Virus record (IMG/VR): IMGVR_UViG_3300009690_000003 | DNA length: 35,898 nucleotides | Source of the DNA: a virus | Reading direction: 5' to 3' (one strand) | Shown here: piece by piece, positions 1 through 35,898 of the stretch | Layout: each line of letters opens with the position of its first letter | Numbering within the stretch: the first letter of the stretch is position 1 | Notes under the pieces: generated by a model | Database searches by the model: none | The model's input: only the letters and a program-made list of their open reading frames with translations | Told to the model about the DNA's origin: nothing | Program-made: the position numbers and the translations under genes

Positions 1-123
1 AGCGGCCCGCCGTTTTGGGTGGCAAACAGGTGCTGGCCCATGGGATCGTCCTTGCGGTCCGCTGCCAGGTAGCGCCAGATGGCCTGGCCGGTGCGCGCTG
101 AGAAGGGTAGCATGCGCTCTTTG
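1..123. repeat. Terminal overlap identical to 35776-35898 (circular closure)
   Basis: Base-by-base reading shows nt 1-123 = nt 35776-35898. The overlap lies inside the integrase reading frame. Confidence 0.95.
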
Positions 124-686
124 AATCCCTTGCCAAACACCTTCATCTTGCGCTGTTCGAGATCCACCTGGTGGATCTTCACGTTGCACAGCTCCGAGGC
201 GCGCAGGCCGGTATCCAGCAGGGTGAGGATGATGGCGCGGTTGCGGTTGGCGCAGGGTGTGCTGTGGGTGCTGGCGCGCTTGCCCGGCCGGGTGTAGGTT
301 TTGGATTGGCCGAGCACGGACAGCATGGCCCGGATGTGCTCGAGGGGGATCGGCTGGATGGTGCGCTGCTCGGGCCTGGGCCGGTCAATCCCGTGCATGT
401 GATGCTCGTGGGCGTAGCCTTCAGCCACGGCCCAGGTATAGAGCGCGCTCAGTCCGGTGTGATAGTTGAGCAGGGTCTTATTGGAGAGATGTTTTTGGGC
501 TGCCAGGAACTGGCGGATGTGCTTTTTGGTGATGGTTGAAAAATAGGGGTCTGATCCGAGATGTTTTTTGAATTGATTGAAAGTGTTGTTGTAATCCCTG
601 ATGGTGTGGACGCTGAGCGCGCGTGCCTGGGCGGCGAGGTTATAGCCTTCGATCACCTGGGAAAGGGTTAAATTGAATGCGTTCAT
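1..686 (-). CDS. int: Tyrosine integrase, N-terminal two thirds (continues at 35526-35898 across the circular junction)
   Basis: Minus-strand ATG at 686-684. Translation MNAFNLTLSQVIEGYNLAAQARALSVHTIRDY...AIILTLLDTGLRASELCNVKIHQVDL contains the SAM-like N domain and the first catalytic Arg. It joins in frame to the C-terminal part (HDFRHT, LGHTTLDMVKRY), giving 311 aa in total. Confidence 0.92.
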   Translation of the reverse strand, partial: MNAFNLTLSQVIEGYNLAAQARALSVHTIRDYNNTFNQFKKHLGSDPYFSTITKKHIRQFLAAQKHLSNKTLLNYHTGLSALYTWAVAEGYAHEHHMHGIDRPRPEQRTIQPIPLEHIRAMLSVLGQSKTYTRPGKRASTHSTPCANRNRAIILTLLDTGLRASELCNVKIHQVDLEQRKMKVFGKGFKERMLPFSARTGQAIWRYLAADRKDDPMGQHLFATQNGGP

Positions 687-712
687 CCGTGAGGCCTCCG
701 GTTGGTGGATTG

Positions 713-748
713 CAGTTCCGATAATAAAAAATCCAGTTCCGATAATTA
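713..748. promoter_or_regulatory. Two direct copies of operator-like 15-mer CAGTTCCGATAAT(A/T)A upstream of int
   Basis: Copies at 713-727 and 734-748. The same 15-mer recurs in inverted form at 3520-3534, upstream of the primase gene. Confidence 0.6.
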
Positions 749-873
749 TTATCAGACTTTTTTTTATCACCTGCCTTTGGTATCCGTGTGCACGGAGGTT
801 ATGGGGAATGTGTGGTTTTTGCAAACCTGTGTCCCCACGGATGGGTGGATGTGGTCATCCGTGGGGACTGAGG

Positions 874-920
874 TCGGGGCGAGCGGATTTGAACCGCTGG
901 CCTCACGGACCCGAACCGTT
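874..920 (-). other. tRNA-Pro(CGG) 3' fragment (anticodon arm to discriminator), putative attP core
   Basis: The minus strand reads AACGG-TTCGGGT-CCGTG-AGGCC-AGCGG-TTCAAAT-CCGCT-CGCCCCG-A. It has U33, anticodon CGG, G37, a perfect T arm, G72 and A73. There is no D arm, no 5' acceptor strand and no CCA. Confidence 0.7.
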
Positions 921-1008
921 ATTCCCGTAAATCAAACCGGCGTCCTCATGGGCAGGTGATTGCCAGTATCCGTGAGGTTGCCGGTATTCCCATCCGTGCG
1001 CACGCCGG

Positions 1009-1380
1009 TCAGTCATCCGTGGGTACGGAGGTTGTGTGATTATTCTCAAATGCAATCGCCAGGATCAGCCTGATCTGGTCCTGGCTGAGCAGATGCCACA
1101 CCGCCGTGAGTTGTTTCAACTGGGGGTCAGGCCGGGCCAGGCCCAGCACATCGTAGATCTCAGGGCCGAGTTTGGCGGCGATCTTTTCCAGAGATGCTTT
1201 ATCAGGCTTTTTCCGACGTTCATTAATGTAATGACTTAGCTGAACTTGATCAAGACCAAGGTATTCTGCAAATTCACGCTGCGTTGTAACTTCACCCCTT
1301 TCACGCATCCAGTTAATAAATTGAAGTTCAAGCCAACTGGCGAATTCTGATTTGCTATTCATGTTAACAATTCTAAGCAT
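1009..1380 (-). CDS. CI-like XRE-family HTH repressor
   Basis: The segment TQREFAEYLGLDQVQLSHYINERRKKP is a helix-turn-helix. The gene is divergent from a second HTH gene across an AT-rich promoter region. The start codon (1380 or 1362) is uncertain. Confidence 0.8.
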   Translation of the reverse strand: MLRIVNMNSKSEFASWLELQFINWMRERGEVTTQREFAEYLGLDQVQLSHYINERRKKPDKASLEKIAAKLGPEIYDVLGLARPDPQLKQLTAVWHLLSQDQIRLILAIAFENNHTTSVPTDD

Positions 1381-1404
1381 TCCTGATTAATAAGTAAATG
1401 GCTA

Positions 1405-1459
1405 TTGACTTTTTAGAATTTATTTGATAATATATATACAGACTGTTATTCTCAATCAA
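1405..1459. promoter_or_regulatory. Back-to-back overlapping promoters of the CI/Cro-like switch
   Basis: Rightward promoter: TTGACT 1405-1410, 17-nt spacer, TAATAT 1428-1433. Leftward promoter: TTGATT (complement of 1454-1459), 17-nt spacer, TATATA (1431-1436). The two -10 elements overlap. Confidence 0.55.
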
Positions 1460-1462
1460 GTG

Positions 1463-1723
1463 ATGATAATGATCAATAAAATTGTTACAAAATACCGCAA
1501 AGAGATCGATCTGACCCAGGAGGACTTCGCTGAGAGCCTCTGTGTTAAATTACCTGGCGTCAGTTTGACCAAACAGGCGATCTCAAACTGGGAGCGGGGC
1601 GCTCAGACGCCCGATTATATGTTCCTGATTGCGGTCCTGATGGCCTACAACGACTGGCGGTACGACTTTGCGCTCGAGTGCCTGGCAGCGCTGCGCCCTT
1701 CGGTGTGGGCATCTACAGAGTAG
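1463..1723 (+). CDS. Cro-like XRE-family HTH protein
   Basis: LTQEDFAESLCV...SLTKQAISNWERGAQTP is an HTH_3-type motif. The ATG at 1463 is in frame with the longer track ORF. Confidence 0.75.
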   Translation: MIMINKIVTKYRKEIDLTQEDFAESLCVKLPGVSLTKQAISNWERGAQTPDYMFLIAVLMAYNDWRYDFALECLAALRPSVWASTE

Positions 1724-1761
1724 CACATTTGATCTGGTATTAGGGATAAAAGGAGACTGCC

Positions 1762-2769
1762 ATGGAGAACTTATTGAATGTGAAAGAGGCGCAGCGGCTG
1801 GATGTGCGTGAGGCCACCACCAATGACAAGTGGGCCAACGCCTTTGGGTTGTGGCTGTCGAGCAAGGCGGGCAACACCCGCCGGGCGTATGAGCTGGCCT
1901 GGGAGATGCTGATGGACTTCACGGGCAAGATGCCCTGGGAGATGGGTTCGGCGGACATCGAGGCCTGGGCGGCCGAGCTGCGCAAGGGATATTCTGAGAG
2001 CACGGTCCAGCAGCGGTTGGCTGCCGTTTCCAGTTTCTTTTCCTATGCCAAGCAGCAGTACATGGATTTTGTGGACGGGGTCGAGATGCCCCTGCACCAC
2101 TACAACCCGGCCAAGGCAGTCCAGCGGCCCAAGGTCCTGGCCTATGGCAAGGCCCATCCGCTGAGTGTTGACTCGGTCAAGGCCCTGCTGGATGCGATCG
2201 ACCGGACCACAGCCCAGGGCAAGCGGGATTATGCGCTGATCCTGGCTTTTGTGCTCACCGGCCGCCGCAACAGCGAGGTGATCAACCTGCGCTGGGGTGA
2301 CCTGGAGCAGCGTGACGGGCGGATCTGGTACCGGTGGCAGGGCAAGGGGTGTACGAGTGGTCGTTACGAGTTGCCTGCTGCTGTTTTCTTGGCCATAACC
2401 GATTGGTTGTCTTCGTCTTCACGGCTGGATGATATGCACGCTGAGGATTACATCTTTACCGCACTGAGCGATCATGCCAGGCACTTCCCGGGTGTGGAGC
2501 ACGACCCTGGGCGTCCGCTCAGCAGCCGTTATGTGCGGGACCTGGTCAAAAAGTACGCTCGGATGGCCGGGCTGGATCCCGACCTGGTGCGGGTGCACGA
2601 CCTGCGTCACACAGCAGCGATGCTGCGGGCTGAGGCGGGCGATGATGTGCGGCTGATCAGCAGCTTCCTGGGTCACAGCGACCTGCGGACCACATCCCGG
2701 TACCTGTTTCAGGTGGGCGGACGCAAGGATGAGAGCTGGGGTAAGGTCTGCGAGATGCTATCGATTTGA
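1762..2769 (+). CDS. Second tyrosine recombinase/integrase (335 aa)
   Basis: Catalytic signature present: TGRRNSEVINLRWGDL (Arg), HDLRHTAAM (HxxR), LGHSDLRTTSRY (His, Tyr). AAGGAG RBS 6 nt upstream of the ATG. Confidence 0.9.
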   Translation: MENLLNVKEAQRLDVREATTNDKWANAFGLWLSSKAGNTRRAYELAWEMLMDFTGKMPWEMGSADIEAWAAELRKGYSESTVQQRLAAVSSFFSYAKQQYMDFVDGVEMPLHHYNPAKAVQRPKVLAYGKAHPLSVDSVKALLDAIDRTTAQGKRDYALILAFVLTGRRNSEVINLRWGDLEQRDGRIWYRWQGKGCTSGRYELPAAVFLAITDWLSSSSRLDDMHAEDYIFTALSDHARHFPGVEHDPGRPLSSRYVRDLVKKYARMAGLDPDLVRVHDLRHTAAMLRAEAGDDVRLISSFLGHSDLRTTSRYLFQVGGRKDESWGKVCEMLSI

Positions 2770-2860
2770 TGTTTGATCCCGGGTGGGCTGGGGGAGCTCA
2801 CCCGGTTTGTTATGCCGGTTGTTTCGGCCTGGATTAGCAAAGGATTTATTGATGTTTGAT
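2766..2860. repeat. 12-nt direct repeat TTGATGTTTGAT (2766-2777, 2849-2860) flanking a 71-nt hairpin-containing segment
   Basis: The repeats are exact. The first overlaps the recombinase stop codon and the second overlaps the ATG of the next gene. An internal 7-bp stem CCGGGTG/CACCCGG is present. Confidence 0.6.
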
Positions 2861-3181
2861 GGTGTTGTGGCTGTGTTATTTACCTGTGTCCTGATGGCCT
2901 TGCTGCATTATCTCCCATGGCGGGGGTTGTTCCGTCGGGATCTGCCGGTGCTGGCCAGGTATGTACTCGGTGTGCTGGCGCTGGTGGGCCCGCTGTCGGT
3001 GCTGTGGGTCGTCCAGGAGGATTGGAGCAACCTGGTCCTGGTGTGGTCTGTGGTGGTCTGCGGTGGGCTGACAGTGATCCTGTTGCACGTCCTGGACGCG
3101 TCCATTGAAGCCCGTGGCCGTGCGGATATTGCAGAAGAAGAAGGGAGGCAGCTGCGTGGCCAGGCCAACAAGAGAAGTTGA
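2852..3181 (+). CDS. Small integral membrane protein
   Basis: About three hydrophobic segments (VVAVLFTCVLMALLHYL, VLGVLALVGPLSVLWVV, LVLVWSVVVCGGLTVILLHVL). AAGGA RBS before the ATG at 2852. Confidence 0.6.
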   Translation: MFDGVVAVLFTCVLMALLHYLPWRGLFRRDLPVLARYVLGVLALVGPLSVLWVVQEDWSNLVLVWSVVVCGGLTVILLHVLDASIEARGRADIAEEEGRQLRGQANKRS

Positions 3182-3197
3182 AATCAGGCGTGAGGGG

Positions 3198-3419
3198 TTG
3201 GAGGGTCAGCTGGCATGCCTTGGCAACGCCCTGTTCCTGATCGACCTTCTCACCTTCCGGGTTGGATCAGCGATTGATTACACCGGGCAGGGGCCTATGT
3301 GGGGTCCCGCCTTGGATGATCTATCCCATCTCAAGTACCTACTCAACCACACACAGGACATGATCAAAGCAAGTAACCCGTGCGTGTTCGGCTGCCACGG
3401 AGGTCTCTGTGACAAGTAG
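3198..3419 (+). CDS. Hypothetical small protein (start uncertain)
   Basis: Open frame with protein-like composition (..LSHLKYLLNHTQDMIKASNPCVFGCHGGLCDK). Only a TTG at 3198 or an ATG at 3297 is available as start. Confidence 0.3.
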   Translation: MEGQLACLGNALFLIDLLTFRVGSAIDYTGQGPMWGPALDDLSHLKYLLNHTQDMIKASNPCVFGCHGGLCDK

Positions 3420-3503
3420 CAGAAAAATTCCAAAACTTCACATTTACATTGGGGGGAGGGGTACGCCTGGCTGTGTGCGTAGAAAAGCGGTCGTGGCGTC
3501 GAT

Positions 3504-3536
3504 CACTTCCGATAACTGGTTATTATCGGAACTGGA
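3504..3536. promoter_or_regulatory. Inverted pair of the TTCCGATAA operator motif upstream of the primase gene
   Basis: CACTTCCGATAACT at 3504-3517 faces the reverse complement of CAGTTCCGATAATAA at 3520-3534. Same motif as 713-748. Confidence 0.6.
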
Positions 3537-3650
3537 ATTAGGGCAGGTTTGGCGGCTGTCGGGCGGGGGGTGGCCTGTTTTTATCGTGAAAAAGCTGGAC
3601 CCGGCTGAGTTAGGGCTCCAGATAATCGCAGCAATTTTAGAGGAAACGTT

Positions 3651-6452
3651 ATGGATATCGTTGAAGAATTGAAGAGCAAACTAACCATCGAGCAGGTGAT
3701 AGAGGCGGATGGGTACCACCTGGAAGGGACAGGGAGGTATCGCAGGGACAGCCAGCATGACAGCTTGGTGGTTGATTTGCGGGCACAAGCCTACCACTGG
3801 AACAGCTCTGATGAGCACGGTGACATTTTCAGCTGGGTGATGAAGCGTAAGGGTGCGGATTTCAAGGGAGCGGTTGAAATCCTATGCCGGATGGCAGGGT
3901 TGCCTGACCCGGATTGGGGTCATCAGGATATGAAGACGAGGATGACCACGCGAGCACGCCAGGATGCGTTCACAGCGGCTGCCAGGGTGTTTCATAAGTG
4001 GCTGCTGGCCGATGCTGACGCCCTGACCTATGTAAAAAGCCGTGGATGGACCGATGAGACGATTGCACAGGCAAACCTGGGATATTCAGGCCAGTGGTCC
4101 AACAGGGATGCGCTAATCAAGGATCTAAAGAATGAGTTTTCATATGAAGGTGTGCAATTGGATGCTCCTGCTGCTGTTGGCATCCTCGGGTGGACGGGTA
4201 ACGTAAAATCTTGGGGCGAAAAGCATGGAGTAGCGGTTAGTGAGAAGTGGGTGCAGAAGGGGGCGATCCCCGGGCTGATTGGGCGGGATATGCTGGTTTA
4301 TCCCCATATGCAGTACGGTCTGGTGTTGTATTTTTCGGGACGCGGCGTGCATGAGAAGACGCATTACAACATCCCTGAGACGCTGGCAGGCCCAAGACAG
4401 GCGTATTTCAACACAGAATGGTGCCCTGAGGCATTTGAGACCGTGATTGTAGAGGGACAAGCCTGCGCAATCACGCTGGCACAGTGGGGTATCCCGGCGG
4501 TAGCGCTGGCAGGGACATCGATCAATGAGGATCTGATCCGCAAGCTGAACAAAAACAGGGCGCTATACCTGGCGATGGACTCTGACAAGGCCGGGGAGAC
4601 ATCCGCTCGAAAGAATTTGGAGAAGATCAGTGACCCGCTGATCAGGATTGTGAGCTGGGGTGATGAACACAGCCGGGAGGGCGACAGGGATGCCAACGAC
4701 TGGCTGAAGAGCCTGGCGGCGGCTGGGATTGACGATGAGCTGCAAAGGGAGCGTGTACGGGATAAGCTGGCAGGGGCTGAGACCTGGGTGGAGATGGTGT
4801 GCGTCCAGGCGGGCCAACTTACCGGTGCCCATGGGGAGGAGGCTACACGAATAGCGATGGAGCTGGTGGCGCGAATGGACGATGTGGTGATCGCACAGTA
4901 CCGGGCGTCACTGGCCAAAGCGCTGAATATCGGGGTGCGGGATTTTCAGAACATGTTGAAGGCCGTCAGGCAAACAGCGGAACAACGGGACCTGAAAACG
5001 CTGGTGGAGGGGGAAACGCTGGGCGGGATCATCAACGGGTGGCTGATCGAGTATCTATATGATCCGGAGCAGGACCAGGCCAGGCTGGCGTACCGCAATC
5101 CCGAAGGCGAGATCGGTGAGAAGCCATACGTGGACATCGACGGTGTGCGCTATTACCCGAGCGAGCCAAATGCGTTTGTAAAGCAGGAAGTGGTGCTGTT
5201 CCCATCGAAATTAGGGCCGGTGAAATCGACCAGGGAGCTGGTGGCGATCATTGAGGCGTATATTCGGTCGGTGTATTTGTGGCCGGATACGGTATGGCCC
5301 AAGCTGGTGGCTTATTACGTGCTGCTGACGTGGATTTATGACGCGTTCAATGCGCTGCCCTACCTGCGGGCGGTGGGCGAGCCCGGATCGGGGAAGAGCG
5401 AGATGATGCGGCGGGTGGGGTATGTTTGTTACCGGATGATGACGGCAAGTGGGGCCAACACGGCCAGCACGTTCTTCAGGGCGACGGAGATGTATCGAGG
5501 GACGGTGTTCATCGATGAAGCGGACCTGCACGACGGCGGCGATATGGCGAATGACATCATCAAGTTCTTGAACCTGGGGGCGATGAAGGGCAACCCGATC
5601 AGCCGGACAGTGGAGGCGAGGGATCGGAACGGGGAACGGATATTCGTGGTGCAGCCGTTTTCGACATTTTGCCCGAAGCTGATCGCCATGCGGAAGGAAT
5701 TTAAAGACGATGCGGTGGCGACCCGGTCGTTGACGATGAACCTGATCCCCAGGGAGCCGATCGAGCTGAAGGAGGCGGGGGTCAAGCTAACGATGAATAA
5801 TGAAATGCGGCAGCATGCGCGAGAAATCCGGAATATGTGTCTGCGCTGGCGGCTGACGAACTGGGAGCCGGAGATTGAGATCGATGAAGAGGATATCGAT
5901 CTGGAAATCTCGAGCCGGTTGAACCAGGTTACGACTTCGCTGCTGCGGCTGGCCAAGGGGGACGATGCACTGAAAGCGGAGATCCGGAGCCTACTGCGAG
6001 CGTATAACCAGGACATCATCCTGGGCCGGTCAATGACGGTATTTGCGAAGGTGGTGGAAGCGCTGTGGAAGATCTGGCTGTATGAGGATTTACAGAAGGA
6101 ACACACCCAGGTGGATGCGGACGGGCGGCGGTACACGCACCCGGGGGACGTGGCCAAGATTGCGAATGAGCTGATCGACCTGGAAAACGTCCAGGATGAC
6201 GACGAGGAAGAAGGGCAATCAGCGCGGCGGAAGAAGCGGCTGACCAGCCCGGGTGTAGGGCGTTATATGAAAAACGATTTGGGATTGGTGCCTGGCGGGC
6301 GGAAAAACACAGGGATTGCATATTACTTTGATGAAAACGAGATCCGACTGAAGGGTTTGGCGAAAAGATACGGTGTGGATGTGGATTTGATCCGGGAAAA
6401 CATCGAAAAAGGAAAGAAAAATGCTCAAAAACAGGAAAAGATACCGTTTTAA
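3651..6452 (+). CDS. Bifunctional replication protein: DnaG-like primase (degenerate zinc finger plus TOPRIM) fused to a P-loop NTPase/helicase-like domain
   Basis: TOPRIM motif: VIVEGQACAITLAQWGIPAVAL...YLAMDSDKAGE. Walker A: GEPGSGKSE. Walker B: VFIDEADL. The N-terminal CHC2-like region lacks the Cys ligands. GAGGA RBS. Confidence 0.85.
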   Translation: MDIVEELKSKLTIEQVIEADGYHLEGTGRYRRDSQHDSLVVDLRAQAYHWNSSDEHGDIFSWVMKRKGADFKGAVEILCRMAGLPDPDWGHQDMKTRMTTRARQDAFTAAARVFHKWLLADADALTYVKSRGWTDETIAQANLGYSGQWSNRDALIKDLKNEFSYEGVQLDAPAAVGILGWTGNVKSWGEKHGVAVSEKWVQKGAIPGLIGRDMLVYPHMQYGLVLYFSGRGVHEKTHYNIPETLAGPRQAYFNTEWCPEAFETVIVEGQACAITLAQWGIPAVALAGTSINEDLIRKLNKNRALYLAMDSDKAGETSARKNLEKISDPLIRIVSWGDEHSREGDRDANDWLKSLAAAGIDDELQRERVRDKLAGAETWVEMVCVQAGQLTGAHGEEATRIAMELVARMDDVVIAQYRASLAKALNIGVRDFQNMLKAVRQTAEQRDLKTLVEGETLGGIINGWLIEYLYDPEQDQARLAYRNPEGEIGEKPYVDIDGVRYYPSEPNAFVKQEVVLFPSKLGPVKSTRELVAIIEAYIRSVYLWPDTVWPKLVAYYVLLTWIYDAFNALPYLRAVGEPGSGKSEMMRRVGYVCYRMMTASGANTASTFFRATEMYRGTVFIDEADLHDGGDMANDIIKFLNLGAMKGNPISRTVEARDRNGERIFVVQPFSTFCPKLIAMRKEFKDDAVATRSLTMNLIPREPIELKEAGVKLTMNNEMRQHAREIRNMCLRWRLTNWEPEIEIDEEDIDLEISSRLNQVTTSLLRLAKGDDALKAEIRSLLRAYNQDIILGRSMTVFAKVVEALWKIWLYEDLQKEHTQVDADGRRYTHPGDVAKIANELIDLENVQDDDEEEGQSARRKKRLTSPGVGRYMKNDLGLVPGGRKNTGIAYYFDENEIRLKGLAKRYGVDVDLIRENIEKGKKNAQKQEKIPF

Positions 6453-6469
6453 GTGAAGGAGTGAATATT

Positions 6470-6823
6470 ATGAAGTTTTTTTATGCCCTGGAGACCGAAA
6501 GAAAATTTGTTTTGTCATGTGCGACGATGGGAAATACAAAACAAAATATTCTACACAACCCTGGAAAATATACACAACCTACACTCCTACACAGACGAGG
6601 CAATTTACATAGGCCTGGATCATATCAAAATGGCTTATTTAATCAATTTTATATGTATATATGTTATTTATTGAAGGTTTCTAAGCGATACCGAGAATTT
6701 TTTGCCATGGCGGTTTTAGGGGTGATTCTGATGCTTTTGGTGAATGATGTATGTGAAGGTTTTTTGGGTAAAGAAACTACACTCGAAAAGGGTGAATATA
6801 CACTCCTACACGGGTGCAGGTGA
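6470..6823 (+). CDS. Questionable ORF inside the AT-rich iteron region
   Basis: A good AAGGAG RBS lies 8 nt before the ATG, but the composition is odd and the ORF overlaps the repeated TACACAACC / ACACTCCTACAC motifs. The region may be non-coding origin DNA. Confidence 0.3.
   Translation: MKFFYALETERKFVLSCATMGNTKQNILHNPGKYTQPTLLHRRGNLHRPGSYQNGLFNQFYMYICYLLKVSKRYREFFAMAVLGVILMLLVNDVCEGFLGKETTLEKGEYTLLHGCR
6552..6811. repeat. Iteron-like repeats in an AT-rich region directly downstream of the primase gene (putative ori)
   Basis: TACACAACC at 6552-6560 and 6571-6579. ACACTCCTACAC at 6581-6592 and 6800-6811, both preceded by ATATACAC-type sequence. This is the lowest-GC stretch of the replication module. 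Confidence 0.5.
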
Positions 6824-6859
6824 AAGTTTAAAGTTGAAAGGAAAGGATTGGAGGAAAAC

Positions 6860-7048
6860 ATGTGCAATAAGGAAGAATTTGAAAGGGAGAATGCTGCAGC
6901 TGAGGTGCGGTTGAAATCGTTGGAGGCGCTGGAGCCGAAGTGCAACTGGTCCAGCCCGTGCCCGACGCGGGAAGAGCAGGAGGCCAGGGAACGGTGGAAG
7001 TGGTTGATGGATCGGCAGAGTGAGTTTGAGGAGAAGTGGAATTTGTGA
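6860..7048 (+). CDS. Hypothetical small acidic protein
   Basis: GGAGGA RBS 4 nt before the ATG. Helical, charged sequence. Confidence 0.5.
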   Translation: MCNKEEFERENAAAEVRLKSLEALEPKCNWSSPCPTREEQEARERWKWLMDRQSEFEEKWNL

Positions 7049-7119
7049 GATTGATCCCCGCTCCGCTGACGGTTCGGGGAGTGCGTCGCAGGCTCGCAAT
7101 GACAAAAAAGGAGATTTTG

Positions 7120-7530
7120 ATGGAAAAGATTGTGGTGTATGGCATAGAACGATTACGAAACGGTGAGGCCAGGACGATGATGGTGCCGGTTGAGAAGGGT
7201 GACCGGATCGAATGGACGCACCAAGGATTTTTGACCCGGATTTTTCGGGATGATAAACCGCTGCACTGGCTGGGGCAGAGGATCGGGTGGACGCCCGAGG
7301 GCAATGATCTGGTGGTGCTGCACCTGACGGTGGTGCATGAACCCGGGCAGATCCGGCCGGAGGAGCTGGCCGATGAGGGCTTTGAGACGCTTGAAGATTT
7401 ACGAGGGGCGTTTGGATCGGCTTTTGGTGCGGAACGATTATGGAAAGCGGCCTGGCGGATCACCTGTGGGGTGAATCGGATTTTTGTGGAGACGGAGGCA
7501 GCAGATGCGGGGAGCATCCGCAGGCGGTGA
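7120..7530 (+). CDS. Hypothetical protein, possibly ASCH/PUA-like
   Basis: AAGGAG RBS 6 nt before the ATG at 7120. Small beta-rich protein with a C-terminal EELADEGFETLEDLRGAF segment reminiscent of ASCH domains. The assignment is weak. Confidence 0.5.
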   Translation: MEKIVVYGIERLRNGEARTMMVPVEKGDRIEWTHQGFLTRIFRDDKPLHWLGQRIGWTPEGNDLVVLHLTVVHEPGQIRPEELADEGFETLEDLRGAFGSAFGAERLWKAAWRITCGVNRIFVETEAADAGSIRRR

Positions 7531-7604
7531 TCTTTACGCTGCGGACGGGGAGCGCGGACTTCAGCCAGTGGCTGGTGACGGACCGGCAAAAGGGGGGCGG
7601 GCGG

Positions 7605-7832
7605 ATGAGCTGCCGGACTGTGAATGAAGGCCGGGTGTGGCGGCTGGTTGACGGGGAAGGTCCGTTTGCCATCCCGACTAGAGAGGCGATGGAGACGCCC
7701 GAAGAAAAGGATGTGTTTGAGGCGCTGGGGGTGGATTGGGTGCCGGTTGAAAAGCGGGATAGGGGGTATTGGAGAAGGACCGGAGACGGGAGACCGAAAA
7801 CGGAAAAAGAAAAAGCGAGGGATTATGTGTGA
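7605..7832 (+). CDS. Hypothetical small protein
   Basis: The ATG at 7605 is preceded by AAAAGGGGGG. 75 aa with a basic C-terminus. Confidence 0.45.
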   Translation: MSCRTVNEGRVWRLVDGEGPFAIPTREAMETPEEKDVFEALGVDWVPVEKRDRGYWRRTGDGRPKTEKEKARDYV

Positions 7833-8073
7833 AATGAGAGAAAAGCTGTTTGAGTTTATAGTGGATTATAAGTCGACGCACGATGGGAACAGTCCGACGT
7901 ACCGGGAAATGATGCTGGGGACGGGGCTTACGACGACGAGCATGGTTGCTTATCACCTGGAGAAGCTGGAGGATGAAGGCAAGATCGCCCGCCCGCAGCA
8001 AGTGGGGAACATCCGGGTTATCGAGGTGGTGGGCGGGTGTTGGTATCCGCCAGATATGTATGGAGCTGCATAA
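7825..8073 (+). CDS. LexA-N-terminal-like winged-helix DNA-binding protein (DNA-binding domain only)
   Basis: KLFEFIVDYKSTHDGNSPTYREMMLGTGLTTTSMVAYHLEKLEDEGKIARP matches the LexA DNA-binding-domain pattern. No peptidase S24 domain follows. Confidence 0.65.
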   Translation: MCEMREKLFEFIVDYKSTHDGNSPTYREMMLGTGLTTTSMVAYHLEKLEDEGKIARPQQVGNIRVIEVVGGCWYPPDMYGAA

Positions 8074-8567
8074 TGGCAGGAGATAACGGTGTGGTTGTGC
8101 TGGAGGATACGTTGAACCACGAGTGCTGGCGGCGGGTGCACTTTTTGAGCGGTGATGAGCGTGCTTTTCAGAAGGCATGGGATCAACGGCTGGTTTCGAT
8201 CCCATGGGAGAGCGCGGATGCGGTGATCACCCAGCGATATACCGAGGCCGGGATCCAGCACGGGGTGATCCTGTGGCCGCTGCGGGGGCAGATCGTGAAG
8301 TATGAAAACCTTGTAAATATTATCAAAGACCAATGCGTGGTGATTTGGGTGCTTTTTAAAAGGGATGACCGTGTGAGCACTGCGGTGAAGACCTGCGCCT
8401 GGTATTACTATGCGTTTTATGATGTTTGGCCGGACACGGCCTGGATCGGGGCGGACATGGCGGTGCATGATGGGAAGACGGTGGATGTAGACGGGCATGT
8501 GATCACCCTGGTTCTGGCAGATTGGATGGCGAAGATGGGTGTGGGTTTAGGCATAGCTGATAGCTGA
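8073..8567 (+). CDS. Hypothetical protein
   Basis: TAATG stop/start overlap with the upstream gene. The C-terminus runs into the heptamer repeat (GIADS). Confidence 0.55.
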   Translation: MAGDNGVVVLEDTLNHECWRRVHFLSGDERAFQKAWDQRLVSIPWESADAVITQRYTEAGIQHGVILWPLRGQIVKYENLVNIIKDQCVVIWVLFKRDDRVSTAVKTCAWYYYAFYDVWPDTAWIGADMAVHDGKTVDVDGHVITLVLADWMAKMGVGLGIADS

Positions 8568-8576
8568 AAGCTGAAA
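8556..8576. repeat. GCTGAWA heptamer tandem array (3 units)
   Basis: GCTGATA GCTGAAA GCTGAAA spans the stop codon of 8073-8567. Confidence 0.8.
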
Positions 8577-8585
8577 GGATAGAAA

Positions 8586-8699
8586 ATGAGCTGGTGGATG
8601 TGGATGGTAATTGGGATGATGATCGGGGCGTGTGTTGGCTTATTAATGTCGGCGATGTGCGGTGCAGCTGCTGTGGGAAGGCAGCGTGATGATGGATGA
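8586..8699 (+). CDS. Mini membrane protein (37 aa)
   Basis: MSWWMWMVIGMMIGACVGLLMSAMCGAAAVGRQRDDG. AAAGGA RBS. One TM helix. Confidence 0.45.
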   Translation: MSWWMWMVIGMMIGACVGLLMSAMCGAAAVGRQRDDG

Positions 8700-8802
8700 G
8701 CTGGCAGGTGTGGCCCTGGTTGTGATTTTGGCAGCGGCGGGTTTTTACCCGCTGTGGATGGTTGTACAGGTTATTATAGAGAATGGATCATATGATGGAT
8801 AA
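8689..8802 (+). CDS. Mini membrane protein (37 aa)
   Basis: MMDELAGVALVVILAAAGFYPLWMVVQVIIENGSYDG. Overlaps its neighbours at both ends (translational coupling). Confidence 0.4.
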   Translation: MMDELAGVALVVILAAAGFYPLWMVVQVIIENGSYDG

Positions 8803-9100
8803 AAAATATCAAGCGTTGATGCTGCAGGACCATATTGTGCGGATCCAGACGAACCCGCTGTTTGCGGAGCGCGATTCACGGTTGGCTGAGGCGAAGCGGC
8901 ATTTGGAGCAGGTGTGGCTGATGCTGGATGCGTACCGGAAGAAGCCGCCCAGGTGGGTGATTGTGGTGGACGGCGGCACGGTGATTGGCAAGGGGGTGGT
9001 GACGGCGATGAGCGGCGAGATGGCGTGCGTGCGGATGGACAACGGGGAGATATTGAAGGTGGACATCAACCAGGTGGATTTGGTGGAGGTGGAGAGATGA
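8783..9100 (+). CDS. Hypothetical protein
   Basis: 105-aa ORF with an ATGA overlap with the next gene. The C-terminal half is beta-rich (KOW/SH3-like appearance). Confidence 0.55.
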   Translation: MDHMMDKKYQALMLQDHIVRIQTNPLFAERDSRLAEAKRHLEQVWLMLDAYRKKPPRWVIVVDGGTVIGKGVVTAMSGEMACVRMDNGEILKVDINQVDLVEVER

Positions 9101-9459
9101 AATATTTTGCAATACGCCCTGTAAGGGGCATAACTCAAGAGTATGCTGATGCAATCGAGTTGCAACTTGAAACAATCAGAAAAGAAGGACATGAAATCTA
9201 CGACCCGATTAAAGACACAAATCAACTTGACTCTATTGGGTTGAGAATTTGCAATGACAATCGCAGGGCAATAGAAGACTGTGATGCCGTGTTGTTTTTG
9301 TGGGACGGCAAATCTACAGGATGCTTATTTGATTTGGGCATGGCGTTTGCTTTACGTAAGTCGGTAAGAACCGTTGTCGGGTACATGCCACGTATGACAA
9401 ATGGAAAATCATTTCAAAATATGGTTTTTGCGTGGGAAGAATTTGAGAATAAGCTATGA
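9097..9459 (+). CDS. Nucleoside 2-deoxyribosyltransferase-like protein
   Basis: MKYFAIRPVRG at the N-terminus and DAVLFLWDGKSTGCLFDLGMAFAL resemble the NDT / DUF4406-type Rossmann signature. First gene of an AT-rich island. Confidence 0.5.
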   Translation: MKYFAIRPVRGITQEYADAIELQLETIRKEGHEIYDPIKDTNQLDSIGLRICNDNRRAIEDCDAVLFLWDGKSTGCLFDLGMAFALRKSVRTVVGYMPRMTNGKSFQNMVFAWEEFENKL

Positions 9460-9584
9460 ATGACATAATCTTTATGATGATTTACCTGGCGTGGCTTTTT
9501 TATGAAACGATTGCCGAGCAGTTAGCTTATCGGAAGATGAGGAAAAACAAGGACTTGTTCTACAAGTATCTAATGATGAGATAG
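9456..9584 (+). CDS. Mini membrane protein (42 aa)
   Basis: MNDIIFMMIYLAWLFYETIAEQ... ATGA overlap with the upstream stop. Confidence 0.4.
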   Translation: MNDIIFMMIYLAWLFYETIAEQLAYRKMRKNKDLFYKYLMMR

Positions 9585-9597
9585 AAGGCGAGGAGTG

Positions 9598-9702
9598 ATG
9601 AATAAATTTCATTCAAGGCGTGAATTGATTTCACCGCCGCCGAAAGCGAGTGAGCAAAGGTTTTCAGTGGCAAATAGAACCTTAGACACAAGGAGTGAGT
9701 GA
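9598..9702 (+). CDS. Hypothetical 34-aa peptide
   Basis: The ORF ends in a TGATG overlap with the next gene's ATG. The RBS spacing is poor. Confidence 0.3.
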   Translation: MNKFHSRRELISPPPKASEQRFSVANRTLDTRSE

Positions 9703-9953
9703 TGGAAGCCGAAATTAGGTCTGTTCAGTATGTTTGCGGTTTAGATGACGAACAAATTGTCAGAGTCTACCTGGATTGGCTTTGTAGGGAAAAGGGTTTT
9801 GGACCTCTGATGATTACACAAACGATGGAGCCTGGACAGATGCCAACTTTTCATATCGACAACGAGATGATGGACAAAGATTTTATCAAACAGGTACTGT
9901 GTTCGATAGTAGATAAGGCGAAATTAGAAAGCGATCCTACCAATGAAACGTAA
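9702..9953 (+). CDS. Hypothetical protein
   Basis: AAGGAG RBS 6 nt before the ATG at 9702. AT-rich island. Confidence 0.55.
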   Translation: MEAEIRSVQYVCGLDDEQIVRVYLDWLCREKGFGPLMITQTMEPGQMPTFHIDNEMMDKDFIKQVLCSIVDKAKLESDPTNET

Positions 9954-10203
9954 GTTCTACAAAACCCTACTTACTTTTATCGCTGGCATCCTTGTTGGCG
10001 TAACCTGCACATTTTTGTACCAGGTATTCGGACGACCCGTGATGCCCGAAGTGGAAAAGTGTAAACTAAACTTTAAGGTGGATTATGACAAGATGGCGCG
10101 GGTGATTTTGGATGCGCCGGTGAAGCGGTGGGCAGAACCTAATTTGTGGCCGGGATTGGAAGTTAAGCTGTTGGGCGTCTATGACAAAAAGGACAAATTA
10201 TGA
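9943..10203 (+). CDS. Hypothetical membrane-anchored protein
   Basis: N-terminal TM helix (LLTFIAGILVGVTCTFLYQVF). Overlaps the neighbouring genes. Confidence 0.55.
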   Translation: MKRKFYKTLLTFIAGILVGVTCTFLYQVFGRPVMPEVEKCKLNFKVDYDKMARVILDAPVKRWAEPNLWPGLEVKLLGVYDKKDKL

Positions 10204-10490
10204 TGGATGAAATGCGGGTATGGACGTGTGAAAACGGGCATGTGCTGGGGCTGGTGCGGCGGAACGGCCGTGGGATCACGCAGCTGTTGGTGTACCGGCA
10301 AGCAGTGGATATGGCGGCGGAGGAGCCGCAGGCGCCGGAGGTGATGAGCATTGCCGAGGGGACGGTGGTGGACATCCGCTGCAGCGTGTGTGATGCGATG
10401 CGGACGTGGGTGACCGGTGAAGCTGCGATGGTGCGGTTATTGGAGAGCAGACCGGGGATCGGGCATACACCCCCCTGTAGTCCCCCCTAA
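10200..10490 (+). CDS. Hypothetical zinc-ribbon-like protein
   Basis: WTCENGH...RCSVCD (C/H ... CxxC). The stop codon TAA is the loop of the hairpin repeat at 10480-10499. Confidence 0.55.
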   Translation: MMDEMRVWTCENGHVLGLVRRNGRGITQLLVYRQAVDMAAEEPQAPEVMSIAEGTVVDIRCSVCDAMRTWVTGEAAMVRLLESRPGIGHTPPCSPP

Positions 10491-10499
10491 AGGGGGGAC
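10471..10499. repeat. C-rich hairpin repeat (CCTCCCC-TAAA-GGGGAGG family), copy 1
   Basis: GTCCCCCC TAAA GGGGGGAC preceded by a CCCCC half-repeat. Confidence 0.8.
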
Positions 10500-10514
10500 G
10501 GGGTGAAGCTGAGC

Positions 10515-10543
10515 TTGACACTGCCCAGTTAAGGTGATAGAAT
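10515..10543 (+). promoter_or_regulatory. Sigma70-type promoter
   Basis: TTGACA 10515-10520, 17-nt spacer, TAGAAT 10538-10543. Confidence 0.6.
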
Positions 10544-10549
10544 GGAAGC

Positions 10550-10700
10550 AGTTGAGCTACCAATTCTTTTGAGCGAGCTTTGTTTTTAAGAGCCGTTCTA
10601 CAATTAAATCAATTGTGGACAAAGGTCCGCAGTGTGGCTAAAAGTATCGCTCAGAGTTGGTAGCTCCGGCGGCTCGAAAGCCCACTGCGGTCTTTTGTTA
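10550..10700 (+). ncRNA. Structured leader / candidate cis-regulatory RNA upstream of 10721-11053
   Basis: Helix GAGCTACCAA (10554-10563) with TTGGTAGCTC (10657-10666). Helix TGAGCGA (10570-10576) with TCGCTCA (10647-10653). A competing or pseudoknotted stem CCGCAGTG (10627-10634) with CACTGCGG (10683-10690) is followed by TCTTTTGTT. Confidence 0.45.
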
Positions 10701-10720
10701 TCTGATAAAGGAGTTACCAA

Positions 10721-11053
10721 ATGAACGAGCAAATGATTAACAATGAAGGTCTTGAAATGGGGGAGGGAAGCGGTTATAATGGAACGGATGTTCTATTTAG
10801 CGAGGGAGGGACGATGACGAAGATGACCGCAACGTATCCGGAGGAGTATGTGCAGGAGATGGCGATGGAGGCGTTTGATGCGGTAATGGTTCGGCTGAAA
10901 TCACATGGCGATGCCGAGGTGCGGATGTTGGCTCAGGCGGCGGATGCGTATTTTTTGCTGTGGCAGCTGGCGGGCGAGGAGACGGCGATTGCGACACAGA
11001 CGATCGGGGAGTATTTACCGATGCTGATCAGGGTGATAGCGGATAGGGAGTAG
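10721..11053 (+). CDS. Hypothetical acidic protein
   Basis: AAAGGAG RBS. 110-aa helical acidic protein. Confidence 0.6.
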   Translation: MNEQMINNEGLEMGEGSGYNGTDVLFSEGGTMTKMTATYPEEYVQEMAMEAFDAVMVRLKSHGDAEVRMLAQAADAYFLLWQLAGEETAIATQTIGEYLPMLIRVIADRE

Positions 11054-11117
11054 CTGATAGGTGGTGGCTGGCTCGAATAGGCTGTCGATTGACAGGGAGA
11101 CTGGGGTGATGTAAGTT
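11052..11117 (+). promoter_or_regulatory. Promoter module A (duplicate of 12165-12230)
   Basis: Aligns without gaps to 12165-12230, with the first 42 nt 38/42 identical. TTGACA 11089-11094, 17-nt spacer, TAAGTT 11112-11117. Confidence 0.55.
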
Positions 11118-11123
11118 TAGATT

Positions 11124-11210
11124 GTCAGGCACGACACGTGGTTTTCCTCCTTCGAGACTCCTTTTACTCTTTTGGACGCAAGGCCCCCGAGTGATCGGGG
11201 GTCTTGTGGG
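11124..11210 (+). ncRNA. Candidate small RNA (promoter-to-terminator unit without an ORF)
   Basis: Bounded by promoter module A and hairpin 11180-11205. No ATG and no RBS. Contains UUCCUCCUU and ACUCCUUUU (anti-Shine-Dalgarno-like) stretches. Confidence 0.4.
11180..11205 (+). terminator. Hairpin terminator A (33-nt repeat shared with 12126-12159)
   Basis: AAGGCCCCCGA GTGA TCGGGGGTCTT forms an 11-bp stem with a T-rich 3' side. It differs from copy B only in the loop. Confidence 0.55.
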
Positions 11211-11271
11211 TTAAGAATAGAACATATTATAGAACATAACATTAGAGTTTCCCTATAATCGAAAAATGGTA

Positions 11272-11300
11272 TTGACAAGCGTATAGTAATTTGCTATACT
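11272..11300 (+). promoter_or_regulatory. Strong sigma70-type promoter with overlapping palindrome
   Basis: TTGACA 11272-11277, 17-nt spacer, TATACT 11295-11300. GTATAGT repeats and the TATAC-TAT-GTATA palindrome overlap the -10. TAGAACATA direct repeats lie at 11218 and 11230. Confidence 0.65.
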
Positions 11301-11332
11301 ATGTATAGTGAGCATATAGATGAGGAGAAAAC

Positions 11333-11740
11333 ATGAACATCATAGTGAAAAACCGAGACACCAACGATTTTTATAGGACCGCCAGTGTAAGATCGCTCAA
11401 TACGCTCGAGGACGGATATGGCAAGTATTTTGATAATCGCGATATCAACAAAATCATTAATGCAAAAGAGGTTACTTTGCCCTCAGAGCAGTATGCTGCA
11501 GCCCTGGCATATGACACAAAGCATGGGCACATTATCAACGAAGTGATTCAACCTCCAACCACAACACAGACTCACTGGCGTGACGAGCCAGCCACCAGCC
11601 GACAGTATGGCTATATTCGCAGTCTGGGTTATGACGTTGAGGAAAAATTAACCAAGGGCGAAGCCAGCAGGTTGATCGATATGATCAAGGCTGGAGAAGC
11701 TGGCAGCCTCAACCTAATGCGATACGATGGGGCCTACTAA
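11333..11740 (+). CDS. Hypothetical protein (AT-rich cassette, gene 1)
   Basis: GAGGAG RBS. 135 aa. C-terminal PATSRQYGYIRSLGY...LTKGEASRLIDMIK motif. Confidence 0.65.
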   Translation: MNIIVKNRDTNDFYRTASVRSLNTLEDGYGKYFDNRDINKIINAKEVTLPSEQYAAALAYDTKHGHIINEVIQPPTTTQTHWRDEPATSRQYGYIRSLGYDVEEKLTKGEASRLIDMIKAGEAGSLNLMRYDGAY

Positions 11741-11741
11741 G

Positions 11742-12098
11742 ATGACAAAAAAAACTTCGGTAGCATACAGGATCAGCGAGCAAGCGTTGGAGAGCTTAGA
11801 GATCATCACCCAGGCAACTGGCATCACAAAAACCGCTGCAGTGGAGATGGCACTGGCGGTGTTAGCAAATCAACTAAAAGGAGATACGCAAATGGCACAC
11901 AATCGCAGGCGATGGTTAGAGCAAAAGTTTTTTGATCTTCAGGTTGGCGATTTTGAGGAGATGGGCGATTTAACAGATGATCAGCTGGAAAGCCTGATCC
12001 GCGAAATTGAGCCGTTGTTAGAGAAATATCCTGATGGTGTTGAATCTAACGAGTTTATGGGTGAACTGGAGGTGTTGGTTAATTCGTACATTGAATGA
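11742..12098 (+). CDS. Ribbon-helix-helix (CopG/Arc-like) DNA-binding protein (AT-rich cassette, gene 2)
   Basis: The N-terminus SVAYRISEQALESLEIITQATGITKTAAVEMALAVLANQL fits a beta-alpha-alpha RHH pattern. The ATG lies 1 nt after the upstream stop. Confidence 0.6.
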   Translation: MTKKTSVAYRISEQALESLEIITQATGITKTAAVEMALAVLANQLKGDTQMAHNRRRWLEQKFFDLQVGDFEEMGDLTDDQLESLIREIEPLLEKYPDGVESNEFMGELEVLVNSYIE

Positions 12099-12127
12099 GC
12101 GAGAAAGCAAAAAAAGCGATTACTCAC

Positions 12128-12153
12128 AAGGCCCCCGAGCGATCGGGGGTCTT
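12128..12153 (+). terminator. Hairpin terminator B (copy of 11180-11205)
   Basis: AAGGCCCCCGA GCGA TCGGGGGTCTT, about 30 nt after the stop of 11742-12098. Confidence 0.55.
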
Positions 12154-12164
12154 GTGGGTGTATC

Positions 12165-12230
12165 AGCTGGTAGGGGGTGGCTGGTTCGAATGGGCTGTCG
12201 ATTGACGCGGGTGTGGGGATGTTTTAAACT
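12165..12230 (+). promoter_or_regulatory. Promoter module B (putative late promoter)
   Basis: Copy of 11052-11117. TTGACG 12202-12207, 17-nt spacer, TAAACT 12225-12230. It precedes the holin-terminase-structural gene string. Confidence 0.55.
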
Positions 12231-12353
12231 ATAGTTGCAGGTCCGATGCAGTTCGGACCACGACAGGAGATGAGCGCCCTGTCACCGGCGGTGGTTTGCC
12301 CTCTACGGTCCCCCCGACGCCCCGGTGGCAGTGGGTTTTTGTATAAGGATAGA

Positions 12354-12388
12354 TATCAGGTATCAGGTATCAGGTATCAGGTATTGGG
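12354..12388. repeat. TATCAGG heptamer tandem array (4 exact units plus 1 degenerate)
   Basis: TATCAGG x4 then TATTGGG, directly upstream of the holin-like gene RBS. Confidence 0.9.
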
Positions 12389-12402
12389 AAAGGAAAAGAA
12401 AC

Positions 12403-12756
12403 ATGGAAGGGTTATTGGGTTTTGTTGAACAGTTGATGGCGCTGGGCGGGTTTGCGGCTTTGATCGCGGTGGTGATCAATGTGCTGAAGACGTTGGGCGT
12501 GGTGAAGGACGGCCAGGCGGGGGTCTGGGCATCCGGCCTCAACCTGGCGGGATTGATCGGGCTGTTTGTGGCCGGGATCGTGGCGCCGGAGTTCGAGGTG
12601 GCCGGTTTGGATGCTACCCTGGCGCAGATCGCTGAGATTTTGAGCTTGATTTTTGCCTTTATTATACAGAATTGGGTTTCCAAAGGCACACATGTCGTGT
12701 TTTCAGGCGGCAAGGTTCCAGTGATCGGCAAGTCACACTCTGACGGCCCGTTCTAA
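12403..12756 (+). CDS. Holin-like membrane protein
   Basis: AAAGGAAAAG RBS. Hydrophobic segments FAALIAVVINVLKTLGVVKDGQAG and LAGLIGLFVAGIVAP resemble phi-LC3-type holins. Confidence 0.55.
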   Translation: MEGLLGFVEQLMALGGFAALIAVVINVLKTLGVVKDGQAGVWASGLNLAGLIGLFVAGIVAPEFEVAGLDATLAQIAEILSLIFAFIIQNWVSKGTHVVFSGGKVPVIGKSHSDGPF

Positions 12757-12759
12757 GCG

Positions 12760-13206
12760 ATGCCAGTCTGGCTGCAATTGGTGGGGATGTTGTTGACCGG
12801 CAGTTTGCTGACTGCGGCGTTTAACGCGTGGGCGAACCGCCAGAAATACAATGCGGAGGTCTCAAAGATTTTTGCGGAGACGGCAGGCCAGCTGGTGGAG
12901 CAATCCAACGAGCAGATGGATGATCTTCGGAAACAATTTGGTGAATTGAAGCGTGAGAATGGCGGCCTGGTATGTGAAATCGGCCGGTTGGAGGGGAAGA
13001 TCGACCGCCTGGAGAGGGAGCTCACGCAGAAGAACATAGAGGCGAACACTATGCAAGACGAAATCCGAAATCTGCGCAGGGAGCTGGCGGAAAAAGACCG
13101 CGAGATCGAGGCACTGGAGAGTGAAAACACCGAGCTGAAGGTGCGGGTGAGCGAGCTGGAGCGGCGATTAGAGGAACTGGTTAAAGACCGTGATCAGGAA
13201 AAATGA
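12760..13206 (+). CDS. Membrane-anchored coiled-coil protein
   Basis: N-terminal TM helix followed by long heptad-like E/R/L-rich sequence. May be lysis-associated. Confidence 0.55.
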   Translation: MPVWLQLVGMLLTGSLLTAAFNAWANRQKYNAEVSKIFAETAGQLVEQSNEQMDDLRKQFGELKRENGGLVCEIGRLEGKIDRLERELTQKNIEANTMQDEIRNLRRELAEKDREIEALESENTELKVRVSELERRLEELVKDRDQEK

Positions 13207-13945
13207 TCCAAAGGATTTGGAGCAGCTGGCGCTGGGGTTAGACCTGCCCGAGCCGGAGGAAGAGGCGGGTTTAAGCCGCGATGAGGTGATGCGGATGAGT
13301 ATGGCGGCGATGCAGGCGCTGGAGGCTGGGCAGGAGACTGCTTCGCAAGCTCGCAGTGACAATAATGCTTGGTTTTCTGACTATTTGCGGCTGAAGGAGC
13401 TGGGCTTTTCGTGGCGGGTGGCGGCGTATATTGCGTGGGAAGCCAGCCCGAGGGGGTCCAGGTGGCCTGGAACCGTGGCGGAGCTGGCCACGGAGGTGTT
13501 GGGATTGAAGTCGCCGCGGGTGATTTATACCTGGCGGAAGAAGAACCCGGCGATCGATGAGATCATCTCGGTGATGCAAACGGAGCCGCTGTATGAGCAT
13601 CGGCGAGATGTGATCGAGGCGTTGATTGCTGTGGCGAGCGATCCGGATTATAAGGGGCATGCAGACCGGAAGCTGTTTTTTGAGATGATCGGGGATTATG
13701 TGCCCCGTTCGCAGGTGGACATGGGGATGAAGAAGGTCTCGGATGATGATTTGAGCGAGCTGAGTGACGAAGAGCTGCGCAGGTTGACGGAGCGGTTGAA
13801 GGATAAGGAAGCTGAAAGCTCAAAGCTGAAAGCTGATAGTGGGCCGACATCTCCTGATGTCGGCACTGCGCCGATCCCCGAAAAGGGGACTTTGAACCTT
13901 GATGGTTCTCGGCTTGAGACGGAGGACGGGCAAGAGGATGCCTGA
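13190..13945 (+). CDS. terS: Putative terminase small subunit (HTH), with repeat-derived inserts
   Basis: Lies immediately upstream of TerL. HTH-like TVAELATEVLGLKSPRVIYTWRKK. The GTG start is tentative. The C-terminal tail is encoded by heptamer and hairpin repeats. Confidence 0.5.
   Translation: MIRKNDPKDLEQLALGLDLPEPEEEAGLSRDEVMRMSMAAMQALEAGQETASQARSDNNAWFSDYLRLKELGFSWRVAAYIAWEASPRGSRWPGTVAELATEVLGLKSPRVIYTWRKKNPAIDEIISVMQTEPLYEHRRDVIEALIAVASDPDYKGHADRKLFFEMIGDYVPRSQVDMGMKKVSDDDLSELSDEELRRLTERLKDKEAESSKLKADSGPTSPDVGTAPIPEKGTLNLDGSRLETEDGQEDA
13334..13362. repeat. Degenerate copy of the GAGATTGCTTCG...CTCGCAATGACA repeat, in frame in TerS
   Basis: GAGACTGCTTCGCAAGCTCGCAGTGACAA, translated as ETASQARSDN. 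Confidence 0.65.
13811..13838. repeat. GCTGAWA heptamer array (4 units) in frame in TerS
   Basis: GCTGAAA GCTCAAA GCTGAAA GCTGATA, translated as AESSKLKADS. Confidence 0.85.
13841..13872. repeat. Covarying hairpin repeat (GGCC-stem-TCTCCTGA-stem-GCACTGCGC family), in frame in TerS
   Basis: GGGCCGACATCTCCTGATGTCGGCACTGCGCCG. Same architecture as 17113-17144, with three compensatory stem changes. Confidence 0.75.
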
Positions 13946-13981
13946 GATGTTGACGGCAATTGATCCACAGGTGGCCCAGGC

Positions 13982-14041
13982 GGGCCAGCGCCTTATGGTG
14001 CTTGGCACTGTGCTGGTGCGGCTTGAGGCCGCCCAGCTTGA
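13982..14041. repeat. 60-nt repeat, copy 1 (copy 2 at 24593-24652)
   Basis: GGGCCAGCGCCTTATGGTGCTTGGCACTGTGCTGGTGCGGCTTGAGGCCGCCCAGCTTGA fills the TerS-TerL spacer. 54/60 identical to copy 2. Confidence 0.85.
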
Positions 14042-14064
14042 GTCTGATTTACAAGGCGGTAATC

Positions 14065-15759
14065 GTGGCTGAGTTATTACAGGTCATAGATCCTGCTATT
14101 GCTCAGGCTGAGCTGGCAAAGCGGACGCTGGCCAGGCGGCACCTGGTGGATTTTTCGGAGTATGTGAGCCCATGGTATCACGGGTACCGGCATCACCGGC
14201 TGGTGGGGCTGTACCTGGAGCAAGTGGCTGATTATATCCGCAGCCGAGGGAAGGAGGGCATCGGCCGATTGATGATCACAATGCCGCCCCGGCACGGAAA
14301 GACGGAGCAGTGCTCACGGCAGTTCCCAGCATGGTTATTGGGACTGATGCCGGATACCCGGATCATTTTGACTTCGTATAACGGCGACCGGGCGAATGCG
14401 AACAGCCGCGGCGCACGTGATTTGGTGATGGACCCACGCTATGGGGCTGTGTTTGGGATGAAATCATCGGTGGATGCGCCGGTGGACCTGTCTTCTGACA
14501 GCCGGTCGGTGACGGCGTGGGACCTGGCGAACCCGCACAGAGGCGGTGTGGTGGCGGCCGGTGTGGGCGGCGGGATCACGGGTACGGGTGCGCATTTGAT
14601 GGTGGTGGATGACCCCTTGCGCGGACGTGAAGAGGCAGAGAGCCGGGCCCAGCGTGACCGCGTATGGGACTGGTGGACTTCTACGGCTTATACCCGTTTG
14701 GAGGATGGCGGCGCGGTGGTGCTGATTATGACCCGCTGGCATCCGGATGATTTGGCCGGTCGGTTGCTGCAGCAGATGGCGAGCGACCCGATGGCGGATC
14801 AGTGGCAGGTGGTGAATTTACCGGCGATATGGCCAGGTTCTCATGATCCCGCTCCGCAGGCTTCGGGGACAAGCCCTGGCACTTCGCTGGAGCGGGTTGA
14901 GCCCGCCCAGCTTCGGCAGGGGGACGGGGAACCGATACCCTCACGGGCACAGGCGACGGGTGACAGGGGAGATTGCTTCGCTTCGCTCGCAATGACAGAA
15001 GAAGAAGATCCCTGGCCGGTGCATTTCAGGGATATGCTGTTGAACGGGGTGTGGGTGCAAAAAGAGGATCCGTTGGGACGGAAGCCGGGCGAGGCGTTAT
15101 GGCCGGAGAAGTATTCTGAGGAGGATTTACTGCGGATCCAGACGAATGTGGGTGCGCATGATTGGATTTCGCTGTATCAGCAGAGCCCGATCCAGCGTGA
15201 GGGGGCGATGTTCAAGCCGGAGTGGGTGGACGTTGTTGACCGGATCCCAGGCAAGGTGATCGCCCGAGTGCGGTACTGGGATAAGGCCGGGACGGAGGGG
15301 GGCGGCGACTATTCAGCTGGCGTGTTGATGGCGATGACGAATGATAAGCATTTTTACATCGAGCATGTGAAGCGGGAGCAGCTGAGTTTTTATGTGCGCA
15401 ACCAAACGATGGCCAAGATGATCGATGCTGATGGGGAACGGGAAGGGCCGGTGGTGAAGACTTACCAGGAGGTGGAGCCCGGGGCAGCCGGTAAGGAAGC
15501 GGCAGCCAACACGGTGAAAGAGATGCAGGGCCGTGGGATTATCGCTGACCCAGTGGGCAATAAGAGTAAAGACGTGCGTGCGATGGCGCTTTCGACAGCC
15601 TGCGAGGCCGGTCTGGTGCACCTGGTGCGTGCGGAATGGAATCAAAAATTTATGGAAGAGCTGATGATGTTCCCGAAGGGCGTGCACGACGACCAGGTGG
15701 ATGCGGCTGCGGGTGCATATAACAAACTGGCCCGAGGCGGAAGGAGCGGCGTATTTTAA
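14065..15759 (+). CDS. terL: Terminase large subunit
   Basis: Walker A-like MPPRHGKT, Walker B-like HLMVVDDP, MTRWHPDDL. C-terminal nuclease region with the conserved pattern GVHDDQVDA. The GTG at 14065 was chosen because the upstream in-frame stretch is repeat DNA. Confidence 0.85.
   Translation: MAELLQVIDPAIAQAELAKRTLARRHLVDFSEYVSPWYHGYRHHRLVGLYLEQVADYIRSRGKEGIGRLMITMPPRHGKTEQCSRQFPAWLLGLMPDTRIILTSYNGDRANANSRGARDLVMDPRYGAVFGMKSSVDAPVDLSSDSRSVTAWDLANPHRGGVVAAGVGGGITGTGAHLMVVDDPLRGREEAESRAQRDRVWDWWTSTAYTRLEDGGAVVLIMTRWHPDDLAGRLLQQMASDPMADQWQVVNLPAIWPGSHDPAPQASGTSPGTSLERVEPAQLRQGDGEPIPSRAQATGDRGDCFASLAMTEEEDPWPVHFRDMLLNGVWVQKEDPLGRKPGEALWPEKYSEEDLLRIQTNVGAHDWISLYQQSPIQREGAMFKPEWVDVVDRIPGKVIARVRYWDKAGTEGGGDYSAGVLMAMTNDKHFYIEHVKREQLSFYVRNQTMAKMIDADGEREGPVVKTYQEVEPGAAGKEAAANTVKEMQGRGIIADPVGNKSKDVRAMALSTACEAGLVHLVRAEWNQKFMEELMMFPKGVHDDQVDAAAGAYNKLARGGRSGVF
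14830..15000. repeat. Composite in-frame insertion of four repeat modules inside TerL
   Basis: TGGCACTTCGCTGGAGCGGGTTGAGCCCGCCCAGCTT (14877-13, as in 24612-24650). ACCCTCACGGGCACAGGCGAC (14936-14957, as in 26686-26706). GAGATTGCTTCGCTTCGCTCGCAATGACA (14969-14997, identical to 26644-26672). Confidence 0.8.
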
Positions 15760-17927
15760 TGGCACGACAGAAGCGCAGCACTTTTTTGGAGACGGTGACG
15801 CGATGGGTCAAGACGATCAGCCCGCGCAAGTATGCGATCACATCGATCAGCTCAAACGGGGTGGAAGTGACCCGTTTGGTGGACTTCAACACGTATTGCG
15901 AAGAGGGTTATAAACGCAACGCGGTGGTGTATTCGGCGGTGCGTGAGATCGCGAGGACGGCACCGAGCGCACGGCTGCAGGTGCATAAGCGGCTGGGGCA
16001 GGGGCAGACGGAAATCCAGGAAGATAACCCGATCCAGGACCTGCTGGACTTTCCGAACCCATGGCAGAGCCATTATGACTTTTTGGAGACGCTGATCACG
16101 TATTTGAACCTGGACGGGAACGCGTACATCATCCGAGAACGAGAAGGTGTTAATACAAAAGCGATGTGGCTGCCGAGGCCGGATTTGATGTCGGCCGTGG
16201 TGGACGGGAAAAAGTCGATCTTTGAGGCAAACGCTCTCTTGGGTTATGCCTATATCACGCAGACGGGCGAAAAGCTGTATTTTTTGCCGGAGGACGTGAT
16301 CCACATCAAGTACCCGAACCCGAATGATCCGCACGGCGGGATGGGAAGAGGGCATCCGCCATTGATGGCTGCGGCCGCTGATGCGGATAATGACAATAAT
16401 CAGACCACGTTTATCAAGCAGTTTTTCAAAAACGGCGCGGTGCCATCTGGCATTATTAAATCGAAGAATATTTTGGATGATGGCGAGGTGAGGCGGATCC
16501 AGAGCCGGATCGGAGAGCAGTATTCTGGTGAGGCTAACTGGCACAAGGTGATGGTGCTGGATGCGGATGCGGAGTACCAGCAGACGGGATTGAACCTGGA
16601 CCAGATGGTATTTCCGGACCTACGGGCGATTTCTGAGACAAGGATCTGTGCAGCTTTCAAGGTACCGCCGGTGCTGATTGGCGTGAAGGCCGGGTTGGAT
16701 GCGGCCACATATTCAAACTATGCGCTGGCCAGGCGGGCACTGTGGGAGGACAACATCATCCCGACAACGACGAAGCTGGCCGAAGCGCTGACCCGGGCAT
16801 TATCGGATGAGATGGATGAAGACGTGATCATCGTGGCGGATTACAGCAACGTGGTGGCGCTGCAGGATGACCGCACGAACCGATTTGCCAGGGCAAACCA
16901 GGCGGTGATTGGCGGATGGATCACGGTTAATGAGGCGAGGCGTGAGGTGGGTTTGGGCCCGCTGCCGATGGGTGTGGGCGATGTGCTGTACCGGCCGCTG
17001 ATGAGCGAGGCGGTGGATGATGGGGCGGGAGATGCGAGTAGGAAGATGACCCCTCTCCTAACCTCTCCCCTAAAGGAGAGAGGAATAAAAAAAACAGATG
17101 GTTCTTCAGTTTGGCCAGCGTCTCCTGACGCTGGCACTTCGCTGATGCAGCTTGATGCTGCTTCAGCTTGGAAGGCGTTTGATCGGGTGGCGAGGAAATG
17201 GGAGGGGCAGTTCAAGCGGACTGCGGCCAGGCTGTTCGAGGAGGAAGAGCGCGAGATCGAGGGGCGGATCAACGGGATGAAGGGCAAGTCGATCAAGGCG
17301 ATTGATTTTGAAGCGATTTTGACGGCGATTGCGACCTTCATGGCGGTTGAATCGGTGAAGAAATGGCAGACGGAATTTTTACCGCTGATGATGGGACTGA
17401 TGCAAGAGCAGCTGAGCGCATGGATTGGCTCGGTGGGGATCGACTGGGATATTGAAAACCCGGCGGTGGCCGATTTTATCCGGAGCCACTCGTTTGCATT
17501 TGCGCAGCGGATCAGCGATACGACGATGGAAGATGTGAAGCGGCTGATTTTGGCCGCACAGGGTGAGGGCTGGTCCACGGTGCGGCTGATGGATGAGCTG
17601 AAGGCGGTGTATGGCGGCTGGTCTGACCTGCGGGCGGAGATGATTGCGCGGAGCGAGACGATCCGGAGTTCGAACGCAGGACTGGTGGAGGGGTATAAGC
17701 AGAACGGGATCACGCAGATCGAGTGGTATGCGGCATTGGATGAACGTCTGTGCCCGTTTTGCAATGAGATGCACGGGAAGCAGATTGCGATTGGCGAGGC
17801 GTGGTTTGAGGGCGGGAGCGAGATGTATGTGGGCCAGGAACGGCTGGTGATGGATTATGGCGATGTGTACTGGCCGCCGCTGCACCCGAACTGCCGGTGT
17901 GTGATGCAGCCGGTGATTGGTGATTAG
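15759..17927 (+). CDS. Portal protein fused to a MuF / SPP1 gp7-like head morphogenesis domain
   Basis: The N-terminal ~430 aa are portal-like. The C-terminal part (AADFIRSHSFAFAQRIS...ARSETIRSSNAG...LDERLCPFC...HPNCRC) is the MuF minor head protein signature. TAATG overlap with TerL. Confidence 0.8.
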   Translation: MARQKRSTFLETVTRWVKTISPRKYAITSISSNGVEVTRLVDFNTYCEEGYKRNAVVYSAVREIARTAPSARLQVHKRLGQGQTEIQEDNPIQDLLDFPNPWQSHYDFLETLITYLNLDGNAYIIREREGVNTKAMWLPRPDLMSAVVDGKKSIFEANALLGYAYITQTGEKLYFLPEDVIHIKYPNPNDPHGGMGRGHPPLMAAAADADNDNNQTTFIKQFFKNGAVPSGIIKSKNILDDGEVRRIQSRIGEQYSGEANWHKVMVLDADAEYQQTGLNLDQMVFPDLRAISETRICAAFKVPPVLIGVKAGLDAATYSNYALARRALWEDNIIPTTTKLAEALTRALSDEMDEDVIIVADYSNVVALQDDRTNRFARANQAVIGGWITVNEARREVGLGPLPMGVGDVLYRPLMSEAVDDGAGDASRKMTPLLTSPLKERGIKKTDGSSVWPASPDAGTSLMQLDAASAWKAFDRVARKWEGQFKRTAARLFEEEEREIEGRINGMKGKSIKAIDFEAILTAIATFMAVESVKKWQTEFLPLMMGLMQEQLSAWIGSVGIDWDIENPAVADFIRSHSFAFAQRISDTTMEDVKRLILAAQGEGWSTVRLMDELKAVYGGWSDLRAEMIARSETIRSSNAGLVEGYKQNGITQIEWYAALDERLCPFCNEMHGKQIAIGEAWFEGGSEMYVGQERLVMDYGDVYWPPLHPNCRCVMQPVIGD
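17051..17144. repeat. In-frame repeat insertion in the portal-MuF linker (C-rich hairpin copy 2 plus covarying hairpin)
   Basis: CCCTCTCCTAACCTCTCCCCTAAAGGAGAGAGG is read as PLLTSPLKERG, with the TAA out of frame. GGCCAGCGTCTCCTGACGCTGGCACTTCGCTG lies at 17113-17144. Confidence 0.8.
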
Positions 17928-17964
17928 AAGGGCAGACACGGAGGTCTGCCCCTACGGAGGGATT

Positions 17965-18681
17965 ATGGATAACAAACAGATGACGACAAAAATATTTCCG
18001 AGCTTTACAAAGAGCATGGATGCTGAGACGGGGATCGTGGAGGCGTATGTGAGCCTGATGGGGATCAAAGACCTGGACAGCCCACCGGATGTGATCCAGA
18101 TGGGGGCGTTTGCGAAGACGATCCAGGAGCGCGGCCCGCAGGGAGCACGTAAGATCCGGGTTTTGCACCAACACAAGTGGGACCGGGTTATCGGGACCCC
18201 GCTGACGCTGGTGGAGCACACCCGCGATATGCTGCCACCTGAGCTGCTGGCGCTGTATCCGGAGGCCACGGGCGGGCTTTTTGCCCGGACGCAGTTTGTG
18301 ATGGATGTGCAGCAGGGCAGAGAAACGTATGCGCTGTATAAGGCCGGTGCGATGGATGAATGGTCGATCGGGTTTGATACGCTGCAGTTTGAGTACCTGA
18401 AGAGCGAGGAAGAGGATACTTATCGGATTTTGAAGGAGCTGAAGCTGTGGGAGTATTCGCCGGTGACGTGGGGGATGAACCCGGCGACGGTGACGACGGC
18501 GGTTAAAGCGGATAGCTCAAAGCTGATAGCTGATAGTAAAGAAGAAGATGATGATGAAACTAACTCGGATGGTGGTGCCGAGCCGCATGAAGATGCACTC
18601 ACACCAACCAGGGAGATGGCGATGAAACTTAAACAATTAGAAATTGATCTGGCGATGGCCAGACTACGGAGGTTGAAATGA
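17965..18681 (+). CDS. HK97-family prohead protease
   Basis: Sits between portal and capsid. Matches the S78-like pattern (VLHQHKWDRVIG, EWSIGF, LWEYSPVTWGMNP). GGAGGG RBS. Confidence 0.8.
   Translation: MDNKQMTTKIFPSFTKSMDAETGIVEAYVSLMGIKDLDSPPDVIQMGAFAKTIQERGPQGARKIRVLHQHKWDRVIGTPLTLVEHTRDMLPPELLALYPEATGGLFARTQFVMDVQQGRETYALYKAGAMDEWSIGFDTLQFEYLKSEEEDTYRILKELKLWEYSPVTWGMNPATVTTAVKADSSKLIADSKEEDDDETNSDGGAEPHEDALTPTREMAMKLKQLEIDLAMARLRRLK
18515..18535. repeat. GCTGAWA heptamer array (3 units) in frame in the protease C-terminal tail
   Basis: GCTCAAA GCTGATA GCTGATA, translated as SSKLIADS. Confidence 0.85.
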
Positions 18682-19955
18682 ATAATGCTTTTGATCGAAA
18701 AACACTGGACGAGAAGTACCGCGAGGCGTCACAGATTTTAGCTCGGGCCAAGGAGCTGATGGCCAGTGAGATGACCGACACTCAACAGGAGCAGGTGAAC
18801 GCTTACCTGCAGCAGGCCGAACAAATCCAAAAAGAGGCCGAACGGGCCGAGAAGCTGATGCAGCTCGAGCAGGAAACTGCGGAACGGATGGCCAAAGCAC
18901 AGCTGGCGGCTGAGAAGGAAAGTTTGCGAAGGAAGACCGAGGAAGCCGGGTTTGAGCGCTTTTCCGATTATGTGAAGGCGATGAACGACTGGTACACCAA
19001 GCACGCCCATGACCCACGACTGGAGAAATTGCTGGTCACTAAGGCTATGGCGGGAGAGATCGGCGTGGACGGCGGGTTTTTGATCCCTGAAGCGCCACTT
19101 GGCAACCTGTTGCAAACACGGGCAGAGGCGAGCTTCATGCGCCCGCGTGCACGGATCGTCCCGATGGGATCGCGTTCGGTGCCCTTCCCAGCAGTGGATT
19201 ACTCACTGGCCCAAGCCGGGGTGAGCGGGTTCTTTGGTGGGGTGCGCACATACTACACCGAAGAAAATGTCGACATTACGGCCAGCGAACCATCTTTTAA
19301 GATGATTGAGCTGAAGGCCAAGGAACTGGCTGGCTATACTGAGATCCCCAACGGTCTGTTGCGGGATTCAGCGATTTCGGTTGAGGCTTTCCTGGCTGGT
19401 CCGGGCAGCTTTGGCGGTGCGTTGGGCTGGCAAGAGGACTATGACTCGCTGAACGGAACGGGTGGGGGTCGTCCGTTGGGTATTTTGAACGCTCCTGCAA
19501 CAGCCACTGTAAGCCGGAACACAGCATCTAAATTCAAATTTGTGGATGCGGTGTCGATGGCGAGCAAGGTTATTTTGAGCGGTTCACCCATCTGGCTGAT
19601 GAGCCAGACTGTGATGCCGCAGTTGTTCCAAATGATCGATGGCGCTTCGGGTCAGATCTGGCAGCCGAATGCGGCAGCAGGCCCCGCCACGACATTACTG
19701 GGATGGCCAATCATCTTTACCGAAAAACTGCCGGTGCTGGGCACTGAAGGTGATGTGTGTCTGATCGATTACAGCTGGTACCTGTGGGGTGATCGACAGG
19801 CGGTGACAATGGACATCAGCCGTGAGCACAAGTTCCGGACGAACCAGACAGTGTTCCGGGCAGTTGAAGCGATCGACGGCCAACCCTGGCTGGATAGCAA
19901 AATTAAATTAGCTGATGGTGCCACCGAGGTAAGCCCCTTCGTGGTGTTGAGCTAA
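18678..19955 (+). CDS. HK97-family major capsid protein
   Basis: About 100-aa coiled-coil delta-like N-terminus followed by a capsid fold-sized body. ATGA overlap with the protease gene. Confidence 0.85.
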   Translation: MNNAFDRKTLDEKYREASQILARAKELMASEMTDTQQEQVNAYLQQAEQIQKEAERAEKLMQLEQETAERMAKAQLAAEKESLRRKTEEAGFERFSDYVKAMNDWYTKHAHDPRLEKLLVTKAMAGEIGVDGGFLIPEAPLGNLLQTRAEASFMRPRARIVPMGSRSVPFPAVDYSLAQAGVSGFFGGVRTYYTEENVDITASEPSFKMIELKAKELAGYTEIPNGLLRDSAISVEAFLAGPGSFGGALGWQEDYDSLNGTGGGRPLGILNAPATATVSRNTASKFKFVDAVSMASKVILSGSPIWLMSQTVMPQLFQMIDGASGQIWQPNAAAGPATTLLGWPIIFTEKLPVLGTEGDVCLIDYSWYLWGDRQAVTMDISREHKFRTNQTVFRAVEAIDGQPWLDSKIKLADGATEVSPFVVLS

Positions 19956-19957
19956 CA

Positions 19958-19990
19958 CCCCCTTCCTACCCTCCCCTTTTAGGGGGAGGG
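19958..19990. repeat. C-rich hairpin repeat, copy 3
   Basis: CCCCCTTCCTACCCTCCCC TTTTA GGGGGAGGG, starting 2 nt after the capsid TAA. Confidence 0.8.
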
Positions 19991-20021
19991 GGGAATGAAT
20001 TAGAAAAAGTGAGGTTTTGAA

Positions 20022-20462
20022 ATGGCAACAATATTTACTGAAAAAGTGGCGGTTCTGGGTGCTATTGACCCCGGTGCCCATGGGACAGGCACGCTGGGGA
20101 CTGGTTATGTCGATATGAAGCAGTTTGATCAATTGGCGTTTGTTGTGCAGGTGGGCGTATTTGCAAGCGGCGCCAAGGTTGATTTTAAGCTGCAGGAAGC
20201 GACGAGTGCCGCCGGGGCAGGTGTGCAGGACCTGAGCGGTAAGGCGATCACCCAACTGACGGCCGCAGGAACAGACGATGATAAGCAGGTGATCGTGGTG
20301 GTGAAGGCGTCCGAGCTGAGTGATGGCTATCGCTTTGTACGCGGTCTGATGACGATCAGTGTGGATGCAGTTGATTCATGCGTGCTGGTGCTGGGTGCAG
20401 ACCCACGCTATATGCCCGCCAGCAATTTCGATGTGTCAACGGTTGATGAGATCGTCTATTAG
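20022..20462 (+). CDS. Putative head decoration / auxiliary capsid protein
   Basis: Assigned by position next to the capsid gene. Beta-rich 146-aa protein. Confidence 0.4.
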   Translation: MATIFTEKVAVLGAIDPGAHGTGTLGTGYVDMKQFDQLAFVVQVGVFASGAKVDFKLQEATSAAGAGVQDLSGKAITQLTAAGTDDDKQVIVVVKASELSDGYRFVRGLMTISVDAVDSCVLVLGADPRYMPASNFDVSTVDEIVY

Positions 20463-20487
20463 GCCGATCTTTTAGAATCTTTATGAA

Positions 20488-20518
20488 CCTGGGCGGCATG
20501 ACCTCTTAGCCGCCCAGG
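20488..20518 (+). terminator. GC-rich hairpin after the decoration-like gene (no clear T tract)
   Basis: CCTGGGCGGC ...12 nt... GCCGCCCAGG. Confidence 0.35.
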
Positions 20519-20531
20519 TGGTGACAAACGT

Positions 20532-21182
20532 ATGAAAAACGTCTATGAATTGGCTGGGAAATATCGCGGTGCGGACATATGGATCGTGGCAGCTGGCCCC
20601 ACAATGGATTATGTGGATCCGACATTTTTTGAGAATAAGATCACGATCGGGGTGAACCAGGTATTTCGGCGCTTCAGGACGGACTACCTGTTGCGCAAAG
20701 AGACCGCGATGTTTGATGAAGCAGACCAGACTGGCATCCCTTTGATAGCAAGCCGCTATAACTGTGCAACTTTCCGCATGGGGTTGAACCCACCACCGGA
20801 TTATGTATTTGACCATGCGAATAACGGATTAACAAACATCGATCTGAGCGTGATCGAGCAGGGAAGCAGAAAGATTGTAGTGAGTTACAGCACGATCACG
20901 AGTGCGATGCACGTGGCTGCCGTGATGGGCGCAGCGAACATCATTCTTTGCGGCCATGACTGCGGCACTCTGGACGGACGGACTCGAATGGGTGCGTATA
21001 TGACCCAGGACGAGGAGATGGTTGATAATGCCCGACGAGGAAAAGATTACCGCTTGTGGCTGGGAGAGATCCTACCGCAAACAATGTCTGTGCGAAATAA
21101 GCTAATCGAGGTGTTTGGATGCCGGGTATACAGTTTAAACCCGTTTGTTGGGTTAAAAATGGAAGGACATGAGATTGGATAA
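20532..21182 (+). CDS. Glycosyltransferase-like protein (DUF115/Maf or CstII-like N-terminal signature)
   Basis: ADIWIVAAGPTMDYV...ITIGVNQVF resembles the xxAGNGPSL...CNQ motif of GT42/DUF115 enzymes. A later CGHDCG is present. The assignment is weak. Confidence 0.4.
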   Translation: MKNVYELAGKYRGADIWIVAAGPTMDYVDPTFFENKITIGVNQVFRRFRTDYLLRKETAMFDEADQTGIPLIASRYNCATFRMGLNPPPDYVFDHANNGLTNIDLSVIEQGSRKIVVSYSTITSAMHVAAVMGAANIILCGHDCGTLDGRTRMGAYMTQDEEMVDNARRGKDYRLWLGEILPQTMSVRNKLIEVFGCRVYSLNPFVGLKMEGHEIG

Positions 21183-21993
21183 GGCCGCCCCAATTAAGAA
21201 TGTGCTGGTATTTTGCCCGATGAGCCCGACGATGCCGCGTTTGTGGGGCAGGACTGTGCAATCCTTATTTAAGTTGAGATCAGAGACGATTGGGATTGAT
21301 TACTGGTTGAGGGGATGGGATAACCCCTACGAATATCCGTATGAAAATGTGACCCATAACTATAACATTGCCCGAGATTTGGTGTTGAGAATGGGATTTG
21401 ACGCCTTGTTGACGGTTGAGTGTGACATGATCATTCCGACGGACACGGTGGACAGGCTGGCAGCAACGGGGGCTGACATTGCTTATGGGTTGTATGTCTG
21501 GCGCCATGGACGAAGGGAGTGGAGCGCATATACAGATCTGAAAGGGCTGACAGGAAAAAGTATCAGCAAAGACCCTGCCGCAGCCCGAGCTGCCTGGGGC
21601 AAGGTGGTGGATGTGGCCGGTGTGGGCCAGGGATGTACTTTGATCAAAAGACATGTGCTGGAATTAATTACATTCTCTTTGTGGCCCGGAACGCCCCAGG
21701 CCGTGAGCAGTGATTGGATGCTGGCATTGGATGCGCAACGGCTGGGTTTCACCCAGCGGTGTGACCTGGGCGTGGTGTGCGGCCATCAGACCTATGAACC
21801 ATGGCCGCAAGTGATCTGGCCTGACCCGGAAAAGGATGATTTATACCGAGTGGAGGCGCTACCAGACCCAGTGAATGGGAAATTGCCTATACGAGTGGTG
21901 CGGCATGGTGAAAGCATGGAAGTAACGCTGGGTGAACTGGGCGGCCAAAAAGAAATATTAACGGTGAGGAATATGGAAGAAGGAATTAGGTAA
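21169..21993 (+). CDS. GT-A (family 2-like) glycosyltransferase-like protein
   Basis: VLVFCPM... , DALLTVECDMIIP (DxD-like) and GVGQGCTLIKRHVLE fit a GT-A pattern. The assignment is weak. Confidence 0.4.
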   Translation: MRLDKAAPIKNVLVFCPMSPTMPRLWGRTVQSLFKLRSETIGIDYWLRGWDNPYEYPYENVTHNYNIARDLVLRMGFDALLTVECDMIIPTDTVDRLAATGADIAYGLYVWRHGRREWSAYTDLKGLTGKSISKDPAAARAAWGKVVDVAGVGQGCTLIKRHVLELITFSLWPGTPQAVSSDWMLALDAQRLGFTQRCDLGVVCGHQTYEPWPQVIWPDPEKDDLYRVEALPDPVNGKLPIRVVRHGESMEVTLGELGGQKEILTVRNMEEGIR

Positions 21994-22016
21994 CAGGTAT
22001 TAGGAAGGTACAGAAA

Positions 22017-22283
22017 ATGGCAACAAAAAAGAAAGCTGAAAGTGTGGTGAGGGCAGTGACCTCATTTATGGATGCCAGAACCGGACGAGATTATCACCCG
22101 GGGGATATTGTTGTGGGCTGGGATGATGTGCGCGCAGAACATTACGCTGGAGCAGGACTGGTTGAAGTTATAGAGATGCCCTACCAGGAAGTTGAAGACA
22201 CGCCGAAGCCAAAAACGACAACCAGGAAGAAGCCAGGACCATCAACCACAAAACTAAAAGCTAGCACTGAGGAAGATAGATGA
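22017..22283 (+). CDS. Hypothetical protein with a Thr/Pro/Lys-rich tail
   Basis: 88-aa ORF with a GGAAGG RBS region. C-terminus TPKPKTTTRKKPGPSTTKLKAST. Confidence 0.5.
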   Translation: MATKKKAESVVRAVTSFMDARTGRDYHPGDIVVGWDDVRAEHYAGAGLVEVIEMPYQEVEDTPKPKTTTRKKPGPSTTKLKASTEEDR

Positions 22284-22323
22284 AGCTGTATATGAAATCT
22301 GATAATGACGGGATTAGCAGGAA

Positions 22324-22683
22324 GTGAGGTTTGAGGTGAAAACGATTGGTGCGATTTTATACAGTTGTGTGGTGGCAGCGGCAGTTATCCTGGTGACGGT
22401 GGTGATCGGGGTGTTGTTGATCAACCCGATGGATGCGCTGGCTTTTGATGATACAGGCTACCCGATTGATGCCGGGTACCCGATTGACCCGAATTGGGGG
22501 CCAGCCAGTGATGAGATCTGCGAGGAAGCGCCCTGGATGCAGCCTGAGATGTGTGATGAATACTTTGCCGAACCCGAACCGGAGATCATCGAACCGGTGC
22601 CGATGGTGCTGATGATTGAACCCGTGATCCCAGCGCCGATTGTGACCCGCCGGGTATCGAGATTTGATTTATGGATAAGGTGA
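22324..22683 (+). CDS. Membrane-anchored hypothetical protein
   Basis: GTG start after GGAAGTGAGG. N-terminal TM helix. Internal 18-nt tandem duplication (GYPIDAGYPIDP). Confidence 0.5.
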   Translation: MRFEVKTIGAILYSCVVAAAVILVTVVIGVLLINPMDALAFDDTGYPIDAGYPIDPNWGPASDEICEEAPWMQPEMCDEYFAEPEPEIIEPVPMVLMIEPVIPAPIVTRRVSRFDLWIR

Positions 22684-22686
22684 GCG

Positions 22687-23556
22687 ATGAACCTTTACAT
22701 CACACCTGCTGAAATTAAATCTGCTGCACCGGATTTGATCCGGTCGACGACAACGAAGTATGACGACCCGCTATACCGGCGCTGCGCGAGCGTGAGCCGG
22801 GCGATTGACCGCCGCTGCAAGCGTCATTTTTACCCACGGATGGAGACGCGCTATTATGCAGGTTCTGGCAACGGGGTGCTGTGGATTGACGACCTGATCT
22901 CAATAAATGCCGTGGCGGTGAGCACCGATGGCGGAAGGACTTACACCACCCTGGCCGCAGATGATTATTATGGTGCCGTTTCTGAGAACTTTAACAGCCC
23001 GTGGAGCTACAACATGATCATCCTGAACCAGGATGGCAGCAGGATGGGCTTTCCGCAGGGAATGCGGTCGGTGCGGATTGTAGGTGAATGGGGTTTTACC
23101 GATGACCGGGCTGCATGCTGGGAGCCGAGCGGGATCACCCTGGAGAGTGAACTGGAAATTTCATCGACAGCCATCGAGGTGAGCGAGGCTGATAAACAGA
23201 ATCGGTATGTGATGGGCACGGCGCTGCAGCTGGGGCGGCTGATTAAGATCGGCAGCGAGATGATGCTGGTGATCGATGTGGATGCGGCAGAAAATGCGGT
23301 TGGCGTGGTGCGTGCCATGAACGGCAGTGTTGCGGCAGCACATGACCCTGCGGATGAAATTTATTTATGGATGCCGCCATTTGACATCAGCCAGGCAGCG
23401 ATGATCAGTGCGGTGCGGGACCTGGCACGGACGCAGCAGGGTTACGTGGATACACGCGGCGGCCTGGAGGTGGGCGGGCAGATGCTGTGGGTGGGCCGCT
23501 GGGATCCGGAGGCGGAGGATAAGATCAGCCGGTACATAAAGACAGGTGTGGGATAA
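22687..23556 (+). CDS. Putative head-tail connector/adaptor protein
   Basis: The N-terminus MNLYITPAEIKSAAPDL...YDDPLYRRCASVSRAIDRRCKRHF resembles gp6-type adaptors. Assigned also by position. Confidence 0.45.
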   Translation: MNLYITPAEIKSAAPDLIRSTTTKYDDPLYRRCASVSRAIDRRCKRHFYPRMETRYYAGSGNGVLWIDDLISINAVAVSTDGGRTYTTLAADDYYGAVSENFNSPWSYNMIILNQDGSRMGFPQGMRSVRIVGEWGFTDDRAACWEPSGITLESELEISSTAIEVSEADKQNRYVMGTALQLGRLIKIGSEMMLVIDVDAAENAVGVVRAMNGSVAAAHDPADEIYLWMPPFDISQAAMISAVRDLARTQQGYVDTRGGLEVGGQMLWVGRWDPEAEDKISRYIKTGVG

Positions 23557-23587
23557 CCCCACCCTACCCTCCCCCTAAAGGGGGAGG
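23557..23587. repeat. C-rich hairpin repeat, copy 4
   Basis: CCCCACCCTACCCTCCCCC TAAA GGGGGAGG, starting directly after the TAA stop. Confidence 0.8.
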
Positions 23588-23597
23588 CGGAGGAAGT

Positions 23598-24092
23598 ATG
23601 GACGTTTCGATCGAGATTAAGGGCTTGCAGGAACTGATGGACCGCTTCGGGCAGTTTGACGAGATCGCGGTGGATGAGTTCCGGGCGGCGATGGGCATTT
23701 CGGTGGAGACAGTGGCCAAGCTGGCTCGGGAGAAGGCGCCGGTGAACCTGGGCAGGCTGCGGGCGAGCATCACGGGCAAGGTGCAGGGCGGCGGGGTGGT
23801 GACCCAGGTGGAAGGCGTGGTGGGCGCGTATGTGCCCTATGCCCGGGTGATGGAAGAGGGTGCGGACCCCCACTGGCCGAATATGGCCAACCTGCATTTC
23901 TGGGTGGTGCGCAAGCTGGGGTTGAAGGGGGTGGAGGCCGAGCGGGCTACGTTTTTGATTGCAAGGGCGATCTCACGGCGCGGGTTGAAGGGACATCATT
24001 ACATGCGGGATGGGCTGAGTGAGGCGGAGCCGAAGATCAAGGCTGAGTTTGAGCGGGCGGTTGAGAGGATTGTGGAGAAGCTGACGGAGTAA
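23598..24092 (+). CDS. HK97 gp10-like head-tail joining protein
   Basis: MDVSIEIKGLQELMDRF...AKLAREKAPVNLGRLRASI matches the gp10-family pattern. Confidence 0.7.
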   Translation: MDVSIEIKGLQELMDRFGQFDEIAVDEFRAAMGISVETVAKLAREKAPVNLGRLRASITGKVQGGGVVTQVEGVVGAYVPYARVMEEGADPHWPNMANLHFWVVRKLGLKGVEAERATFLIARAISRRGLKGHHYMRDGLSEAEPKIKAEFERAVERIVEKLTE

Positions 24093-24094
24093 GA

Positions 24095-24129
24095 CCCCCC
24101 TCCCGACCTCCCCCCTAAAGAGGGGGAGG
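24095..24129. repeat. C-rich hairpin repeat, copy 5
   Basis: CCCCCCTCCCGACCTCCCCCC TAAAGA GGGGGAGG, starting 2 nt after the TAA stop. Confidence 0.8.
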
Positions 24130-24145
24130 AGAAAAAAGAGGCATT

Positions 24146-24583
24146 ATGACGATTGAAAACTGGAAGGATGAATTGACCGGGGTGCTGAGTGAGATCAGCG
24201 GAATCACGGAGGTGCGGGCTTATGATGACCTGCCCGGGCAGATCGTGGCCAGCCCGACGCTGATCTGGTTCCCGGTAAGCGGATCGCAGTCCTACGGCAT
24301 GGGCAGCCCGGCGGTGGCTTTTCACCGGGTGCAGTTGAGCCTGTTCGTCAGCGTGGCGCTGCTGCCGGAGGGGGTTGGCCAGGCGGTGCCGCTGATCGCT
24401 GCGGTGCGGAACAAGCTGGCCCAGCACATCACGCTGGGCAGGACGGTGGCGCAGATGATCCCTGATCCGAACGGGAACTTCTATGAAGGCCCGGCAACGA
24501 TGATGTACGGCGATCGGACGTACACGGGTGTGAATTTTTATTTGGAGGTGAAGGAAGTGGAAAGAATAGCCGTTAGTGCATAG
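24146..24583 (+). CDS. Putative tail terminator / tail completion protein
   Basis: Assigned by position between the gp10-like gene and the tail tube gene. 145 aa. Confidence 0.4.
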   Translation: MTIENWKDELTGVLSEISGITEVRAYDDLPGQIVASPTLIWFPVSGSQSYGMGSPAVAFHRVQLSLFVSVALLPEGVGQAVPLIAAVRNKLAQHITLGRTVAQMIPDPNGNFYEGPATMMYGDRTYTGVNFYLEVKEVERIAVSA

Positions 24584-24592
24584 AGCATGGTT

Positions 24593-24652
24593 GGGCCAGC
24601 GCCTCATGGCGCTTGGCACTGCGCTGGTGCGGGTTGAGCCCGCCCAGCTTGA
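24593..24652. repeat. 60-nt repeat, copy 2
   Basis: GGGCCAGCGCCTCATGGCGCTTGGCACTGCGCTGGTGCGGGTTGAGCCCGCCCAGCTTGA. Intergenic. Confidence 0.85.
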
Positions 24653-24666
24653 AATTTGGTGAAACT

Positions 24667-24984
24667 ATGACAGATAAATTTAACAGGAAGGCTGTGGTGA
24701 TGCTGAAATATTTAGGAAATGGGTTTTTGAAGAAGGTTCCGGCCAGGGATTTGACCAAAGACGAGGTTGAGGGGCTGGGGTTGGATCCGGATGTGCTGGT
24801 GGGGAGCGGGCTGTATGCATTAGCTGAAAGCTCATCCCACTCGCTTCGCTCGGGGACGATGAAGCTGAAAGCTGATAGCGATAAGATTGACCTCGCTCGC
24901 CTTAAAGTAGAGGTGGAAACCGATTTAGGAGAATTGGAGGTTTTATTGGAGGATGATCAGGTTGAACCTTCGCAGGATGAATGA
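24667..24984 (+). CDS. Hypothetical structural-module protein carrying repeat-derived inserts
   Basis: The ATG at 24667 lies after the repeat. The middle of the protein (LAESSSHSLRSGTMKLKADSDK) is encoded by heptamer and GCTTCGCTCG repeat modules. Confidence 0.5.
   Translation: MTDKFNRKAVVMLKYLGNGFLKKVPARDLTKDEVEGLGLDPDVLVGSGLYALAESSSHSLRSGTMKLKADSDKIDLARLKVEVETDLGELEVLLEDDQVEPSQDE
24823..24884. repeat. Two GCTGAWA heptamer arrays flanking a CTCGCTTCGCTCGGGG module, in frame
   Basis: GCTGAAA GCTCATC ... GCTGAAA GCTGATA GCGATAA. Confidence 0.8.
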
Positions 24985-25018
24985 GATTGCTTCGACCCCT
25001 ACGTGGTCTCGCAATGAC
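24983..25018. repeat. GAGATTGCTTCG...CTCGCAATGAC repeat, variant with a different centre
   Basis: GAGATTGCTTCGACCCCTACGTGGTCTCGCAATGAC overlaps the stop of 24667-24984. Confidence 0.75.
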
Positions 25019-25049
25019 TAAACAATTGATTGATTAAGGAGATTTTACA

Positions 25050-26072
25050 ATGAGTGATTATGGTATCAAAACATTTCGACAGCTCCAGATGAACCGGGAA
25101 TCGGCGATCGGTACGCCGGGGGCCAGCTGGTTCAACTGGCGCGGGCTGGGCCTGCTGGACGATCAGCGGGTTTCGGTGTTCCCGGAGGAGGATATTGGCA
25201 TTTTTGGCGGCACCGACCGGCAGTATTTCCCGCAATTGCGCGGTGAGCTGAACATGCCCAGCCAACCGGCCACCTTTGAGCAGCTGGGCCACATTCTGGA
25301 TGCAGGCATTGCCCGGGCAACCCCCGCGGATGACGGGGCAGGGAGCGGCAAGATCCGCACCTACACCATGCCGATTGCGGCGGATGATGCGGTGGATGCC
25401 GATGACCTGCAGACCTACCACATCAAGAACGGCGACAATGCGGCGGTGGATAAGACCGGCGGGGCGTTCGTGAAGAGCTTTGCGCTGGAAGGCGCCCGCA
25501 ACGAAGCCTGGATGCTGACCGTAAACTGGGAAACCCAGGAAGTGGCCAAAGATGGGGACGGGTTTGTGGTTGCCACCGTGCCGGATGTGGAAGAGATGAT
25601 GTTCAACCTTTCAAAGATCTACATCGATGATGAGGACGGGGCCTTTGGCGCCAACCAGGCGGAAGTGGTGCTGACCAATGCCACACTGAACGTGGAAACC
25701 GGCTGGCAGGCCCTGTTCACCGCGGATGGGTCGCTGGCCTACAGCAACATCAAGCAGCGCAAGCCGGAGATCATGCTGAATCTGACGCTGGAGATGACGG
25801 CCTCCGTGGCCGCTGCCGAGCGCGAGAACTGGCGCGCCAGCGTTCCCCGGCTGATCCGCCTGGTGTGTGAGGGCAGCGAGCTGACCACCGAGGGCACCAA
25901 TTATGCCAACAAGACTCTGATCGTTGACGCAGCCGCGAAGTGGGATAAGTTTGACCCCCTGGGCGACGATGACGGCGATGACATCATCACGGGCACCCTG
26001 CGCTGCCGCTACAACGCCGAGAGCGCCAGCTTCTTTGAGATGGTGCTGGTGAACGAGGTGGCAGCCTTATGA
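25050..26072 (+). CDS. Putative major tail (tube) protein
   Basis: Lies immediately upstream of the frameshifted chaperone pair. AAGGAG RBS. 340 aa. Confidence 0.55.
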   Translation: MSDYGIKTFRQLQMNRESAIGTPGASWFNWRGLGLLDDQRVSVFPEEDIGIFGGTDRQYFPQLRGELNMPSQPATFEQLGHILDAGIARATPADDGAGSGKIRTYTMPIAADDAVDADDLQTYHIKNGDNAAVDKTGGAFVKSFALEGARNEAWMLTVNWETQEVAKDGDGFVVATVPDVEEMMFNLSKIYIDDEDGAFGANQAEVVLTNATLNVETGWQALFTADGSLAYSNIKQRKPEIMLNLTLEMTASVAAAERENWRASVPRLIRLVCEGSELTTEGTNYANKTLIVDAAAKWDKFDPLGDDDGDDIITGTLRCRYNAESASFFEMVLVNEVAAL

Positions 26073-26371
26073 AACAGGAAATCAAAGAGCTGGGCGTGAG
26101 CTATAGCCTGCCCGAAAAGGTGACAGTGCAGCAGAGCCTGCAGTATTGGGGCGTGTTTTCTACCGCCATCCACAACAGCCAGATGATGTTTTTGGAGCTG
26201 TGGGCTGTGATCGTGAAGCTGGGGTTGATCAGCGATTGGGACTGTGCGTTTTTTGCCCTGGACACGCCGCTGGAGCAGGTGGACGACCCCCGGGTGGCCG
26301 TGCTGGTGATGGAAGTGTGCAACAGCGTTTACCGGCACATGGAAGGGCTGAAGGTACTGGAAAAAAACTAA
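26069..26371 (+). CDS. Tail assembly chaperone (gpG-like)
   Basis: 100-aa ORF between the tube and tape measure genes. It ends with the slippery A_AAA_AAC immediately before its TAA. Confidence 0.75.
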   Translation: MKQEIKELGVSYSLPEKVTVQQSLQYWGVFSTAIHNSQMMFLELWAVIVKLGLISDWDCAFFALDTPLEQVDDPRVAVLVMEVCNSVYRHMEGLKVLEKN

Positions 26372-26640
26372 TCCAGCAGGCGGCGGATGCGGCCGCCGGG
26401 AAAAGTCCGCCGCCGTTTGAGCTGGAAGTGTTGTGGATGTGCAGGCAGTTTGGCTGCCTGCCCGAGGGCGGCGGATACCTGGACCAGGATGCGAGGCTGA
26501 TGGGACGGGCCGTGATGTGCGAGGAAGTGTACCAGCTGGTGAAGAAGTGGCGCGGGATGGCCGTGAAGGATCTTACCCAGCTGAATGAAGCCGAAAAGCA
26601 GCTGTTCAAGTGGCTGCGTAAAGCGAAGGTGACGATCTGA
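26069..26640 (+). CDS. Tail assembly chaperone frameshift product (gpGT-like; -1 shift at 26362-26368)
   Basis: The -1 frame is open from the slippery site to 26640 (KKLIQQAADAAAGKSPPPFELEV...). This is the canonical G/GT arrangement. Confidence 0.65.
26362..26368 (+). promoter_or_regulatory. Programmed -1 ribosomal frameshift slippery heptamer A_AAA_AAC
   Basis: The zero-frame codons are GAA AAA AAC TAA, matching the X_XXY_YYZ pattern. Confidence 0.65.
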
Positions 26641-26643
26641 TGA

Positions 26644-26712
26644 GAGATTGCTTCGCTTCGCTCGCAATGACAAAGGTGCTCGCAATACCCTTACGGGCAC
26701 AGGTGACAAAAT
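26644..26712. repeat. Repeat cluster in the chaperone-tape measure spacer
   Basis: GAGATTGCTTCGCTTCGCTCGCAATGACA (identical to 14969-14997), then a partial GTGCTCGCAATA, then ACCCTTACGGGCACAGGTGAC (as in 14936-14957). Confidence 0.85.
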
Positions 26713-26740
26713 AGGCATAAGTGACAAGAAGGAATGACTA

Positions 26741-28903
26741 ATGGGTCAATCAATCGTAGAGATCATCATCAAGGCGAGCAACCAGGCTTCGGGCGAGTTT
26801 AAGAAGGCCTTTGGCGATTTGGGCAACCTGGGCAAGGTGGCGGAGGAAACCGGCAAGGGGATGCGCAAGGCTGGGCTGGCGATCACCGCTGGCGTGACCA
26901 CGCCCCTGGTGGGCTTTATCACCACATCGGCCATGGCTGCCGCCCGGGTGGACGGGCTGAAGCTGGCGAATGACCAGCTGGCAAAGGGTGCGGGCTATAC
27001 ATCACAGTTTGTCCAGGAACAGGCGGCGGCGGTTAAGGGCATGGGGATTGAATCAGCAGCCGCCCAGCAAATCATCAGCAAGTTCATCACCGCCCAGCTG
27101 GATTTGGGGGATGCGGCCACGCTGGCCCGGATCGCACAGGACCAGGCGGTGATCAGCGGGGAAAACAGCACCGAGACGATGACACGGCTGACGGATGCCC
27201 TGATCACGGGCAACAGCCAGATGTTCCGCAGCATGAACATGACGCTGGATCTGAGCGGCGCCTACGAGGCGATGGCAGTCGGGCTGGGGAAAAATGTGGA
27301 CGAGCTGAGCGAGACCGAACGGGTCCAGGCCCGGGTGAATGCGGTGATGGAATACGGCACGACCATCGCCGGGACCTACGAAGCGGCCATGGGCGACAGC
27401 TTCAAGCAAATGGGCAGCTTCAAGCGGATGATCAACGATATTGCCGTGGATGCCGGGCAGTACTTCACGCCCGCATTGAACACGGCCGTGTTCGGGTTCA
27501 AGGACCTGCTGGGCACGGTGAGCGAGATGGTGAGCGAGGGCGGCGCACTGGAGCCGGTGCTGGCAGGCTGGGGGGATAAGCTGAACGATGCGGCCGGGTT
27601 CATCGGCAAGTTTGATGACAAATTGAAGGGGATGAAACCCACCACAGCCGGGTTTATCGGTGATATGACCGCAGCGACAGCCGTGATGGGCCCCCTATTG
27701 CTGGTGGGCGGGCAGGCGGTGATCTGGGCCACAACGCTGGCGAAGGCTTTGGGCACGTCCGCTGGAGCACTGGGGATTTATGCCGCCGGGATCTACGCGG
27801 TGACGGCGGCCATGGTCCACCAGGCGAATGAACGAAAACGGCTGATTGCCGATCATCAGGAAATGGCGCAATCGGCGCTGGAGGCTTCAGATTCATACGA
27901 AGACTACCGTGCATCGATGGCGGGGGTTGAAAACCAGATCGATAACCTGGCGGGTGTGACGGGCGGGTATGGCGTGCACCTGGCAGATACGCTGGGTAAA
28001 ACCGTGATCCTGACCAGAGAACAGTGGGAGCAGCAAAAGGCACAAAAGGACCTGGGATCTGCCTACGCGTACAGTGCGGCAGTGATGAAGAGCTATTACG
28101 ATCAGACCGAAACGGGCATTGAGATCACTGATGAGGCCACGGACGCGATCGACGAGCACGAGCGCGCTTTAAACCGGGCGGCGGTGCGGGCCAAGGAATA
28201 TGGCGGGGCCAGCGACATCGCCCGGGAGGCGCTGGAAAAACTGGGTGTGGAAGCTGAAGAACAAGCCCGCCTGATGGACGAGCTGAACGGTTCCACAGAG
28301 AAGCTGACCGCAACAGATTTGCTGTTGGTTGACCTGAACACGAGTTTGACCAAGCTGTGGGCGGAAAATGCGCTCAGCACGGAATCGTACAATGCCGCAT
28401 TGGAATTTGCACACCAACTGGCTGAGGATTACCCTGAAAAGCTTTCGCCAGTCATAGAAATGTTTGGCGAATGGGGCGGTAAGGTGCAGAACATCGGCGA
28501 CCTGCTGCACGGGCTGCCGAGCCAAATTAAAATTGACATCATCCAGACCTGGTATGAGGCGCAGGGCGGGACGTGGGGGGGGGCGGGCAATATCGGTGCA
28601 GGGATTGGTGGCCAAGGGCAAGGACATGTAAACACATTTGCCACGGCGACGGGCGGACCGGTGTACCCGGGGCAGGTCTATCGCTGGCGGGAGTTTGGCG
28701 ATGAGTTTTTCATCCCCAACCAGCCGGGCTATGTGATGCCGCACCGGGAGGTGGAGCGGGCGCGCAGCGGGGGTGGTAAGGGGTTAGGTGAGCTGCATGT
28801 GCACATCCACAGTGCGATCAACCTGGCGGACCGGGCCTGGGCTGAACGTGAGCTGATCCCGCTGTTTCGGGATGTGCTGCGCAGGGAGATGATTGGCGCA
28901 TGA
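26741..28903 (+). CDS. Tail tape measure protein
   Basis: 720-aa Ala/Gly-rich helical protein directly after the chaperones. The central hydrophobic GxxxG-rich segment is typical of tape measure proteins. Confidence 0.8.
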   Translation: MGQSIVEIIIKASNQASGEFKKAFGDLGNLGKVAEETGKGMRKAGLAITAGVTTPLVGFITTSAMAAARVDGLKLANDQLAKGAGYTSQFVQEQAAAVKGMGIESAAAQQIISKFITAQLDLGDAATLARIAQDQAVISGENSTETMTRLTDALITGNSQMFRSMNMTLDLSGAYEAMAVGLGKNVDELSETERVQARVNAVMEYGTTIAGTYEAAMGDSFKQMGSFKRMINDIAVDAGQYFTPALNTAVFGFKDLLGTVSEMVSEGGALEPVLAGWGDKLNDAAGFIGKFDDKLKGMKPTTAGFIGDMTAATAVMGPLLLVGGQAVIWATTLAKALGTSAGALGIYAAGIYAVTAAMVHQANERKRLIADHQEMAQSALEASDSYEDYRASMAGVENQIDNLAGVTGGYGVHLADTLGKTVILTREQWEQQKAQKDLGSAYAYSAAVMKSYYDQTETGIEITDEATDAIDEHERALNRAAVRAKEYGGASDIAREALEKLGVEAEEQARLMDELNGSTEKLTATDLLLVDLNTSLTKLWAENALSTESYNAALEFAHQLAEDYPEKLSPVIEMFGEWGGKVQNIGDLLHGLPSQIKIDIIQTWYEAQGGTWGGAGNIGAGIGGQGQGHVNTFATATGGPVYPGQVYRWREFGDEFFIPNQPGYVMPHREVERARSGGGKGLGELHVHIHSAINLADRAWAERELIPLFRDVLRREMIGA

Positions 28904-30534
28904 ACACTGAGCATTGCTTTTACCTGGAAACCGAGGGCGGCGACGTTTTGGAAACCGAAGGCGGCGAGGATATTTTGCTGTACTGCCTGGTTGAAGGGGC
29001 GATTACTTACGGGTTGATTGTGGACTGGGATGGGCTGGGCCTGTTTGGTCACGGCTGCAGCGAGGAGGATTTTATTGTACGCTGGAGCGCAGACCGGGGC
29101 CGAGAGCGGCTGATCGGCGGACGCGGGCAGGGGTTTGAGCCCTACCGGGTGGGGACGCTGCGGGTGACCCTGGATAACAGCAGCGGGCGCTACAACCCTT
29201 ACAATACGGCAGGGCCGCTGTATGGCAAGCTGCGCACCGGTAAGCAGATGCGCTTCCAGGCGGCCGTGTATGACCCTGCCGAGCCGCTGGGTTTTGTCAG
29301 TTATGACCTGTTTGCCGGGACGCTGACCAACCTGACGCCTGCGGGCTGGAACAAAAATGCCTATATGGATTTTGAAGACGGGCTGGGCAGGCTGAACGGG
29401 GTGGAAATTGAGCAGATTGGCACGGATGCCTACCAGGACGATGTGGCGGGCTGGATCAAGAACATCGCTGACCTGGCCGGGTATCCCTACGATGTGCAGG
29501 CCAGTGAAAATGACCCGAATGACGCCTTTCTGGCGGTCATGTATATCCCGCCGACAGATGCGCTGCAGGAGCTGCACCGTCTGACCAGCGCAACACTGGG
29601 GTCGATTGCCGCTGAGGCCGACGGCACCCTGGCCTATCACAGCATCCACGATGCGGATGCGGCGGAGATCACACTGACGGACGAGAACACATTGAGTGAT
29701 GTGATGCTGCCCCTGCCCTGGGAATATGTCCGTGACCGGGTGGTGGTGCACGGCTACCAGCTGGACTGGTGCTATTCCGTGACCCCCAGGCCCTTTGGCG
29801 ATAACACACCACGGGTGGACGTGCCCGCCGGGGAAAGCGTGACCGTCCAGGGGAAATGGCACTTACGTTTTGCTATGGATGATGGCACGATAATACGCAA
29901 AGTGCTGGTGGGCGGCTGGCCGGGCAATAATTTTACAAATATGCAGGTGTGGTCTTCGACGACGGGCAACTACGCGGACCGGGCAATTTCATCTTTTGTA
30001 ACAGGCACGGTGGACTTTAACGGGGTGGACTTTATGATCATGACCTTCAGCAACAGCAGCGGGGTGACCCGCTACGTGCACGAGGTGGTGCTGGACCCGG
30101 CCGGATCGTATCAGTTTGAGCCGAAGGACCGGATGTTCAGTTATGGTGGTGAGCGGACCGGCTTTTGCAACGGCGAGTTTGTGATCAAGAATAACCTGTA
30201 CTGGTCTGTTTTTATGTGGCTGTTTGCCGGATCATCCTATTATTCGAGCGTGATGGCCAACATCACCGCTGCGCAACAGGCACGGCTGGACCGGATCGGC
30301 GGGTTGCTGATCGACTACCTGAGCGAGGAACAGCCCTTCCCGGTGCTGCAAATCGAGCAGCGGCCAGAGGTGCAGTTTGGGCTGGAGGTGGAGCGGCGCG
30401 TGCATTACACCTCAGACCAGCTGGGAATTGATGCCGATTACCGGGTGGCGGGACTGAAGCATGAGACGCTGGGAACGACCCAGGCGGTGCGCACGACGGT
30501 GTTTTTATACCCGTTGATACCGGATGGATCTTAA
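28900..30534 (+). CDS. Minor tail protein (distal tail / Dit-like)
   Basis: ATGA overlap with the tape measure gene. GTLRVTLDNSSGRYNPYNTAGPLYGKLRTGKQMRF matches the siphovirus tail component pattern. The N-terminus has a tandem LETEGGD duplication. Confidence 0.6.
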   Translation: MNTEHCFYLETEGGDVLETEGGEDILLYCLVEGAITYGLIVDWDGLGLFGHGCSEEDFIVRWSADRGRERLIGGRGQGFEPYRVGTLRVTLDNSSGRYNPYNTAGPLYGKLRTGKQMRFQAAVYDPAEPLGFVSYDLFAGTLTNLTPAGWNKNAYMDFEDGLGRLNGVEIEQIGTDAYQDDVAGWIKNIADLAGYPYDVQASENDPNDAFLAVMYIPPTDALQELHRLTSATLGSIAAEADGTLAYHSIHDADAAEITLTDENTLSDVMLPLPWEYVRDRVVVHGYQLDWCYSVTPRPFGDNTPRVDVPAGESVTVQGKWHLRFAMDDGTIIRKVLVGGWPGNNFTNMQVWSSTTGNYADRAISSFVTGTVDFNGVDFMIMTFSNSSGVTRYVHEVVLDPAGSYQFEPKDRMFSYGGERTGFCNGEFVIKNNLYWSVFMWLFAGSSYYSSVMANITAAQQARLDRIGGLLIDYLSEEQPFPVLQIEQRPEVQFGLEVERRVHYTSDQLGIDADYRVAGLKHETLGTTQAVRTTVFLYPLIPDGS

Positions 30535-30545
30535 ATAAGGAGATA

Positions 30546-31163
30546 ATGATGGTTAAAATAAGTGAATTGAACGTGCTGAGCGAGCCAGCACCCAACGATG
30601 AGCTGCTGATCAGGGATGTTTCTGAAGCGCTGGAGGCGGCACAATCGAAAAGGGTTAAGCTGACGAACCTGTCTGTTGGGCCTGTTGGCGCGGTAATTCA
30701 ATACGCTGGCACGAGCGCACCGAACGGTTGGCTACTGTGCCAGGGCCAGGCTGTATCCAGGGCTATCTATGAAGAACTATTCGCAGCGATCGGTACGATC
30801 TATGGGGCGGGGGATGGATCGACAACGTTCAACCTGCCGGACCTAAGGGGTAAAGTTCCGGTTGGCTTGGATTTAGCTGACTCTAAATTTGATGCTTTAG
30901 GAAATATGGGAGGGGAAAAGTCGCATGTGCTTAGTGTTGATGAAATGCCAACCCACACACATATCCAAAATTCTCATGGTCACACCATTAAATACACCTC
31001 TACTAAGGCAGGCAGTGGGGCAACTATCGCATCAGTAAATGGCGAATTAACAGCAAGCGACGTTGTAAACAATGCAACGGCTACAAATAAAAATACGGGC
31101 GGAGGTAAAGCGCATAACAACCTGCAACCCTACATGATTTTGAATTACATCATCAAAATATAA
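30546..31163 (+). CDS. Tail fibre protein with phage tail-collar domain
   Basis: PNGWLLCQGQAVSRAIYEELFAAIG..YGAGDGSTTFNLPDLRGKVPVG...HTH...HNNLQPYMILNYIIK is the tail-collar (MdpB-like) signature. Confidence 0.85.
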   Translation: MMVKISELNVLSEPAPNDELLIRDVSEALEAAQSKRVKLTNLSVGPVGAVIQYAGTSAPNGWLLCQGQAVSRAIYEELFAAIGTIYGAGDGSTTFNLPDLRGKVPVGLDLADSKFDALGNMGGEKSHVLSVDEMPTHTHIQNSHGHTIKYTSTKAGSGATIASVNGELTASDVVNNATATNKNTGGGKAHNNLQPYMILNYIIKI

Positions 31164-31177
31164 GTGGAGGTGAAGTG

Positions 31178-32716
31178 ATGATCAGTGGTAAAGGCATTTA
31201 CATCTGGCAGCTCAAACGCTGTGAGGGCGGGGATATGGCGAAGGTGGTTGACCGCCTGAAATGGGCGGGCATGACCCACGTGCTGCCGAAAATCGCCGAT
31301 GGGGTTCACAGCGATGTGAACGGAAACTGGACCTACCTGCCCGCCCTGGTGGACCTGTGCCACAAGGCCGGGATCAAGGTGTTCGCCTGGCAGTATATTT
31401 ACGGCGGCAACCCGGTCCAGGAGGCGATCCGGGCGGTGGTGGAGCTGAGACGGCTGCCGTTTGACGGGTTTGTGATCAACGCCGAGCATCAGTTCCGGGA
31501 TTTGGCAAACAATAAAACGGCCGCAAAGGAATATTGTGAGCGGATCCGCCAGGATTTCCCGAACCTGCCGCTGGGGTTGTCCTCTTACCGCTACCCGCAT
31601 TATCACGCCAGGTTCCCGTTCACCGAGTTTCTGACCTACTGCAATTTCAATATGCCCCAGGTGTACTGGATGCAGGCCAACGGCACGGTGCCAGCGCAGC
31701 TTGAAAATACGATCAAAGCCTACGAGCCTTATCCGCAAAGACCGATGATCCCGACCGGCGCAGCCTTTGGCGAGCACGGCTGGACGGCGGTTCCAGCAGA
31801 CCAGGCAATCTTCATCAACGAAGCCAAGCGGCACGGCTTGACCGGGTGCAATTGGTGGGAATATTACGAGGCGTTTCACCGCTTCCCTGAGCTGGGAAAG
31901 GCGATCGCAGAAAACAACACGGATTGGAGCGATAACATGACAGACCCAGAACACTCACCTTTAGAACGGCTTTACTGGCCGTGTGATGAGAAATGGAAGG
32001 TAACGCAGTACTTCGGAGAACGCCCGAACGTCTACACCATCAGCAGAGGCCACAACGGTTTGGATTTTGGCATCCCCGTTGGCAACCCGATCTATGCCGC
32101 TGAAGCTGGCCTGGTTGAGGTGGCGATGGAACAAACCACAGGCTACGGGCGTCATGTCAGGTTGCGCCACAGTCACGGGCTGACCATCTACGGGCATCTA
32201 TCCCGCATCGATGTTTCGGTGGGGCAGGCGGTGCACGCCAAACAGCGCATCGGCTTATCCGGTGGGGCCACATCGGACCCGTACGCGGGCATGAGTACGG
32301 GCCCGCATCTGCACTTTGAGTACCGCTGGGATGTGACCGCACCGCAAGTGCCTGGGGGATATGCTTACAACGCGGTCGACGTGCTGCCTTTGCTGATCAG
32401 CCATACCACAGAGAAGCCCATCATGCGCGCCAGGGTGATTGCGGGTGCCCTGAACGTGCGCACGGGTGTTGGCACAAGCTACACCGCCTTATACCACTAT
32501 TTGAAGGGTACGACGGTGGATGTGTTCGAAGAAAAGGATAACTGGCTGCGCATTGGCATTGGCCGCTGGTTCTCGGGCTTACCGGCGTATGTTGAACGGC
32601 TGCCCGCACCCGTCGACCCTGATCCCGAGCCACCCGATCCGACCGACCCTGAGCCGGTGCACGACCTGGCGTGGTTGGTGCGGATCCATACAACGGATAA
32701 AGAGGAGCATCCGTAA
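31178..32716 (+). CDS. Three-domain lysin: TIM-barrel glycosidase-like, M23 peptidase, SH3-like
   Basis: M23 motifs HNGLDFG...GHLS...GPHLHFEYR. C-terminal ARVIAGALNVRTGVGTSY...DNWLRI is SH3b-like. The N-terminal ~250 aa look like a glycoside-hydrolase-type barrel. GGAGG RBS. Confidence 0.8.
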   Translation: MISGKGIYIWQLKRCEGGDMAKVVDRLKWAGMTHVLPKIADGVHSDVNGNWTYLPALVDLCHKAGIKVFAWQYIYGGNPVQEAIRAVVELRRLPFDGFVINAEHQFRDLANNKTAAKEYCERIRQDFPNLPLGLSSYRYPHYHARFPFTEFLTYCNFNMPQVYWMQANGTVPAQLENTIKAYEPYPQRPMIPTGAAFGEHGWTAVPADQAIFINEAKRHGLTGCNWWEYYEAFHRFPELGKAIAENNTDWSDNMTDPEHSPLERLYWPCDEKWKVTQYFGERPNVYTISRGHNGLDFGIPVGNPIYAAEAGLVEVAMEQTTGYGRHVRLRHSHGLTIYGHLSRIDVSVGQAVHAKQRIGLSGGATSDPYAGMSTGPHLHFEYRWDVTAPQVPGGYAYNAVDVLPLLISHTTEKPIMRARVIAGALNVRTGVGTSYTALYHYLKGTTVDVFEEKDNWLRIGIGRWFSGLPAYVERLPAPVDPDPEPPDPTDPEPVHDLAWLVRIHTTDKEEHP

Positions 32717-32750
32717 CCCCTCTCCCATCCTCTCCCCTAAAGGGGAGAGG
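32717..32750. repeat. C-rich hairpin repeat, copy 6
   Basis: CCCCTCTCCCATCCTCTCCCC TAAA GGGGAGAGG, starting directly after the lysin TAA. Confidence 0.85.
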
Positions 32751-32783
32751 AGCTTTCGCCGCTTACAACATGTTTGGAAACTT

Positions 32784-34085
32784 ATGAAACTGGATGCGTT
32801 TTACCGGGAGGTGCTCAGCCGAAAGGGGCTGGCCCAGGACATCATGCGGGAATTGTACGGCGCCATCCTATCACAACAGGCGGCCAAGATGCAGATTGCC
32901 GGGATCCGGCGGCATGTGCGTTTTAAAGAGAAGATGGAGACGCCCGAGGAGAAGCAGCAGGACCTGGACGAGCGCAGCTACCACGAGGACGGCACCTGGA
33001 CGACCAAGCGCCTGATCATGCTTTCGGAGGAGGAGAGCCAGGACCCGCAGGCGATCATGGTCAAAATGGGGCTGGACCCGCTGAAGTGGGATGTGGTCAG
33101 CTTTAAAATAAAGCGCAACTGGTGGGATACGCCGATGAAGCTGAAGGATGAGGACGGGGTGGATCACGCCACGTCCCGGCGCAATTACCAGTTTTTGGTC
33201 GAGCTGAGGGTGAAGCCTTCGGGGTTGATCAGCACGGATGTGGTGGCTAAAGTGTTTGCGGACCTGCCCGCGCCGGAACTGGAGCTGTTTAGCTATCAGC
33301 CCGGCCGGAAGATGCTGGAGCTGCCGATCATGGACCTGCACCTGGGCAAGCTGGCCTGGGGCGAGGAGACCGGCGAGGATTACGACCTGAAGATCGCTGA
33401 GCAGCTGTACAGGGATACTGTACGTGATTTTTTGGGCAAGGTGAGCCATTACAGCTTGCCGATCGAGCTGATCCTGTTCCCGGTGGGACAGGATTTTTTC
33501 CATGTAGACAACACCACCAGCATGACCACGGGGGGCACGCTGGTAGACACGGACACGCGCTGGGCTAAGATGTATGACAGCGGGGTGCGTTTGCTGGTGT
33601 GGACGGTGGATCAGCTGCGTCAGATCGCCCCGGTGGAGATCATGTACGTGCCCGGCAACCACGACAAGACGCTGAGCTACTGTGCGGTGTACACGCTGCA
33701 TGCCTATTATCAAAACTGCGAGGCGGTGGCGGTGGACCTGAACCCGGGTCCCAGGAAATATGTGCGCTATGGCGTGAATTTGATCGGCTTTTCCCATGGC
33801 AAGGAGGGCAAGCGCATCTTCAACCTGATGCAGCAGGAGCGAGCCCAGGATTGGGGTGAGACGATCTACCGGGAGTGGCATTTGGGCGACCTCCACCATG
33901 AGGAGACGAAGGAGGAGGGCGGCGTCAAGGTGCGGCGGATCAGTTCGATCACCGCGGCGGATGCCTGGCATGTCGAGAAGGGCTTCCGGGCCATCCGGCA
34001 GGCGCAGGCGTTTGTGTGGGATCGGGAGCAGGGGCCGGAGCTGATGATCGATAGCAATGTGATGGTGAGGGAGGAAAGGGATTAG
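32784..34085 (+). CDS. Calcineurin-like metallophosphoesterase with an N-terminal extension
   Basis: Motifs DLHLG, GQDFFHVDN, VPGNHD, GFSHG and GDLHH appear in the canonical order. The ATG at 32784 was chosen because the upstream part of the track ORF overlaps the lysin. Confidence 0.7.
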   Translation: MKLDAFYREVLSRKGLAQDIMRELYGAILSQQAAKMQIAGIRRHVRFKEKMETPEEKQQDLDERSYHEDGTWTTKRLIMLSEEESQDPQAIMVKMGLDPLKWDVVSFKIKRNWWDTPMKLKDEDGVDHATSRRNYQFLVELRVKPSGLISTDVVAKVFADLPAPELELFSYQPGRKMLELPIMDLHLGKLAWGEETGEDYDLKIAEQLYRDTVRDFLGKVSHYSLPIELILFPVGQDFFHVDNTTSMTTGGTLVDTDTRWAKMYDSGVRLLVWTVDQLRQIAPVEIMYVPGNHDKTLSYCAVYTLHAYYQNCEAVAVDLNPGPRKYVRYGVNLIGFSHGKEGKRIFNLMQQERAQDWGETIYREWHLGDLHHEETKEEGGVKVRRISSITAADAWHVEKGFRAIRQAQAFVWDREQGPELMIDSNVMVREERD

Positions 34086-34117
34086 GGAATGGGGAATAGT
34101 GAGTAGGGATTAGGAGA
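34083..34117. repeat. TAGGGAW-type heptamer array (5 units)
   Basis: TAGGGAA TGGGGAA TAGTGAG TAGGGAT TAGGAGA. The first unit contains the stop codon of 32784-34085. Confidence 0.75.
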
Positions 34118-34123
34118 TACTTT

Positions 34124-34179
34124 TGTCATTGCGAGGAGCGCAGCGACGACTGCTTGCGTCCTGTAAAGGAAGCAATCTC
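34124..34179. repeat. GAGATTGCT...GCAATGACA repeat, inverted orientation, long variant
   Basis: TGTCATTGCGAG...(33 nt)...AGCAATCTC. Confidence 0.75.
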
Positions 34180-34306
34180 AGCTTGGGCGTGAAAGGTATT
34201 CGATGAAGCAACCGTCTGGTGTGGGAGCAGGTACCAGGAAGATCCATGGCAGCACAGCGTTTAAAGCTTAACCAGCCCTGTTGGGTGCGCCTGCTCAGCT
34301 TCATAC

Positions 34307-34331
34307 GCGGGTTCGATTCCCGCCACGTCCA
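34307..34331 (+). other. Orphan tmRNA/tRNA-Ala-type 3' end (T arm plus acceptor 3' strand)
   Basis: GCGGG TTCGATT CCCGC CACGTCC A, with T at the position corresponding to U70 of a G3:U70 pair. No matching 5' acceptor strand (GGRCGTG) within 300 nt on either side. Confidence 0.55.
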
Positions 34332-34493
34332 CTGATTGCCTTTTTAGAAAAGGCGCCGTACTGGAGTGAGTACACGATAGCCGCCCACCATGCAGGGTAA
34401 TCTGTCCCATACACTCAATGGGTTGCTAGCAAGAGCGTAAAATGGGCATGGAAGGCAATCTTAGTCGACCTACCACGAGTAGGCACGATAGCA

Positions 34494-34524
34494 AACACCG
34501 CCAGGGATGGCGGTGTTTTGGTTT
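34494..34524. terminator. Bidirectional intrinsic terminator
   Basis: AACACCGCC AGGGAT GGCGGTGTT forms a 9-bp stem followed by TTGGTTT. It lies between the end of the plus-strand late transcript and the 3' end of the minus-strand peptide gene. Confidence 0.7.
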
Positions 34525-34530
34525 AAAGAG

Positions 34531-34623
34531 TCAGCTGGGATCGGGCGAGTTAAAGTATGCGATCAGGAAAATGATCACGATCAGCGCATAAACGACGATT
34601 TCTGGGGTGGAGAGTTGATCCAT
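34531..34623 (-). CDS. 30-aa hydrophobic peptide
   Basis: MDQLSTPEIVVYALIVIIFLIAYFNSPDPS has a single TM helix. It ends at the terminator and is divergent from 34707-35201. Confidence 0.4.
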   Translation of the reverse strand: MDQLSTPEIVVYALIVIIFLIAYFNSPDPS

Positions 34624-34706
34624 GATATAAATATTACATCAAATGGGGAAAATCATATATAATTAACTTACACGAACTTAAGTGGTTTTGGGAAAAGAGG
34701 GTTGAA

Positions 34707-35201
34707 ATGTCTGAATTCTTAACTTTATCTTGTCCAACATGCAGTGGAAAACTGCAAATTACTGAAGATATTGATCGTTTCGCTTGTGCTCATTGCGGTA
34801 ATGAGCATGTTGTAAAAAGAAGCGGCGGCATTGTATCTTTGAAGCCAGTTTTTGAGGCAATGTCAAAGGGGGTTGATAACACAGCAAGTGAATTGGCAAT
34901 CGCTCGGTTAGATAAAGAAATTGACGAAATTAGCGAGAAAATTGCGACCTTGCAGACACAAATCGACGCATCAGCAGGATATTTGGTTGGTGGCTTGATT
35001 ATTACTGGTATTGGCGTAGCTTTGTGGATTGGGCTTGAATGTGCTACCGCTGGTTTTGGGTTGATAATTCCTGGAATAATTGGAATATTGATGTTTGTTG
35101 CTTCACTTGAAAAAAAGCCTGAAAAAGAAAAACTTCAAGAGAAACTTAAGGAATTAAAGACCAACCGAAAAGCCCATTATGATAAAGTGAACAATATTTA
35201 G
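34707..35201 (+). CDS. Zinc-ribbon / coiled-coil / double-TM membrane protein
   Basis: CPTCSGK...CAHCGNEH zinc ribbon, a helical linker, then two hydrophobic helices (LVGGLIITGIGVALWIGL, GLIIPGIIGILMFVASL). AT-rich moron-like gene with an AAGAGGG RBS. Confidence 0.7.
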   Translation: MSEFLTLSCPTCSGKLQITEDIDRFACAHCGNEHVVKRSGGIVSLKPVFEAMSKGVDNTASELAIARLDKEIDEISEKIATLQTQIDASAGYLVGGLIITGIGVALWIGLECATAGFGLIIPGIIGILMFVASLEKKPEKEKLQEKLKELKTNRKAHYDKVNNI

Positions 35202-35226
35202 CATTCCATAAGGAAATTAAAAGGGA

Positions 35227-35249
35227 GCAGCCGCCTTTTTAGCGGCTGC
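35227..35249. terminator. Hairpin after 34707-35201 (T tract only on the minus-strand side)
   Basis: GCAGCCGC CTTTTTA GCGGCTGC. Confidence 0.4.
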
Positions 35250-35301
35250 TGAGAAGGGGGAGGGTAAGAATTTTCTCCTTGCCTCTCTACCGGTTCAACC
35301 G

Positions 35302-35317
35302 GCTTTTCCTTCGCAGG
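35302..35317 (+). repeat. 16-nt copy of the tRNA anticodon-arm sequence in inverted orientation relative to the tRNA gene
   Basis: GCTTTTCCTTCGCAGG equals the sense sequence of tRNA positions 23-38 (complement of 35409-35424). Confidence 0.85.
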
Positions 35318-35375
35318 TGAACTCATTATAGTTTATTCTTGGGAAAATTGCAATAATTTGTATGGGTTCAATACA

Positions 35376-35447
35376 TGCCCCCGACCAGATTCGAACCGAT
35401 ATCTTATCCCTGCGAAGGAAAAGCTTTTTCCATTAAGCTACGGGTGC
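35376..35447 (-). tRNA. tRNA-like gene, anticodon CGC (Ala-type) but without G3:U70; two stem mismatches
   Basis: Hand-folded cloverleaf of 72 nt: GCACCCG TA GCTT AATGGAAA AAGC T TTTCC TTCGCAG GGATA AGAT ATCGG TTCGAAT CTGGT CGGGGGC A. U8, A14, G18G19 and the GTTCGAAT T loop are present. A3-G70 and U28-U42 are mismatches. A TATAAT lies 12 nt upstream. Confidence 0.6.
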
Positions 35448-35525
35448 ATGTGTTAATAATTATACGCCGGTCATAAAAAGAATTAATATATATGGCCGAT
35501 ATTTTAGGATGGCACTAAATACCGA

Positions 35526-35898
35526 TTACAACCCCCACTTCTCAACCGGTGAGGCGTGGCGGTGGGCGTCATCCAGGTCGGATTGGCTGATGGCCAGGTA
35601 GCGCTTGACCATGTCGAGCGTGGTGTGGCCGAGTATCTCCTGCAGCGTGTAGATGTTGGGGTAATTGCGCAGGTAATTGACGGCGAAGGTGTGGCGGAAG
35701 TCGTGCGGCGTGTAATGGGGGAGCTCGGCCCGGGCGGCGATCCGCTCGAGGATGTGGCGCAGGTGGGTGCGGGTGAGCGGCCCGCCGTTTTGGGTGGCAA
35801 ACAGGTGCTGGCCCATGGGATCGTCCTTGCGGTCCGCTGCCAGGTAGCGCCAGATGGCCTGGCCGGTGCGCGCTGAGAAGGGTAGCATGCGCTCTTTG
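35526..35898 (-). CDS. int: Tyrosine integrase, C-terminal third (same gene as 1-686)
   Basis: HDFRHTFAVNYL (HxxR) and LGHTTLDMVKRYL (His, catalytic Tyr). The stop is at 35526-35528. The frame continues through the 123-nt overlap. Confidence 0.92.
   Translation of the reverse strand, partial: KERMLPFSARTGQAIWRYLAADRKDDPMGQHLFATQNGGPLTRTHLRHILERIAARAELPHYTPHDFRHTFAVNYLRNYPNIYTLQEILGHTTLDMVKRYLAISQSDLDDAHRHASPVEKWGL
35776..35898. repeat. Terminal overlap identical to 1-123
   Basis: Exact identity on direct reading. Confidence 0.95.

What the first reader, a model, noticed from the sequence alone, without database searches (positions are those of the whole stretch)
11052..11210. Duplicated promoter module and duplicated terminator define an ORF-less transcription unit (candidate sRNA or 6S-like late leader)
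A 66-nt module at 11052-11117 aligns without gaps to 12165-12230. The first 42 nt are 38/42 identical, including GGCTGTCGATTGAC, and both copies have a -35 TTGAC, a 17-nt spacer and a TAAnnT -10. A 33-nt hairpin terminator (CAAGGCCCCCGAGYGATCGGGGGTCTTGTGGGT) is also duplicated, at 11179-11211 and 12127-12159, with the only difference in the loop. Module A is followed after about 60 nt by terminator A, with no ATG or RBS in between. That predicts a transcript of about 80-90 nt containing UUCCUCCUU and ACUCCUUUU, which are complementary to Shine-Dalgarno regions such as AAAGGAGU before 10721. Module B heads the holin-terminase-structural string. Its initial transcribed region shares TTGCAGG...CACGACA with A and has an added perfect hairpin (12240-12259). 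The layout recalls lambda PR'-tR' (6S RNA) with antitermination control.
Basis: partly seen in the sequence, partly recalled or inferred. Interest (0 to 1): 0.66.

Follow-up and report, generated by a model that had tools for sequence, protein, structure and literature searches.

The report
Conserved small-RNA gene beside phage late promoter
A temperate phage of uncultured bacteria carries, just ahead of its lysis and packaging genes, a conserved gene-less unit that most likely makes a 90-base regulatory RNA from a second copy of the late promoter. The repeated hairpin beside it is a scar left by a two-gene cassette that inserted there.

Summary
Both repeats are real. The 63-66 nt module is 78% identical between copies, and the 33-nt hairpin matches at 32 of 33 bases. 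They have different origins.

The two promoter modules are an old, conserved tandem. In at least seven related phage lineages the same core (GAAYRGGCTGTCGATTGAC, 17 nt, TAnnnT) occurs twice, 219-489 nt apart, with no gene between the copies.

Copy A drives an ORF-less unit of about 90 nt. It has an unstructured 5' part with CU-rich, anti-Shine-Dalgarno-like motifs, followed by a 13-14 bp hairpin. Copy B drives the late operon through an almost invariant leader that ends in a canonical terminator (12277-12342).

The hairpin is duplicated only in this phage and a near-identical contig. It brackets a 915-bp low-GC cassette that all relatives lack.

The hairpin has no U-run. No Rfam family matches. 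No transcript data could be obtained. One lineage has B but not A, so A is accessory.

My best reading is a phage small RNA co-regulated with the late operon (confidence 0.5). A possible target is the ribosome-binding site of the neighbouring gene, which has an SOS-box promoter. Verdict: a new variant of a known kind, of moderate interest.

The parts
10752..10793 (+). Context: promoter TTGAAA-17-TATAAT followed directly by the only GAAC-N4-GTTC (SOS-box-like palindrome) in the window. It lies inside the 5' part of ORF 10721-11053.
   Evidence: The same promoter plus palindrome sits at the same place in L115, L111, L104, L052, L006, L102, L103 and L116.
10814..11053 (+). Conserved 79-aa core of 'gp110' (predicted three-helix bundle), the last gene before unit A. 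A long form starts at 10721. Candidate switch protein, function unknown.
   Evidence: L102 encodes only the short form. No Pfam, PHROG, NCBIfam, PDB-sequence or Foldseek match.
11052..11072 (+). Upstream flank of module A (AGCTGATAGGTGGTGGCTGGC). It matches 12165-12185 in this lineage only and looks like a remnant of heptamer or REP-like repeat ends.
   Evidence: This part is not conserved between lineages. In relatives REP-like hairpins abut the core.
11073..11117 (+). Promoter A: conserved core TCGAATAGGCTGTCGATTGA (11073-11092), -35 TTGACA at 11089-11094, a 17-nt spacer, and -10 TAAGTT at 11112-11117.
   Evidence: The 17-nt spacing and TAnnnT are kept in all A copies although the spacer sequence varies.
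11124..11210 (+). Predicted A RNA, about 85-92 nt and ORF-less. The start is inferred 7 nt after the -10 and the end is at or just after the hairpin.
   Evidence: Covariance model R1 scores 91 bits at 11124-11214 and finds exactly one copy per related phage. The consensus fold is an unstructured 5' part plus a terminal hairpin.
11142..11173 (+). CU-rich single-stranded region: UUUUCCUCCUUC (11142-11153) and ACUCCUUUUACUCUUUU (11157-11173). It is anti-Shine-Dalgarno-like.
   Evidence: UUUUCCUCC and UUACUCY recur across lineages, with indels between them.
11177..11208 (+). Hairpin A: 14-bp stem with a GUGA loop, followed by GGUUAAG and no U-run.
11212..12126 (+). Inserted low-GC cassette. It has its own promoter TTGACA-17-TATACT (11272-11300) and two genes: 11333-11740 (weak DUF3072-like C-terminus) and 11742-12098 (weak repressor-like hit).
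   Evidence: tblastn finds neither protein in any related locus.
12125..12159 (+). Hairpin B, the duplicate of hairpin A at the right end of the cassette. Its 3' flank GTATCAGCTGGTAGG matches the native flank of hairpin A in L113 and L111.
   Evidence: partial R1 hit, 37 bits.
12186..12230 (+). Promoter B: core TCGAATGGGCTGTCGATTGA (12186-12205), -35 TTGACG at 12202-12207, a 17-nt spacer, and -10 TAAACT at 12225-12230.
12237..12342 (+). Late-operon leader. It holds hairpin 1 (12240-12259), the alternative hairpin GACAGG/CCUGUC (12262-12283), and the terminator stem 12277-12335 with its T-run at 12336-12342.
   Evidence: The leader is 75-94% identical between lineages and hairpin 1 shows UA/CG compensatory change.
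12403..12756 (+). Holin-like first gene of the late operon. It is followed by a coiled-coil protein, a putative small terminase and the large terminase (13960-15759).

Best explanation
Unit A (11073-11210) is a conserved, independently transcribed, non-coding RNA gene of a temperate phage. A sigma-70-type promoter drives it, and that promoter carries the same 20-nt upstream/-35 element as the late-operon promoter B. The two are therefore probably switched on together. The product is an RNA of about 90 nt. Its first 55 nt or so are unstructured and rich in CCUCC/CUCCU (anti-Shine-Dalgarno-like) motifs, and its 3' end is a very stable hairpin. I infer that it acts in trans by pairing with purine-rich ribosome-binding regions. 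The best candidate target is the start region of the neighbouring SOS-box-controlled gene (gp110 core), which would give feedback on the lysis switch.

Unit B is a separate late promoter with an invariant, terminator-ended leader, so late genes need antitermination or attenuation relief.

The second hairpin copy and the 1.1-kb spacing in this window come from a two-gene cassette that recombined in at the hairpin.

Shown here: the conservation, the layout, the absence of an ORF, the fold, and the insertion history. Inferred: transcription, the 3' end, trans action, and the target.
For: The tandem of two cores is present in the window and in L006/L100/L101, L052, L103, L104/L092, L111-L114 and L115. 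Spacings are 219-489 nt and there is no gene between the copies.

The 17-nt -35/-10 spacing and TAnnnT are preserved while the spacers differ.

Model R1 finds exactly one A RNA per such phage, at 70-105 bits. It finds none in phages that use another late leader (L005, L012, L108).

The consensus fold has only the terminal 13-bp hairpin, and the CU motifs are unpaired. In the hairpin 87.5% of cells are paired and 3 pairs show double changes, with other stems in L103 and L081.

The minus-strand ORF is not conserved in frame and the plus-strand frames are not conserved (inspection). Neither cassette protein has a match in any related locus, the closest relative L115 has a single hairpin, and the hairpin's two flanks match two native types.

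The A RNA pairs with the gp110-core start region at -24.0, -26.2 and -22.0 kcal/mol in the window, L104 and L006. These rank 3/81, 1/38 and 1/21 among start regions, and the cognate pair is the best in both row and column of the cross-lineage matrix.

There is a precedent: the PR'-tR' transcript of Stx phages is the sRNA StxS, which binds an RBS (PMC7873438).
Against: The hairpin is not followed by a U-run, whereas the B leader in the same phages uses canonical U-tract terminators. Termination at hairpin A is therefore doubtful.

The A RNA is no better conserved (65-79%) than the neighbouring coding DNA (67-87%).

The -10 of A is weak, and the promoter scan does not call it.

The predicted pairing with the gp110 start region is unremarkable in L115, L111/L113, L052 and L103. 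Any CU-rich RNA will pair with G-rich SD sequences. No extended complement exists elsewhere in the phage, and the host genome is not held.

One lineage (L066/L102) lacks A altogether.
Confidence: 0.5

Rival explanations
1. Tandem late promoter with a terminated leader (6S-like by-product). Unit A is a paralogue of unit B. RNA polymerase starting at A is stopped at hairpin A, or at the B terminator, unless a phage antiterminator modifies it. The short RNA is a by-product with no function of its own.
For: A and B share the core element and the first transcribed bases: GUCAGG..CACGAC in A and GCAGG-[hairpin]-CACGAC in B. Unit B clearly uses promoter, leader and terminator logic. The unrelated late leaders of L005, L012 and L108 also end in terminators.
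Against: The shared start sequence is missing in the A units of L006 and L103. The CU motifs and hairpin are conserved there instead. A by-product would not be expected to keep unpaired CU motifs across lineages. Hairpin A lacks a U-tract. No Q-like protein was detected.
Confidence: 0.2
2. No separate transcript. The conserved core is an operator or activator site that happens to sit twice. Hairpin A is the terminator or 3' stabiliser of the gp110 mRNA, and the CU-rich stretch is its 3' UTR, possibly folding back on its own G-rich SD.
For: Unit A directly follows the gp110 stop, so transcripts from the SOS-type promoter at 10752 must cross it. The -10 of A is weak. The cis pairing with the gp110 SD is the same one computed for trans action.
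Against: In L115 a separate 46-aa gene and REP-like repeats lie between gp110 and unit A. In L006 another gene does. The unit therefore travels with its own promoter rather than with gp110. The exact 17-nt spacing and TAnnnT are conserved in all A copies.
Confidence: 0.15
3. nut-like antitermination site. The UUACUCUUU motif acts like boxA and the hairpin like boxB. Together they load host Nus factors and a phage protein on polymerase, so that it reads through the B terminator.
For: The order is boxA-like motif, 5-8 nt, then a hairpin. In this window the hairpin has a GNRA loop and no U-tract. The resemblance to boxA (UGCUCUUUA) is from my own knowledge and was not tested.
Against: The loop differs between lineages (GUGA, AGCAGCA, AGGCACC, GGC, UGAACGG), and the stem is 13-14 bp rather than 5. 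L115, L103 and L081 lack UACUCU. L066/L102 have the B leader and terminator but no A unit, so A is not needed for B. No N-like protein was found.
Confidence: 0.07
4. Small protein on the minus strand. The purine-rich complement (GAAGGAGGAAAACCACGTG) is an RBS for ORF 11132-11028 (34 aa).
For: There is a strong SD-like sequence on the minus strand, and an ORF is listed.
Against: SD-to-start spacing is 13 nt. L052 has no start codon. L006 has a 22-aa ORF in another frame relative to the conserved DNA. What similarity there is follows from conserved promoter DNA (inspection). There is no promoter on that strand.
Confidence: 0.03

Closest known systems
Lambda-type late control: PR', qut, 6S RNA, tR', and the StxS sRNA of Stx phages (PMC7873438)
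   Same: A promoter lies just upstream of the lysis and morphogenesis genes and is followed within about 100 nt by a terminator. Unit B has this layout. In both cases a short ORF-less RNA comes from the late-control region, and StxS binds a ribosome-binding site.
   Different: Here the small-RNA unit (A) is a separate, second copy of the promoter placed upstream of the true late promoter and leader. Its hairpin has no U-tract. No Q-family protein is encoded upstream: gp96 and gp110 have no detectable relatives of known function. The host group is reportedly Chloroflexota, not enterobacteria.
P22 sar RNA (a small RNA that blocks translation of the antirepressor gene ant; from my own knowledge)
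   Same: A short phage RNA is proposed to occlude the RBS of a small switch gene in the immunity/induction circuit.
   Different: sar is a cis-antisense RNA fully complementary to its target. The A RNA is encoded downstream on the same strand and would pair imperfectly (12-14 bp with G-U pairs). The target is only predicted.
C/U-rich-seed sRNAs of Gram-positive bacteria that pair with SD sequences (for example RsaE-type; from my own knowledge)
   Same: An unstructured pyrimidine-rich seed lies upstream of a terminal hairpin, and the presumed targets are G-rich SD regions.
   Different: There is no sequence or Rfam relationship. This RNA is phage-borne, and its 3' end has no U-tail.
Lambda nut / HK022 put antitermination RNAs
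   Same: These are RNA elements placed between a promoter and downstream terminators. The A unit has a hairpin without a U-tract, preceded by a short conserved pyrimidine motif.
   Different: The stem is much longer, the loop is not conserved, the unit is dispensable in a lineage that keeps the B terminator, and no cognate protein was identified.

Membership tests
Lambda-type PR'-tR' terminated late leader (6S RNA / StxS) | The promoter directly heads the late (lysis and morphogenesis) operon. | tested here: not met
   Unit A is separated from the holin by unit B, which has its own promoter. Unit B meets this feature.
Lambda-type PR'-tR' terminated late leader (6S RNA / StxS) | An intrinsic terminator (GC hairpin plus U-run) lies within about 200 nt of the start. 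| tested here: not met
   Hairpin A is followed by GGUUAAG and is not called by the terminator scan. Unit B meets the feature: stem 12277-12335 plus UUUUUGU, conserved in 8 lineages.
Lambda-type PR'-tR' terminated late leader (6S RNA / StxS) | A Q-family antiterminator gene lies immediately upstream. | tested here: not met
   gp96 and gp110 have no informative Pfam, PHROG, NCBIfam, PDB-sequence or Foldseek match.
Lambda-type PR'-tR' terminated late leader (6S RNA / StxS) | The short transcript is made constitutively in the lysogen. | not testable with these tools
Trans-acting bacterial or phage sRNA gene | Own promoter, no ORF, discrete unit conserved across relatives. | tested here: met
   Searches show one copy per phage in at least seven lineages with conserved -35/-10 geometry. 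No conserved ORF exists on either strand.
Trans-acting bacterial or phage sRNA gene | An accessible conserved seed and a 3' stem-loop. | tested here: met
   In the RNAalifold consensus only the terminal 13-bp hairpin is paired, and the CU motifs are unpaired and conserved.
Trans-acting bacterial or phage sRNA gene | Conserved complementarity to a target. | tested here: inconclusive
   The gp110-core start region is the best or near-best partner in 3 of 7 lineages and unremarkable in 4. The host genome is not held.
Trans-acting bacterial or phage sRNA gene | The transcript is detected with defined ends. | not testable with these tools
Any described RNA family (Rfam 15) | A match at or near the gathering score. 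| tested here: not met
   The only gathering-score hit is a tRNA at 35376-35447. The best E-value hits in 10480-12450 are far below threshold.
nut-type site (boxA plus boxB) | A conserved boxA, a short hairpin with a conserved loop, and a requirement for read-through of downstream terminators. | tested here: not met
   The loop and motif vary. The B leader exists without unit A in L066/L102.
LexA (Cheo-type) operator | CGAAC-N4-GTTCG within 2 mismatches at the module core. | tested here: not met
   By my count each module core has 3 mismatches, and neither is among the matches within 2. A true GAAC-N4-GTTC lies elsewhere, at 10782-10793.
Insertion scar (direct duplication flanking an acquired cassette) | The repeat flanks DNA that relatives lack, and relatives carry one copy. 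| tested here: met
   This holds for the hairpin only. It does not hold for the promoter modules, which are double in relatives without any cassette.

The most novel reading that the evidence does not exclude
The region is a three-part lysis switch of a kind not yet described. (1) An SOS-box promoter drives a novel 79-aa three-helix protein. (2) That protein turns on two promoters marked by a shared 20-nt element. (3) One of these promoters makes an anti-Shine-Dalgarno-like RNA that feeds back on translation of the switch protein. The other feeds a nearly invariant leader RNA whose competing hairpins (GACAGG/CCUGUC versus the terminator) form a new antitermination element.
Probability: 0.2. 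Interest if true: 0.7.

Novelty: new variant of a known kind. Interest (0 to 1): 0.48.

Why it matters
Almost nothing is known about gene regulation in phages of uncultured, reportedly Chloroflexota, bacteria from digesters and sludge.

This region offers several compact, testable elements:
- a new phage RNA family;
- a shared promoter element that marks just two promoters per genome;
- an unusually conserved late leader with a built-in terminator;
- an SOS-box-controlled small protein next to them.

If the A RNA proves to be a regulator, it would extend the StxS idea, that late-control regions spawn regulatory RNAs, to a distant phage group and to a dedicated duplicated promoter.

The analysis also shows how a moron cassette can enter a phage at a hairpin and duplicate it. 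That is useful when reading repeats in other phage genomes.

Tried and rejected
1. My first idea was that both repeats are scars of the cassette insertion. This fails for the modules, which are double in relatives without a cassette. I kept it for the hairpin.

2. Rfam at gathering score and at E up to 10 gave nothing relevant.

3. The phage GenBank collection gave no match. The window's own assembly is not held. The nearest record, G001, is the same phage with a 2.8-kb deletion.

4. The genome-contig scan with the core pattern returned 38 hits, all in unrelated bacteria and judged chance on inspection. About 40 of the 49 metagenome hits were likewise chance.

5. A minus-strand small ORF was rejected because it is not conserved in frame.

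6. The module core is not a LexA (Cheo) box: it has 3 mismatches and there is no enrichment.

7. Whole-locus RNAduplex target scans were dominated by long wobble-rich duplexes in GC-rich coding DNA. They gave no consistent target. Exact-complement searches were at chance level.

8. AlphaFold models of gp96 (pLDDT 77) and gp110 (pLDDT 66, core about 85) found no Foldseek PDB match with E below 1. PDB sequence profiles, Pfam, PHROGs and NCBIfam gave no informative match either.

9. A viral-contig scan for the hairpin found only L104 and G001.

Full report
**Observation**

Module A (11052-11114/7) and module B (12165-12227/30) align without gaps at 78% over 63 nt. The first 42 nt match at 38/42. 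The 33-nt hairpin repeat (11179-11211 and 12127-12159) matches at 32/33, and the single difference is in the loop. Shuffled sequence gives no such hairpin copies. It gives 0.26 near-matches to GGCTGTCGATTGAC, against 4 observed, 2 of them exact. Both modules read TTGAC(A/G), 17 nt, TAAGTT or TAAACT. No ATG or purine-rich RBS lies between 11118 and 11178.

First, the hairpin is a 14-bp perfect stem with a GNRA loop, followed by GGTTAAG. It has no U-run, and the terminator scan does not call it.

**Setting**

The window is a temperate phage or prophage. Promoter B is followed by a holin-like gene, a coiled-coil protein, a putative small terminase and the large terminase at 13960-15759. The stretch 11212-12126 has lower GC (35-49%) and almost no GC skew, unlike its flanks. 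It carries its own near-consensus promoter (11272-11300) and two small genes.

The window's own assembly is not held. The nearest record, G001 (an IMG/VR contig), is identical from 10936 onward and otherwise lacks about 2.8 kb, so it does not help reconstruct history.

**Comparative evidence**

I collected homologues of the holin and of gp110, with their contigs. I also scanned public collections with DNA patterns. Together these gave at least seven distinct related phage lineages.

In all lineages that have enough upstream DNA, except one, the 20-nt core (T[CTA]GAAYRGGCTGTCGRTKGA, which includes the -35) occurs twice on the same strand upstream of the holin. Core-to-core spacing is:
- 219 nt in L104, L111, L112 and L114;
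- 232 nt in L113;
- 346 nt in L006, L100 and L101;
- 375 nt in L052;
- 409 nt in L103;
- about 489 nt in L115;
- 1113 nt in the window.

Only the window, and the near-identical G001, has genes between the two cores. Elsewhere the interval holds the A unit plus REP-like hairpin repeats. The promoter duplication is therefore ancient and maintained. It is not a by-product of the cassette.

**The cassette and the second hairpin**

tblastn finds neither cassette protein in any related locus. The closest relative by gp110 (L115, 81% identity) has a single hairpin and no cassette. In the window, hairpin A keeps the 3' flank seen in L115 and L104 (GGGTTAA). Hairpin B keeps the 3' flank seen in L113 and L111 (GTAT[CT]AGCTGGTAG). 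Both window copies share a short loop (GYGA) that relatives lack. The simplest reading is that the cassette recombined in at the hairpin and the hairpin ended up on both sides of it. The 'duplicated terminator' is thus an insertion scar. It probably now also serves as the 3' end of the cassette.

**Unit A**

Alignments A1, A3 and A6 show the following features.
- The -35 is conserved, the spacing is exactly 17 nt, and the -10 is TAnnnT, while the spacer sequences differ.
- In most lineages the start sequence is GUCAGGCACGAC.
- There are one or two CU-rich motifs (UUUUCCUCCUU, UUACUCY, or UUCUCCU), separated by linkers of variable length.
- The terminal hairpin stem is kept through G-C to A-U and C-G to U-A changes. 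In L103 and L081 the stem has a quite different sequence. Pairing holds in 87.5% of cells and 3 pairs have double changes.

RNAalifold predicts only the terminal hairpin as consensus structure, which leaves the roughly 55-nt CU-rich part unpaired.

A covariance model built on these sequences finds exactly one full copy in every module-bearing phage, including the window at 11124-11214 (91 bits). It finds only the hairpin half at 12125-12162. It finds nothing in phages that use another late leader (L005, L012, L108).

L103 and L081 carry a long version (about 230 nt) with a strongly folded insert between two CU motifs (z = -4.7).

No ORF is conserved on either strand. The minus-strand 34-aa ORF lacks a start in L052 and is in a different frame in L006.

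No Rfam family matches.

One lineage (L066/L102) has gp96, gp110 and unit B but no unit A. A is therefore accessory and not required for late transcription.

**Unit B**

From the predicted start (about 12237) to CACCGG the leader is almost invariant in eight lineages. The holins of these lineages are only 72-88% identical in protein, and about 72-82% in DNA for the five compared.

- Hairpin 1 shows a U-A to C-G compensatory change in three lineages and a U-G intermediate in one.
- The terminator's 5' arm (GCGCCCUGUCACCGG) can pair with the downstream arm (CCGGUGACAGGGCG, followed by a U-run). Part of it (CCUGUC) can instead pair with an identical upstream GACAGG. This makes a small competing hairpin.

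This is the architecture of a regulated terminator. Unit B, not unit A, is the counterpart of lambda PR'-tR'. Phages with other late promoters (L005, L012, L108) also place a terminator-ended leader before the same holin family. Control of late genes by read-through therefore seems general in this group. What relieves termination is unknown.

**Candidate regulators**

gp96 (a zinc-ribbon-like beta protein) and gp110 co-occur with the module and B leader in every lineage with enough upstream DNA. They are absent from L005, L012 and L108. Neither has a detectable relative of known function by Pfam, PHROGs, NCBIfam, PDB sequence profiles or Foldseek on AlphaFold models.

While checking whether the module core is a LexA box (it is not), I found the only GAAC-N4-GTTC palindrome of the window at 10782-10793. 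It sits directly after TTGAAA-17-TATAAT (10752-10780). It is followed by GAGGGAGGG and an ATG at 10814. The arrangement is conserved at the same place in all eight other lineages examined. It lies inside the 5' part of ORF 10721-11053, which AlphaFold predicts as disordered. L102 encodes only the short 80-aa form.

The gene immediately upstream of units A and B therefore looks like an SOS-type, operator-controlled small three-helix protein. It is a plausible induction switch. That role is an inference.

**How unit A most likely works**

The conserved geometry points to a small RNA transcribed from a promoter that shares its control element with the late promoter. Its conserved, unpaired CCUCC/CUCCU motifs resemble the 3' end of 16S rRNA and would pair with purine-rich ribosome-binding regions.

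Within the phage, the best candidate target is the start region of the gp110 core. Duplex energies are:

| Lineage | Energy (kcal/mol) | Rank among start regions of the locus |
|---|---|---|
| Window | -24.0 | 3 of 81 |
| L104 | -26.2 | 1 of 38 |
| L006 | -22.0 | 1 of 21 |

The runs of 12-14 bp cover the SD, and in two of these lineages the start codon as well. In a cross-lineage matrix these three cognate pairs are the best in both their row and their column.

In L115, L111/L113, L052 and L103 the pairing is unremarkable. In L052 gp110 is frameshifted. Any CU-rich RNA favours G-rich SDs, so this is a lead and not a finding. Whole-locus scans and exact-complement searches gave no other target, and host targets cannot be examined.

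The closest precedent is StxS, the PR'-tR' transcript of Stx phages, which acts as an sRNA on an RBS (PMC7873438).

**Rivals**

- A 6S-like by-product of a tandem late promoter (0.20).
- No separate transcript, with the hairpin serving as the gp110 terminator and the CU stretch as its 3' UTR (0.15).
- A nut-like antitermination site (0.07). This is weakened by the variable loop and by the lineage that keeps B without A.
- A minus-strand small protein (0.03).

**Limits**

Everything about transcription is inferred from sequence. The window's own genome is not held. The host assignment (Chloroflexota) comes from an earlier unchecked note.

**Verdict**

Unit A is a new, narrowly distributed phage RNA family in a known kind of place, the late-control region, with an unusual layout: a dedicated second copy of the late promoter and a hairpin without a U-tract. 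Interest is moderate.

Noticed in passing
window 10752-10820: Promoter TTGAAA-17-TATAAT is followed at once by the only GAAC-N4-GTTC palindrome of the window, then SD GAGGGAGGG and ATG 10814. All of this lies inside the annotated 5' part of ORF 10721-11053, and the arrangement is conserved in all eight other lineages examined. The conserved 'GYNGTDVL' peptide may reflect promoter/operator DNA rather than protein.
   Followed up: partly
window about 8135-10935, compared with L001 (G001) 3265-3330: The nearest public contig (IMGVR_UViG_3300028593_000093) is identical to the window except for a deletion of about 2.8 kb between short GGCGGCGG repeats. The deletion removes gp96, the SOS-box promoter and the first half of gp110. 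It may be a defective variant or an assembly artefact.
   Followed up: partly
L103 4020-4066 and 4430-4475; L111 2520-2560 and 2740-2779; L052 1640-1685: REP-like hairpin repeats (...GGCACTTCGCTGA-hairpin-CAGCTCG) abut the core of both promoters in most relatives. The upstream flanks of A and B therefore look alike within a lineage but not between lineages. The window's 11052-11072 / 12165-12185 similarity seems to be a remnant of this.
   Followed up: partly
window 12354-12388; L052 1440-1465; L116 1379-1488; L105 36-70: Short tandem heptamer arrays sit right after hairpins, terminators or stop codons in this phage group: TATCAGG x4, GGTATTA x3, and (GATAGYT)n running to the contig end in L116, plus GGTGAAT-like units. 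Their role is unknown.
   Followed up: no
L115 4520-4715: The closest relative carries a different moron at a different spot. Between gp110 and unit A it has a 46-aa predicted membrane protein with its own TATAAT promoter and RBS. The region around unit A seems to be a hot spot for cassette gain.
   Followed up: no
L103 4108-4340; L081 1-190: There is a long variant of the A RNA (about 230 nt) with a strongly folded domain inserted between two CU motifs (MFE -93 kcal/mol, z = -4.7). In L103 the first CU motif is paired with an upstream GAGGGUCAC.
   Followed up: partly
L005 3860-3980; L012 3890-4020; L108 280-400: Phages with a related holin but no module use a consensus sigma-70 promoter followed by a different conserved leader (CTCAGTAACTCTGAGGACTGGTCA.CCAGCCCGGAGTGTGTC...) that ends in a U-tract terminator. 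This is a second type of terminated late leader.
   Followed up: no
window 10515-10700: Promoter TTGACA-17-TAGAAT is followed by about 170 nt without an ORF and ends in GGTCCGCAGTGTGG...CCCACTGCGGTCTTTTGTT (hairpin plus U-run). It is conserved in L052, L092, L115 and L111. This looks like another ORF-less unit or attenuator ahead of gp110, and it is the subject of another first-stage note.
   Followed up: no
L052 845-1145; L066 2204-2400: The gp110 homologue is split over two frames in these two contigs, so it is frameshifted or mis-assembled. L052 still keeps units A and B.
   Followed up: no

Follow-up and report, generated by a model that had tools for sequence, protein, structure and literature searches.

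What is the short hairpin at positions 13841–13872 of this phage genome, and is it the fold itself, rather than the DNA sequence or an encoded peptide, that selection maintains there? The stretch analyzed (hereafter the window) is the IMG/VR record IMGVR_UViG_3300009690_000003, 35,898 nt long, a circularly permuted assembly of a complete ~35.8-kb phage genome in which bases 1–123 recur at 35776–35898. Its G-rich + strand carries most of the genes, including the whole structural region. The phage is temperate, its early region encoding an integrase (1762–2769), a CI-like repressor on the − strand (1009–1380), a Cro-like regulator, and a primase. The head module consists of a TerS-like ORF, TerL, a portal–MuF fusion (ORF 15759–17927, with Pfam domains at residues 56–397 and 602–716), a prohead protease, and an HK97-type capsid gene. 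No close annotated relative of the window was detected in the phage database, where the one match was 136 nt of TerL in virus Rctr41k. Related IMG/VR contigs were retrieved via the portal protein, and many further copies of the hairpin element were found on them.

The five hairpins that a preliminary description had placed in the window are copies of a 57- to 60-nt two-hairpin DNA repeat, which we call R1. All five are present where they had been reported and are the sole strong covariance-model matches in the window, but they had been delimited as single hairpins, whereas the real unit comprises two. Its layout is G-[GCCnnnnn]-CUCNUG-[nnnnnGGC]-ACUGC-[RYGR-n-nnnnn]-UUGAK-[nnnnn-YCRY]-UUG, with 8 bp in hairpin 1 and 10 bp in hairpin 2, which usually has a bulged base on its 5′ arm. 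The loops CUCNUG and UUGAK, the linker GGCACUGCRC, and the tail UUG are 80–100% conserved and the stems are variable; the column consensus of 60 copies reads (T)TG-GCC at the 5′ edge and GC-TTG at the 3′ edge. Hairpin 1 comes in 20-nt and 21-nt versions, and the reading register shifts between them. The covariance model was built from a sequence-only MAFFT alignment of 20 copies. Searching the window with it yields five strong matches and no more, each on the + strand, with scores of 80.5, 78.8, 70.9, 46.4, and 45.5 bits (E-values from 4e-20 to 8e-11); the next matches are palindromic echoes on the − strand. Each of the five copies folds as predicted, with z-scores of −2.0, −3.7, −3.8, −6.0, and −7.0, the weakest belonging to a copy with a nested insert. 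A search of Rfam 15, including the Chloroflexi-1 and phage motifs, returned only tRNA at gathering thresholds and only chance matches below 16 bits at E ≤ 10. We found no loop–loop (kissing) covariation in R1: the linked unpaired columns only separate two subfamilies, GGCACUGC...CUUG and GGCAUACG...CUA.

Copy 1 (13837–13922, + strand; 46–51 bits with the covariance model, fold z-score −6.0) pairs 13843–13850 with 13857–13864 across the loop CTCCTG in hairpin 1 and holds an extra mini-hairpin, CCCCGAAAAGGGG, at 13876–13888 in hairpin 2. By its reading frame it is translated as the final ~35 codons of the TerS-like ORF 13190–13945, an ORF with no PHROGs or Pfam match. Copy 2 (17108–17178, + strand; 80.5 bits) is canonical and occupies the portal–MuF interdomain linker, in frame. 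Copy 3 (13978–14048, + strand; 70.9 bits, supported by its fold) is also canonical, with a bulged hairpin 1 of 8+ bp, and is placed between an older TerL start relic (13943–13983) and the present TerL start (GTG at 14065). The TerL 5′ end is in fact duplicated as two diverged copies, the upstream one being 85% identical to the TerL start of the type found in the relative L002. Copy 4 (24589–24659, + strand; 78.8 bits) is intergenic, is 92% identical to copy 3, and ends 18 nt upstream of the ATG at 24667 of a tail-region gene. Copy 5 (14832–14913, + strand; 45.5–52.6 bits) lies in TerL, in the linker that joins the ATPase domain to the nuclease domain. First taken for a 3′ partial copy at 14877–14913, it is a full unit in which a nested module of ~27 nt (~14845–14875, approximate limits on which two alignments differ slightly) replaces the loop end and most of the 3′ arm of hairpin 1, with hairpin 2 intact; the nested insert has no counterpart in the orthologous canonical TerL copy of a relative whose flanks are ~90% identical. 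Both seemingly partial copies, 1 and 5, are full units carrying nested insertions. That three copies lie inside ORFs, as the preliminary description had it, holds for the TerS-like, TerL, and portal–MuF genes, the name TerS being a matter of position only.

The case for a selected fold had been made from the first two hairpins. Between 13841–13872 and 17113–17144, three stem differences are indeed each compensated on the opposite arm, but the directions had been counted in reverse: from CCGACA/TGTCGG in copy 1 to CCAGCG/CGCTGG in copy 2, two A:T pairs become G:C and one G:C pair becomes A:T. In the 20-copy MAFFT alignment, which uses sequence only, with no structure fitted, 96.7% of cells are paired and double changes occur in 13 of the 18 pairs. 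The covariation score is 0.605 compared with 0.232 in shuffled alignments, none of 500 shuffles reaching 0.605, and controls in which pairing partners were slid retain 23–46% pairing. A set of 60 distinct copies from ~20 loci of related phages, aligned by fitting to the model, gives 97.2% pairing, double changes in 18/18 pairs, and a covariation score of 0.681 vs. 0.202. In an independent set of 32 chromosomal copies, 94% of cells are paired and 15/18 pairs show double changes. The same behavior is seen in orthologous copies inside ORFs: in TerL the stem is GCGGG/CCCGC in the window and GCGGC/GCCGC in the relative L025, within near-identical flanks, and the orthologue of copy 2 in the relative L078 differs by two double changes in hairpin 2, with GCAGC/GCTGC in the window portal linker and GCGGG/CCCGC in L078. 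The larger alignments keep their pairing with an excess of compensatory changes over shuffles, and the stems do not vary independently. That the R1 hairpin itself is the unit under selection, as first proposed, is strongly supported in phage, chromosomal, and orthologous in-ORF copies alike. Because the L078 version of hairpin 2 equals that of another window copy, some of the apparently compensatory changes may reflect the exchange of an entire hairpin for that of a different copy and not stepwise mutation. G·U pairs outnumber A·C in the stems (30 vs. 18), an excess too weak for strand assignment.

Covariation of this kind bears directly on two other accounts of the conserved letters, which we regard as highly improbable. 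The first takes R1 for a site in double-stranded DNA, perhaps an operator or a sigma-54-like promoter (TGGCAC); the second takes it for a repeated peptide motif under selection in the protein. Stems that covary rather than stay conserved are not what recognition of a double-stranded sequence by a protein would produce, even though the core TGGCAC resembles a sigma-54 −24 box. In sigma-54 promoters GG and GC are exactly 10 nt apart (TGGCAC-N5-TTGCW). Every one of the five window copies has a 12-nt distance from GG to the conserved GC, together with GT or AT at −13/−12, and we reject a sigma-54 promoter. A scan for sigma-70 promoters likewise predicts none at any copy. The peptide account takes its support from the in-ORF copies, which are placed in frame in linkers and C-terminal regions of TerS-like, TerL, portal–MuF, and protease genes and yield the recurring peptide ..SPDxGT(S/A)L.R(V/L)E.AQL. 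Ten of the 11 in-ORF copies scored are read in the frame GGC-ACU, the one consensus frame without stops, and the eleventh is read in another frame in which the TGA of loop 2 has been lost. A peptide repeat is ruled out by the intergenic position of most R1 copies, by the register shift between the 20- and 21-nt versions of hairpin 1, and by the use of this second frame. A well-covarying repeat is here written in frame into terminase, portal, and protease genes, which shows how the linkers of core virion and packaging proteins acquire new sequence, and annotators should be aware that the C-terminal tails and linkers of these R1-bearing ORFs are repeat derived.

About one-third of phage copies end 11–21 nt upstream of a start codon and merge through their tail with GGAGG (CTTG+GAGG); at its 5′ edge, R1 frequently overlaps the stop codon upstream of it (TAG-GCC or TGA-GCC). 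In a second class, R1 stands directly 5′ of a promoter-like module, GGCTGTCGATTGACAGG, and this composite recurs in several relatives. TTG precedes the unit in 55–67% and ends it in 78–92% of phage copies, which is not so in chromosomal copies. Within the lineage of the window phage, 57/57 copies (seven records) lie on the coding strand, and the slots before and after the homologue of ORF 20022–20462 are kept in L006 and L010, relatives whose flanking proteins are 45–65% identical to those of the window. Such placement would suit a functional cis-acting RNA of the late operon, in which stop codon, two hairpins, and Shine–Dalgarno sequence form an intercistronic module and mobility is secondary; proposed roles are the setting of mRNA ends, transcript protection, tuning of termination, and presentation of the next ribosome-binding site, perhaps with a host protein reading the loops. 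The near invariance of the loops and linker, the presence of another stable hairpin in the slot where R1 is absent, and the maintenance of pairing in each copy despite large sequence divergence are all consistent with this explanation. We consider it a serious rival but rather doubtful, because the in-ORF copies keep the full structure with no apparent regulatory role, copies are freely lost or replaced between close relatives, and the phage copies, having no U-tract, are not canonical terminators. When intrinsic terminators were sought, no terminator-like site coincided with any R1 copy, and the R1 tail is YUUGR.

The distribution of R1 beyond the window lineage also weighs against an RNA dedicated to the late operon. 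An exact-pattern scan of public collections detected R1 in 14 viral contigs, eight metagenome stretches, and two genome contigs, both of the latter from Chloroflexota MAGs. R1 was then detected in the chromosomes of 15 of the 41 searched nearest relatives of one Chloroflexota MAG, G003 (= MAG100), on Mb-size contigs and on both strands, with 1–21 detected copies per genome as a lower bound; among 200 other genomes of the same class, searched with stricter filters than the G003 relatives, none had R1. The family is narrow, comprising one Chloroflexota lineage and its phages. It ties an uncultured phage group to that lineage and can thus serve as a marker for host prediction. Chromosomal R1 is nested in an outer stem, GAGATTGC...[R1]...TTGTCGCAATGACAGGATTTTT, forming a branched hairpin that is followed by a T-run, a terminator-like shell, and it is only this outer shell of the chromosomal composites that carries CGTC or TGTC before GCAATGAC. 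Relative to genes, 6 chromosomal copies are sense, 11 antisense, 8 between convergent genes, and 4 between divergent genes, with no preferred orientation, and a replication-strand test against local GC skew found no bias (11 vs. 13). The lack of orientation preference disfavors a dedicated 5′-UTR or regulatory RNA, as does the frequent position of chromosomal copies between convergent genes. R1 is also found in an unrelated phage type (L020 and L036), which has a portal gene and a protease–capsid fusion. In that phage type, copies located between portal and capsid genes run antisense.

A check for polymorphic copies among related genomes, suggested in the preliminary description, was positive: copy presence differs. 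L002, with 73% identity, has no copies in the TerS-like gene, TerL, or portal gene. The 49-aa insertion of the window TerL at the ATPase/nuclease linker is absent in four relatives, and a fifth has a different insert. Between the genes for portal and protease, the slot is occupied by R1 in two relatives, L003 and L005. L004 has another hairpin there (...TTGCTTCGTCGC...CTCGCAATGACA) within almost identical flanks, and other hairpins occupy it in the window and L006. In the protease linker of L005, the central 45 nt of R1 have been deleted in frame, and L003 keeps the full copy. The portal linker of L078 contains two tandem units with a 57-nt period, and the window retains the second unit and 17 nt of the first: alignment with L078 identifies GATGGTTCTTCAGTTTG (17097–17113, + strand) as the 3′ end of this upstream unit, the rest of which has been overwritten by a C-rich hairpin module at 17041–17092. 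A further stub, TAGGCCGATCT (20460–20470, + strand), begins on the stop codon of ORF 20022–20462 and, judging from alignment and sequence, is probably what remains of an R1 unit since lost; in L006 and L010 that slot is filled by a full R1. The window has 5 copies, two other complete genomes have 11 and 4, and phage fragments of 12–16 kb carry 7–12 copies, with densities up to ~0.8 per kb. Across related genomes, R1 copies have been gained, tandem-duplicated, nested, swapped for other hairpins, internally deleted, and left as stubs. A joined-flank search for clean empty sites returned only replacements, deletions, or distant orthologues and no precise filled/empty pair at high identity.

Turnover of this sort could also mark R1 as a recombination cassette at module boundaries, with 60-nt homologies driving exchange between coinfecting phages. 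There is a precedent in the PeSL cassettes of T4-type phages, which combine a promoter with a terminator stem-loop, occupy hyperplastic regions, and mediate demonstrated recombination (PMC2839356). Like them, R1 is a small repeated stem-loop cassette at the boundaries of conserved blocks, and the promoter-module composite of the relatives resembles their construction, but R1 itself has neither promoter nor U-tract. Between the window and the complete relative G005, homology blocks break at 13800–14063, 17038–17169, 18507–18576, 24079–24200, and 24563–25056, all of them repeat-filled slots, and copy 3 sits between the two diverged TerL 5′ ends. The blocks on either side of these breaks are nevertheless collinear, as expected of hypervariable fillers and not of exchanged modules. 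Exchange by homology would require identity, yet the stems of the copies differ strongly, and it leaves the maintained pairing unexplained. We judge this explanation quite unlikely.

The reading we prefer, to which we assign a probability of roughly 60%, places R1 among the small dispersed palindromic repeats of the REP/MITE/RPE kind, as a non-autonomous element that belongs to a narrow Chloroflexota lineage and has spread into its temperate phages. This reading rests on the combination of paired variable stems with fixed loops, on turnover at many sites, and on occurrence both in the chromosomes of the hosts and in two phage groups unrelated to each other. Where the preliminary description had left a transposition intermediate, a protein-binding site, and an RNA element all open, the data favor a mobile or recombining palindromic repeat, with an RNA role possible. 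Variable paired stems beside fixed loops, linker, and tail form the pattern expected if a protein recognizes the folded single strand, and the hairpins would then be retained since they are needed for copying or propagation. The most economical route would be the handling of single-stranded DNA by a host enzyme, e.g., a host Y1/HUH transposase, together with conversion between copies. Selection in the phages would leave only harmless placements, namely the slots between stop codon and Shine–Dalgarno sequence, the position before the promoter module, and variable linkers and C-termini; transcribed in the late operon, the hairpins would act at most as passive intercistronic RNA hairpins.

Several observations run counter to the mobile-repeat reading. 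Copies within the same phage differ widely in their stems and yet are 97% paired, which looks like long-term maintenance at each site and not like recent bursts of transposition, and the best locus pairs show replacement or deletion, never precise insertion. The exclusively sense orientation in the window lineage and the start-proximal third of copies would fit an RNA function as well. We could not link any transposase, terminal inverted repeats, or target-site duplication to the element, and the ~30 window ORFs scanned include neither a transposase nor an RNA polymerase that might act as a phage-encoded mobilizer. Of 16 host-lineage genomes, 15 have matches to PF01797 (Y1_Tnp), irrespective of whether they carry R1; none of the matches is flanked by R1 on both sides, and one adjoins a weak R1 copy. 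We know of no identified copying enzyme for most REP-like families, and the strong covariation of R1 makes it a defined substrate for finding such an enzyme.

A more far-reaching proposal, which we think unlikely, would have Chloroflexota possess an undescribed system that copies single strands in a structure-specific manner, with R1 as its folded recognition module and the double hairpin as cargo inside or free of a CGTC/TGTC-type shell. The phages would have domesticated it as a cassette of stop codon, hairpins, and Shine–Dalgarno sequence whose loops would bind a host factor that sets late-gene expression; through the stop-free frame of R1, the terminase, portal, and protease would acquire new linker peptides.

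In our preferred reading as a dispersed palindromic repeat, R1 is a new example of the known small selfish palindromic repeats, but it lacks the defining features of tagged REPs (size and tag), of MITEs (terminal inverted repeats), and of RPEs (size, peptide, and host). REP/BIME elements are repetitive extragenic palindromes tagged with GTAG or CGTC (Di Nocera et al. 2013, PMC3733652). R1 shares with them a short GC-rich hairpin repeat that is mostly intergenic, often behind coding regions or between convergent genes, the combination of copies into larger structures, the position of some copies inside genes, and host-lineage genomes that encode Y1 transposases. A REP, however, is a single imperfect palindrome of 20–40 bp in high copy number, and R1 consists of two different hairpins over 57–60 nt in low copy number. 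The GTAG or CGTC tag does not occur in R1 itself in the 60-copy consensus, no RAYT gene flanked by copies was found around R1 in the 16 host-lineage genomes, and R1 differs further in being abundant in phage genomes.

Rickettsia palindromic elements (RPE) are ~100–150 bp long, encode a conserved peptide, and belong to an obligate intracellular bacterium (PMC10969869). In-frame insertion into unrelated ORFs, translation, tolerance in linkers and C-termini, and the single stop-free frame are features that R1 has in common with RPEs; at ~60 nt it is shorter, it is mostly intergenic and not defined by a peptide, and it is found in Chloroflexota and their phages, in packaging and head-assembly genes. 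MITEs common to hosts and their viruses have been described and are rare in viruses (Nadal-Molero et al. 2024, PMC11602168). R1 resembles them in being non-autonomous, in occurring in a host lineage and its phages, so that it can indicate the host, and in being cotranscribed with its neighbors. It is much shorter than typical MITEs, and its ends, GCCAGCG... and ...CCCAGCTTG, are not reverse complements, the inverted repeats being internal to each hairpin. Correia elements are a case similar to the MITEs shared by hosts and viruses. Given the reported rarity of small palindromic repeats in viruses (PMC11602168), the density of R1 in phages, at 4–12 copies per phage record, is unusual.

For the start-proximal copies, the nearest phage-specific parallel is provided by the start-associated sequences (SAS) of Cluster K mycobacteriophages, a 13-bp asymmetric motif located 3–7 bp from the start codon, and by the ESAS inverted repeats, which show no compensatory changes and have been interpreted as DNA-binding sites (PMC3203893). 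Like SAS and ESAS, R1 is a repeat of a phage lineage, in one orientation, just 5′ of start codons and overlapping the ribosome-binding site; unlike them, it covaries strongly and also occurs in ORFs and in host chromosomes. A two-hairpin architecture has one further phage counterpart. The put-type antiterminator of HK022 is a two-hairpin nascent RNA that lies downstream of a promoter, binds RNA polymerase, and suppresses termination. Only the two-hairpin shape of similar size is common to put and R1; copies of R1 also occur in ORFs, ahead of promoter modules, and in antisense.

The copy of R1, the two-hairpin repeat, that lies within the TerL gene carries a third small module, TCCCGCTCCGCAGGCTTCGGGGACAAGCC, inside its hairpin 1 (window about 14845-14875), and similar modules are found in related phages, including one at about 6030-6078 of the related contig L007; these elements therefore insert into one another. 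A family of C-rich/G-rich hairpins with the layout CCTCTCCCC-TAAA-GGAGAGAGG has six copies in the window (10470-10503, 17041-17092, 19959-19992, 23557-23590, 24086-24137, and 32708-32759), placed 3′ of stop codons; their 3′ arm resembles a Shine-Dalgarno sequence. The portal linker contains one copy, read in frame immediately 5′ of R1 copy 2; here the hairpin has overwritten an earlier R1 unit.

The shell that surrounds R1 in host chromosomes belongs to a second family of hairpins, GAGATTGC...GCAATGACA, and a T-run comes after it. The window contains three members of this family, one in frame within TerL (..DCFASLAMT..) and two between genes; the 29-mers at 14969-14997 and 26644-26672 are identical, and the third member is at 24986-25018. 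Because CGTC or TGTC stands before GCAATGAC in the shell, the family may belong to the CGTC-tagged class of REP elements. Only one adjacency of R1 to a transposase was seen, in locus L072, where the gene for a Y1 transposase of the IS200 type (129 bits; L072 2363-2770, G213:C5:305862-306269) ends 14 nt short of an antisense R1 composite that scores weakly (30 bits). This arrangement may be due to chance or to insertion of an IS beside a hairpin.

Short tandem repeats of the AGCTGAWAGCTGA type are present at window positions 13809-13840, 18506-18537, 8554-8585, 6817-6848, and 24862-24893. One of them adjoins R1 copy 1, and the protease linker holds such a repeat in the window whereas it holds R1 in related phages. 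Elsewhere, in other phages and in host chromosomes, R1 often passes on its 3′ side into tandem repeats of 6-7 nt (GTGAATG, TAGCTGA, and TTAGGTA). The window has a duplicated promoter-like module (GGCTGTCGATTGACAGG, a 17-nt spacer, and TAAnnT; 11052-11114 and 12165-12227). A full R1 unit lies directly 5′ of this module in related contigs L002, L006, L007, and L017 and in the complete relative G005, but the window retains GGTGGTGGCTGGCTCGAATAGG alone, probably what is left of the 3′ end of such a unit.

R1 copy 3 is flanked on both sides by a copy of the TerL 5′ end (13943-13983 and 14070-14108), and the TerL start of L002 is ~85% identical to the upstream copy. That upstream copy now begins an ORF of 41-44 codons (ATG at 13938 or 13947, TGA at 14072), the stop codon of which overlaps the start of the present TerL (GTG 14065). 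The doubling has the look of either an insertion scar or a joint formed by recombination.

Two phages of an unrelated type from the same host lineage both hold an antisense R1 at the junction of the portal and protease-capsid genes (L020 2259-2329 and L036 7606-7676), and the two copies fall in different subfamilies (GGCACUGC and GGCAUACG). The slot is conserved between these phages, and its content has diverged. In the 944-aa portal-MuF ORF of the related contig L010 (276-3107), the short linker is replaced by a ~220-aa insertion. EIASLQDA.QSQARND repeats, which derive from hairpin modules, lie on either side of it. The insertion contains two H-x-T-L motifs (HITLAL and HITLAY) reminiscent of 2H phosphoesterases.

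Follow-up and report, generated by a model that had tools for sequence, protein, structure and literature searches.

Dispersed hairpin repeats within the large terminase gene of a temperate phage lineage

The large terminase gene (TerL) of a phage carries an in-frame, stop-free insert that we interpret, with a probability of roughly 70%, as a mosaic of miniature hairpin repeats copied from intergenic gaps into a permissive loop of the protein. The DNA analyzed (the “window”) is the whole 35,898-nucleotide stretch of IMG/VR record IMGVR_UViG_3300009690_000003, and all sequences with which it was compared are likewise metagenomic. Coordinates of the features are collected in Table 1. The source phage is temperate and Firmicutes-associated.

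Table 1. Positions of TerL, its insert and related repeat features in the window.
Feature	Position	Strand	Remarks
Large terminase gene, TerL	14065..15759	+	Likely true start GTG 14065
TerL insert, in frame and stop-free	about 14833..15000	+	Net about 150 nt, 50 codons
Predicted tryptic peptides of the insert region			VEPAQLR, AQATGDR, GDCFASLAMTEEEDPWPVHFR
Hairpin A, diverged half of the two-hairpin element	14833..14885	+	Nested extra hairpin GGCTTCGGGGACAAGCC; TGGCACT at end
Module 1 hairpin (hairpin B)	14886..14911	+	GCTGG-A-GCGGG-TTGAG-CCCGC-CCAGC
Module 2, 18-nt mini-hairpin	14935..14957	+	ACCC-TCAC-GGG CACAGG; preceded by degenerate module 3 right end CCGAT
Module 3	14969..14997	+	GAGATTGCTTCG-CTTCG-CTCGCAATGACA; read as DCFASLAMT in TerL
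60-nt two-hairpin element, intergenic	13982..14041	+	Just upstream of TerL start; 92% identical to 24593-24652
60-nt two-hairpin element, intergenic	24593..24652	+	Upstream of gene with start ATG 24667
Intergenic cluster	26644..26711	+	Full module 3 at 26644-26672, followed at 26678-26707 by a partial right end of module 3 with module 2; precedes 720-aa gene at 26741
Module 3, intergenic	24983..25018	+	Different core, ACCCCTACGTGGT
Degenerate module 3 with long hairpin core, family D15	7047..7104	+	Just upstream of gene at 7121
Module 3, long form	34120..34179	-	Only minus-strand copy; adjoins tmRNA-like element
Second in-ORF mosaic, portal-MuF linker	17049..17167	+	D1 polypyrimidine/purine hairpin 17049-17084 and two-hairpin element 17113-17167
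TerS-like C-terminal tail, module-built	13800..13945	+	D4 repeat 13809-13840 and degenerate module 1

The TerL insert and its repeat modules

TerL matched the Pfam domains Terminase_6N (amino acids 71-255) and Terminase_6C (amino acids 404-554) above threshold, and has the N-terminal ATPase domain and C-terminal RNaseH-like nuclease domain of Terminase_6 (T4-like) enzymes. A sequence search of the PDB with a TerL profile returned no match, and terminase structures were recovered by fold: the best Foldseek matches were large terminases (8dgc_E, 5oe8 and 3cpe), with 8dgc, an Avs3-terminase complex, at the top. These results confirm the assignment as a terminase large subunit made in a first-pass annotation of the sequence. 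The mechanically called ORF opens at TTG 13960; N-termini of homologues align instead at the GTG given in Table 1.

The span from W256 to RDMLLNG is 198 nt in the window and 48 nt in the insert-free relatives L002 and L010. The insert is therefore in frame and stop-free as first described, with a net length of about 50 codons in place of the 57 or so originally estimated. It occupies the loop between strand VVNLPAIW and helix FRDMLLNGVW. Its reported location between the ATPase and nuclease halves needed refining, as the insert does not fall exactly on their boundary: it comes directly after the final ATPase-core strand, ahead of the helical lid/linker, and the nuclease domain lies ~90 residues downstream. 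In an AlphaFold model, TerL residues 263-313 (nt 14851-15003) are devoid of secondary structure with pLDDT <50 (25-36 in the loop), and the insert is thus modelled as a disordered surface loop.

Three modules of the insert recur elsewhere in the window, and the partner copies of all three sit in gaps between genes. Positions 14877-14913, which include module 1, are identical to 24614-24650 at 35/37 positions (BLAST E=3e-11) and to 14003-14039 at 32/37. Module 3 is identical to 26644-26672 over 29/29 positions (E=3e-11), and comparison of module 2 with 26685-26707 gave 2 matches where 0.00 were expected from 100 shuffles. Both the pairings and their non-coding, intergenic character had been noted in the first-pass annotation, which placed the partners of modules 1 and 2 at 24612-24650 and 26686-26706. 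Two more of its statements needed correction. The insert is not built entirely of modules, since module matches cover 14839-14913, 14935-14957 and 14965-15000, or about 75% of its length, and the remainder is a G-rich connector that is also present in the orthologous inserts of L003 and L009. Nor is the 60-nt repeat represented by its 3′ part alone; that part matched as claimed, but a diverged 5′ half (hairpin A) is present as well, and the 45 nt at 14839-14883 share 93% identity with an intergenic segment of L009 (1714-1758). The extra hairpin nested within hairpin A is not found in L003 or L256.

Evidence for conserved structure came from comparison of copies. In 15 copies of module 1, those within ORFs included, 149 of 150 stem positions pair, a level reached by 0 of 5000 permutations. 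These copies have nine different upper stems, among them the compensatory GCGGC/GCCGC of the element just upstream of TerL, while the bulge is conserved and the hairpin is preceded by TGGCACT. The stem of module 2 covaries (CCC/GGG versus CTC/GAG). All other copies of this module come after CTCGCAAT, and its position is always exactly the same, at the junction of CGCAAT and GAC. Module 3 combines an invariant foot and pyrimidine internal loops with a variable self-complementary tip (111 distinct sequences). Among phages it is read in three frames (DCFASLAMT, EIAS..RNDK and RLLR..RND), which argues that DNA or RNA structure is conserved and the peptide is not; module 1 is used in its one generally open frame only. 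The data support the view that the modules are structure-conserved DNA/RNA units that encode no conserved peptide. Note that the insert as a whole folds with unexceptional energy (z=-1.15), so the structural argument rests on covariation. A reading of TGGCAC-N5-... as a sigma-54 promoter was rejected on inspection because the GC of the -12 element is off by 2 nt in all copies.

Turnover of the loop and of other in-gene mosaics

TerL relatives with 65-85% identity are devoid of the insert. In P0009, P0010 and P0012-P0018 the short loop ‘WEkPsiPEdKdfE’ stands in its place, so that homologues without the repeats are also without the peptide. All homologues at about 50% identity that have a 19-aa loop likewise represent this insert-free state, which is ancestral. 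Alignment and structural model together bear out the earlier proposal of a lineage-specific insertion.

The loop is expanded in 30/94 homologues from the phage family. At least nine different module mosaics occupy the same codon (those of the window, L003, L004/L005, L007, L008, L009, L255, L256 and L257), and each matches intergenic or tail DNA elsewhere. Flanking TerL sequences are 84-97% identical, whereas the inserts are 40-64% alignable. Because this one spot holds different patches in some close relatives and no patch in others, repeat DNA appears to have been written repeatedly into a core viral protein. The inserts of the window, L003 and L009 share a common architecture, however, and some of the diversity may therefore reflect divergence from one ancestral insert and not repeated insertion. 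Comparison of the empty and filled states at nested insertions (L005 versus L004) revealed no visible target-site duplication. A metagenome scan for further TerL relatives yielded five loci and nothing new.

What holds for the TerL insert holds for the portal-MuF linker and the terS tail as well, and a phage with just 46% TerL identity shows like behavior. The TerS-like tail cannot be aligned between relatives, and the TerL inserts of L255 and L257 are copies of the module cluster of this tail. Recombination is indicated by two comparisons: the identity of L008 to the window rises from 80-89% before the insert to 97-100% after it, which places a breakpoint at the TerL insert, and P0122 exhibits the converse pattern. 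In L004, two direct copies of module 3 flank an in-frame cassette encoding a LigT domain where L010 has one copy. Outside this phage lineage, searches for the cassette turned up just a multi-effector virion protein, unrelated and without module 3 flanks, that contains it at 34% identity.

The evidence favors spread of the modules by recombination among dispersed copies. Units that normally reside between the genes of this temperate phage lineage would have been copied into a surface loop, the only site in TerL tolerant of extra residues. Seeding of the site may have required an illegitimate event, after which the loop would serve as a landing pad where any module cluster may replace another; recombination or gene conversion among the dispersed copies would be the main route by which units spread and are swapped. 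The insert would be translated as a passenger loop whose peptide need have no function, and out-of-frame or stop-bearing versions would be lethal and hence never seen. As a side effect, TerL would be divided into two exchangeable halves.

Known repeats and alternative explanations

The closest precedent is provided by the Rickettsia palindromic elements (RPEs), to which the insert was likened from the outset. As described by Ogata et al. (2000) and summarized in PMC10969869, RPEs are palindromic repeats of about 150 bp in ten sequence families on a bacterial chromosome, and are found both between and within genes. In that account, in-gene copies are in frame, stop-free and fold-sparing, each encodes a conserved peptide in one frame, and they are read as selfish DNA that survives only where tolerated. 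The TerL modules are similarly dispersed and palindromic, lie in both intergenic regions and ORFs, and form an in-frame, stop-free insert where the structure of a conserved protein permits one. They differ in that they are 18-60 nt long, nested and concatenated in mosaics, against an RPE unit of about 100-150 bp; in that module 3 uses three frames and not a single conserved-peptide frame; and in that many mosaics occupy one loop in a phage packaging gene. The resemblance to RPEs thus holds as analogy and not as membership, and insertion of the modules as selfish DNA is a plausible interpretation. Sequence homology with RPEs is not expected given the host (the phage being Firmicutes-associated) and the unit size.

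Promoter-early stem-loops (PeSLs) carry a sigma-70 early promoter and stay intergenic. As in the PeSLs of T4-type phages and the ‘linker’ model, the repeated stem-loops examined here lie at gene boundaries and mosaic junctions and bracket a cassette, but they have no promoter consensus and enter reading frames. ERIC, BOX, Nezha and other MITEs occasionally form in-frame ORF fusions (PMC10969869), and are comparable as small non-autonomous repeats that sometimes lie in frame inside ORFs. MITEs, however, are 100-300 bp long with terminal inverted repeats and target-site duplications, whereas the modules are much smaller and were seen without duplication.

Contig stretches with the ends of module 3 (GAGATTGC... 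and ...GCAATGAC) number at least 120 from bacteria and at least 118 from viruses, and these ends are identical across many bacterial phyla. Module 3 belongs to a far wider, unnamed family of REP-like hairpins distributed across bacterial phyla and phages. Both modules 1 and 3 resemble REPs, REPINs and BIMEs in being imperfect palindromes, 20-40 nt long, whose foot is conserved and whose tip varies; bacterial copies of module 3 are mostly extragenic and often arranged as inverted doublets, and different motif types form BIME-like mosaics. Phage copies, in contrast, are single, nearly all in one orientation and partly intragenic, and inverted doublets are absent among them. The constancy of the ends across phyla also departs from classical REPs, which are species-specific.

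These similarities bring transposition into consideration. The hairpins might be REP- or PATE-like substrates of an HUH/Y1 transposase (a host RAYT or an enzyme of the IS200/IS605 type) or of a structure-specific tyrosine recombinase, for example the second, Xer-like recombinase that the phage encodes at 1762-2769. The TerL insertion would then be de novo, and recombination secondary. We regard this as possible, if unlikely. The invariant foot, pyrimidine internal loops and free tip of module 3 are reminiscent of protein-recognized REP or attC hairpins, and the constancy of its foot across phyla suggests that some protein recognizes it; recombination alone would not account for this, a point against our preferred explanation. 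The REPIN-like doublets in bacteria, the single orientation in phages, the conserved bulge of module 1 and the fixed position of module 2 are all in keeping with an enzyme, and one copy of module 3 at an empty site against two direct copies around the LigT cassette would fit site-specific integration. Set against this, a search for transposase, RAYT, Y1/HUH and HNH domains found no match in the window, and the sole RAYT-like ORF in 2.0 Mb of sequence from 250 module 3-bearing loci is not flanked by module 3. The foot of the modules also lacks the GTAG/CGTC tag of REPs, and the sequences just before module 3 copies share no conserved target.

The modules might instead be adaptive, either as hairpins for RNA processing or stability, as recombination ‘linkers’, or as loops selected at the protein level, for example against Avs-type sensors; we consider this distinctly improbable. 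Avs1-3 and Avs4 recognize the terminase (TerL) and portal of phages, and TerL and portal are the proteins that contain internal mosaics. An adaptive role is also compatible with the compensatory changes that maintain hairpins even within ORFs, with the location of modules immediately upstream of genes, with the coincidence of a mosaic boundary and the TerL insert, and with the frequency of loop expansion in the family. Insert-free relatives are common, however, so the element is dispensable, and scans of the insert for a sigma-70 promoter and an intrinsic terminator found neither. Loop content is wholly different between close relatives and the frame of module 3 varies, which argues against a conserved peptide, and the mosaic in portal is off the portal fold, in the portal-MuF linker.

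A more speculative proposal, which we rate as a long shot, would make the modules, and module 3 in particular, the recombination sites of a structure-specific system at work in very different hosts, possibly via Xer-like tyrosine recombinases. Such a system could let phages insert, swap or delete in-frame peptide or domain cassettes (the TerL loop, the portal-MuF linker and LigT) in essential virion and packaging proteins, and variability of TerL and portal could serve escape from Avs-type sensors. If true, the modules would resemble integron-like shuffling at the level of protein loops. Integron attC sites likewise fold into hairpins whose foot is conserved and whose center varies, share one orientation and bracket cassettes near a tyrosine recombinase. 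The parallel goes no further than analogy. The modules lack the attC consensus boxes RYYYAAC/GTTRRRY, the Xer-like protein scores far under the integron-integrase cut-off (47.7 versus 265 bits), and the cassettes here are in-frame protein domains and not promoterless genes.

It is highly improbable that the insert is removed before or during expression, whether spliced out as a small intron or intein, skipped by translational bypassing or lost through programmed DNA excision. Introns and inteins do occur in phage terminase genes, and the insert is rich in hairpins. Rfam searches with the insert and with bacterial module 3 copies, however, returned nothing at gathering thresholds or E<=1, including any intron or ribozyme, and Pfam gave only the terminase domains and no intein/Hint domain. 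At about 170 nt (57 aa) the insert is below the size of known self-splicing introns. Moreover, the variant lengths (198, 168, 162, 153, 138, 123, 99, 96 and 69 nt) are all multiples of 3, no stop occurs in any of about 10 variants, and module 1 appears only in its open frame; a removed segment would not need such constraint. Of the two outcomes that would have spoken against the first-pass reading, a matching peptide in repeat-free homologues and a trace of an intron or intein, neither was seen.

Assemblers of short reads can be misled by short dispersed repeats, but the chance of a repeat-induced assembly error or chimera is negligible because the window-type insert is found in 8 cluster members and on >20 contigs from independent sources (JGI, ENA, NCBI and Logan), one of them 2.64 Mb long, with a single SNP in L001 and three amino-acid changes in P0122 (about 90% identity).

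A literature search with module 3 nucleotide strings and six-frame peptides found only unrelated primers and epitopes, and a scan for module 1 with an overly strict pattern matched only the contig of the window itself.

Significance for phage packaging proteins

To our knowledge, Rickettsia provides the only textbook case of palindromic repeats that colonize protein genes in frame. An RPE-like logic now emerges for the most conserved enzyme of a virus, with much smaller nested units and fast turnover at one loop. It gives a concrete DNA source for the differing lengths that TerL and portal linkers show within a large phage family, and indicates that an in-gene repeat cluster can serve as a recombination joint at which the halves of TerL reassort. 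It also reveals an unnamed hairpin element whose identical ends occur in many bacterial phyla and on >100 viral contigs. For analyses that use TerL as a phylogenetic marker, such loops inflate estimates of divergence; in packaging and portal proteins, they mark sites for insertion of foreign peptides or domains.

The TerL loop and its insert

The TerL ORF, with residues numbered from the GTG at 14065 (the likely start codon), contains Terminase_6N at residues 71–255 and Terminase_6C at residues 404–554, and its predicted structure resembles solved terminases. As the first-pass annotation had claimed, the in-frame insert (about 14833–15000) carries repeats of dispersed intergenic modules. Module 1 (14877–14913) matches 24614–24650 at 35 of 37 positions and module 3 (14969–14997) matches 26644–26672 at 29 of 29 (BLAST E=3e-11 for each); module 2 (14935–14957) matches 26685–26707, where chance predicts zero matches. 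All three partner copies are intergenic. The left part of the insert is a module too, since 14839–14883 shares 93% identity with intergenic DNA of the relative L009 (1714–1758): it is a diverged form of “hairpin A”, one half of the 60-nt two-hairpin element, and carries an additional hairpin nested inside it. The insert had been proposed to consist wholly of modules; they explain about three quarters of it, but the remainder is a G-rich connector common to the orthologous inserts of the relatives L003 and L009.

The span from W256 to RDMLLNG measures 198 nt in the window versus 48 nt in the insert-free relatives L002 and L010. In an alignment of 25 homologues, the expanded loop was confined to the closest clade, and the short loop “NLPAIWEkPsiPEdKdfE..RDMLLNGVW” was present in relatives at 65–85% identity and in all those at about 50%, so that homologues without the repeats also lack the peptide. 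In the AlphaFold2 model (mean pLDDT 79.5), residues 263–313 (nt 14851–15003) have pLDDT values of 25–36 and no secondary structure, and are bounded by a confident strand (248–251) and a confident helix (317–326). The segment is thus a lineage-specific insertion in a loop, as proposed. Its placement between the ATPase and nuclease halves needs qualification: the site directly follows the last ATPase-core strand, but the nuclease domain begins about 90 residues downstream. A second low-confidence loop (residues about 141–147, window about 14485–14505; pLDDT <50 at 142–146) is lengthened by repetitive peptides in distant homologues, among them L150, P0116, P0103, P0112, P0083 and P0064.

Structure and distribution of the modules

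The conserved object is a nucleic-acid structure, not a peptide. Module 1 folds as a lower stem, one bulge, an upper stem and the loop YTGAK. Although its 15 copies show nine distinct upper stems, pairing is kept at 149 of their 150 stem positions; permuting the partners gave a mean of 117.6 paired positions (sd 5.0, maximum 135), and none of 5000 permutations reached the real count. The hairpin is preserved in the copies within TerL and portal. Coding copies are always read in the one generally stop-free frame, the outcome expected under selection against stop codons. Module 1 occurs only in a small number of viral contigs.

The stem of module 2, a mini-hairpin, covaries (CCC/GGG, CTC/GAG), and its position is always CGCAAT|GAC, on the right-hand end of module 3. 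The module 3 foot is invariant (ATTGC/GCAAT with pyrimidine internal loops), and its self-complementary tip varies freely; the encoded peptides differ by phage (DCFASLAMT, EIAS...RNDK or RLLR...RND). Scans for module 3 used its two 11-nt ends, GAGATTGCTTC...CTCGCAATGAC, spaced 0–30 nt apart. Identical ends were found in many bacterial phyla, isolates included (at least 120 contig stretches, L012–L131), and in >100 viral contigs (at least 118 stretches, L133–L249). Bacterial copies are mainly intergenic (median surrounding stop-free span 111 codons, versus 378 at random positions) and are often preceded, at a distance of a few bases, by a partner in inverted orientation; doublets of such inverted copies and short arrays are common. 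Rfam contains no family that matches module 3, and a full-text literature search with its strings returned nothing relevant.

The D1 family comprises polypyrimidine/purine hairpins of the CCTCTCCCC-TAAA-GGGGAGAGG type. None of the six window copies is followed by a T-run. In L008 and L256, and probably in P0021 and P0029, a D1-type hairpin fills the loop of TerL.

The phage and variation among its relatives

The temperate-phage contig that makes up the window is complete and circularly permuted (1–123 recur at 35776–35898), and nearly all its genes are on the plus strand. Its genes include a repressor/cro-like pair, one tRNA-Ala and two tyrosine recombinases. A TerL identical to that of the window is found on a 2.64-Mb contig labelled Anaerovoracaceae, and the TerL of one relative on a 586-kb bacterial contig; the lineage therefore exists as prophages. 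The phage collection searched contains no close cultured phage (best TerL identity <40%). The window also has a miniature tmRNA-like element: its tRNA-like domain matches Rfam tmRNA in both halves, which lie only about 88 nt apart, at 39.5 bits, under the gathering threshold of 47 (local E=3e-14); ARAGORN made no call there.

Module-bearing sites and other features of the window and its relatives
Feature	Position	Strand	Content or remark
TerL insert, L009			Two-hairpin element with other stem sequences + module 3
TerL insert, L003			Two-hairpin element + left half of module 3
TerL insert, L256			Two-hairpin element + D1-type polypyrimidine/purine hairpin
TerL insert, L008			D1-type alone
TerL insert, L007			Three module 3 copies in tandem
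TerL insert, L005			One module 3
TerL insert, L004			L005 insert + two nested sub-modules (21 and 18 nt)
TerL insert, L257			D4-family copy; 95.7% to window 18506–18551, 92.7% to own terS tail
TerL insert, L255			Copy of terS-tail cluster; 88% over 58 nt to window 13818–13875
Portal-MuF linker mosaic	window 17049–17167 (ORF 15759–17927)		D1 hairpin + two-hairpin element, in frame
LigT cassette	L004 4175–4779 (portal-MuF ORF L004:2780–5608)		Bracketed by two direct module 3 copies
TerS-like C-terminal tail and terS-terL gap	window 13800–14060		D4 repeat, degenerate module 1, 60-nt element
D4 repeat “AGCTGAWAGCT”	window 13809–13840		In TerS-like tail
D1 copies	window 10466, 17049, 19957, 23555, 24094, 32716		17049 within portal-MuF ORF; last four (4/6) directly after stop codons
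Repressor/cro-like HTH pair	window 1009–1380, 1424–1723	-, +	
Second tyrosine recombinase, XerC/D-like	window 1762–2769	+	Early operon, directly after HTH pair
Integrase	across circular junction		Adjoins tRNA-Ala 35375–35448; separate from XerC/D-like recombinase
tmRNA-like element	window 34185–34334	+	Adjoins sole minus-strand module 3 copy
Intergenic repeat pairs	window 11052–11114/12165–12227, 11179–11211/12127–12159		78–97% identical; about 1 kb apart, either side of genes at 11333–12098; no relation to TerL modules

The closest relatives carry other content at the same TerL codon, which points to an insertion hotspot rather than a single event. TerL flanks are 84–97% identical among relatives, and the insert region is alignable for only 40–64%. 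Among 94 homologues the modal loop length is 19 aa, and 30 of them have loops of 30 aa or more. Module 3 sits in the same loop of a TerL just 46% identical, and P0050 has another expanded loop (“RLLRRSAPRND...NRNDK”). In the viral contig L150 (TerL 46% identical to the window's), the repeat peptide “PMNTDEHR(I)L” occurs in both an extra TerL loop and the portal linker; other repeat families therefore behave likewise.

Every relative has its own module mosaic in the linker that joins the portal and Mu-F domains. The linker of L004 includes an in-frame LigT/2H-phosphoesterase domain (PF13563, aa 519–618), and L010 has one module 3 at the same position, which makes the two an empty-site/filled-site pair. 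The terS tail and terS-terL junction are unalignable between relatives, and the TerL inserts of L255 and L257 are copies of the terS-tail module cluster.

Spread of the modules and relation to Rickettsia palindromic elements

Identity between the window and L008 is 80–89% up to 14800, nil across the insert and 97–100% from 15100 to the contig end. P0122 has the converse pattern (99.6% before the insert, 87.3% after). These switches mark the TerL module cluster as a recombination joint and, together with the bracketed cassette, favor recombination or gene conversion between scattered copies as the route by which modules spread and turn over. An initial illegitimate event would have seeded modules at the site, dispersed copies would then have recombined or undergone gene conversion, and purifying selection would have removed all but the in-frame, stop-free versions from a loop that tolerates them. 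The insert is presumably translated as part of TerL.

Enzyme-driven transposition is possible given the conserved module 3 foot, the nesting of module 2 at one fixed position, the single orientation and the REPIN-like doublets; however, the window codes for no transposase, a link to RAYT (the transposase of REP/REPIN repeats) found no support in 2.0 Mb of module 3-bearing loci, and no target duplication is visible. Removal of the insert by splicing or bypass is unlikely, since intron and intein signatures are absent and every variant stays in frame. The insert lacks promoter- and terminator-like signals. The window-type insert is stable, occurring in eight cluster members and, with three amino-acid changes, in P0122; as the members come from independent sources, assembly artefact is excluded.

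The analogy drawn earlier to Rickettsia palindromic elements (RPEs) holds. RPEs are described as about 150 bp long, in ten families, encoding a conserved peptide (PMC10969869). The TerL modules are not members of the RPE family and differ in being nested micro-modules of 18–60 nt, in using several reading frames, in recurring at a hotspot in a phage packaging enzyme and in having one module common to different phyla. By this comparison, the TerL mosaic represents a new form of RPE-like in-frame repeat insertion, outside the RPE family.

What the first reader, a model, noticed from the sequence alone, without database searches (positions are those of the whole stretch)
32717..32750. C-rich hairpin element (CCTCTCCCC-TAAA-GGGGAGAGG) docked 0-2 nt after TAA stops of late genes
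There are six copies: 10471-10499, 17051-17081, 19958-19990, 23557-23587, 24095-24129 and 32717-32750. Each has a half-repeat of the 5' arm, a 3-5 nt spacer and then an 8-9 bp hairpin. Stem differences between copies are compensated (CCTCTCCCC/GGGGAGAGG, CCCTCCCC/GGGGAGGG, CCTCCCCC/GGGGGAGG, GTCCCCCC/GGGGGGAC). Four copies begin 0-2 nt after the TAA of the capsid, connector, gp10-like and lysin genes. In one copy the loop TAA is itself the stop codon of 10200-10490. One copy is read through in frame in the portal gene. None has a T tract, so they are not classical intrinsic terminators. They could be mRNA 3' stabilisers or processing sites, or a mobile element with a preference for TAAC or a similar target that can donate or replace stop codons.
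Basis: seen in the sequence. Interest (0 to 1): 0.6.

Follow-up and report, generated by a model that had tools for sequence, protein, structure and literature searches.

The report
BoxC-type triplex-hairpin repeats in phage
The six C-rich hairpins are real copies of a known but poorly understood bacterial DNA repeat (BoxC / "intrastrand triplex motif": a hairpin plus a third, mirror-image block), here sitting at gene ends of a temperate phage, so this is a new setting for a known kind of element and not a new kind.

Summary
All six copies exist at the stated places. Each copy is therefore three blocks: a pyrimidine block, its mirror, and a complementary purine block. That is the layout of E. 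coli BoxC / PIT / TM_ECO intrastrand triplex motifs (PMC4666352). A copy in the closest relative is 87.5% identical over 39 nt to an E. coli BoxC.

Five of the six copies are missing at the matching sites of a syntenic relative with about 75% nucleotide identity. Where they are present, gene ends are rewritten: a new C-terminus, a stop codon supplied by the loop, or overlapping genes pushed apart.

All 12 copies found in this phage group point the same way, with both C blocks on the sense strand. Four begin 0-2 nt after a TAA stop. Three are read in frame.

A hairpin after the capsid gene is conserved in position, though not in sequence, among relatives. I therefore think the transcribed hairpin most likely acts as a REP-like intercistronic stem-loop. 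The third block is more likely a DNA-level feature.

There are no T tracts, so these are not classical terminators. The host genome could not be searched. This scan has reported the same repeat class before on other DNA, including Chloroflexota, CPR bacteria and other phages.

The parts
10470..10499 (+). Copy 1. Third block 10470-10477, spacer 10478-10479, 5' arm 10480-10487, loop 10488-10491, 3' purine arm 10492-10499. The loop TAA (10488-10490) is the stop of ORF 10200-10490. A further G-rich stretch at 10500-10505 can pair with the start of the third block.
   Evidence: (-26.8 kcal/mol). Absent at the matching site of G002.
17050..17083 (+). Copy 2. Third block 17050-17058, spacer TAA 17059-17061, 5' arm 17062-17070, loop 17071-17074, 3' arm 17075-17083 (one stem mismatch). 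It is read in frame in the variable linker between the portal and MuF-like parts of ORF 15759-17927.
   Evidence: G002 lacks it. L156 has a different variant at the same linker position, also in frame.
19958..19990 (+). Copy 3. Third block 19958-19966, spacer 19967-19968, 5' arm 19969-19977, loop, 3' arm ending at 19990. It starts 2 nt after the capsid TAA (19953-19955).
   Evidence: This is the only copy with an ortholog in G002 (g2rc 19345-19380), and there an arm-length change is compensated.
23556..23587 (+). Copy 4. Third block 23556-23563 (with A opposite the A-T pair), spacer 23564-23567, 5' arm 23568-23575, loop TAAA, 3' arm 23580-23587. It follows the TAA (23554-23556) of the head-tail adaptor-like gene 22687-23556 and fills the gap up to the next ribosome-binding site.
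   Evidence: It is a clean insertion relative to G002, where the stop is TGA.
24095..24129 (+). Copy 5. Third block 24095-24103, spacer 24104-24106, 5' arm 24107-24115, loop, 3' arm 24121-24129. It starts 2 nt after the TAA (24090-24092) of the Neck1/tail-completion-like gene 23598-24092.
   Evidence: In G002 the two genes overlap (stop/start overlap) and the C-terminus differs.
32717..32751 (+). Copy 6 (the given finding). Third block 32717-32725, spacer 32726-32728, 5' arm 32729-32737, loop TAAA 32738-32741, 3' arm 32742-32750 (a tenth pair is possible). It starts 0 nt after the TAA (32714-32716) of the M23-peptidase/SH3 gene 31175-32716.
   Evidence: (-20.3 kcal/mol, z -3.8). It is 91% identical over 35 nt to a copy at a non-orthologous site of G002.

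Best explanation
Shown:
- Each site is a unit of about 30-35 nt. It consists of an A, a pyrimidine block, a 1-4 nt spacer, the mirror image of that block, a 4-7 nt loop, and a purine block complementary to the second block.
- This is the architecture of BoxC / PIT / TM_ECO 'intrastrand triplex motifs', and the sequence is close to theirs.
- The units are gained and lost as blocks between closely related phages.
- They occur only where they do little harm: between a stop codon and the next ribosome-binding site, with the loop TAA serving as the stop, or in frame in variable linkers.
- All copies in this phage group have the two C blocks on the sense (non-template) strand.

Inferred:
- Once inserted, the transcribed hairpin (base 11-14 nt after the stop, -17 to -27 kcal/mol for the intergenic copies) works like a REP element. 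It would be a stable intercistronic stem-loop that blocks 3'-to-5' decay or partly attenuates read-through, dividing the late polycistronic mRNA into segments.
- The third block is more likely a DNA-level feature of the repeat family. It could form a purine-motif triplex on the single-stranded G-rich template strand, or H-DNA from the mirror repeat.
- The uniform orientation may reflect selection against placing the G-rich double block on the non-template strand of a heavily transcribed operon. In that orientation such tracts block transcription in vitro.
For: Class:
- Third-block statistics and mirror-versus-direct comparison.
- G002 copies fit the published TM_ECO pattern with 1-2 substitutions, and window copy 6 with 3.
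- The G002 copy is 87.5% identical over 39 nt to an unannotated E. coli gldA-yijF spacer that shows the BoxC layout.
- Description of the class in PMC4666352.

Dynamics:
- Five of six copies are absent at the orthologous G002 sites.
- Near-identical copies lie at non-orthologous sites.
- C-termini are rewritten.
- In-frame copies occur in the window, G002 and L156.

Orientation: 12 copies on the sense strand and 0 opposite across 20 sequences, which are the window, two full relatives and 17 partial loci. This runs against the G>C composition of the sense strand.

RNA role:
- Relatives with 60-84% capsid identity carry unrelated GC hairpins without T tracts at the same post-capsid position.
- Other stem-loops without T tracts fill neighbouring late-gene gaps.
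- A classical T-tract terminator-like site exists elsewhere, at 33470-33495.
- REP precedent, from the RepRanger paper's account of Newbury 1987 and Liang 2015 (PMC12306157): REPs act as an exonuclease barrier, and those closer than 16 nt to a stop down-regulate translation.

Third block at DNA level: across 111 viral instances, the block's base opposite the A-T pair is A 92, T 14, G 4, C 1. That fits a purine-motif T.A-T triplet on the G strand and not a pyrimidine-motif RNA triplex.

Orientation-dependent transcription blockage: abstract of PMC3561996.
Against: - There are no transcript data.
- The source paper reports that an earlier study found no promoter or terminator activity for E. coli PIT elements, and that its own probing saw no stable triplex in vivo (PMC4666352).
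- In a broad viral sample the class shows no orientation preference relative to neighbouring ORFs (15 vs 16, crude ORF calls). Any RNA role is therefore not a property of the class.
- Five of the six copies are dispensable in a close relative.
- Docking at 0-2 nt is partly forced, because two of the four gaps have almost no free space. Copies in two relatives lie 8 and 21 nt after the stop.
- The orientation argument is inference only.
Confidence: 0.6

Rival explanations
1. The elements are a functionless, selfish or instability-prone repeat. BoxC-type units spread by an unknown copying or recombination process and persist only in slots where they are neutral. They give the phage no RNA or regulatory benefit. 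The uniform orientation comes from a strand-specific insertion process, such as insertion into single-stranded lagging-strand template, or from purifying selection.
For: Presence/absence differences with G002. Near-identical copies at unrelated sites. In-frame copies in linkers. The class is linked to local genome variability, and the source paper reports no promoter or terminator activity in E. coli (PMC4666352). The same genome carries other small hairpin repeat families.
Against: The post-capsid site keeps a hairpin in relatives even though the sequence is replaced. The copies differ in sequence yet each keeps three-way complementarity. No transposase or RAYT-like gene was seen among the ten window proteins scanned against Pfam.
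Confidence: 0.3
2. The elements are translation-termination regulators. A stable structure less than 16 nt after the stop hinders the terminating ribosome and lowers the output of the upstream gene, as reported for REP elements.
For: The hairpin base lies 11-14 nt after the stop in the four intergenic window copies and in the G002 post-capsid copy. The REP rule is reported in PMC12306157, citing Liang 2015.
Against: One target is the major capsid gene, for which reduced output seems unhelpful. Copies in relatives lie 8 and 21 nt from the stop. There is no experimental support in this system.
Confidence: 0.1
3. The element forms an RNA triple helix at transcript 3' ends. The sense transcript would fold into a pyrimidine-motif triplex (C+.G-C and U.A-U) that protects the 3' end better than a plain hairpin.
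For: The sense orientation is uniform. In this phage group I count T (10) more often than A (4) opposite A-T pairs in the block sequences listed, which suits a pyrimidine motif. PMC4666352 states that pyrimidine-type intrastrand triplexes can form in RNA.
Against: Runs of 7-8 protonated cytosines are unfavourable near neutral pH (PMC4666352). Four positions in four of the 12 copies, and 92 of 111 class-wide instances, carry A where U would be required. Relatives manage with plain hairpins at the post-capsid site.
Confidence: 0.07
4. The elements are classical intrinsic (Rho-independent) terminators.
For: They are GC-rich stem-loops at gene ends.
Against: No T tract follows any copy, and none of the five copies in the scanned part is listed as terminator-like. 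Genes continue immediately downstream within one module. A T-tract terminator-like site does exist at 33470-33495. PIT elements were reported to have no terminator activity (PMC4666352).
Confidence: 0.03

Closest known systems
BoxC / PIT elements / TM_ECO intrastrand triplex motif (Bachellier 1990s; Hoyne et al. 2000; Holder et al. 2015, PMC4666352)
   Same: Three blocks of about 9 nt (two alike in mirror relation and one complementary). A 3-nt-class spacer and a 3-6 nt loop. G/C-rich. Multi-copy and mostly intergenic. Variable between close relatives. The sequence is near the published pattern, and a copy in the relative G002 is 87.5% identical to an E. coli copy.
   Different: The elements lie in a phage genome, whereas the 2015 paper found none on phages or plasmids. 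All copies share one orientation relative to transcription, whereas E. coli shows none. Copies abut stop codons or are read in frame. Block sequences vary between copies, whereas E. coli copies are nearly identical. T is more common than A opposite the A-T pairs of the stem.
REP / BIME elements of Enterobacteria and Pseudomonas
   Same: Short dispersed palindromes in intercistronic gaps. They are known to stabilise upstream mRNA, and when closer than 16 nt to a stop they affect translation (PMC12306157).
   Different: There is no conserved GTAG-type head (only copy 1 happens to contain GTAG). No RAYT transposase was found. REPs lack a third mirror block.
Rickettsia palindromic elements (RPEs)
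   Same: Palindromic repeats that can be inserted in frame into protein-coding genes and translated as extra loops.
   Different: From my own knowledge, RPEs are about 100-150 bp and specific to Rickettsia. Here the unit is about 35 nt, and most window copies are intergenic.
H-DNA-forming homopurine/homopyrimidine mirror repeats
   Same: The first two blocks form a homopyrimidine mirror repeat, which is the sequence requirement for H-DNA. Transcription blockage by such tracts depends on orientation (PMC3561996).
   Different: The tracts are very short (about 20 nt) and are joined to an inverted repeat, which allows a fold within one strand.

Membership tests
BoxC / PIT / TM_ECO intrastrand triplex motif | Three consecutive blocks: a complementary pair, plus a third block able to form base triplets with the purine arm (mirror relation to the pyrimidine arm) | tested here: met
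   All six copies form 7/8 to 9/10 allowed triplets. Mirror beats direct repeat in 6 of 6. Product of chance probabilities 2e-15.
BoxC / PIT / TM_ECO intrastrand triplex motif | Block length of about 9 nt, a short (about 3 nt) spacer between the like blocks, and a 3-6 nt hairpin loop | tested here: met
   Blocks are 8-10 nt, spacers 1-4 nt and loops 4-7 nt.
BoxC / PIT / TM_ECO intrastrand triplex motif | Match to the published TM_ECO sequence pattern | tested here: inconclusive
   There is no exact match. G002 copies fit with 1 and 2 substitutions, and window copy 6 with 3. The other window copies need more than 4.
BoxC / PIT / TM_ECO intrastrand triplex motif | Sequence similarity to genuine E. 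coli copies | tested here: met
   The G002 copy aligns at 87.5% over 38-39 nt to unannotated intergenic DNA in 2188 of 5426 E. coli genomes. The gldA-yijF spacer shows the three-block layout. Window copy 6 is 91% identical to that G002 copy.
BoxC / PIT / TM_ECO intrastrand triplex motif | Formation of a stable intrastrand triplex by the isolated strand (CD/NMR) | not testable with these tools
   This needs oligonucleotide biophysics. Only Watson-Crick folding could be computed.
REP / REPIN elements | A conserved tetranucleotide head (GTAG-like) and an associated RAYT transposase | tested here: not met
   The flanks are not conserved apart from a single A. No RAYT-like hit appeared among the ten window proteins scanned against Pfam. 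The host genome was not available.
Intrinsic (Rho-independent) terminators | A GC-rich stem-loop followed directly by a U tract | tested here: not met
   No T run follows any purine block. None of the five copies in 17000-35898 is listed by the terminator-like scan.
Rfam RNA families | A match to any curated covariance model | tested here: not met
   Only a tRNA is found in the window at gathering thresholds.

The most novel reading that the evidence does not exclude
In this phage lineage the BoxC-type unit has been co-opted as a device coupled to translation termination. The third block, which starts 0-2 nt after the stop, would lie on the hairpin as an RNA triple helix. A terminating ribosome would have to peel it off, so that translation of the upstream late gene controls whether the 3' end of its own message is capped against decay.
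Probability: 0.07. Interest if true: 0.8.

Novelty: new member of a known kind. Interest (0 to 1): 0.35.

Why it matters
BoxC/PIT motifs have been known since the 1990s, and no function has been established for them. The main paper found none on phages. This small, complete, one-directional phage genome carries six copies. The copies share one orientation, most abut stop codons, and matched filled and empty sites exist in a close relative. That makes it a compact natural system for two questions: whether the hairpin or the third block does anything at the RNA or DNA level, and how such repeats spread and rewrite gene ends. If the copies prove to be neutral passengers, the finding remains a clean example of small repeats remodelling phage gene boundaries.

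Tried and rejected
- A megablast of the head module against GenBank phages found nothing.
- A loose search for the 3' arm alone is not enriched.
- The nearest held record, G001, is a 100% identical fragment and so is no use for comparison.
- Two scans of genome contigs with the capsid protein and with its alignment found no prophage relative. The host genome therefore could not be identified or counted.
- The genome search cannot draw relatives for a virus record. The metagenome records behind L154-L156 are not held.
- The atlas search on the terminase and the cluster look-up gave no host taxon.
- The only host hint is that distant capsid homologues (39-40% identity) are named as Chloroflexi/Chloroflexota/Anaerolineae MAG proteins.
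- I considered avoidance of Shine-Dalgarno-like G-rich sequence as the cause of the orientation bias and judged it weak, because G-rich motifs are common on the sense strand.
- A strict insertion target is not supported by the flanks, and no target-site duplication is visible.
- A G-quadruplex or i-motif reading was considered but could not be tested.

Full report
**Observation**

The window is a complete temperate phage genome of about 35.8 kb.
- The last 100 nt tested recur exactly at 24-123, which points to a terminal overlap of about 123 nt.
- Two genes have tyrosine-recombinase (integrase-family) domains, one has a helix-turn-helix (repressor-like) domain and one a Toprim/zinc-finger (primase-like) domain.
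- Large terminase, a portal fused to a MuF-like domain, protease, HK97-type capsid, head-tail adaptor-like and Neck1-like genes, and an M23 peptidase are also present.
- Apart from the integrase, the repressor-like gene and an ORF at the right end, the long ORFs lie on the + strand, which is G-rich (G 11997, C 7794).

All six reported hairpins are present. An unbiased list of perfect hairpins with stems of at least 7 bp contains five of them, and a 6-bp threshold adds the imperfect portal copy. RNA folding gives -12.5 to -26.8 kcal/mol. The stated relations to stop codons are all correct.

The upstream "half-repeat" is not a direct copy of the 5' arm. It is the arm's mirror image, which means it runs parallel to the purine 3' arm.
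- In all six copies the block matches the mirror better than the direct sequence.
- The chance of a block that good within 1-6 nt of the hairpin is 1e-3 to 1e-2 per copy, with a product of 2e-15.
- Each element is therefore three blocks: pyrimidine, short spacer, mirror pyrimidine, loop, complementary purine.

**Identity**

The hits include asymmetric blocks whose mirror relation cannot be a by-product of symmetry.

The literature names this layout. It is BoxC, rediscovered as PIT elements and later as the TM_ECO intrastrand triplex motif (PMC4666352). According to that paper:
- the G-rich strand forms a very stable purine-motif triplex in vitro;
- no stable triplex was seen in vivo;
- an earlier study found no promoter or terminator activity;
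- E. coli copies show no orientation bias;
- loci carrying the motif vary more between strains;
- the motif was not found on phages or plasmids.

Copies in the closest relative fit the published pattern with 1-2 substitutions, and window copy 6 fits with 3. The relative's copy aligns at 87.5% over 38-39 nt to unannotated intergenic DNA in 2188 E. coli genomes. The gldA-yijF spacer shows two such units. No Rfam family matches.

**Comparative evidence**

G002 is a complete contig of 36,886 bp that is syntenic with the window, with aligned blocks mostly 67-81% identical (about 75%).
- It has the post-capsid copy at the orthologous place, with a compensated change in arm length.
- It lacks the other five window copies.
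- At the 23557 site the upstream protein ends identically, but the stop is TGA in G002 and TAA in the window.
- At 24095 the C-terminus differs, and a stop/start overlap in G002 is replaced in the window by a 53-nt gap with its own ribosome-binding site.
- At 10471 the last seven codons and the stop come from the element.

G002 has copies of its own. Two are read in frame inside genes. One of these uses the same reading frame as the window's portal copy, giving SPLKGRG against SPLKERG. Another lies at a gene junction, where the loop holds a TAA.

Window copy 6 is 91% identical to a G002 copy at an unrelated site. L156 (84% capsid identity) has a different variant at the same portal-linker position as the window, also in frame.

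A general detector was run on both strands of the window, two full relatives and 17 partial loci. It finds 12 elements, all with the third block upstream on the sense strand, and none in the opposite orientation. By my count about ten of these are independent events, which gives a two-sided p of about 0.002. The result also runs against the strand's G excess.

**Function**

Downstream of the capsid gene, relatives at 60-84% identity carry GC-rich hairpins of unrelated sequence, none with a T tract. More distant relatives have none. Position is conserved while sequence turns over, which argues that a hairpin there is useful.

Neighbouring late-gene gaps hold other stems without T tracts, at 20488-20518 and 24599-24612. 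A classical T-tract terminator-like site exists at 33470-33495.

The nearest established mechanism is that of REP elements. They form a barrier to 3' exonucleases, and when closer than 16 nt to the stop they affect the terminating ribosome (PMC12306157). Here the stem base lies 11-14 nt after the stop.

**The third block**

Across 111 distinct viral instances of one subfamily, the block's base opposite the single A-T pair is A 92, T 14, G 4, C 1. A at this position is a mismatch for an RNA or DNA pyrimidine-motif triplex, but it is a legitimate T.A-T triplet on the G-rich strand. This points to a DNA-level purine-motif fold for the class. In this phage group T is commoner (10 against 4), so an RNA triplex is not excluded. 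It is nonetheless chemically unfavourable at neutral pH.

**Orientation and docking**

In a broad viral sample, the class shows no orientation preference relative to neighbouring ORFs (15 vs 16, crude ORF calls). The uniform orientation here is therefore specific to this lineage.

One inference is selection against putting the G-rich double block on the non-template strand. In that orientation such tracts block transcription in vitro (PMC3561996). A strand-specific insertion process is the alternative.

Docking at 0-2 nt is only partly informative. Two of the four gaps have no free room, while the other two have 15-30 nt to spare. By my rough estimate the combined chance is about 0.003. Copies in two relatives lie 8 and 21 nt after the stop. 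All five stop-linked copies use TAA, against 15 of 42 stops overall.

**Limits**

The host could not be reached. Distant capsid homologues are named as Chloroflexi/Anaerolineae MAG proteins.

I reached the BoxC reading, before consulting earlier notes of this scan. Those notes report the same class in Chloroflexota, CPR bacteria and other phages, including one phage with stop-abutting copies. I treat them as leads and not as support.

**Verdict**

The feature is real, and it is a new member of a known but functionally unexplained repeat class. The most likely role here is a REP-like intercistronic stem-loop carried by a dispersed repeat that rewrites gene ends.

Noticed in passing
window 1-123 and 35776-35898: The last 100 nt tested recur exactly at 24-123, pointing to a terminal overlap of about 123 nt. 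The window is therefore a circularly closed assembly of a complete phage genome. G002 is circularly permuted relative to it.
   Followed up: partly
window 13843-13864 and 17114-17135: A second hairpin family with a TCCT loop and compensated 9-bp stems. One copy lies next to the C-rich element in the portal linker and is read in frame. L156 has two such modules in its linker. Earlier notes of this scan describe it as a two-hairpin repeat.
   Followed up: no
window 10515-10543: A near-consensus promoter-like site (TTGACA, 17 nt, TAGAAT) starts 15 nt after copy 1. That copy therefore sits between the end of the early genes and a probable late promoter. G002 keeps a promoter-like site there but has no hairpin.
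   Followed up: partly
window 20488-20518: A strong 10-bp GC hairpin without a T tract lies in the gap after gene 20022-20462 (gap fold -25.3 kcal/mol). A smaller one lies at 24599-24612. Stem-loops between late cistrons seem to be a general habit of this phage.
   Followed up: partly
window 33470-33495: The only strong classical terminator-like site on the sense strand of the late region (11-pair stem followed by a T run). It lies downstream of the peptidase gene and the small ORFs that follow it.
   Followed up: no
window 11184-11201 and 12132-12149: Two copies of a 7-bp C5GA hairpin with a GNGA loop bracket a segment of about 950 bp. Earlier notes of this scan discuss this as a cassette scar.
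   Followed up: no
L276 (E. coli NZ_CP029747.1, gldA-yijF spacer) 87-190: Two BoxC units in opposite orientation lie about 25 nt apart in unannotated intergenic DNA. The second is nearly the same sequence as the copy at g2rc 8377-8411 in the phage relative G002, despite the very different source.
   Followed up: partly
L090, L095, L105, L106, L135 (IMG/VR contigs, GC 0.29-0.46): Long poly-C runs followed by poly-G runs, flanked by recurring short motifs in low-GC viral contigs. These are either real homopolymer hairpins or assembly artefacts, and I left them out of the statistics.
   Followed up: no
window 35375-35448: A single tRNA-Ala (CGC) gene on the minus strand lies just upstream of the integrase gene, which runs across the window ends. 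It may relate to the attachment site.
   Followed up: no

What the first reader, a model, noticed from the sequence alone, without database searches (positions are those of the whole stretch)
35302..35447. Non-canonical tRNA next to the integrase plus a 16-nt inverted copy of its anticodon arm
A 72-nt cloverleaf on the minus strand has the universal features (U8, A14, GG, GTTCGAAT) and its own TATAAT. Its anticodon is CGC (alanine box), yet position 3:70 is an A-G mismatch instead of the G:U pair required by AlaRS. Position 28:42 is U-U. Ninety nucleotides away, on the other strand, GCTTTTCCTTCGCAGG (35302-35317) repeats tRNA positions 23-38 exactly. It is preceded by a T-arm-like hairpin CCGGTTCAACCGG. 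A 16-nt exact inverted repeat is very unlikely by chance. It could be a recombination site pair for inversion of the 91-nt segment carrying the tRNA 3' half. It could also be a scar of integration into the anticodon arm, or a decoy. The tRNA may be a pseudogene or have non-standard identity.
Basis: seen in the sequence. Interest (0 to 1): 0.56.

Follow-up and report, generated by a model that had tools for sequence, protein, structure and literature searches.

The report
Odd phage tRNA with antisense partner
A temperate phage carries a tRNA-shaped gene that cannot be a normal alanine tRNA, followed by what looks like a small RNA gene whose first bases pair with that tRNA's anticodon arm; the two change in step in related phages, and I found no description of such RNA-against-tRNA control in the papers I could search.

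Summary
A 72-nt cloverleaf (anticodon CGC, A3/G70 mismatch, U28/U42) lies at 35376-35447(-). A perfect 16-nt inverted copy of its nt 24-39 lies at 35302-35317.

The interpretation needs changing. The window is a circular 35.8-kb temperate phage. Its real attP is a 46-nt tRNA-Pro(CGG) 3' part at 874-919, on the other side of the integrase. So the tRNA(CGC) is neither an att site nor an integration scar.

The inverted copy sits 7 nt after the best sigma70-like promoter of the region (35353-35325, minus strand). A hairpin and a terminator follow it. It therefore reads as the 5' end of a ~100-nt small RNA antisense to the tRNA's D/anticodon arm.

Two related lineages (L012, L052) keep both promoters, the tRNA fold and the terminator. 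Their anticodon arms differ (L052 has anticodon GCU), and the antisense segment has changed in step. None of the three tRNAs has the identity mark that its anticodon calls for, and the body is arginine-type.

No inverted form appeared in 13 assemblies. Read-level and expression tests could not be run.

Earlier notes of this scan describe similar tRNA-plus-antisense cassettes on other DNA (e1-4508579, e1-4119920, e1-785949, e1-815839). I found none in the papers searched.

The parts
35376..35447 (-). tRNA-shaped gene with anticodon CGC, an arginine-type body (A20, A73), an A3/G70 mismatch, a U28/U42 mismatch and no encoded CCA
   Evidence: ARAGORN. Rfam tRNA 50.7 bits. Orthologues in L012 (61.4 bits) and L052 (68.9 bits). 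8 of 21 stem pairs are compensatory. Closest phage tRNAs are tRNA-Arg.
35459..35464 (-). -10 box (TATAAT) of the tRNA promoter P1, 11 nt before the tRNA 5' end
   Evidence: Read from the sequence. A -10-like box lies at the same 11-nt distance in L012 (TATAAT) and L052 (TAAAAT). The -35 is weak. The tRNA may also be co-transcribed with the integrase gene (inference).
35325..35353 (-). Promoter P2: TTGCAA, 17 nt, TATAAT. It is the best sigma70-like site of the region and ends 7 nt before the antisense segment.
   Evidence: The homologous sites are TTGACG-17-TATAAT in L012 and TTGATT-16-TATAAT with an upstream TG in L052. The spacer sequence has diverged while the hexamers are kept. The chance of a 10/12 or better site at that place is at most 0.03% in shuffles.
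35302..35317 (-). Antisense segment CCUGCGAAGGAAAAGC at the predicted 5' end of the small RNA. It is complementary to tRNA nt 24-39 (D-stem 3' strand, nt 26, anticodon-stem 5' strand, anticodon loop, G39).
   Evidence: The segment co-varies with the tRNA in L012 (18 bp with one G.U) and in L052 (13+4+9 nt). Cognate duplexes are stronger than cross-lineage ones.
35290..35302 (-). Short hairpin (CCGG-UUGAA-CCGG) directly after, and sharing one base with, the antisense segment
   Evidence: The stem is kept in L012 with a different loop. In L052 the hairpin at this place is the mirror image of the tRNA's D arm.
35216..35250 (-). Intrinsic terminator for minus-strand transcripts (10-bp stem, then CCCUUUUAAU). 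This is the predicted 3' end of the ~100-nt small RNA.
   Evidence: The stem GC(A/C)GCCGC...GCGGCUGC is conserved in L012 and L052. On the + strand no U tract follows it.
34707..35201 (+). ORF164, a zinc-ribbon / coiled-coil / two-TM protein. It is transcribed towards the small RNA gene and accompanies the module in all three lineages.
   Evidence: It is 82-84% identical to the L012 and L052 copies. It has no clear family in Pfam, PADLOC or PHROGs. Plus-strand terminator-like sites fall within or next to the copied segment.
35526..35898 (-). 3' part of the tyrosine integrase gene. It continues at 824-1 across the circle junction, and its stop is 78 nt upstream of the tRNA.
874..919 (-). attP core for context: 46 nt identical to tRNA-Pro(CGG) from the anticodon stem to the 3' end. 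It shows that the tRNA(CGC) is not the attachment site.
   Evidence: The integrated forms L029 and L055 carry an intact tRNA-Pro(cgg) next to int. 7 CACGGAT repeats lie in 685-1021 and none lies near 35200-35530.

Best explanation
The finding is a two-gene RNA module in the accessory slot downstream of the integrase of a temperate phage. Gene 1 is a tRNA-shaped RNA with an arginine-type body, an Ala-box anticodon CGC and no alanine identity pair. Gene 2 starts about 58 nt after the tRNA's 3' end on the same strand. It has its own promoter, a hairpin and a terminator, which would give a ~100-nt non-coding RNA. The first 16 nt of that RNA are perfectly complementary to the tRNA's D-stem 3' strand, anticodon-stem 5' strand and anticodon loop. 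The '16-nt inverted copy' is therefore the DNA footprint of an RNA-RNA pairing. It is not a recombination site. Most likely mechanism (inferred): the small RNA contacts the exposed anticodon loop and then invades the weak anticodon stem. Transcripts that read through from the tRNA promoter or from int would carry the same segment in cis. Either way the tRNA-shaped RNA would be held unfolded or masked, or the 16-18-bp duplex would be handed to a double-strand RNase. The level of free tRNA-shaped RNA would then be set by the ratio of the two promoters. Shown here: the sequences, the conserved fold, the conserved promoter and terminator signals, and the co-variation of the two partners in three lineages. 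Inferred: that both RNAs are made, that they pair in vivo, which of the two is the regulator, and what the output is. Possible outputs are silencing of a tRNA that would mis-decode, or titration of an RNA that overlaps the 3' end of the ORF164 mRNA.
For: (1) The tRNA fold is under selection. Rfam scores are 50.7, 61.4 and 68.9 bits, and 8 of 21 stem pairs change on both sides across the three lineages. (2) Complementarity tracks the tRNA. Between the window and L012, all three differences inside nt 24-39 (positions 27, 30 and 38) are matched in the partner. One further change gives a G.U wobble, which pairs in RNA but is a mismatch in DNA. In L052 the anticodon arm is entirely different (anticodon GCU), yet the downstream element is again its complement, 13+4+9 nt. 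L052 and L012 share 91% ORF164 identity, and each integrase is about 94% identical to the window's. (3) The best sigma70-like promoter of each region sits at the same place. In the window and L012 it ends 7 nt before the complementary segment. In L052 the complementarity begins 2 nt after the -10. The spacer sequence between the hexamers has diverged. (4) A minus-strand terminator is conserved downstream. (5) Co-folding puts the intermolecular helix in the minimum-energy structure, and cognate pairs beat cross-lineage pairs. (6) The copied stretch is one continuous strand rather than a stem-loop. That fits antisense pairing better than a protein or recombinase site.
Against: Only three lineages carry the module, and further scans found no more. 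The promoter and terminator are consensus matches in AT-rich DNA. In L052 the complementarity starts 2 nt after the -10 box, so part of it would be absent from a P2 transcript. That favours pairing in cis, or a DNA-level origin by inverted duplication. L012 and L052 may differ by swapping a whole module rather than by stepwise co-evolution. Close ORF164 relatives (L024, 78%) and integrase relatives lack the module, so it is dispensable. No regulated output could be identified.
Confidence: 0.6

Rival explanations
1. The pairing works only in cis. The complementary segment is part of the 3' trailer of a long int-tRNA or P1 read-through transcript. It folds back on the tRNA to form a 16-18-bp helix that governs tRNA maturation or triggers RNase III decay of the upstream integrase message, in the manner of lambda sib retroregulation. 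Under this reading the 'P2 promoter' is incidental.
For: No terminator is predicted between the tRNA and the segment. The 266-nt minus-strand transcript folds with this long-range helix, with a z-score of -4.8. In L052 the complementarity starts only 2 nt after the -10 box.
Against: The promoter hexamers and their spacing are conserved in three lineages while the sequence between and around them has diverged. A 16-bp helix is short for RNase III (my own knowledge). attP lies on the other side of int, so the sib-type topological logic is absent.
Confidence: 0.15
2. The repeats are crossover sites of an invertible DNA switch. Inversion of 35318-35408 would split the tRNA and turn promoter P2 round. 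The second tyrosine recombinase (1762-2769) or the integrase would catalyse it.
For: Inverted repeats flank a promoter, which is the layout of known invertible promoters. The phage has two tyrosine recombinases. Recombination between the arms would keep them identical.
Against: All 13 assemblies (the window, 10 independent metagenome contigs, L012 and L052) have the same orientation. The arms differ in sequence and length between phages with about 94% identical integrases. The L012 arms differ at one base, and the L052 arms have indels. The left arm lacks the dyad symmetry of a recombinase core site. The integrase's repeated motif CACGGAT is absent from this region. The idea of an alternative 5' half for the inverted state fails in L012.
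Confidence: 0.07
3. There is no function. An orphan phage tRNA happens to have a nearby inverted partial duplicate, created and occasionally re-homogenised by replication template switching. Alternatively the duplicate is kept only as a terminator hairpin for ORF164.
For: In L052 the element looks like a decayed mirror copy of tRNA nt 10-41, which points to an origin by inverted duplication. Plus-strand terminator-like hairpins overlap the copy. The module is dispensable in close relatives.
Against: The arms match at 16/16 and 17/18 positions within genomes, while the same positions differ at 3-4 sites between the window and L012. The promoter is conserved at the same place in three lineages. 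Compensatory changes maintain the tRNA fold.
Confidence: 0.1
4. The plus-strand copy, in the 3' UTR of the ORF164 mRNA, is a decoy or mimic of the anticodon arm for a protein such as a synthetase, a modification enzyme or an anticodon nuclease.
For: The copy has the same sense as the tRNA on the ORF164 strand and includes the anticodon loop.
Against: The 3' strand of the anticodon stem is not copied, so the stem-loop shape is not reproduced in the window. The copy extends into the D-stem strand, which a loop-binding protein would not need. The conserved promoter faces the other way.
Confidence: 0.04
5. The tRNA and its repeat are the phage attachment site, or a scar of integration into the anticodon arm.
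For: The tRNA lies next to an integrase gene, and integrases of this lineage do target tRNA genes from the anticodon stem onward.
Against: The phage/host breakpoint lies at 874-919, in a tRNA-Pro(CGG) fragment. Integration leaves direct repeats, not inverted ones. The close relative L001 has the same integrase without this tRNA.
Confidence: 0.02

Closest known systems
C4 antisense RNA of phages P1/P7 and CI RNA of satellite P4 (Rfam RF01695). These are RNase P-processed, tRNA-like antisense regulators of temperate elements. Cited through PMC4919922 ref. 206 and PMC3632133; the mechanistic details are from my own knowledge.
   Same: A temperate phage carries a small tRNA-like RNA. A short stretch complementary to one of its arms lies just downstream on the same strand. 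The pairing segments differ between related phages, as in P1/P7 heteroimmunity.
   Different: The RNA here is a full cloverleaf that passes Rfam's tRNA threshold, and it does not match the C4 model at E up to 1. The complementary partner heads a short non-coding unit with its own promoter, not an antirepressor or replication mRNA. The module sits in the accessory slot beside int, not in an immunity region.
Natural hybrid-identity (mistranslating) tRNAs, e.g. the bacterial tRNAProX family (PMC10404621) and anticodon variants of Ala/Ser tRNAs (review PMC11415595)
   Same: The anticodon does not fit the rest of the tRNA. The window and L012 have an Ala-box CGC without G3:U70, and L052 has a Ser-box GCU on a short-variable-arm, Arg-type body.
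   Different: As far as I read them, those tRNAs are described without a dedicated antisense RNA. Charging of the present tRNAs is untested, and the window and L012 copies lack C35, which I recall as a main arginine determinant.
Phage tRNA-dependent lysogeny (PMC10865867)
   Same: A temperate phage with a tyrosine integrase targets a host tRNA gene and carries its own tRNA gene near int.
   Different: Here attP carries 46 nt of the tRNA-Pro 3' part, and the host tRNA-Pro is intact in the integrated forms. The phage tRNA has another anticodon. Close relatives manage without it.
Invertible promoter switches (fimS-type 'invertons'; my own knowledge)
   Same: Short inverted repeats flank a ~90-bp segment that holds a promoter, and tyrosine recombinases are encoded in the same genome.
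   Different: No second orientation appears in 13 assemblies. The arms vary between phages with nearly identical integrases. The arms coincide with a functional arm of a tRNA.
tRNA-linked RNA sponges (the 3' external transcribed spacer of a tRNA precursor that binds sRNAs) and convergent 3'-overlapping type I toxin-antitoxin RNAs (my own knowledge)
   Same: RNA next to a tRNA gene engages in base pairing with a small RNA. The small RNA gene converges on a membrane-protein gene and shares a two-way hairpin with it.
   Different: The pairing partner is the tRNA body itself, not its spacer. ORF164 (164 aa) is not a typical type I toxin, and its relatives exist without the RNAs.

Membership tests
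Canonical elongator tRNA-Ala | Cloverleaf with the universal tertiary nucleotides | tested here: met
   Rfam tRNA 50.7 bits against a gathering score of 29. U8, A14, G18G19 and the T loop are present.
Canonical elongator tRNA-Ala | G3:U70 pair, the AlaRS identity element (PMC11415595) | tested here: not met
   A3/G70 in the window, and C3-G70 in L012 and L052.
Canonical elongator tRNA-Ala | Anticodon conserved among orthologues | tested here: not met
   CGC, CGC and GCU at the same locus.
tRNA-Arg (the body type it most resembles) | A20, A/G73, C35 and U/G36 (identity set recalled from my own knowledge) | tested here: inconclusive
   A20 and A73 are present in all three. The acceptor stem and D arm are closest to phage tRNA-Arg. 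C35 and U36 are present only in L052, while the window and L012 have G35 and C36. Charging was not tested.
Integrase attachment site in a tRNA gene | The phage/host sequence breakpoint falls inside the tRNA-like segment when circular and integrated forms are compared | tested here: not met
   The breakpoint lies at 874-919 in a tRNA-Pro(CGG) part. The integrated forms are L029 and L055. The region 35202-35525 is internal to the prophage.
Invertible DNA switch | Inverted repeats flanking a promoter-bearing segment | tested here: met
   The arms are 35302-35317 and 35409-35424, and P2 lies between them.
Invertible DNA switch | Both orientations occur in natural populations | tested here: not met
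   One orientation in 13 assemblies, and no hit for the inverted junction. Read-level search was not possible, so rare inversion is not excluded.
C4/CI antisense RNA family (RF01695) | Match to the family covariance model | tested here: not met
   cmscan of 34050-35530 and of L052 at E up to 1 gave no C4 hit.
C4/CI antisense RNA family (RF01695) | RNase P-processed tRNA-like RNA that pairs with a target just downstream on the same strand | not testable with these tools
   The layout agrees. Processing and pairing need experiments.
Independent bacterial small-RNA gene | Own promoter and intrinsic terminator, conserved in relatives, with no conserved ORF | tested here: met
   Promoter. Terminator. 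The 42-codon frame 35198-35326 starts inside the -10 box, and its frame is lost in L012 through an indel.
Independent bacterial small-RNA gene | A transcript of the predicted size is detected | not testable with these tools
tRNA-dependent lysogeny | Integration fails to rebuild the host tRNA, and the phage tRNA of the same isotype replaces it | tested here: not met
   The host tRNA-Pro(cgg) is intact beside int in L029 (Rfam 61.4 bits) and L055. The phage tRNA has another anticodon.

The most novel reading that the evidence does not exclude
The module is an all-RNA poison/antidote or gatekeeping pair. The tRNA-shaped RNA is chargeable through its arginine-type body (clearest for the L052 allele, with A20, C35, U36 and A73). 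It would then insert the wrong amino acid at Ser AGY codons (L052) or Ala GCG codons (window, L012). The dedicated small RNA covers its anticodon arm until some event, such as superinfection, induction or loss of the prophage, shifts the ratio. The fast-changing anticodon arm and antisense segment would define specificity types, as in heteroimmune phages.
Probability: 0.08. Interest if true: 0.9.

Novelty: new variant of a known kind. Interest (0 to 1): 0.66.

Why it matters
Phage tRNAs are usually explained by codon supply, by escape from host anticodon nucleases, or by replacement of a disrupted host tRNA. This case shows a phage tRNA-shaped gene whose most conserved property beyond its fold is a private antisense partner. 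Its anticodon changes between close relatives and never fits its body. If the pairing is real, bacteria and phages have a way to regulate a single tRNA species directly by a small RNA. That bears on deliberate mistranslation, on RNA-only toxin/antidote systems and on prophage accessory genes. The three natural alleles give a ready set for compensatory-mutation tests.

Tried and rejected
(1) Sequencing-run search, for inversion reads and RNA ends.
(2) Exact-pattern scans for more copies found no relatives.
- The anticodon-arm 22-mer, and D arm plus loop, gave nothing in viral, metagenome or genome contigs.
- Loop plus T arm gave three hits: two by chance and one unrelated tRNA-Ala.
- T arm plus acceptor hit only unrelated tRNAs of large phages.
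- The L052-type pattern found two Arg-body tRNA(GCU) genes without a partner within 600 nt.
(3) BLAST against the phage and E. coli collections gave only weak tRNA-level hits.
(4) My first idea was that inversion would join the tRNA 3' half to an alternative 5' half (GCCTCTC...). The matching stretch in L012 cannot pair, so I dropped it.
(5) My second idea was that the tmRNA-like 3' end at 34297-34332 is attP. I rejected it once the integrated forms showed attP at 874-919.
(6) ORF164 has no significant family in Pfam, PADLOC or PHROGs.
(7) Other cargo sits behind related integrases and carries no tRNA module (L001, L024, L028-L033, L042-L051, L053-L055).
(8) RNAduplex on full-length RNAs adds spurious long-range pairs, so I used only the ranking of cognate against cross pairs.
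(9) Literature searches for an sRNA directed at a tRNA anticodon arm found nothing relevant. Hartmann et al. 1995 was not held.

Full report
WHAT IS IN THE SEQUENCE
ARAGORN finds one tRNA in the window, tRNA-Ala(cgc) at 35375-35448 on the minus strand. Rfam's tRNA model scores 50.7 bits at 35376-35447, and its alignment marks two non-standard pairs: 3:70 (A/G) and 28:42 (U/U). The 16-mer GCTTTTCCTTCGCAGG occurs at 35302-35317(+) and 35409-35424(-). It occurs nowhere else in the window even with two mismatches, against 0.01 expected. The copied stretch is tRNA nt 24-39: the last two bases of the D stem, nt 26, the 5' strand of the anticodon stem, the whole anticodon loop and G39.

CONTEXT
The window is a circularly closed element, because bases 1-123 repeat at 35776-35898. 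It is a 35.8-kb temperate tailed phage. The tyrosine integrase gene on the minus strand crosses the junction (824 to 1, then 35775 to 35526). The tRNA lies 78 nt downstream of the integrase stop on the same strand.

The region 34624-35525 is AT-rich. A phage with a 94-98% identical integrase (L001) carries other cargo there.

THE ATTACHMENT SITE IS ELSEWHERE
Two integrated relatives (L029 in a 24.8-kb contig, L055 in a 586-kb MAG contig) have an intact tRNA-Pro(cgg) just upstream of int. I aligned L029 with the circular forms. The sequences are identical from the anticodon stem of tRNA-Pro to its 3' end and beyond, and they diverge on the 5' side.

That 46-nt segment is at 874-919(-) in the window. 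Seven CACGGAT repeats surround it, and none lies near the tRNA(CGC). This disposes of the 'att site' and 'integration scar' readings. It also corrects my own interim idea that the tmRNA-like end at 34297-34332 was attP.

RELATIVES OF THE MODULE
- Ten independent assemblies of the same phage (JGI, ENA, Logan, NCBI) are 100% identical over 35202-35525 and have the same orientation.
- L012 carries the same layout: ORF164 is 82% identical and the integrase C-terminus 94%.
- L052 also carries it: ORF164 is 83.5% identical to the window's and 91% to L012's, and the integrase is 94% identical.
- The layout in all three is int, tRNA, a short non-coding stretch, then ORF164 on the opposite strand.
- All other relatives examined have different cargo and no tRNA.

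THE tRNA IS A MAINTAINED FOLD WITH A MISMATCHED IDENTITY
Rfam scores are 61.4 bits for L012 and 68.9 for L052. Across the three genes, 8 of 21 stem pairs change on both sides while staying paired. This is not a decaying pseudogene.

L012 and L052 have C3-G70, so the window's A3/G70 is a derived mismatch. None has the G3:U70 pair that AlaRS needs (PMC11415595). The anticodon is CGC in the window and L012 but GCU in L052. The L052 tRNA has a 5-nt variable loop rather than the long arm of bacterial tRNA-Ser.

The acceptor stem (GCCCYKG), the D arm with A20 and the discriminator A73 resemble phage tRNA-Arg genes. In all three, then, the anticodon does not fit the body.

THE INVERTED COPY IS THE START OF A TRANSCRIPTION UNIT
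I aligned the three intergenic regions in tRNA orientation. They share five elements:
1. A -10 box 11 nt before the tRNA.
2. The tRNA itself.
3. A poorly conserved spacer.
4. A promoter, which is the best sigma70-like match in each region:
- TTGCAA-17-TATAAT in the window (35353-35325)
- TTGACG-17-TATAAT in L012
- TTGATT-16-TATAAT with an upstream TG in L052
5. A segment complementary to that genome's own tRNA, then a hairpin and a GC-rich hairpin with a U tract.

In the window and L012 the -10 ends exactly 7 nt before the complementary segment. In shuffles a 10/12 or better promoter at that place occurs in at most 0.03% of trials. The predicted RNA runs from about 35318 to about 35216, roughly 100 nt. 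It has no conserved reading frame.

CO-VARIATION
The window and L012 tRNAs differ at 12 positions, and three of these lie in nt 24-39 (positions 27, 30 and 38). All three are matched by the complementary change in the downstream segment. A fourth change there turns U26-A into U26.G, which is a pair in RNA but a mismatch in DNA. In L012 the helix extends to nt 41.

In L052 the anticodon arm is unrelated in sequence, yet the downstream element is complementary to it. It matches 13 nt of the anticodon arm, 4 nt of the D-stem 3' strand and 9 nt of the D-stem 5' strand and loop. It looks like a trimmed mirror image of nt 10-41.

Cognate tRNA/segment duplexes are 9-23 kcal/mol better than cross-lineage ones. 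Co-folding places the intermolecular helix in the minimum-energy structure.

WEIGHING THE READINGS
A recombination-site pair is unlikely for four reasons:
- Only one orientation appears in 13 assemblies.
- The arms differ in sequence, length and register between phages with nearly identical integrases.
- The left arm lacks the symmetry of a core site.
- The arms are imperfect in L012 and L052.
Rare inversion cannot be excluded without reads, which I could not obtain.

A plus-strand decoy is unlikely because the copy does not rebuild the stem-loop. A neutral inverted duplication may well be how the element arose. It does not explain the matched substitutions or the conserved promoter.

Pairing only in cis, within read-through transcripts, remains a serious alternative. 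There is no terminator between the tRNA and the segment. The 266-nt transcript folds with the long-range helix (z = -4.8). In L052 part of the complementarity lies upstream of the predicted start.

MECHANISM (INFERRED)
I propose that the small RNA, or the trailer in cis, pairs with the anticodon loop and invades the anticodon stem. That stem is weakened in two of the three alleles: U28/U42 in the window and C27/A43 in L012. The pairing would mask or unfold the tRNA-shaped RNA, or mark the duplex for cleavage.

Which partner regulates which is open, and so is the output. The small RNA gene converges on ORF164, and plus-strand terminator-like hairpins fall inside or next to the copied segment. 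A three-way circuit with the ORF164 mRNA 3' end is therefore possible. ORF164 itself has no assignable family.

COMPARISON WITH KNOWN SYSTEMS
The nearest described systems are the tRNA-like, RNase P-processed antisense RNAs C4 (P1/P7) and CI (P4) (PMC4919922 ref. 206; PMC3632133). The present RNAs do not match the C4 model, are genuine cloverleaves, and have a non-coding partner.

Hybrid-identity tRNAs are known (PMC10404621; PMC11415595). As far as I read and searched, they are described without a dedicated antisense RNA. tRNA-dependent lysogeny (PMC10865867) does not apply, because the host tRNA-Pro is rebuilt.

EARLIER NOTES OF THIS SCAN
After I had reached this reading, I found that earlier agents reported similar 'odd tRNA plus private antisense RNA' cassettes on other DNA. 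One is an Arg-type tRNA(GCU) like the L052 allele (e1-4508579). Another lies in an acidobacterial prophage (e1-4119920). These are unchecked AI notes, and a sequence look-up found no homology to them. I treat them as agreement, not as evidence.

VERDICT
My confidence is 0.6 for RNA-level pairing with a separate sRNA, plus 0.15 for pairing only in cis. Expression and function remain untested.

Noticed in passing
window 34185-34334 (+): A 150-nt mini tmRNA-like gene. Rfam tmRNA scores 39.5 bits (E 6e-14, below the gathering score of 47). Both acceptor strands are present (GGGCGUG ... CACGUCCA, giving G3:U70), with a T arm, but only 88 nt stand where the model has 308. It is also in L031 (39.4 bits). 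L001, L029, L028 and L030 keep only the 3' part.
   Followed up: partly
window 874-919 (-), with repeats in 685-1021: This is the true attP. 46 nt are identical to tRNA-Pro(CGG) from the anticodon stem to the 3' end, flanked by seven CACGGAT repeats that are probably integrase arm sites. Integrated forms are in L029 and L055. A relative with an 87% identical integrase (L043) sits beside tRNA-Val(cac) instead.
   Followed up: yes
window 1-123 and 35776-35898: An exact 123-nt terminal overlap shows that the window is a circularly closed 35,775-bp genome. The integrase gene spans the junction.
   Followed up: yes
window 34531-34623 (-): The 30-codon hydrophobic ORF matches the C-terminal end of the GC-rich zinc-ribbon gene that occupies this slot in L001/L029. 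It looks like the remnant left when the AT-rich ORF164/RNA cassette replaced that gene in the opposite orientation.
   Followed up: partly
slot between int and the exonuclease gene: window 34086-35525; L001, L012, L028-L033, L051-L055: This slot is a cargo-exchange hotspot. Relatives carry a zinc-ribbon membrane gene in either orientation, a 135-aa ORF with an N6/N4 methyltransferase, a 50-56-aa ORF, or (in L012) an Mrr-type nuclease next to ORF164.
   Followed up: partly
L057 (IMGVR_UViG_3300023096_000140), 1602-1676 and 2145-2232: An unrelated viral contig has an Arg-body tRNA with anticodon GCU and no antisense partner within 600 nt. It also has a long-arm tRNA with anticodon UUA, which would read the UAA stop.
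   Followed up: no
window 1762-2769 (+): A second complete tyrosine recombinase sits in the early operon. It matches PHROG integrase families, is also present in L031, and has no known target.
   Followed up: no
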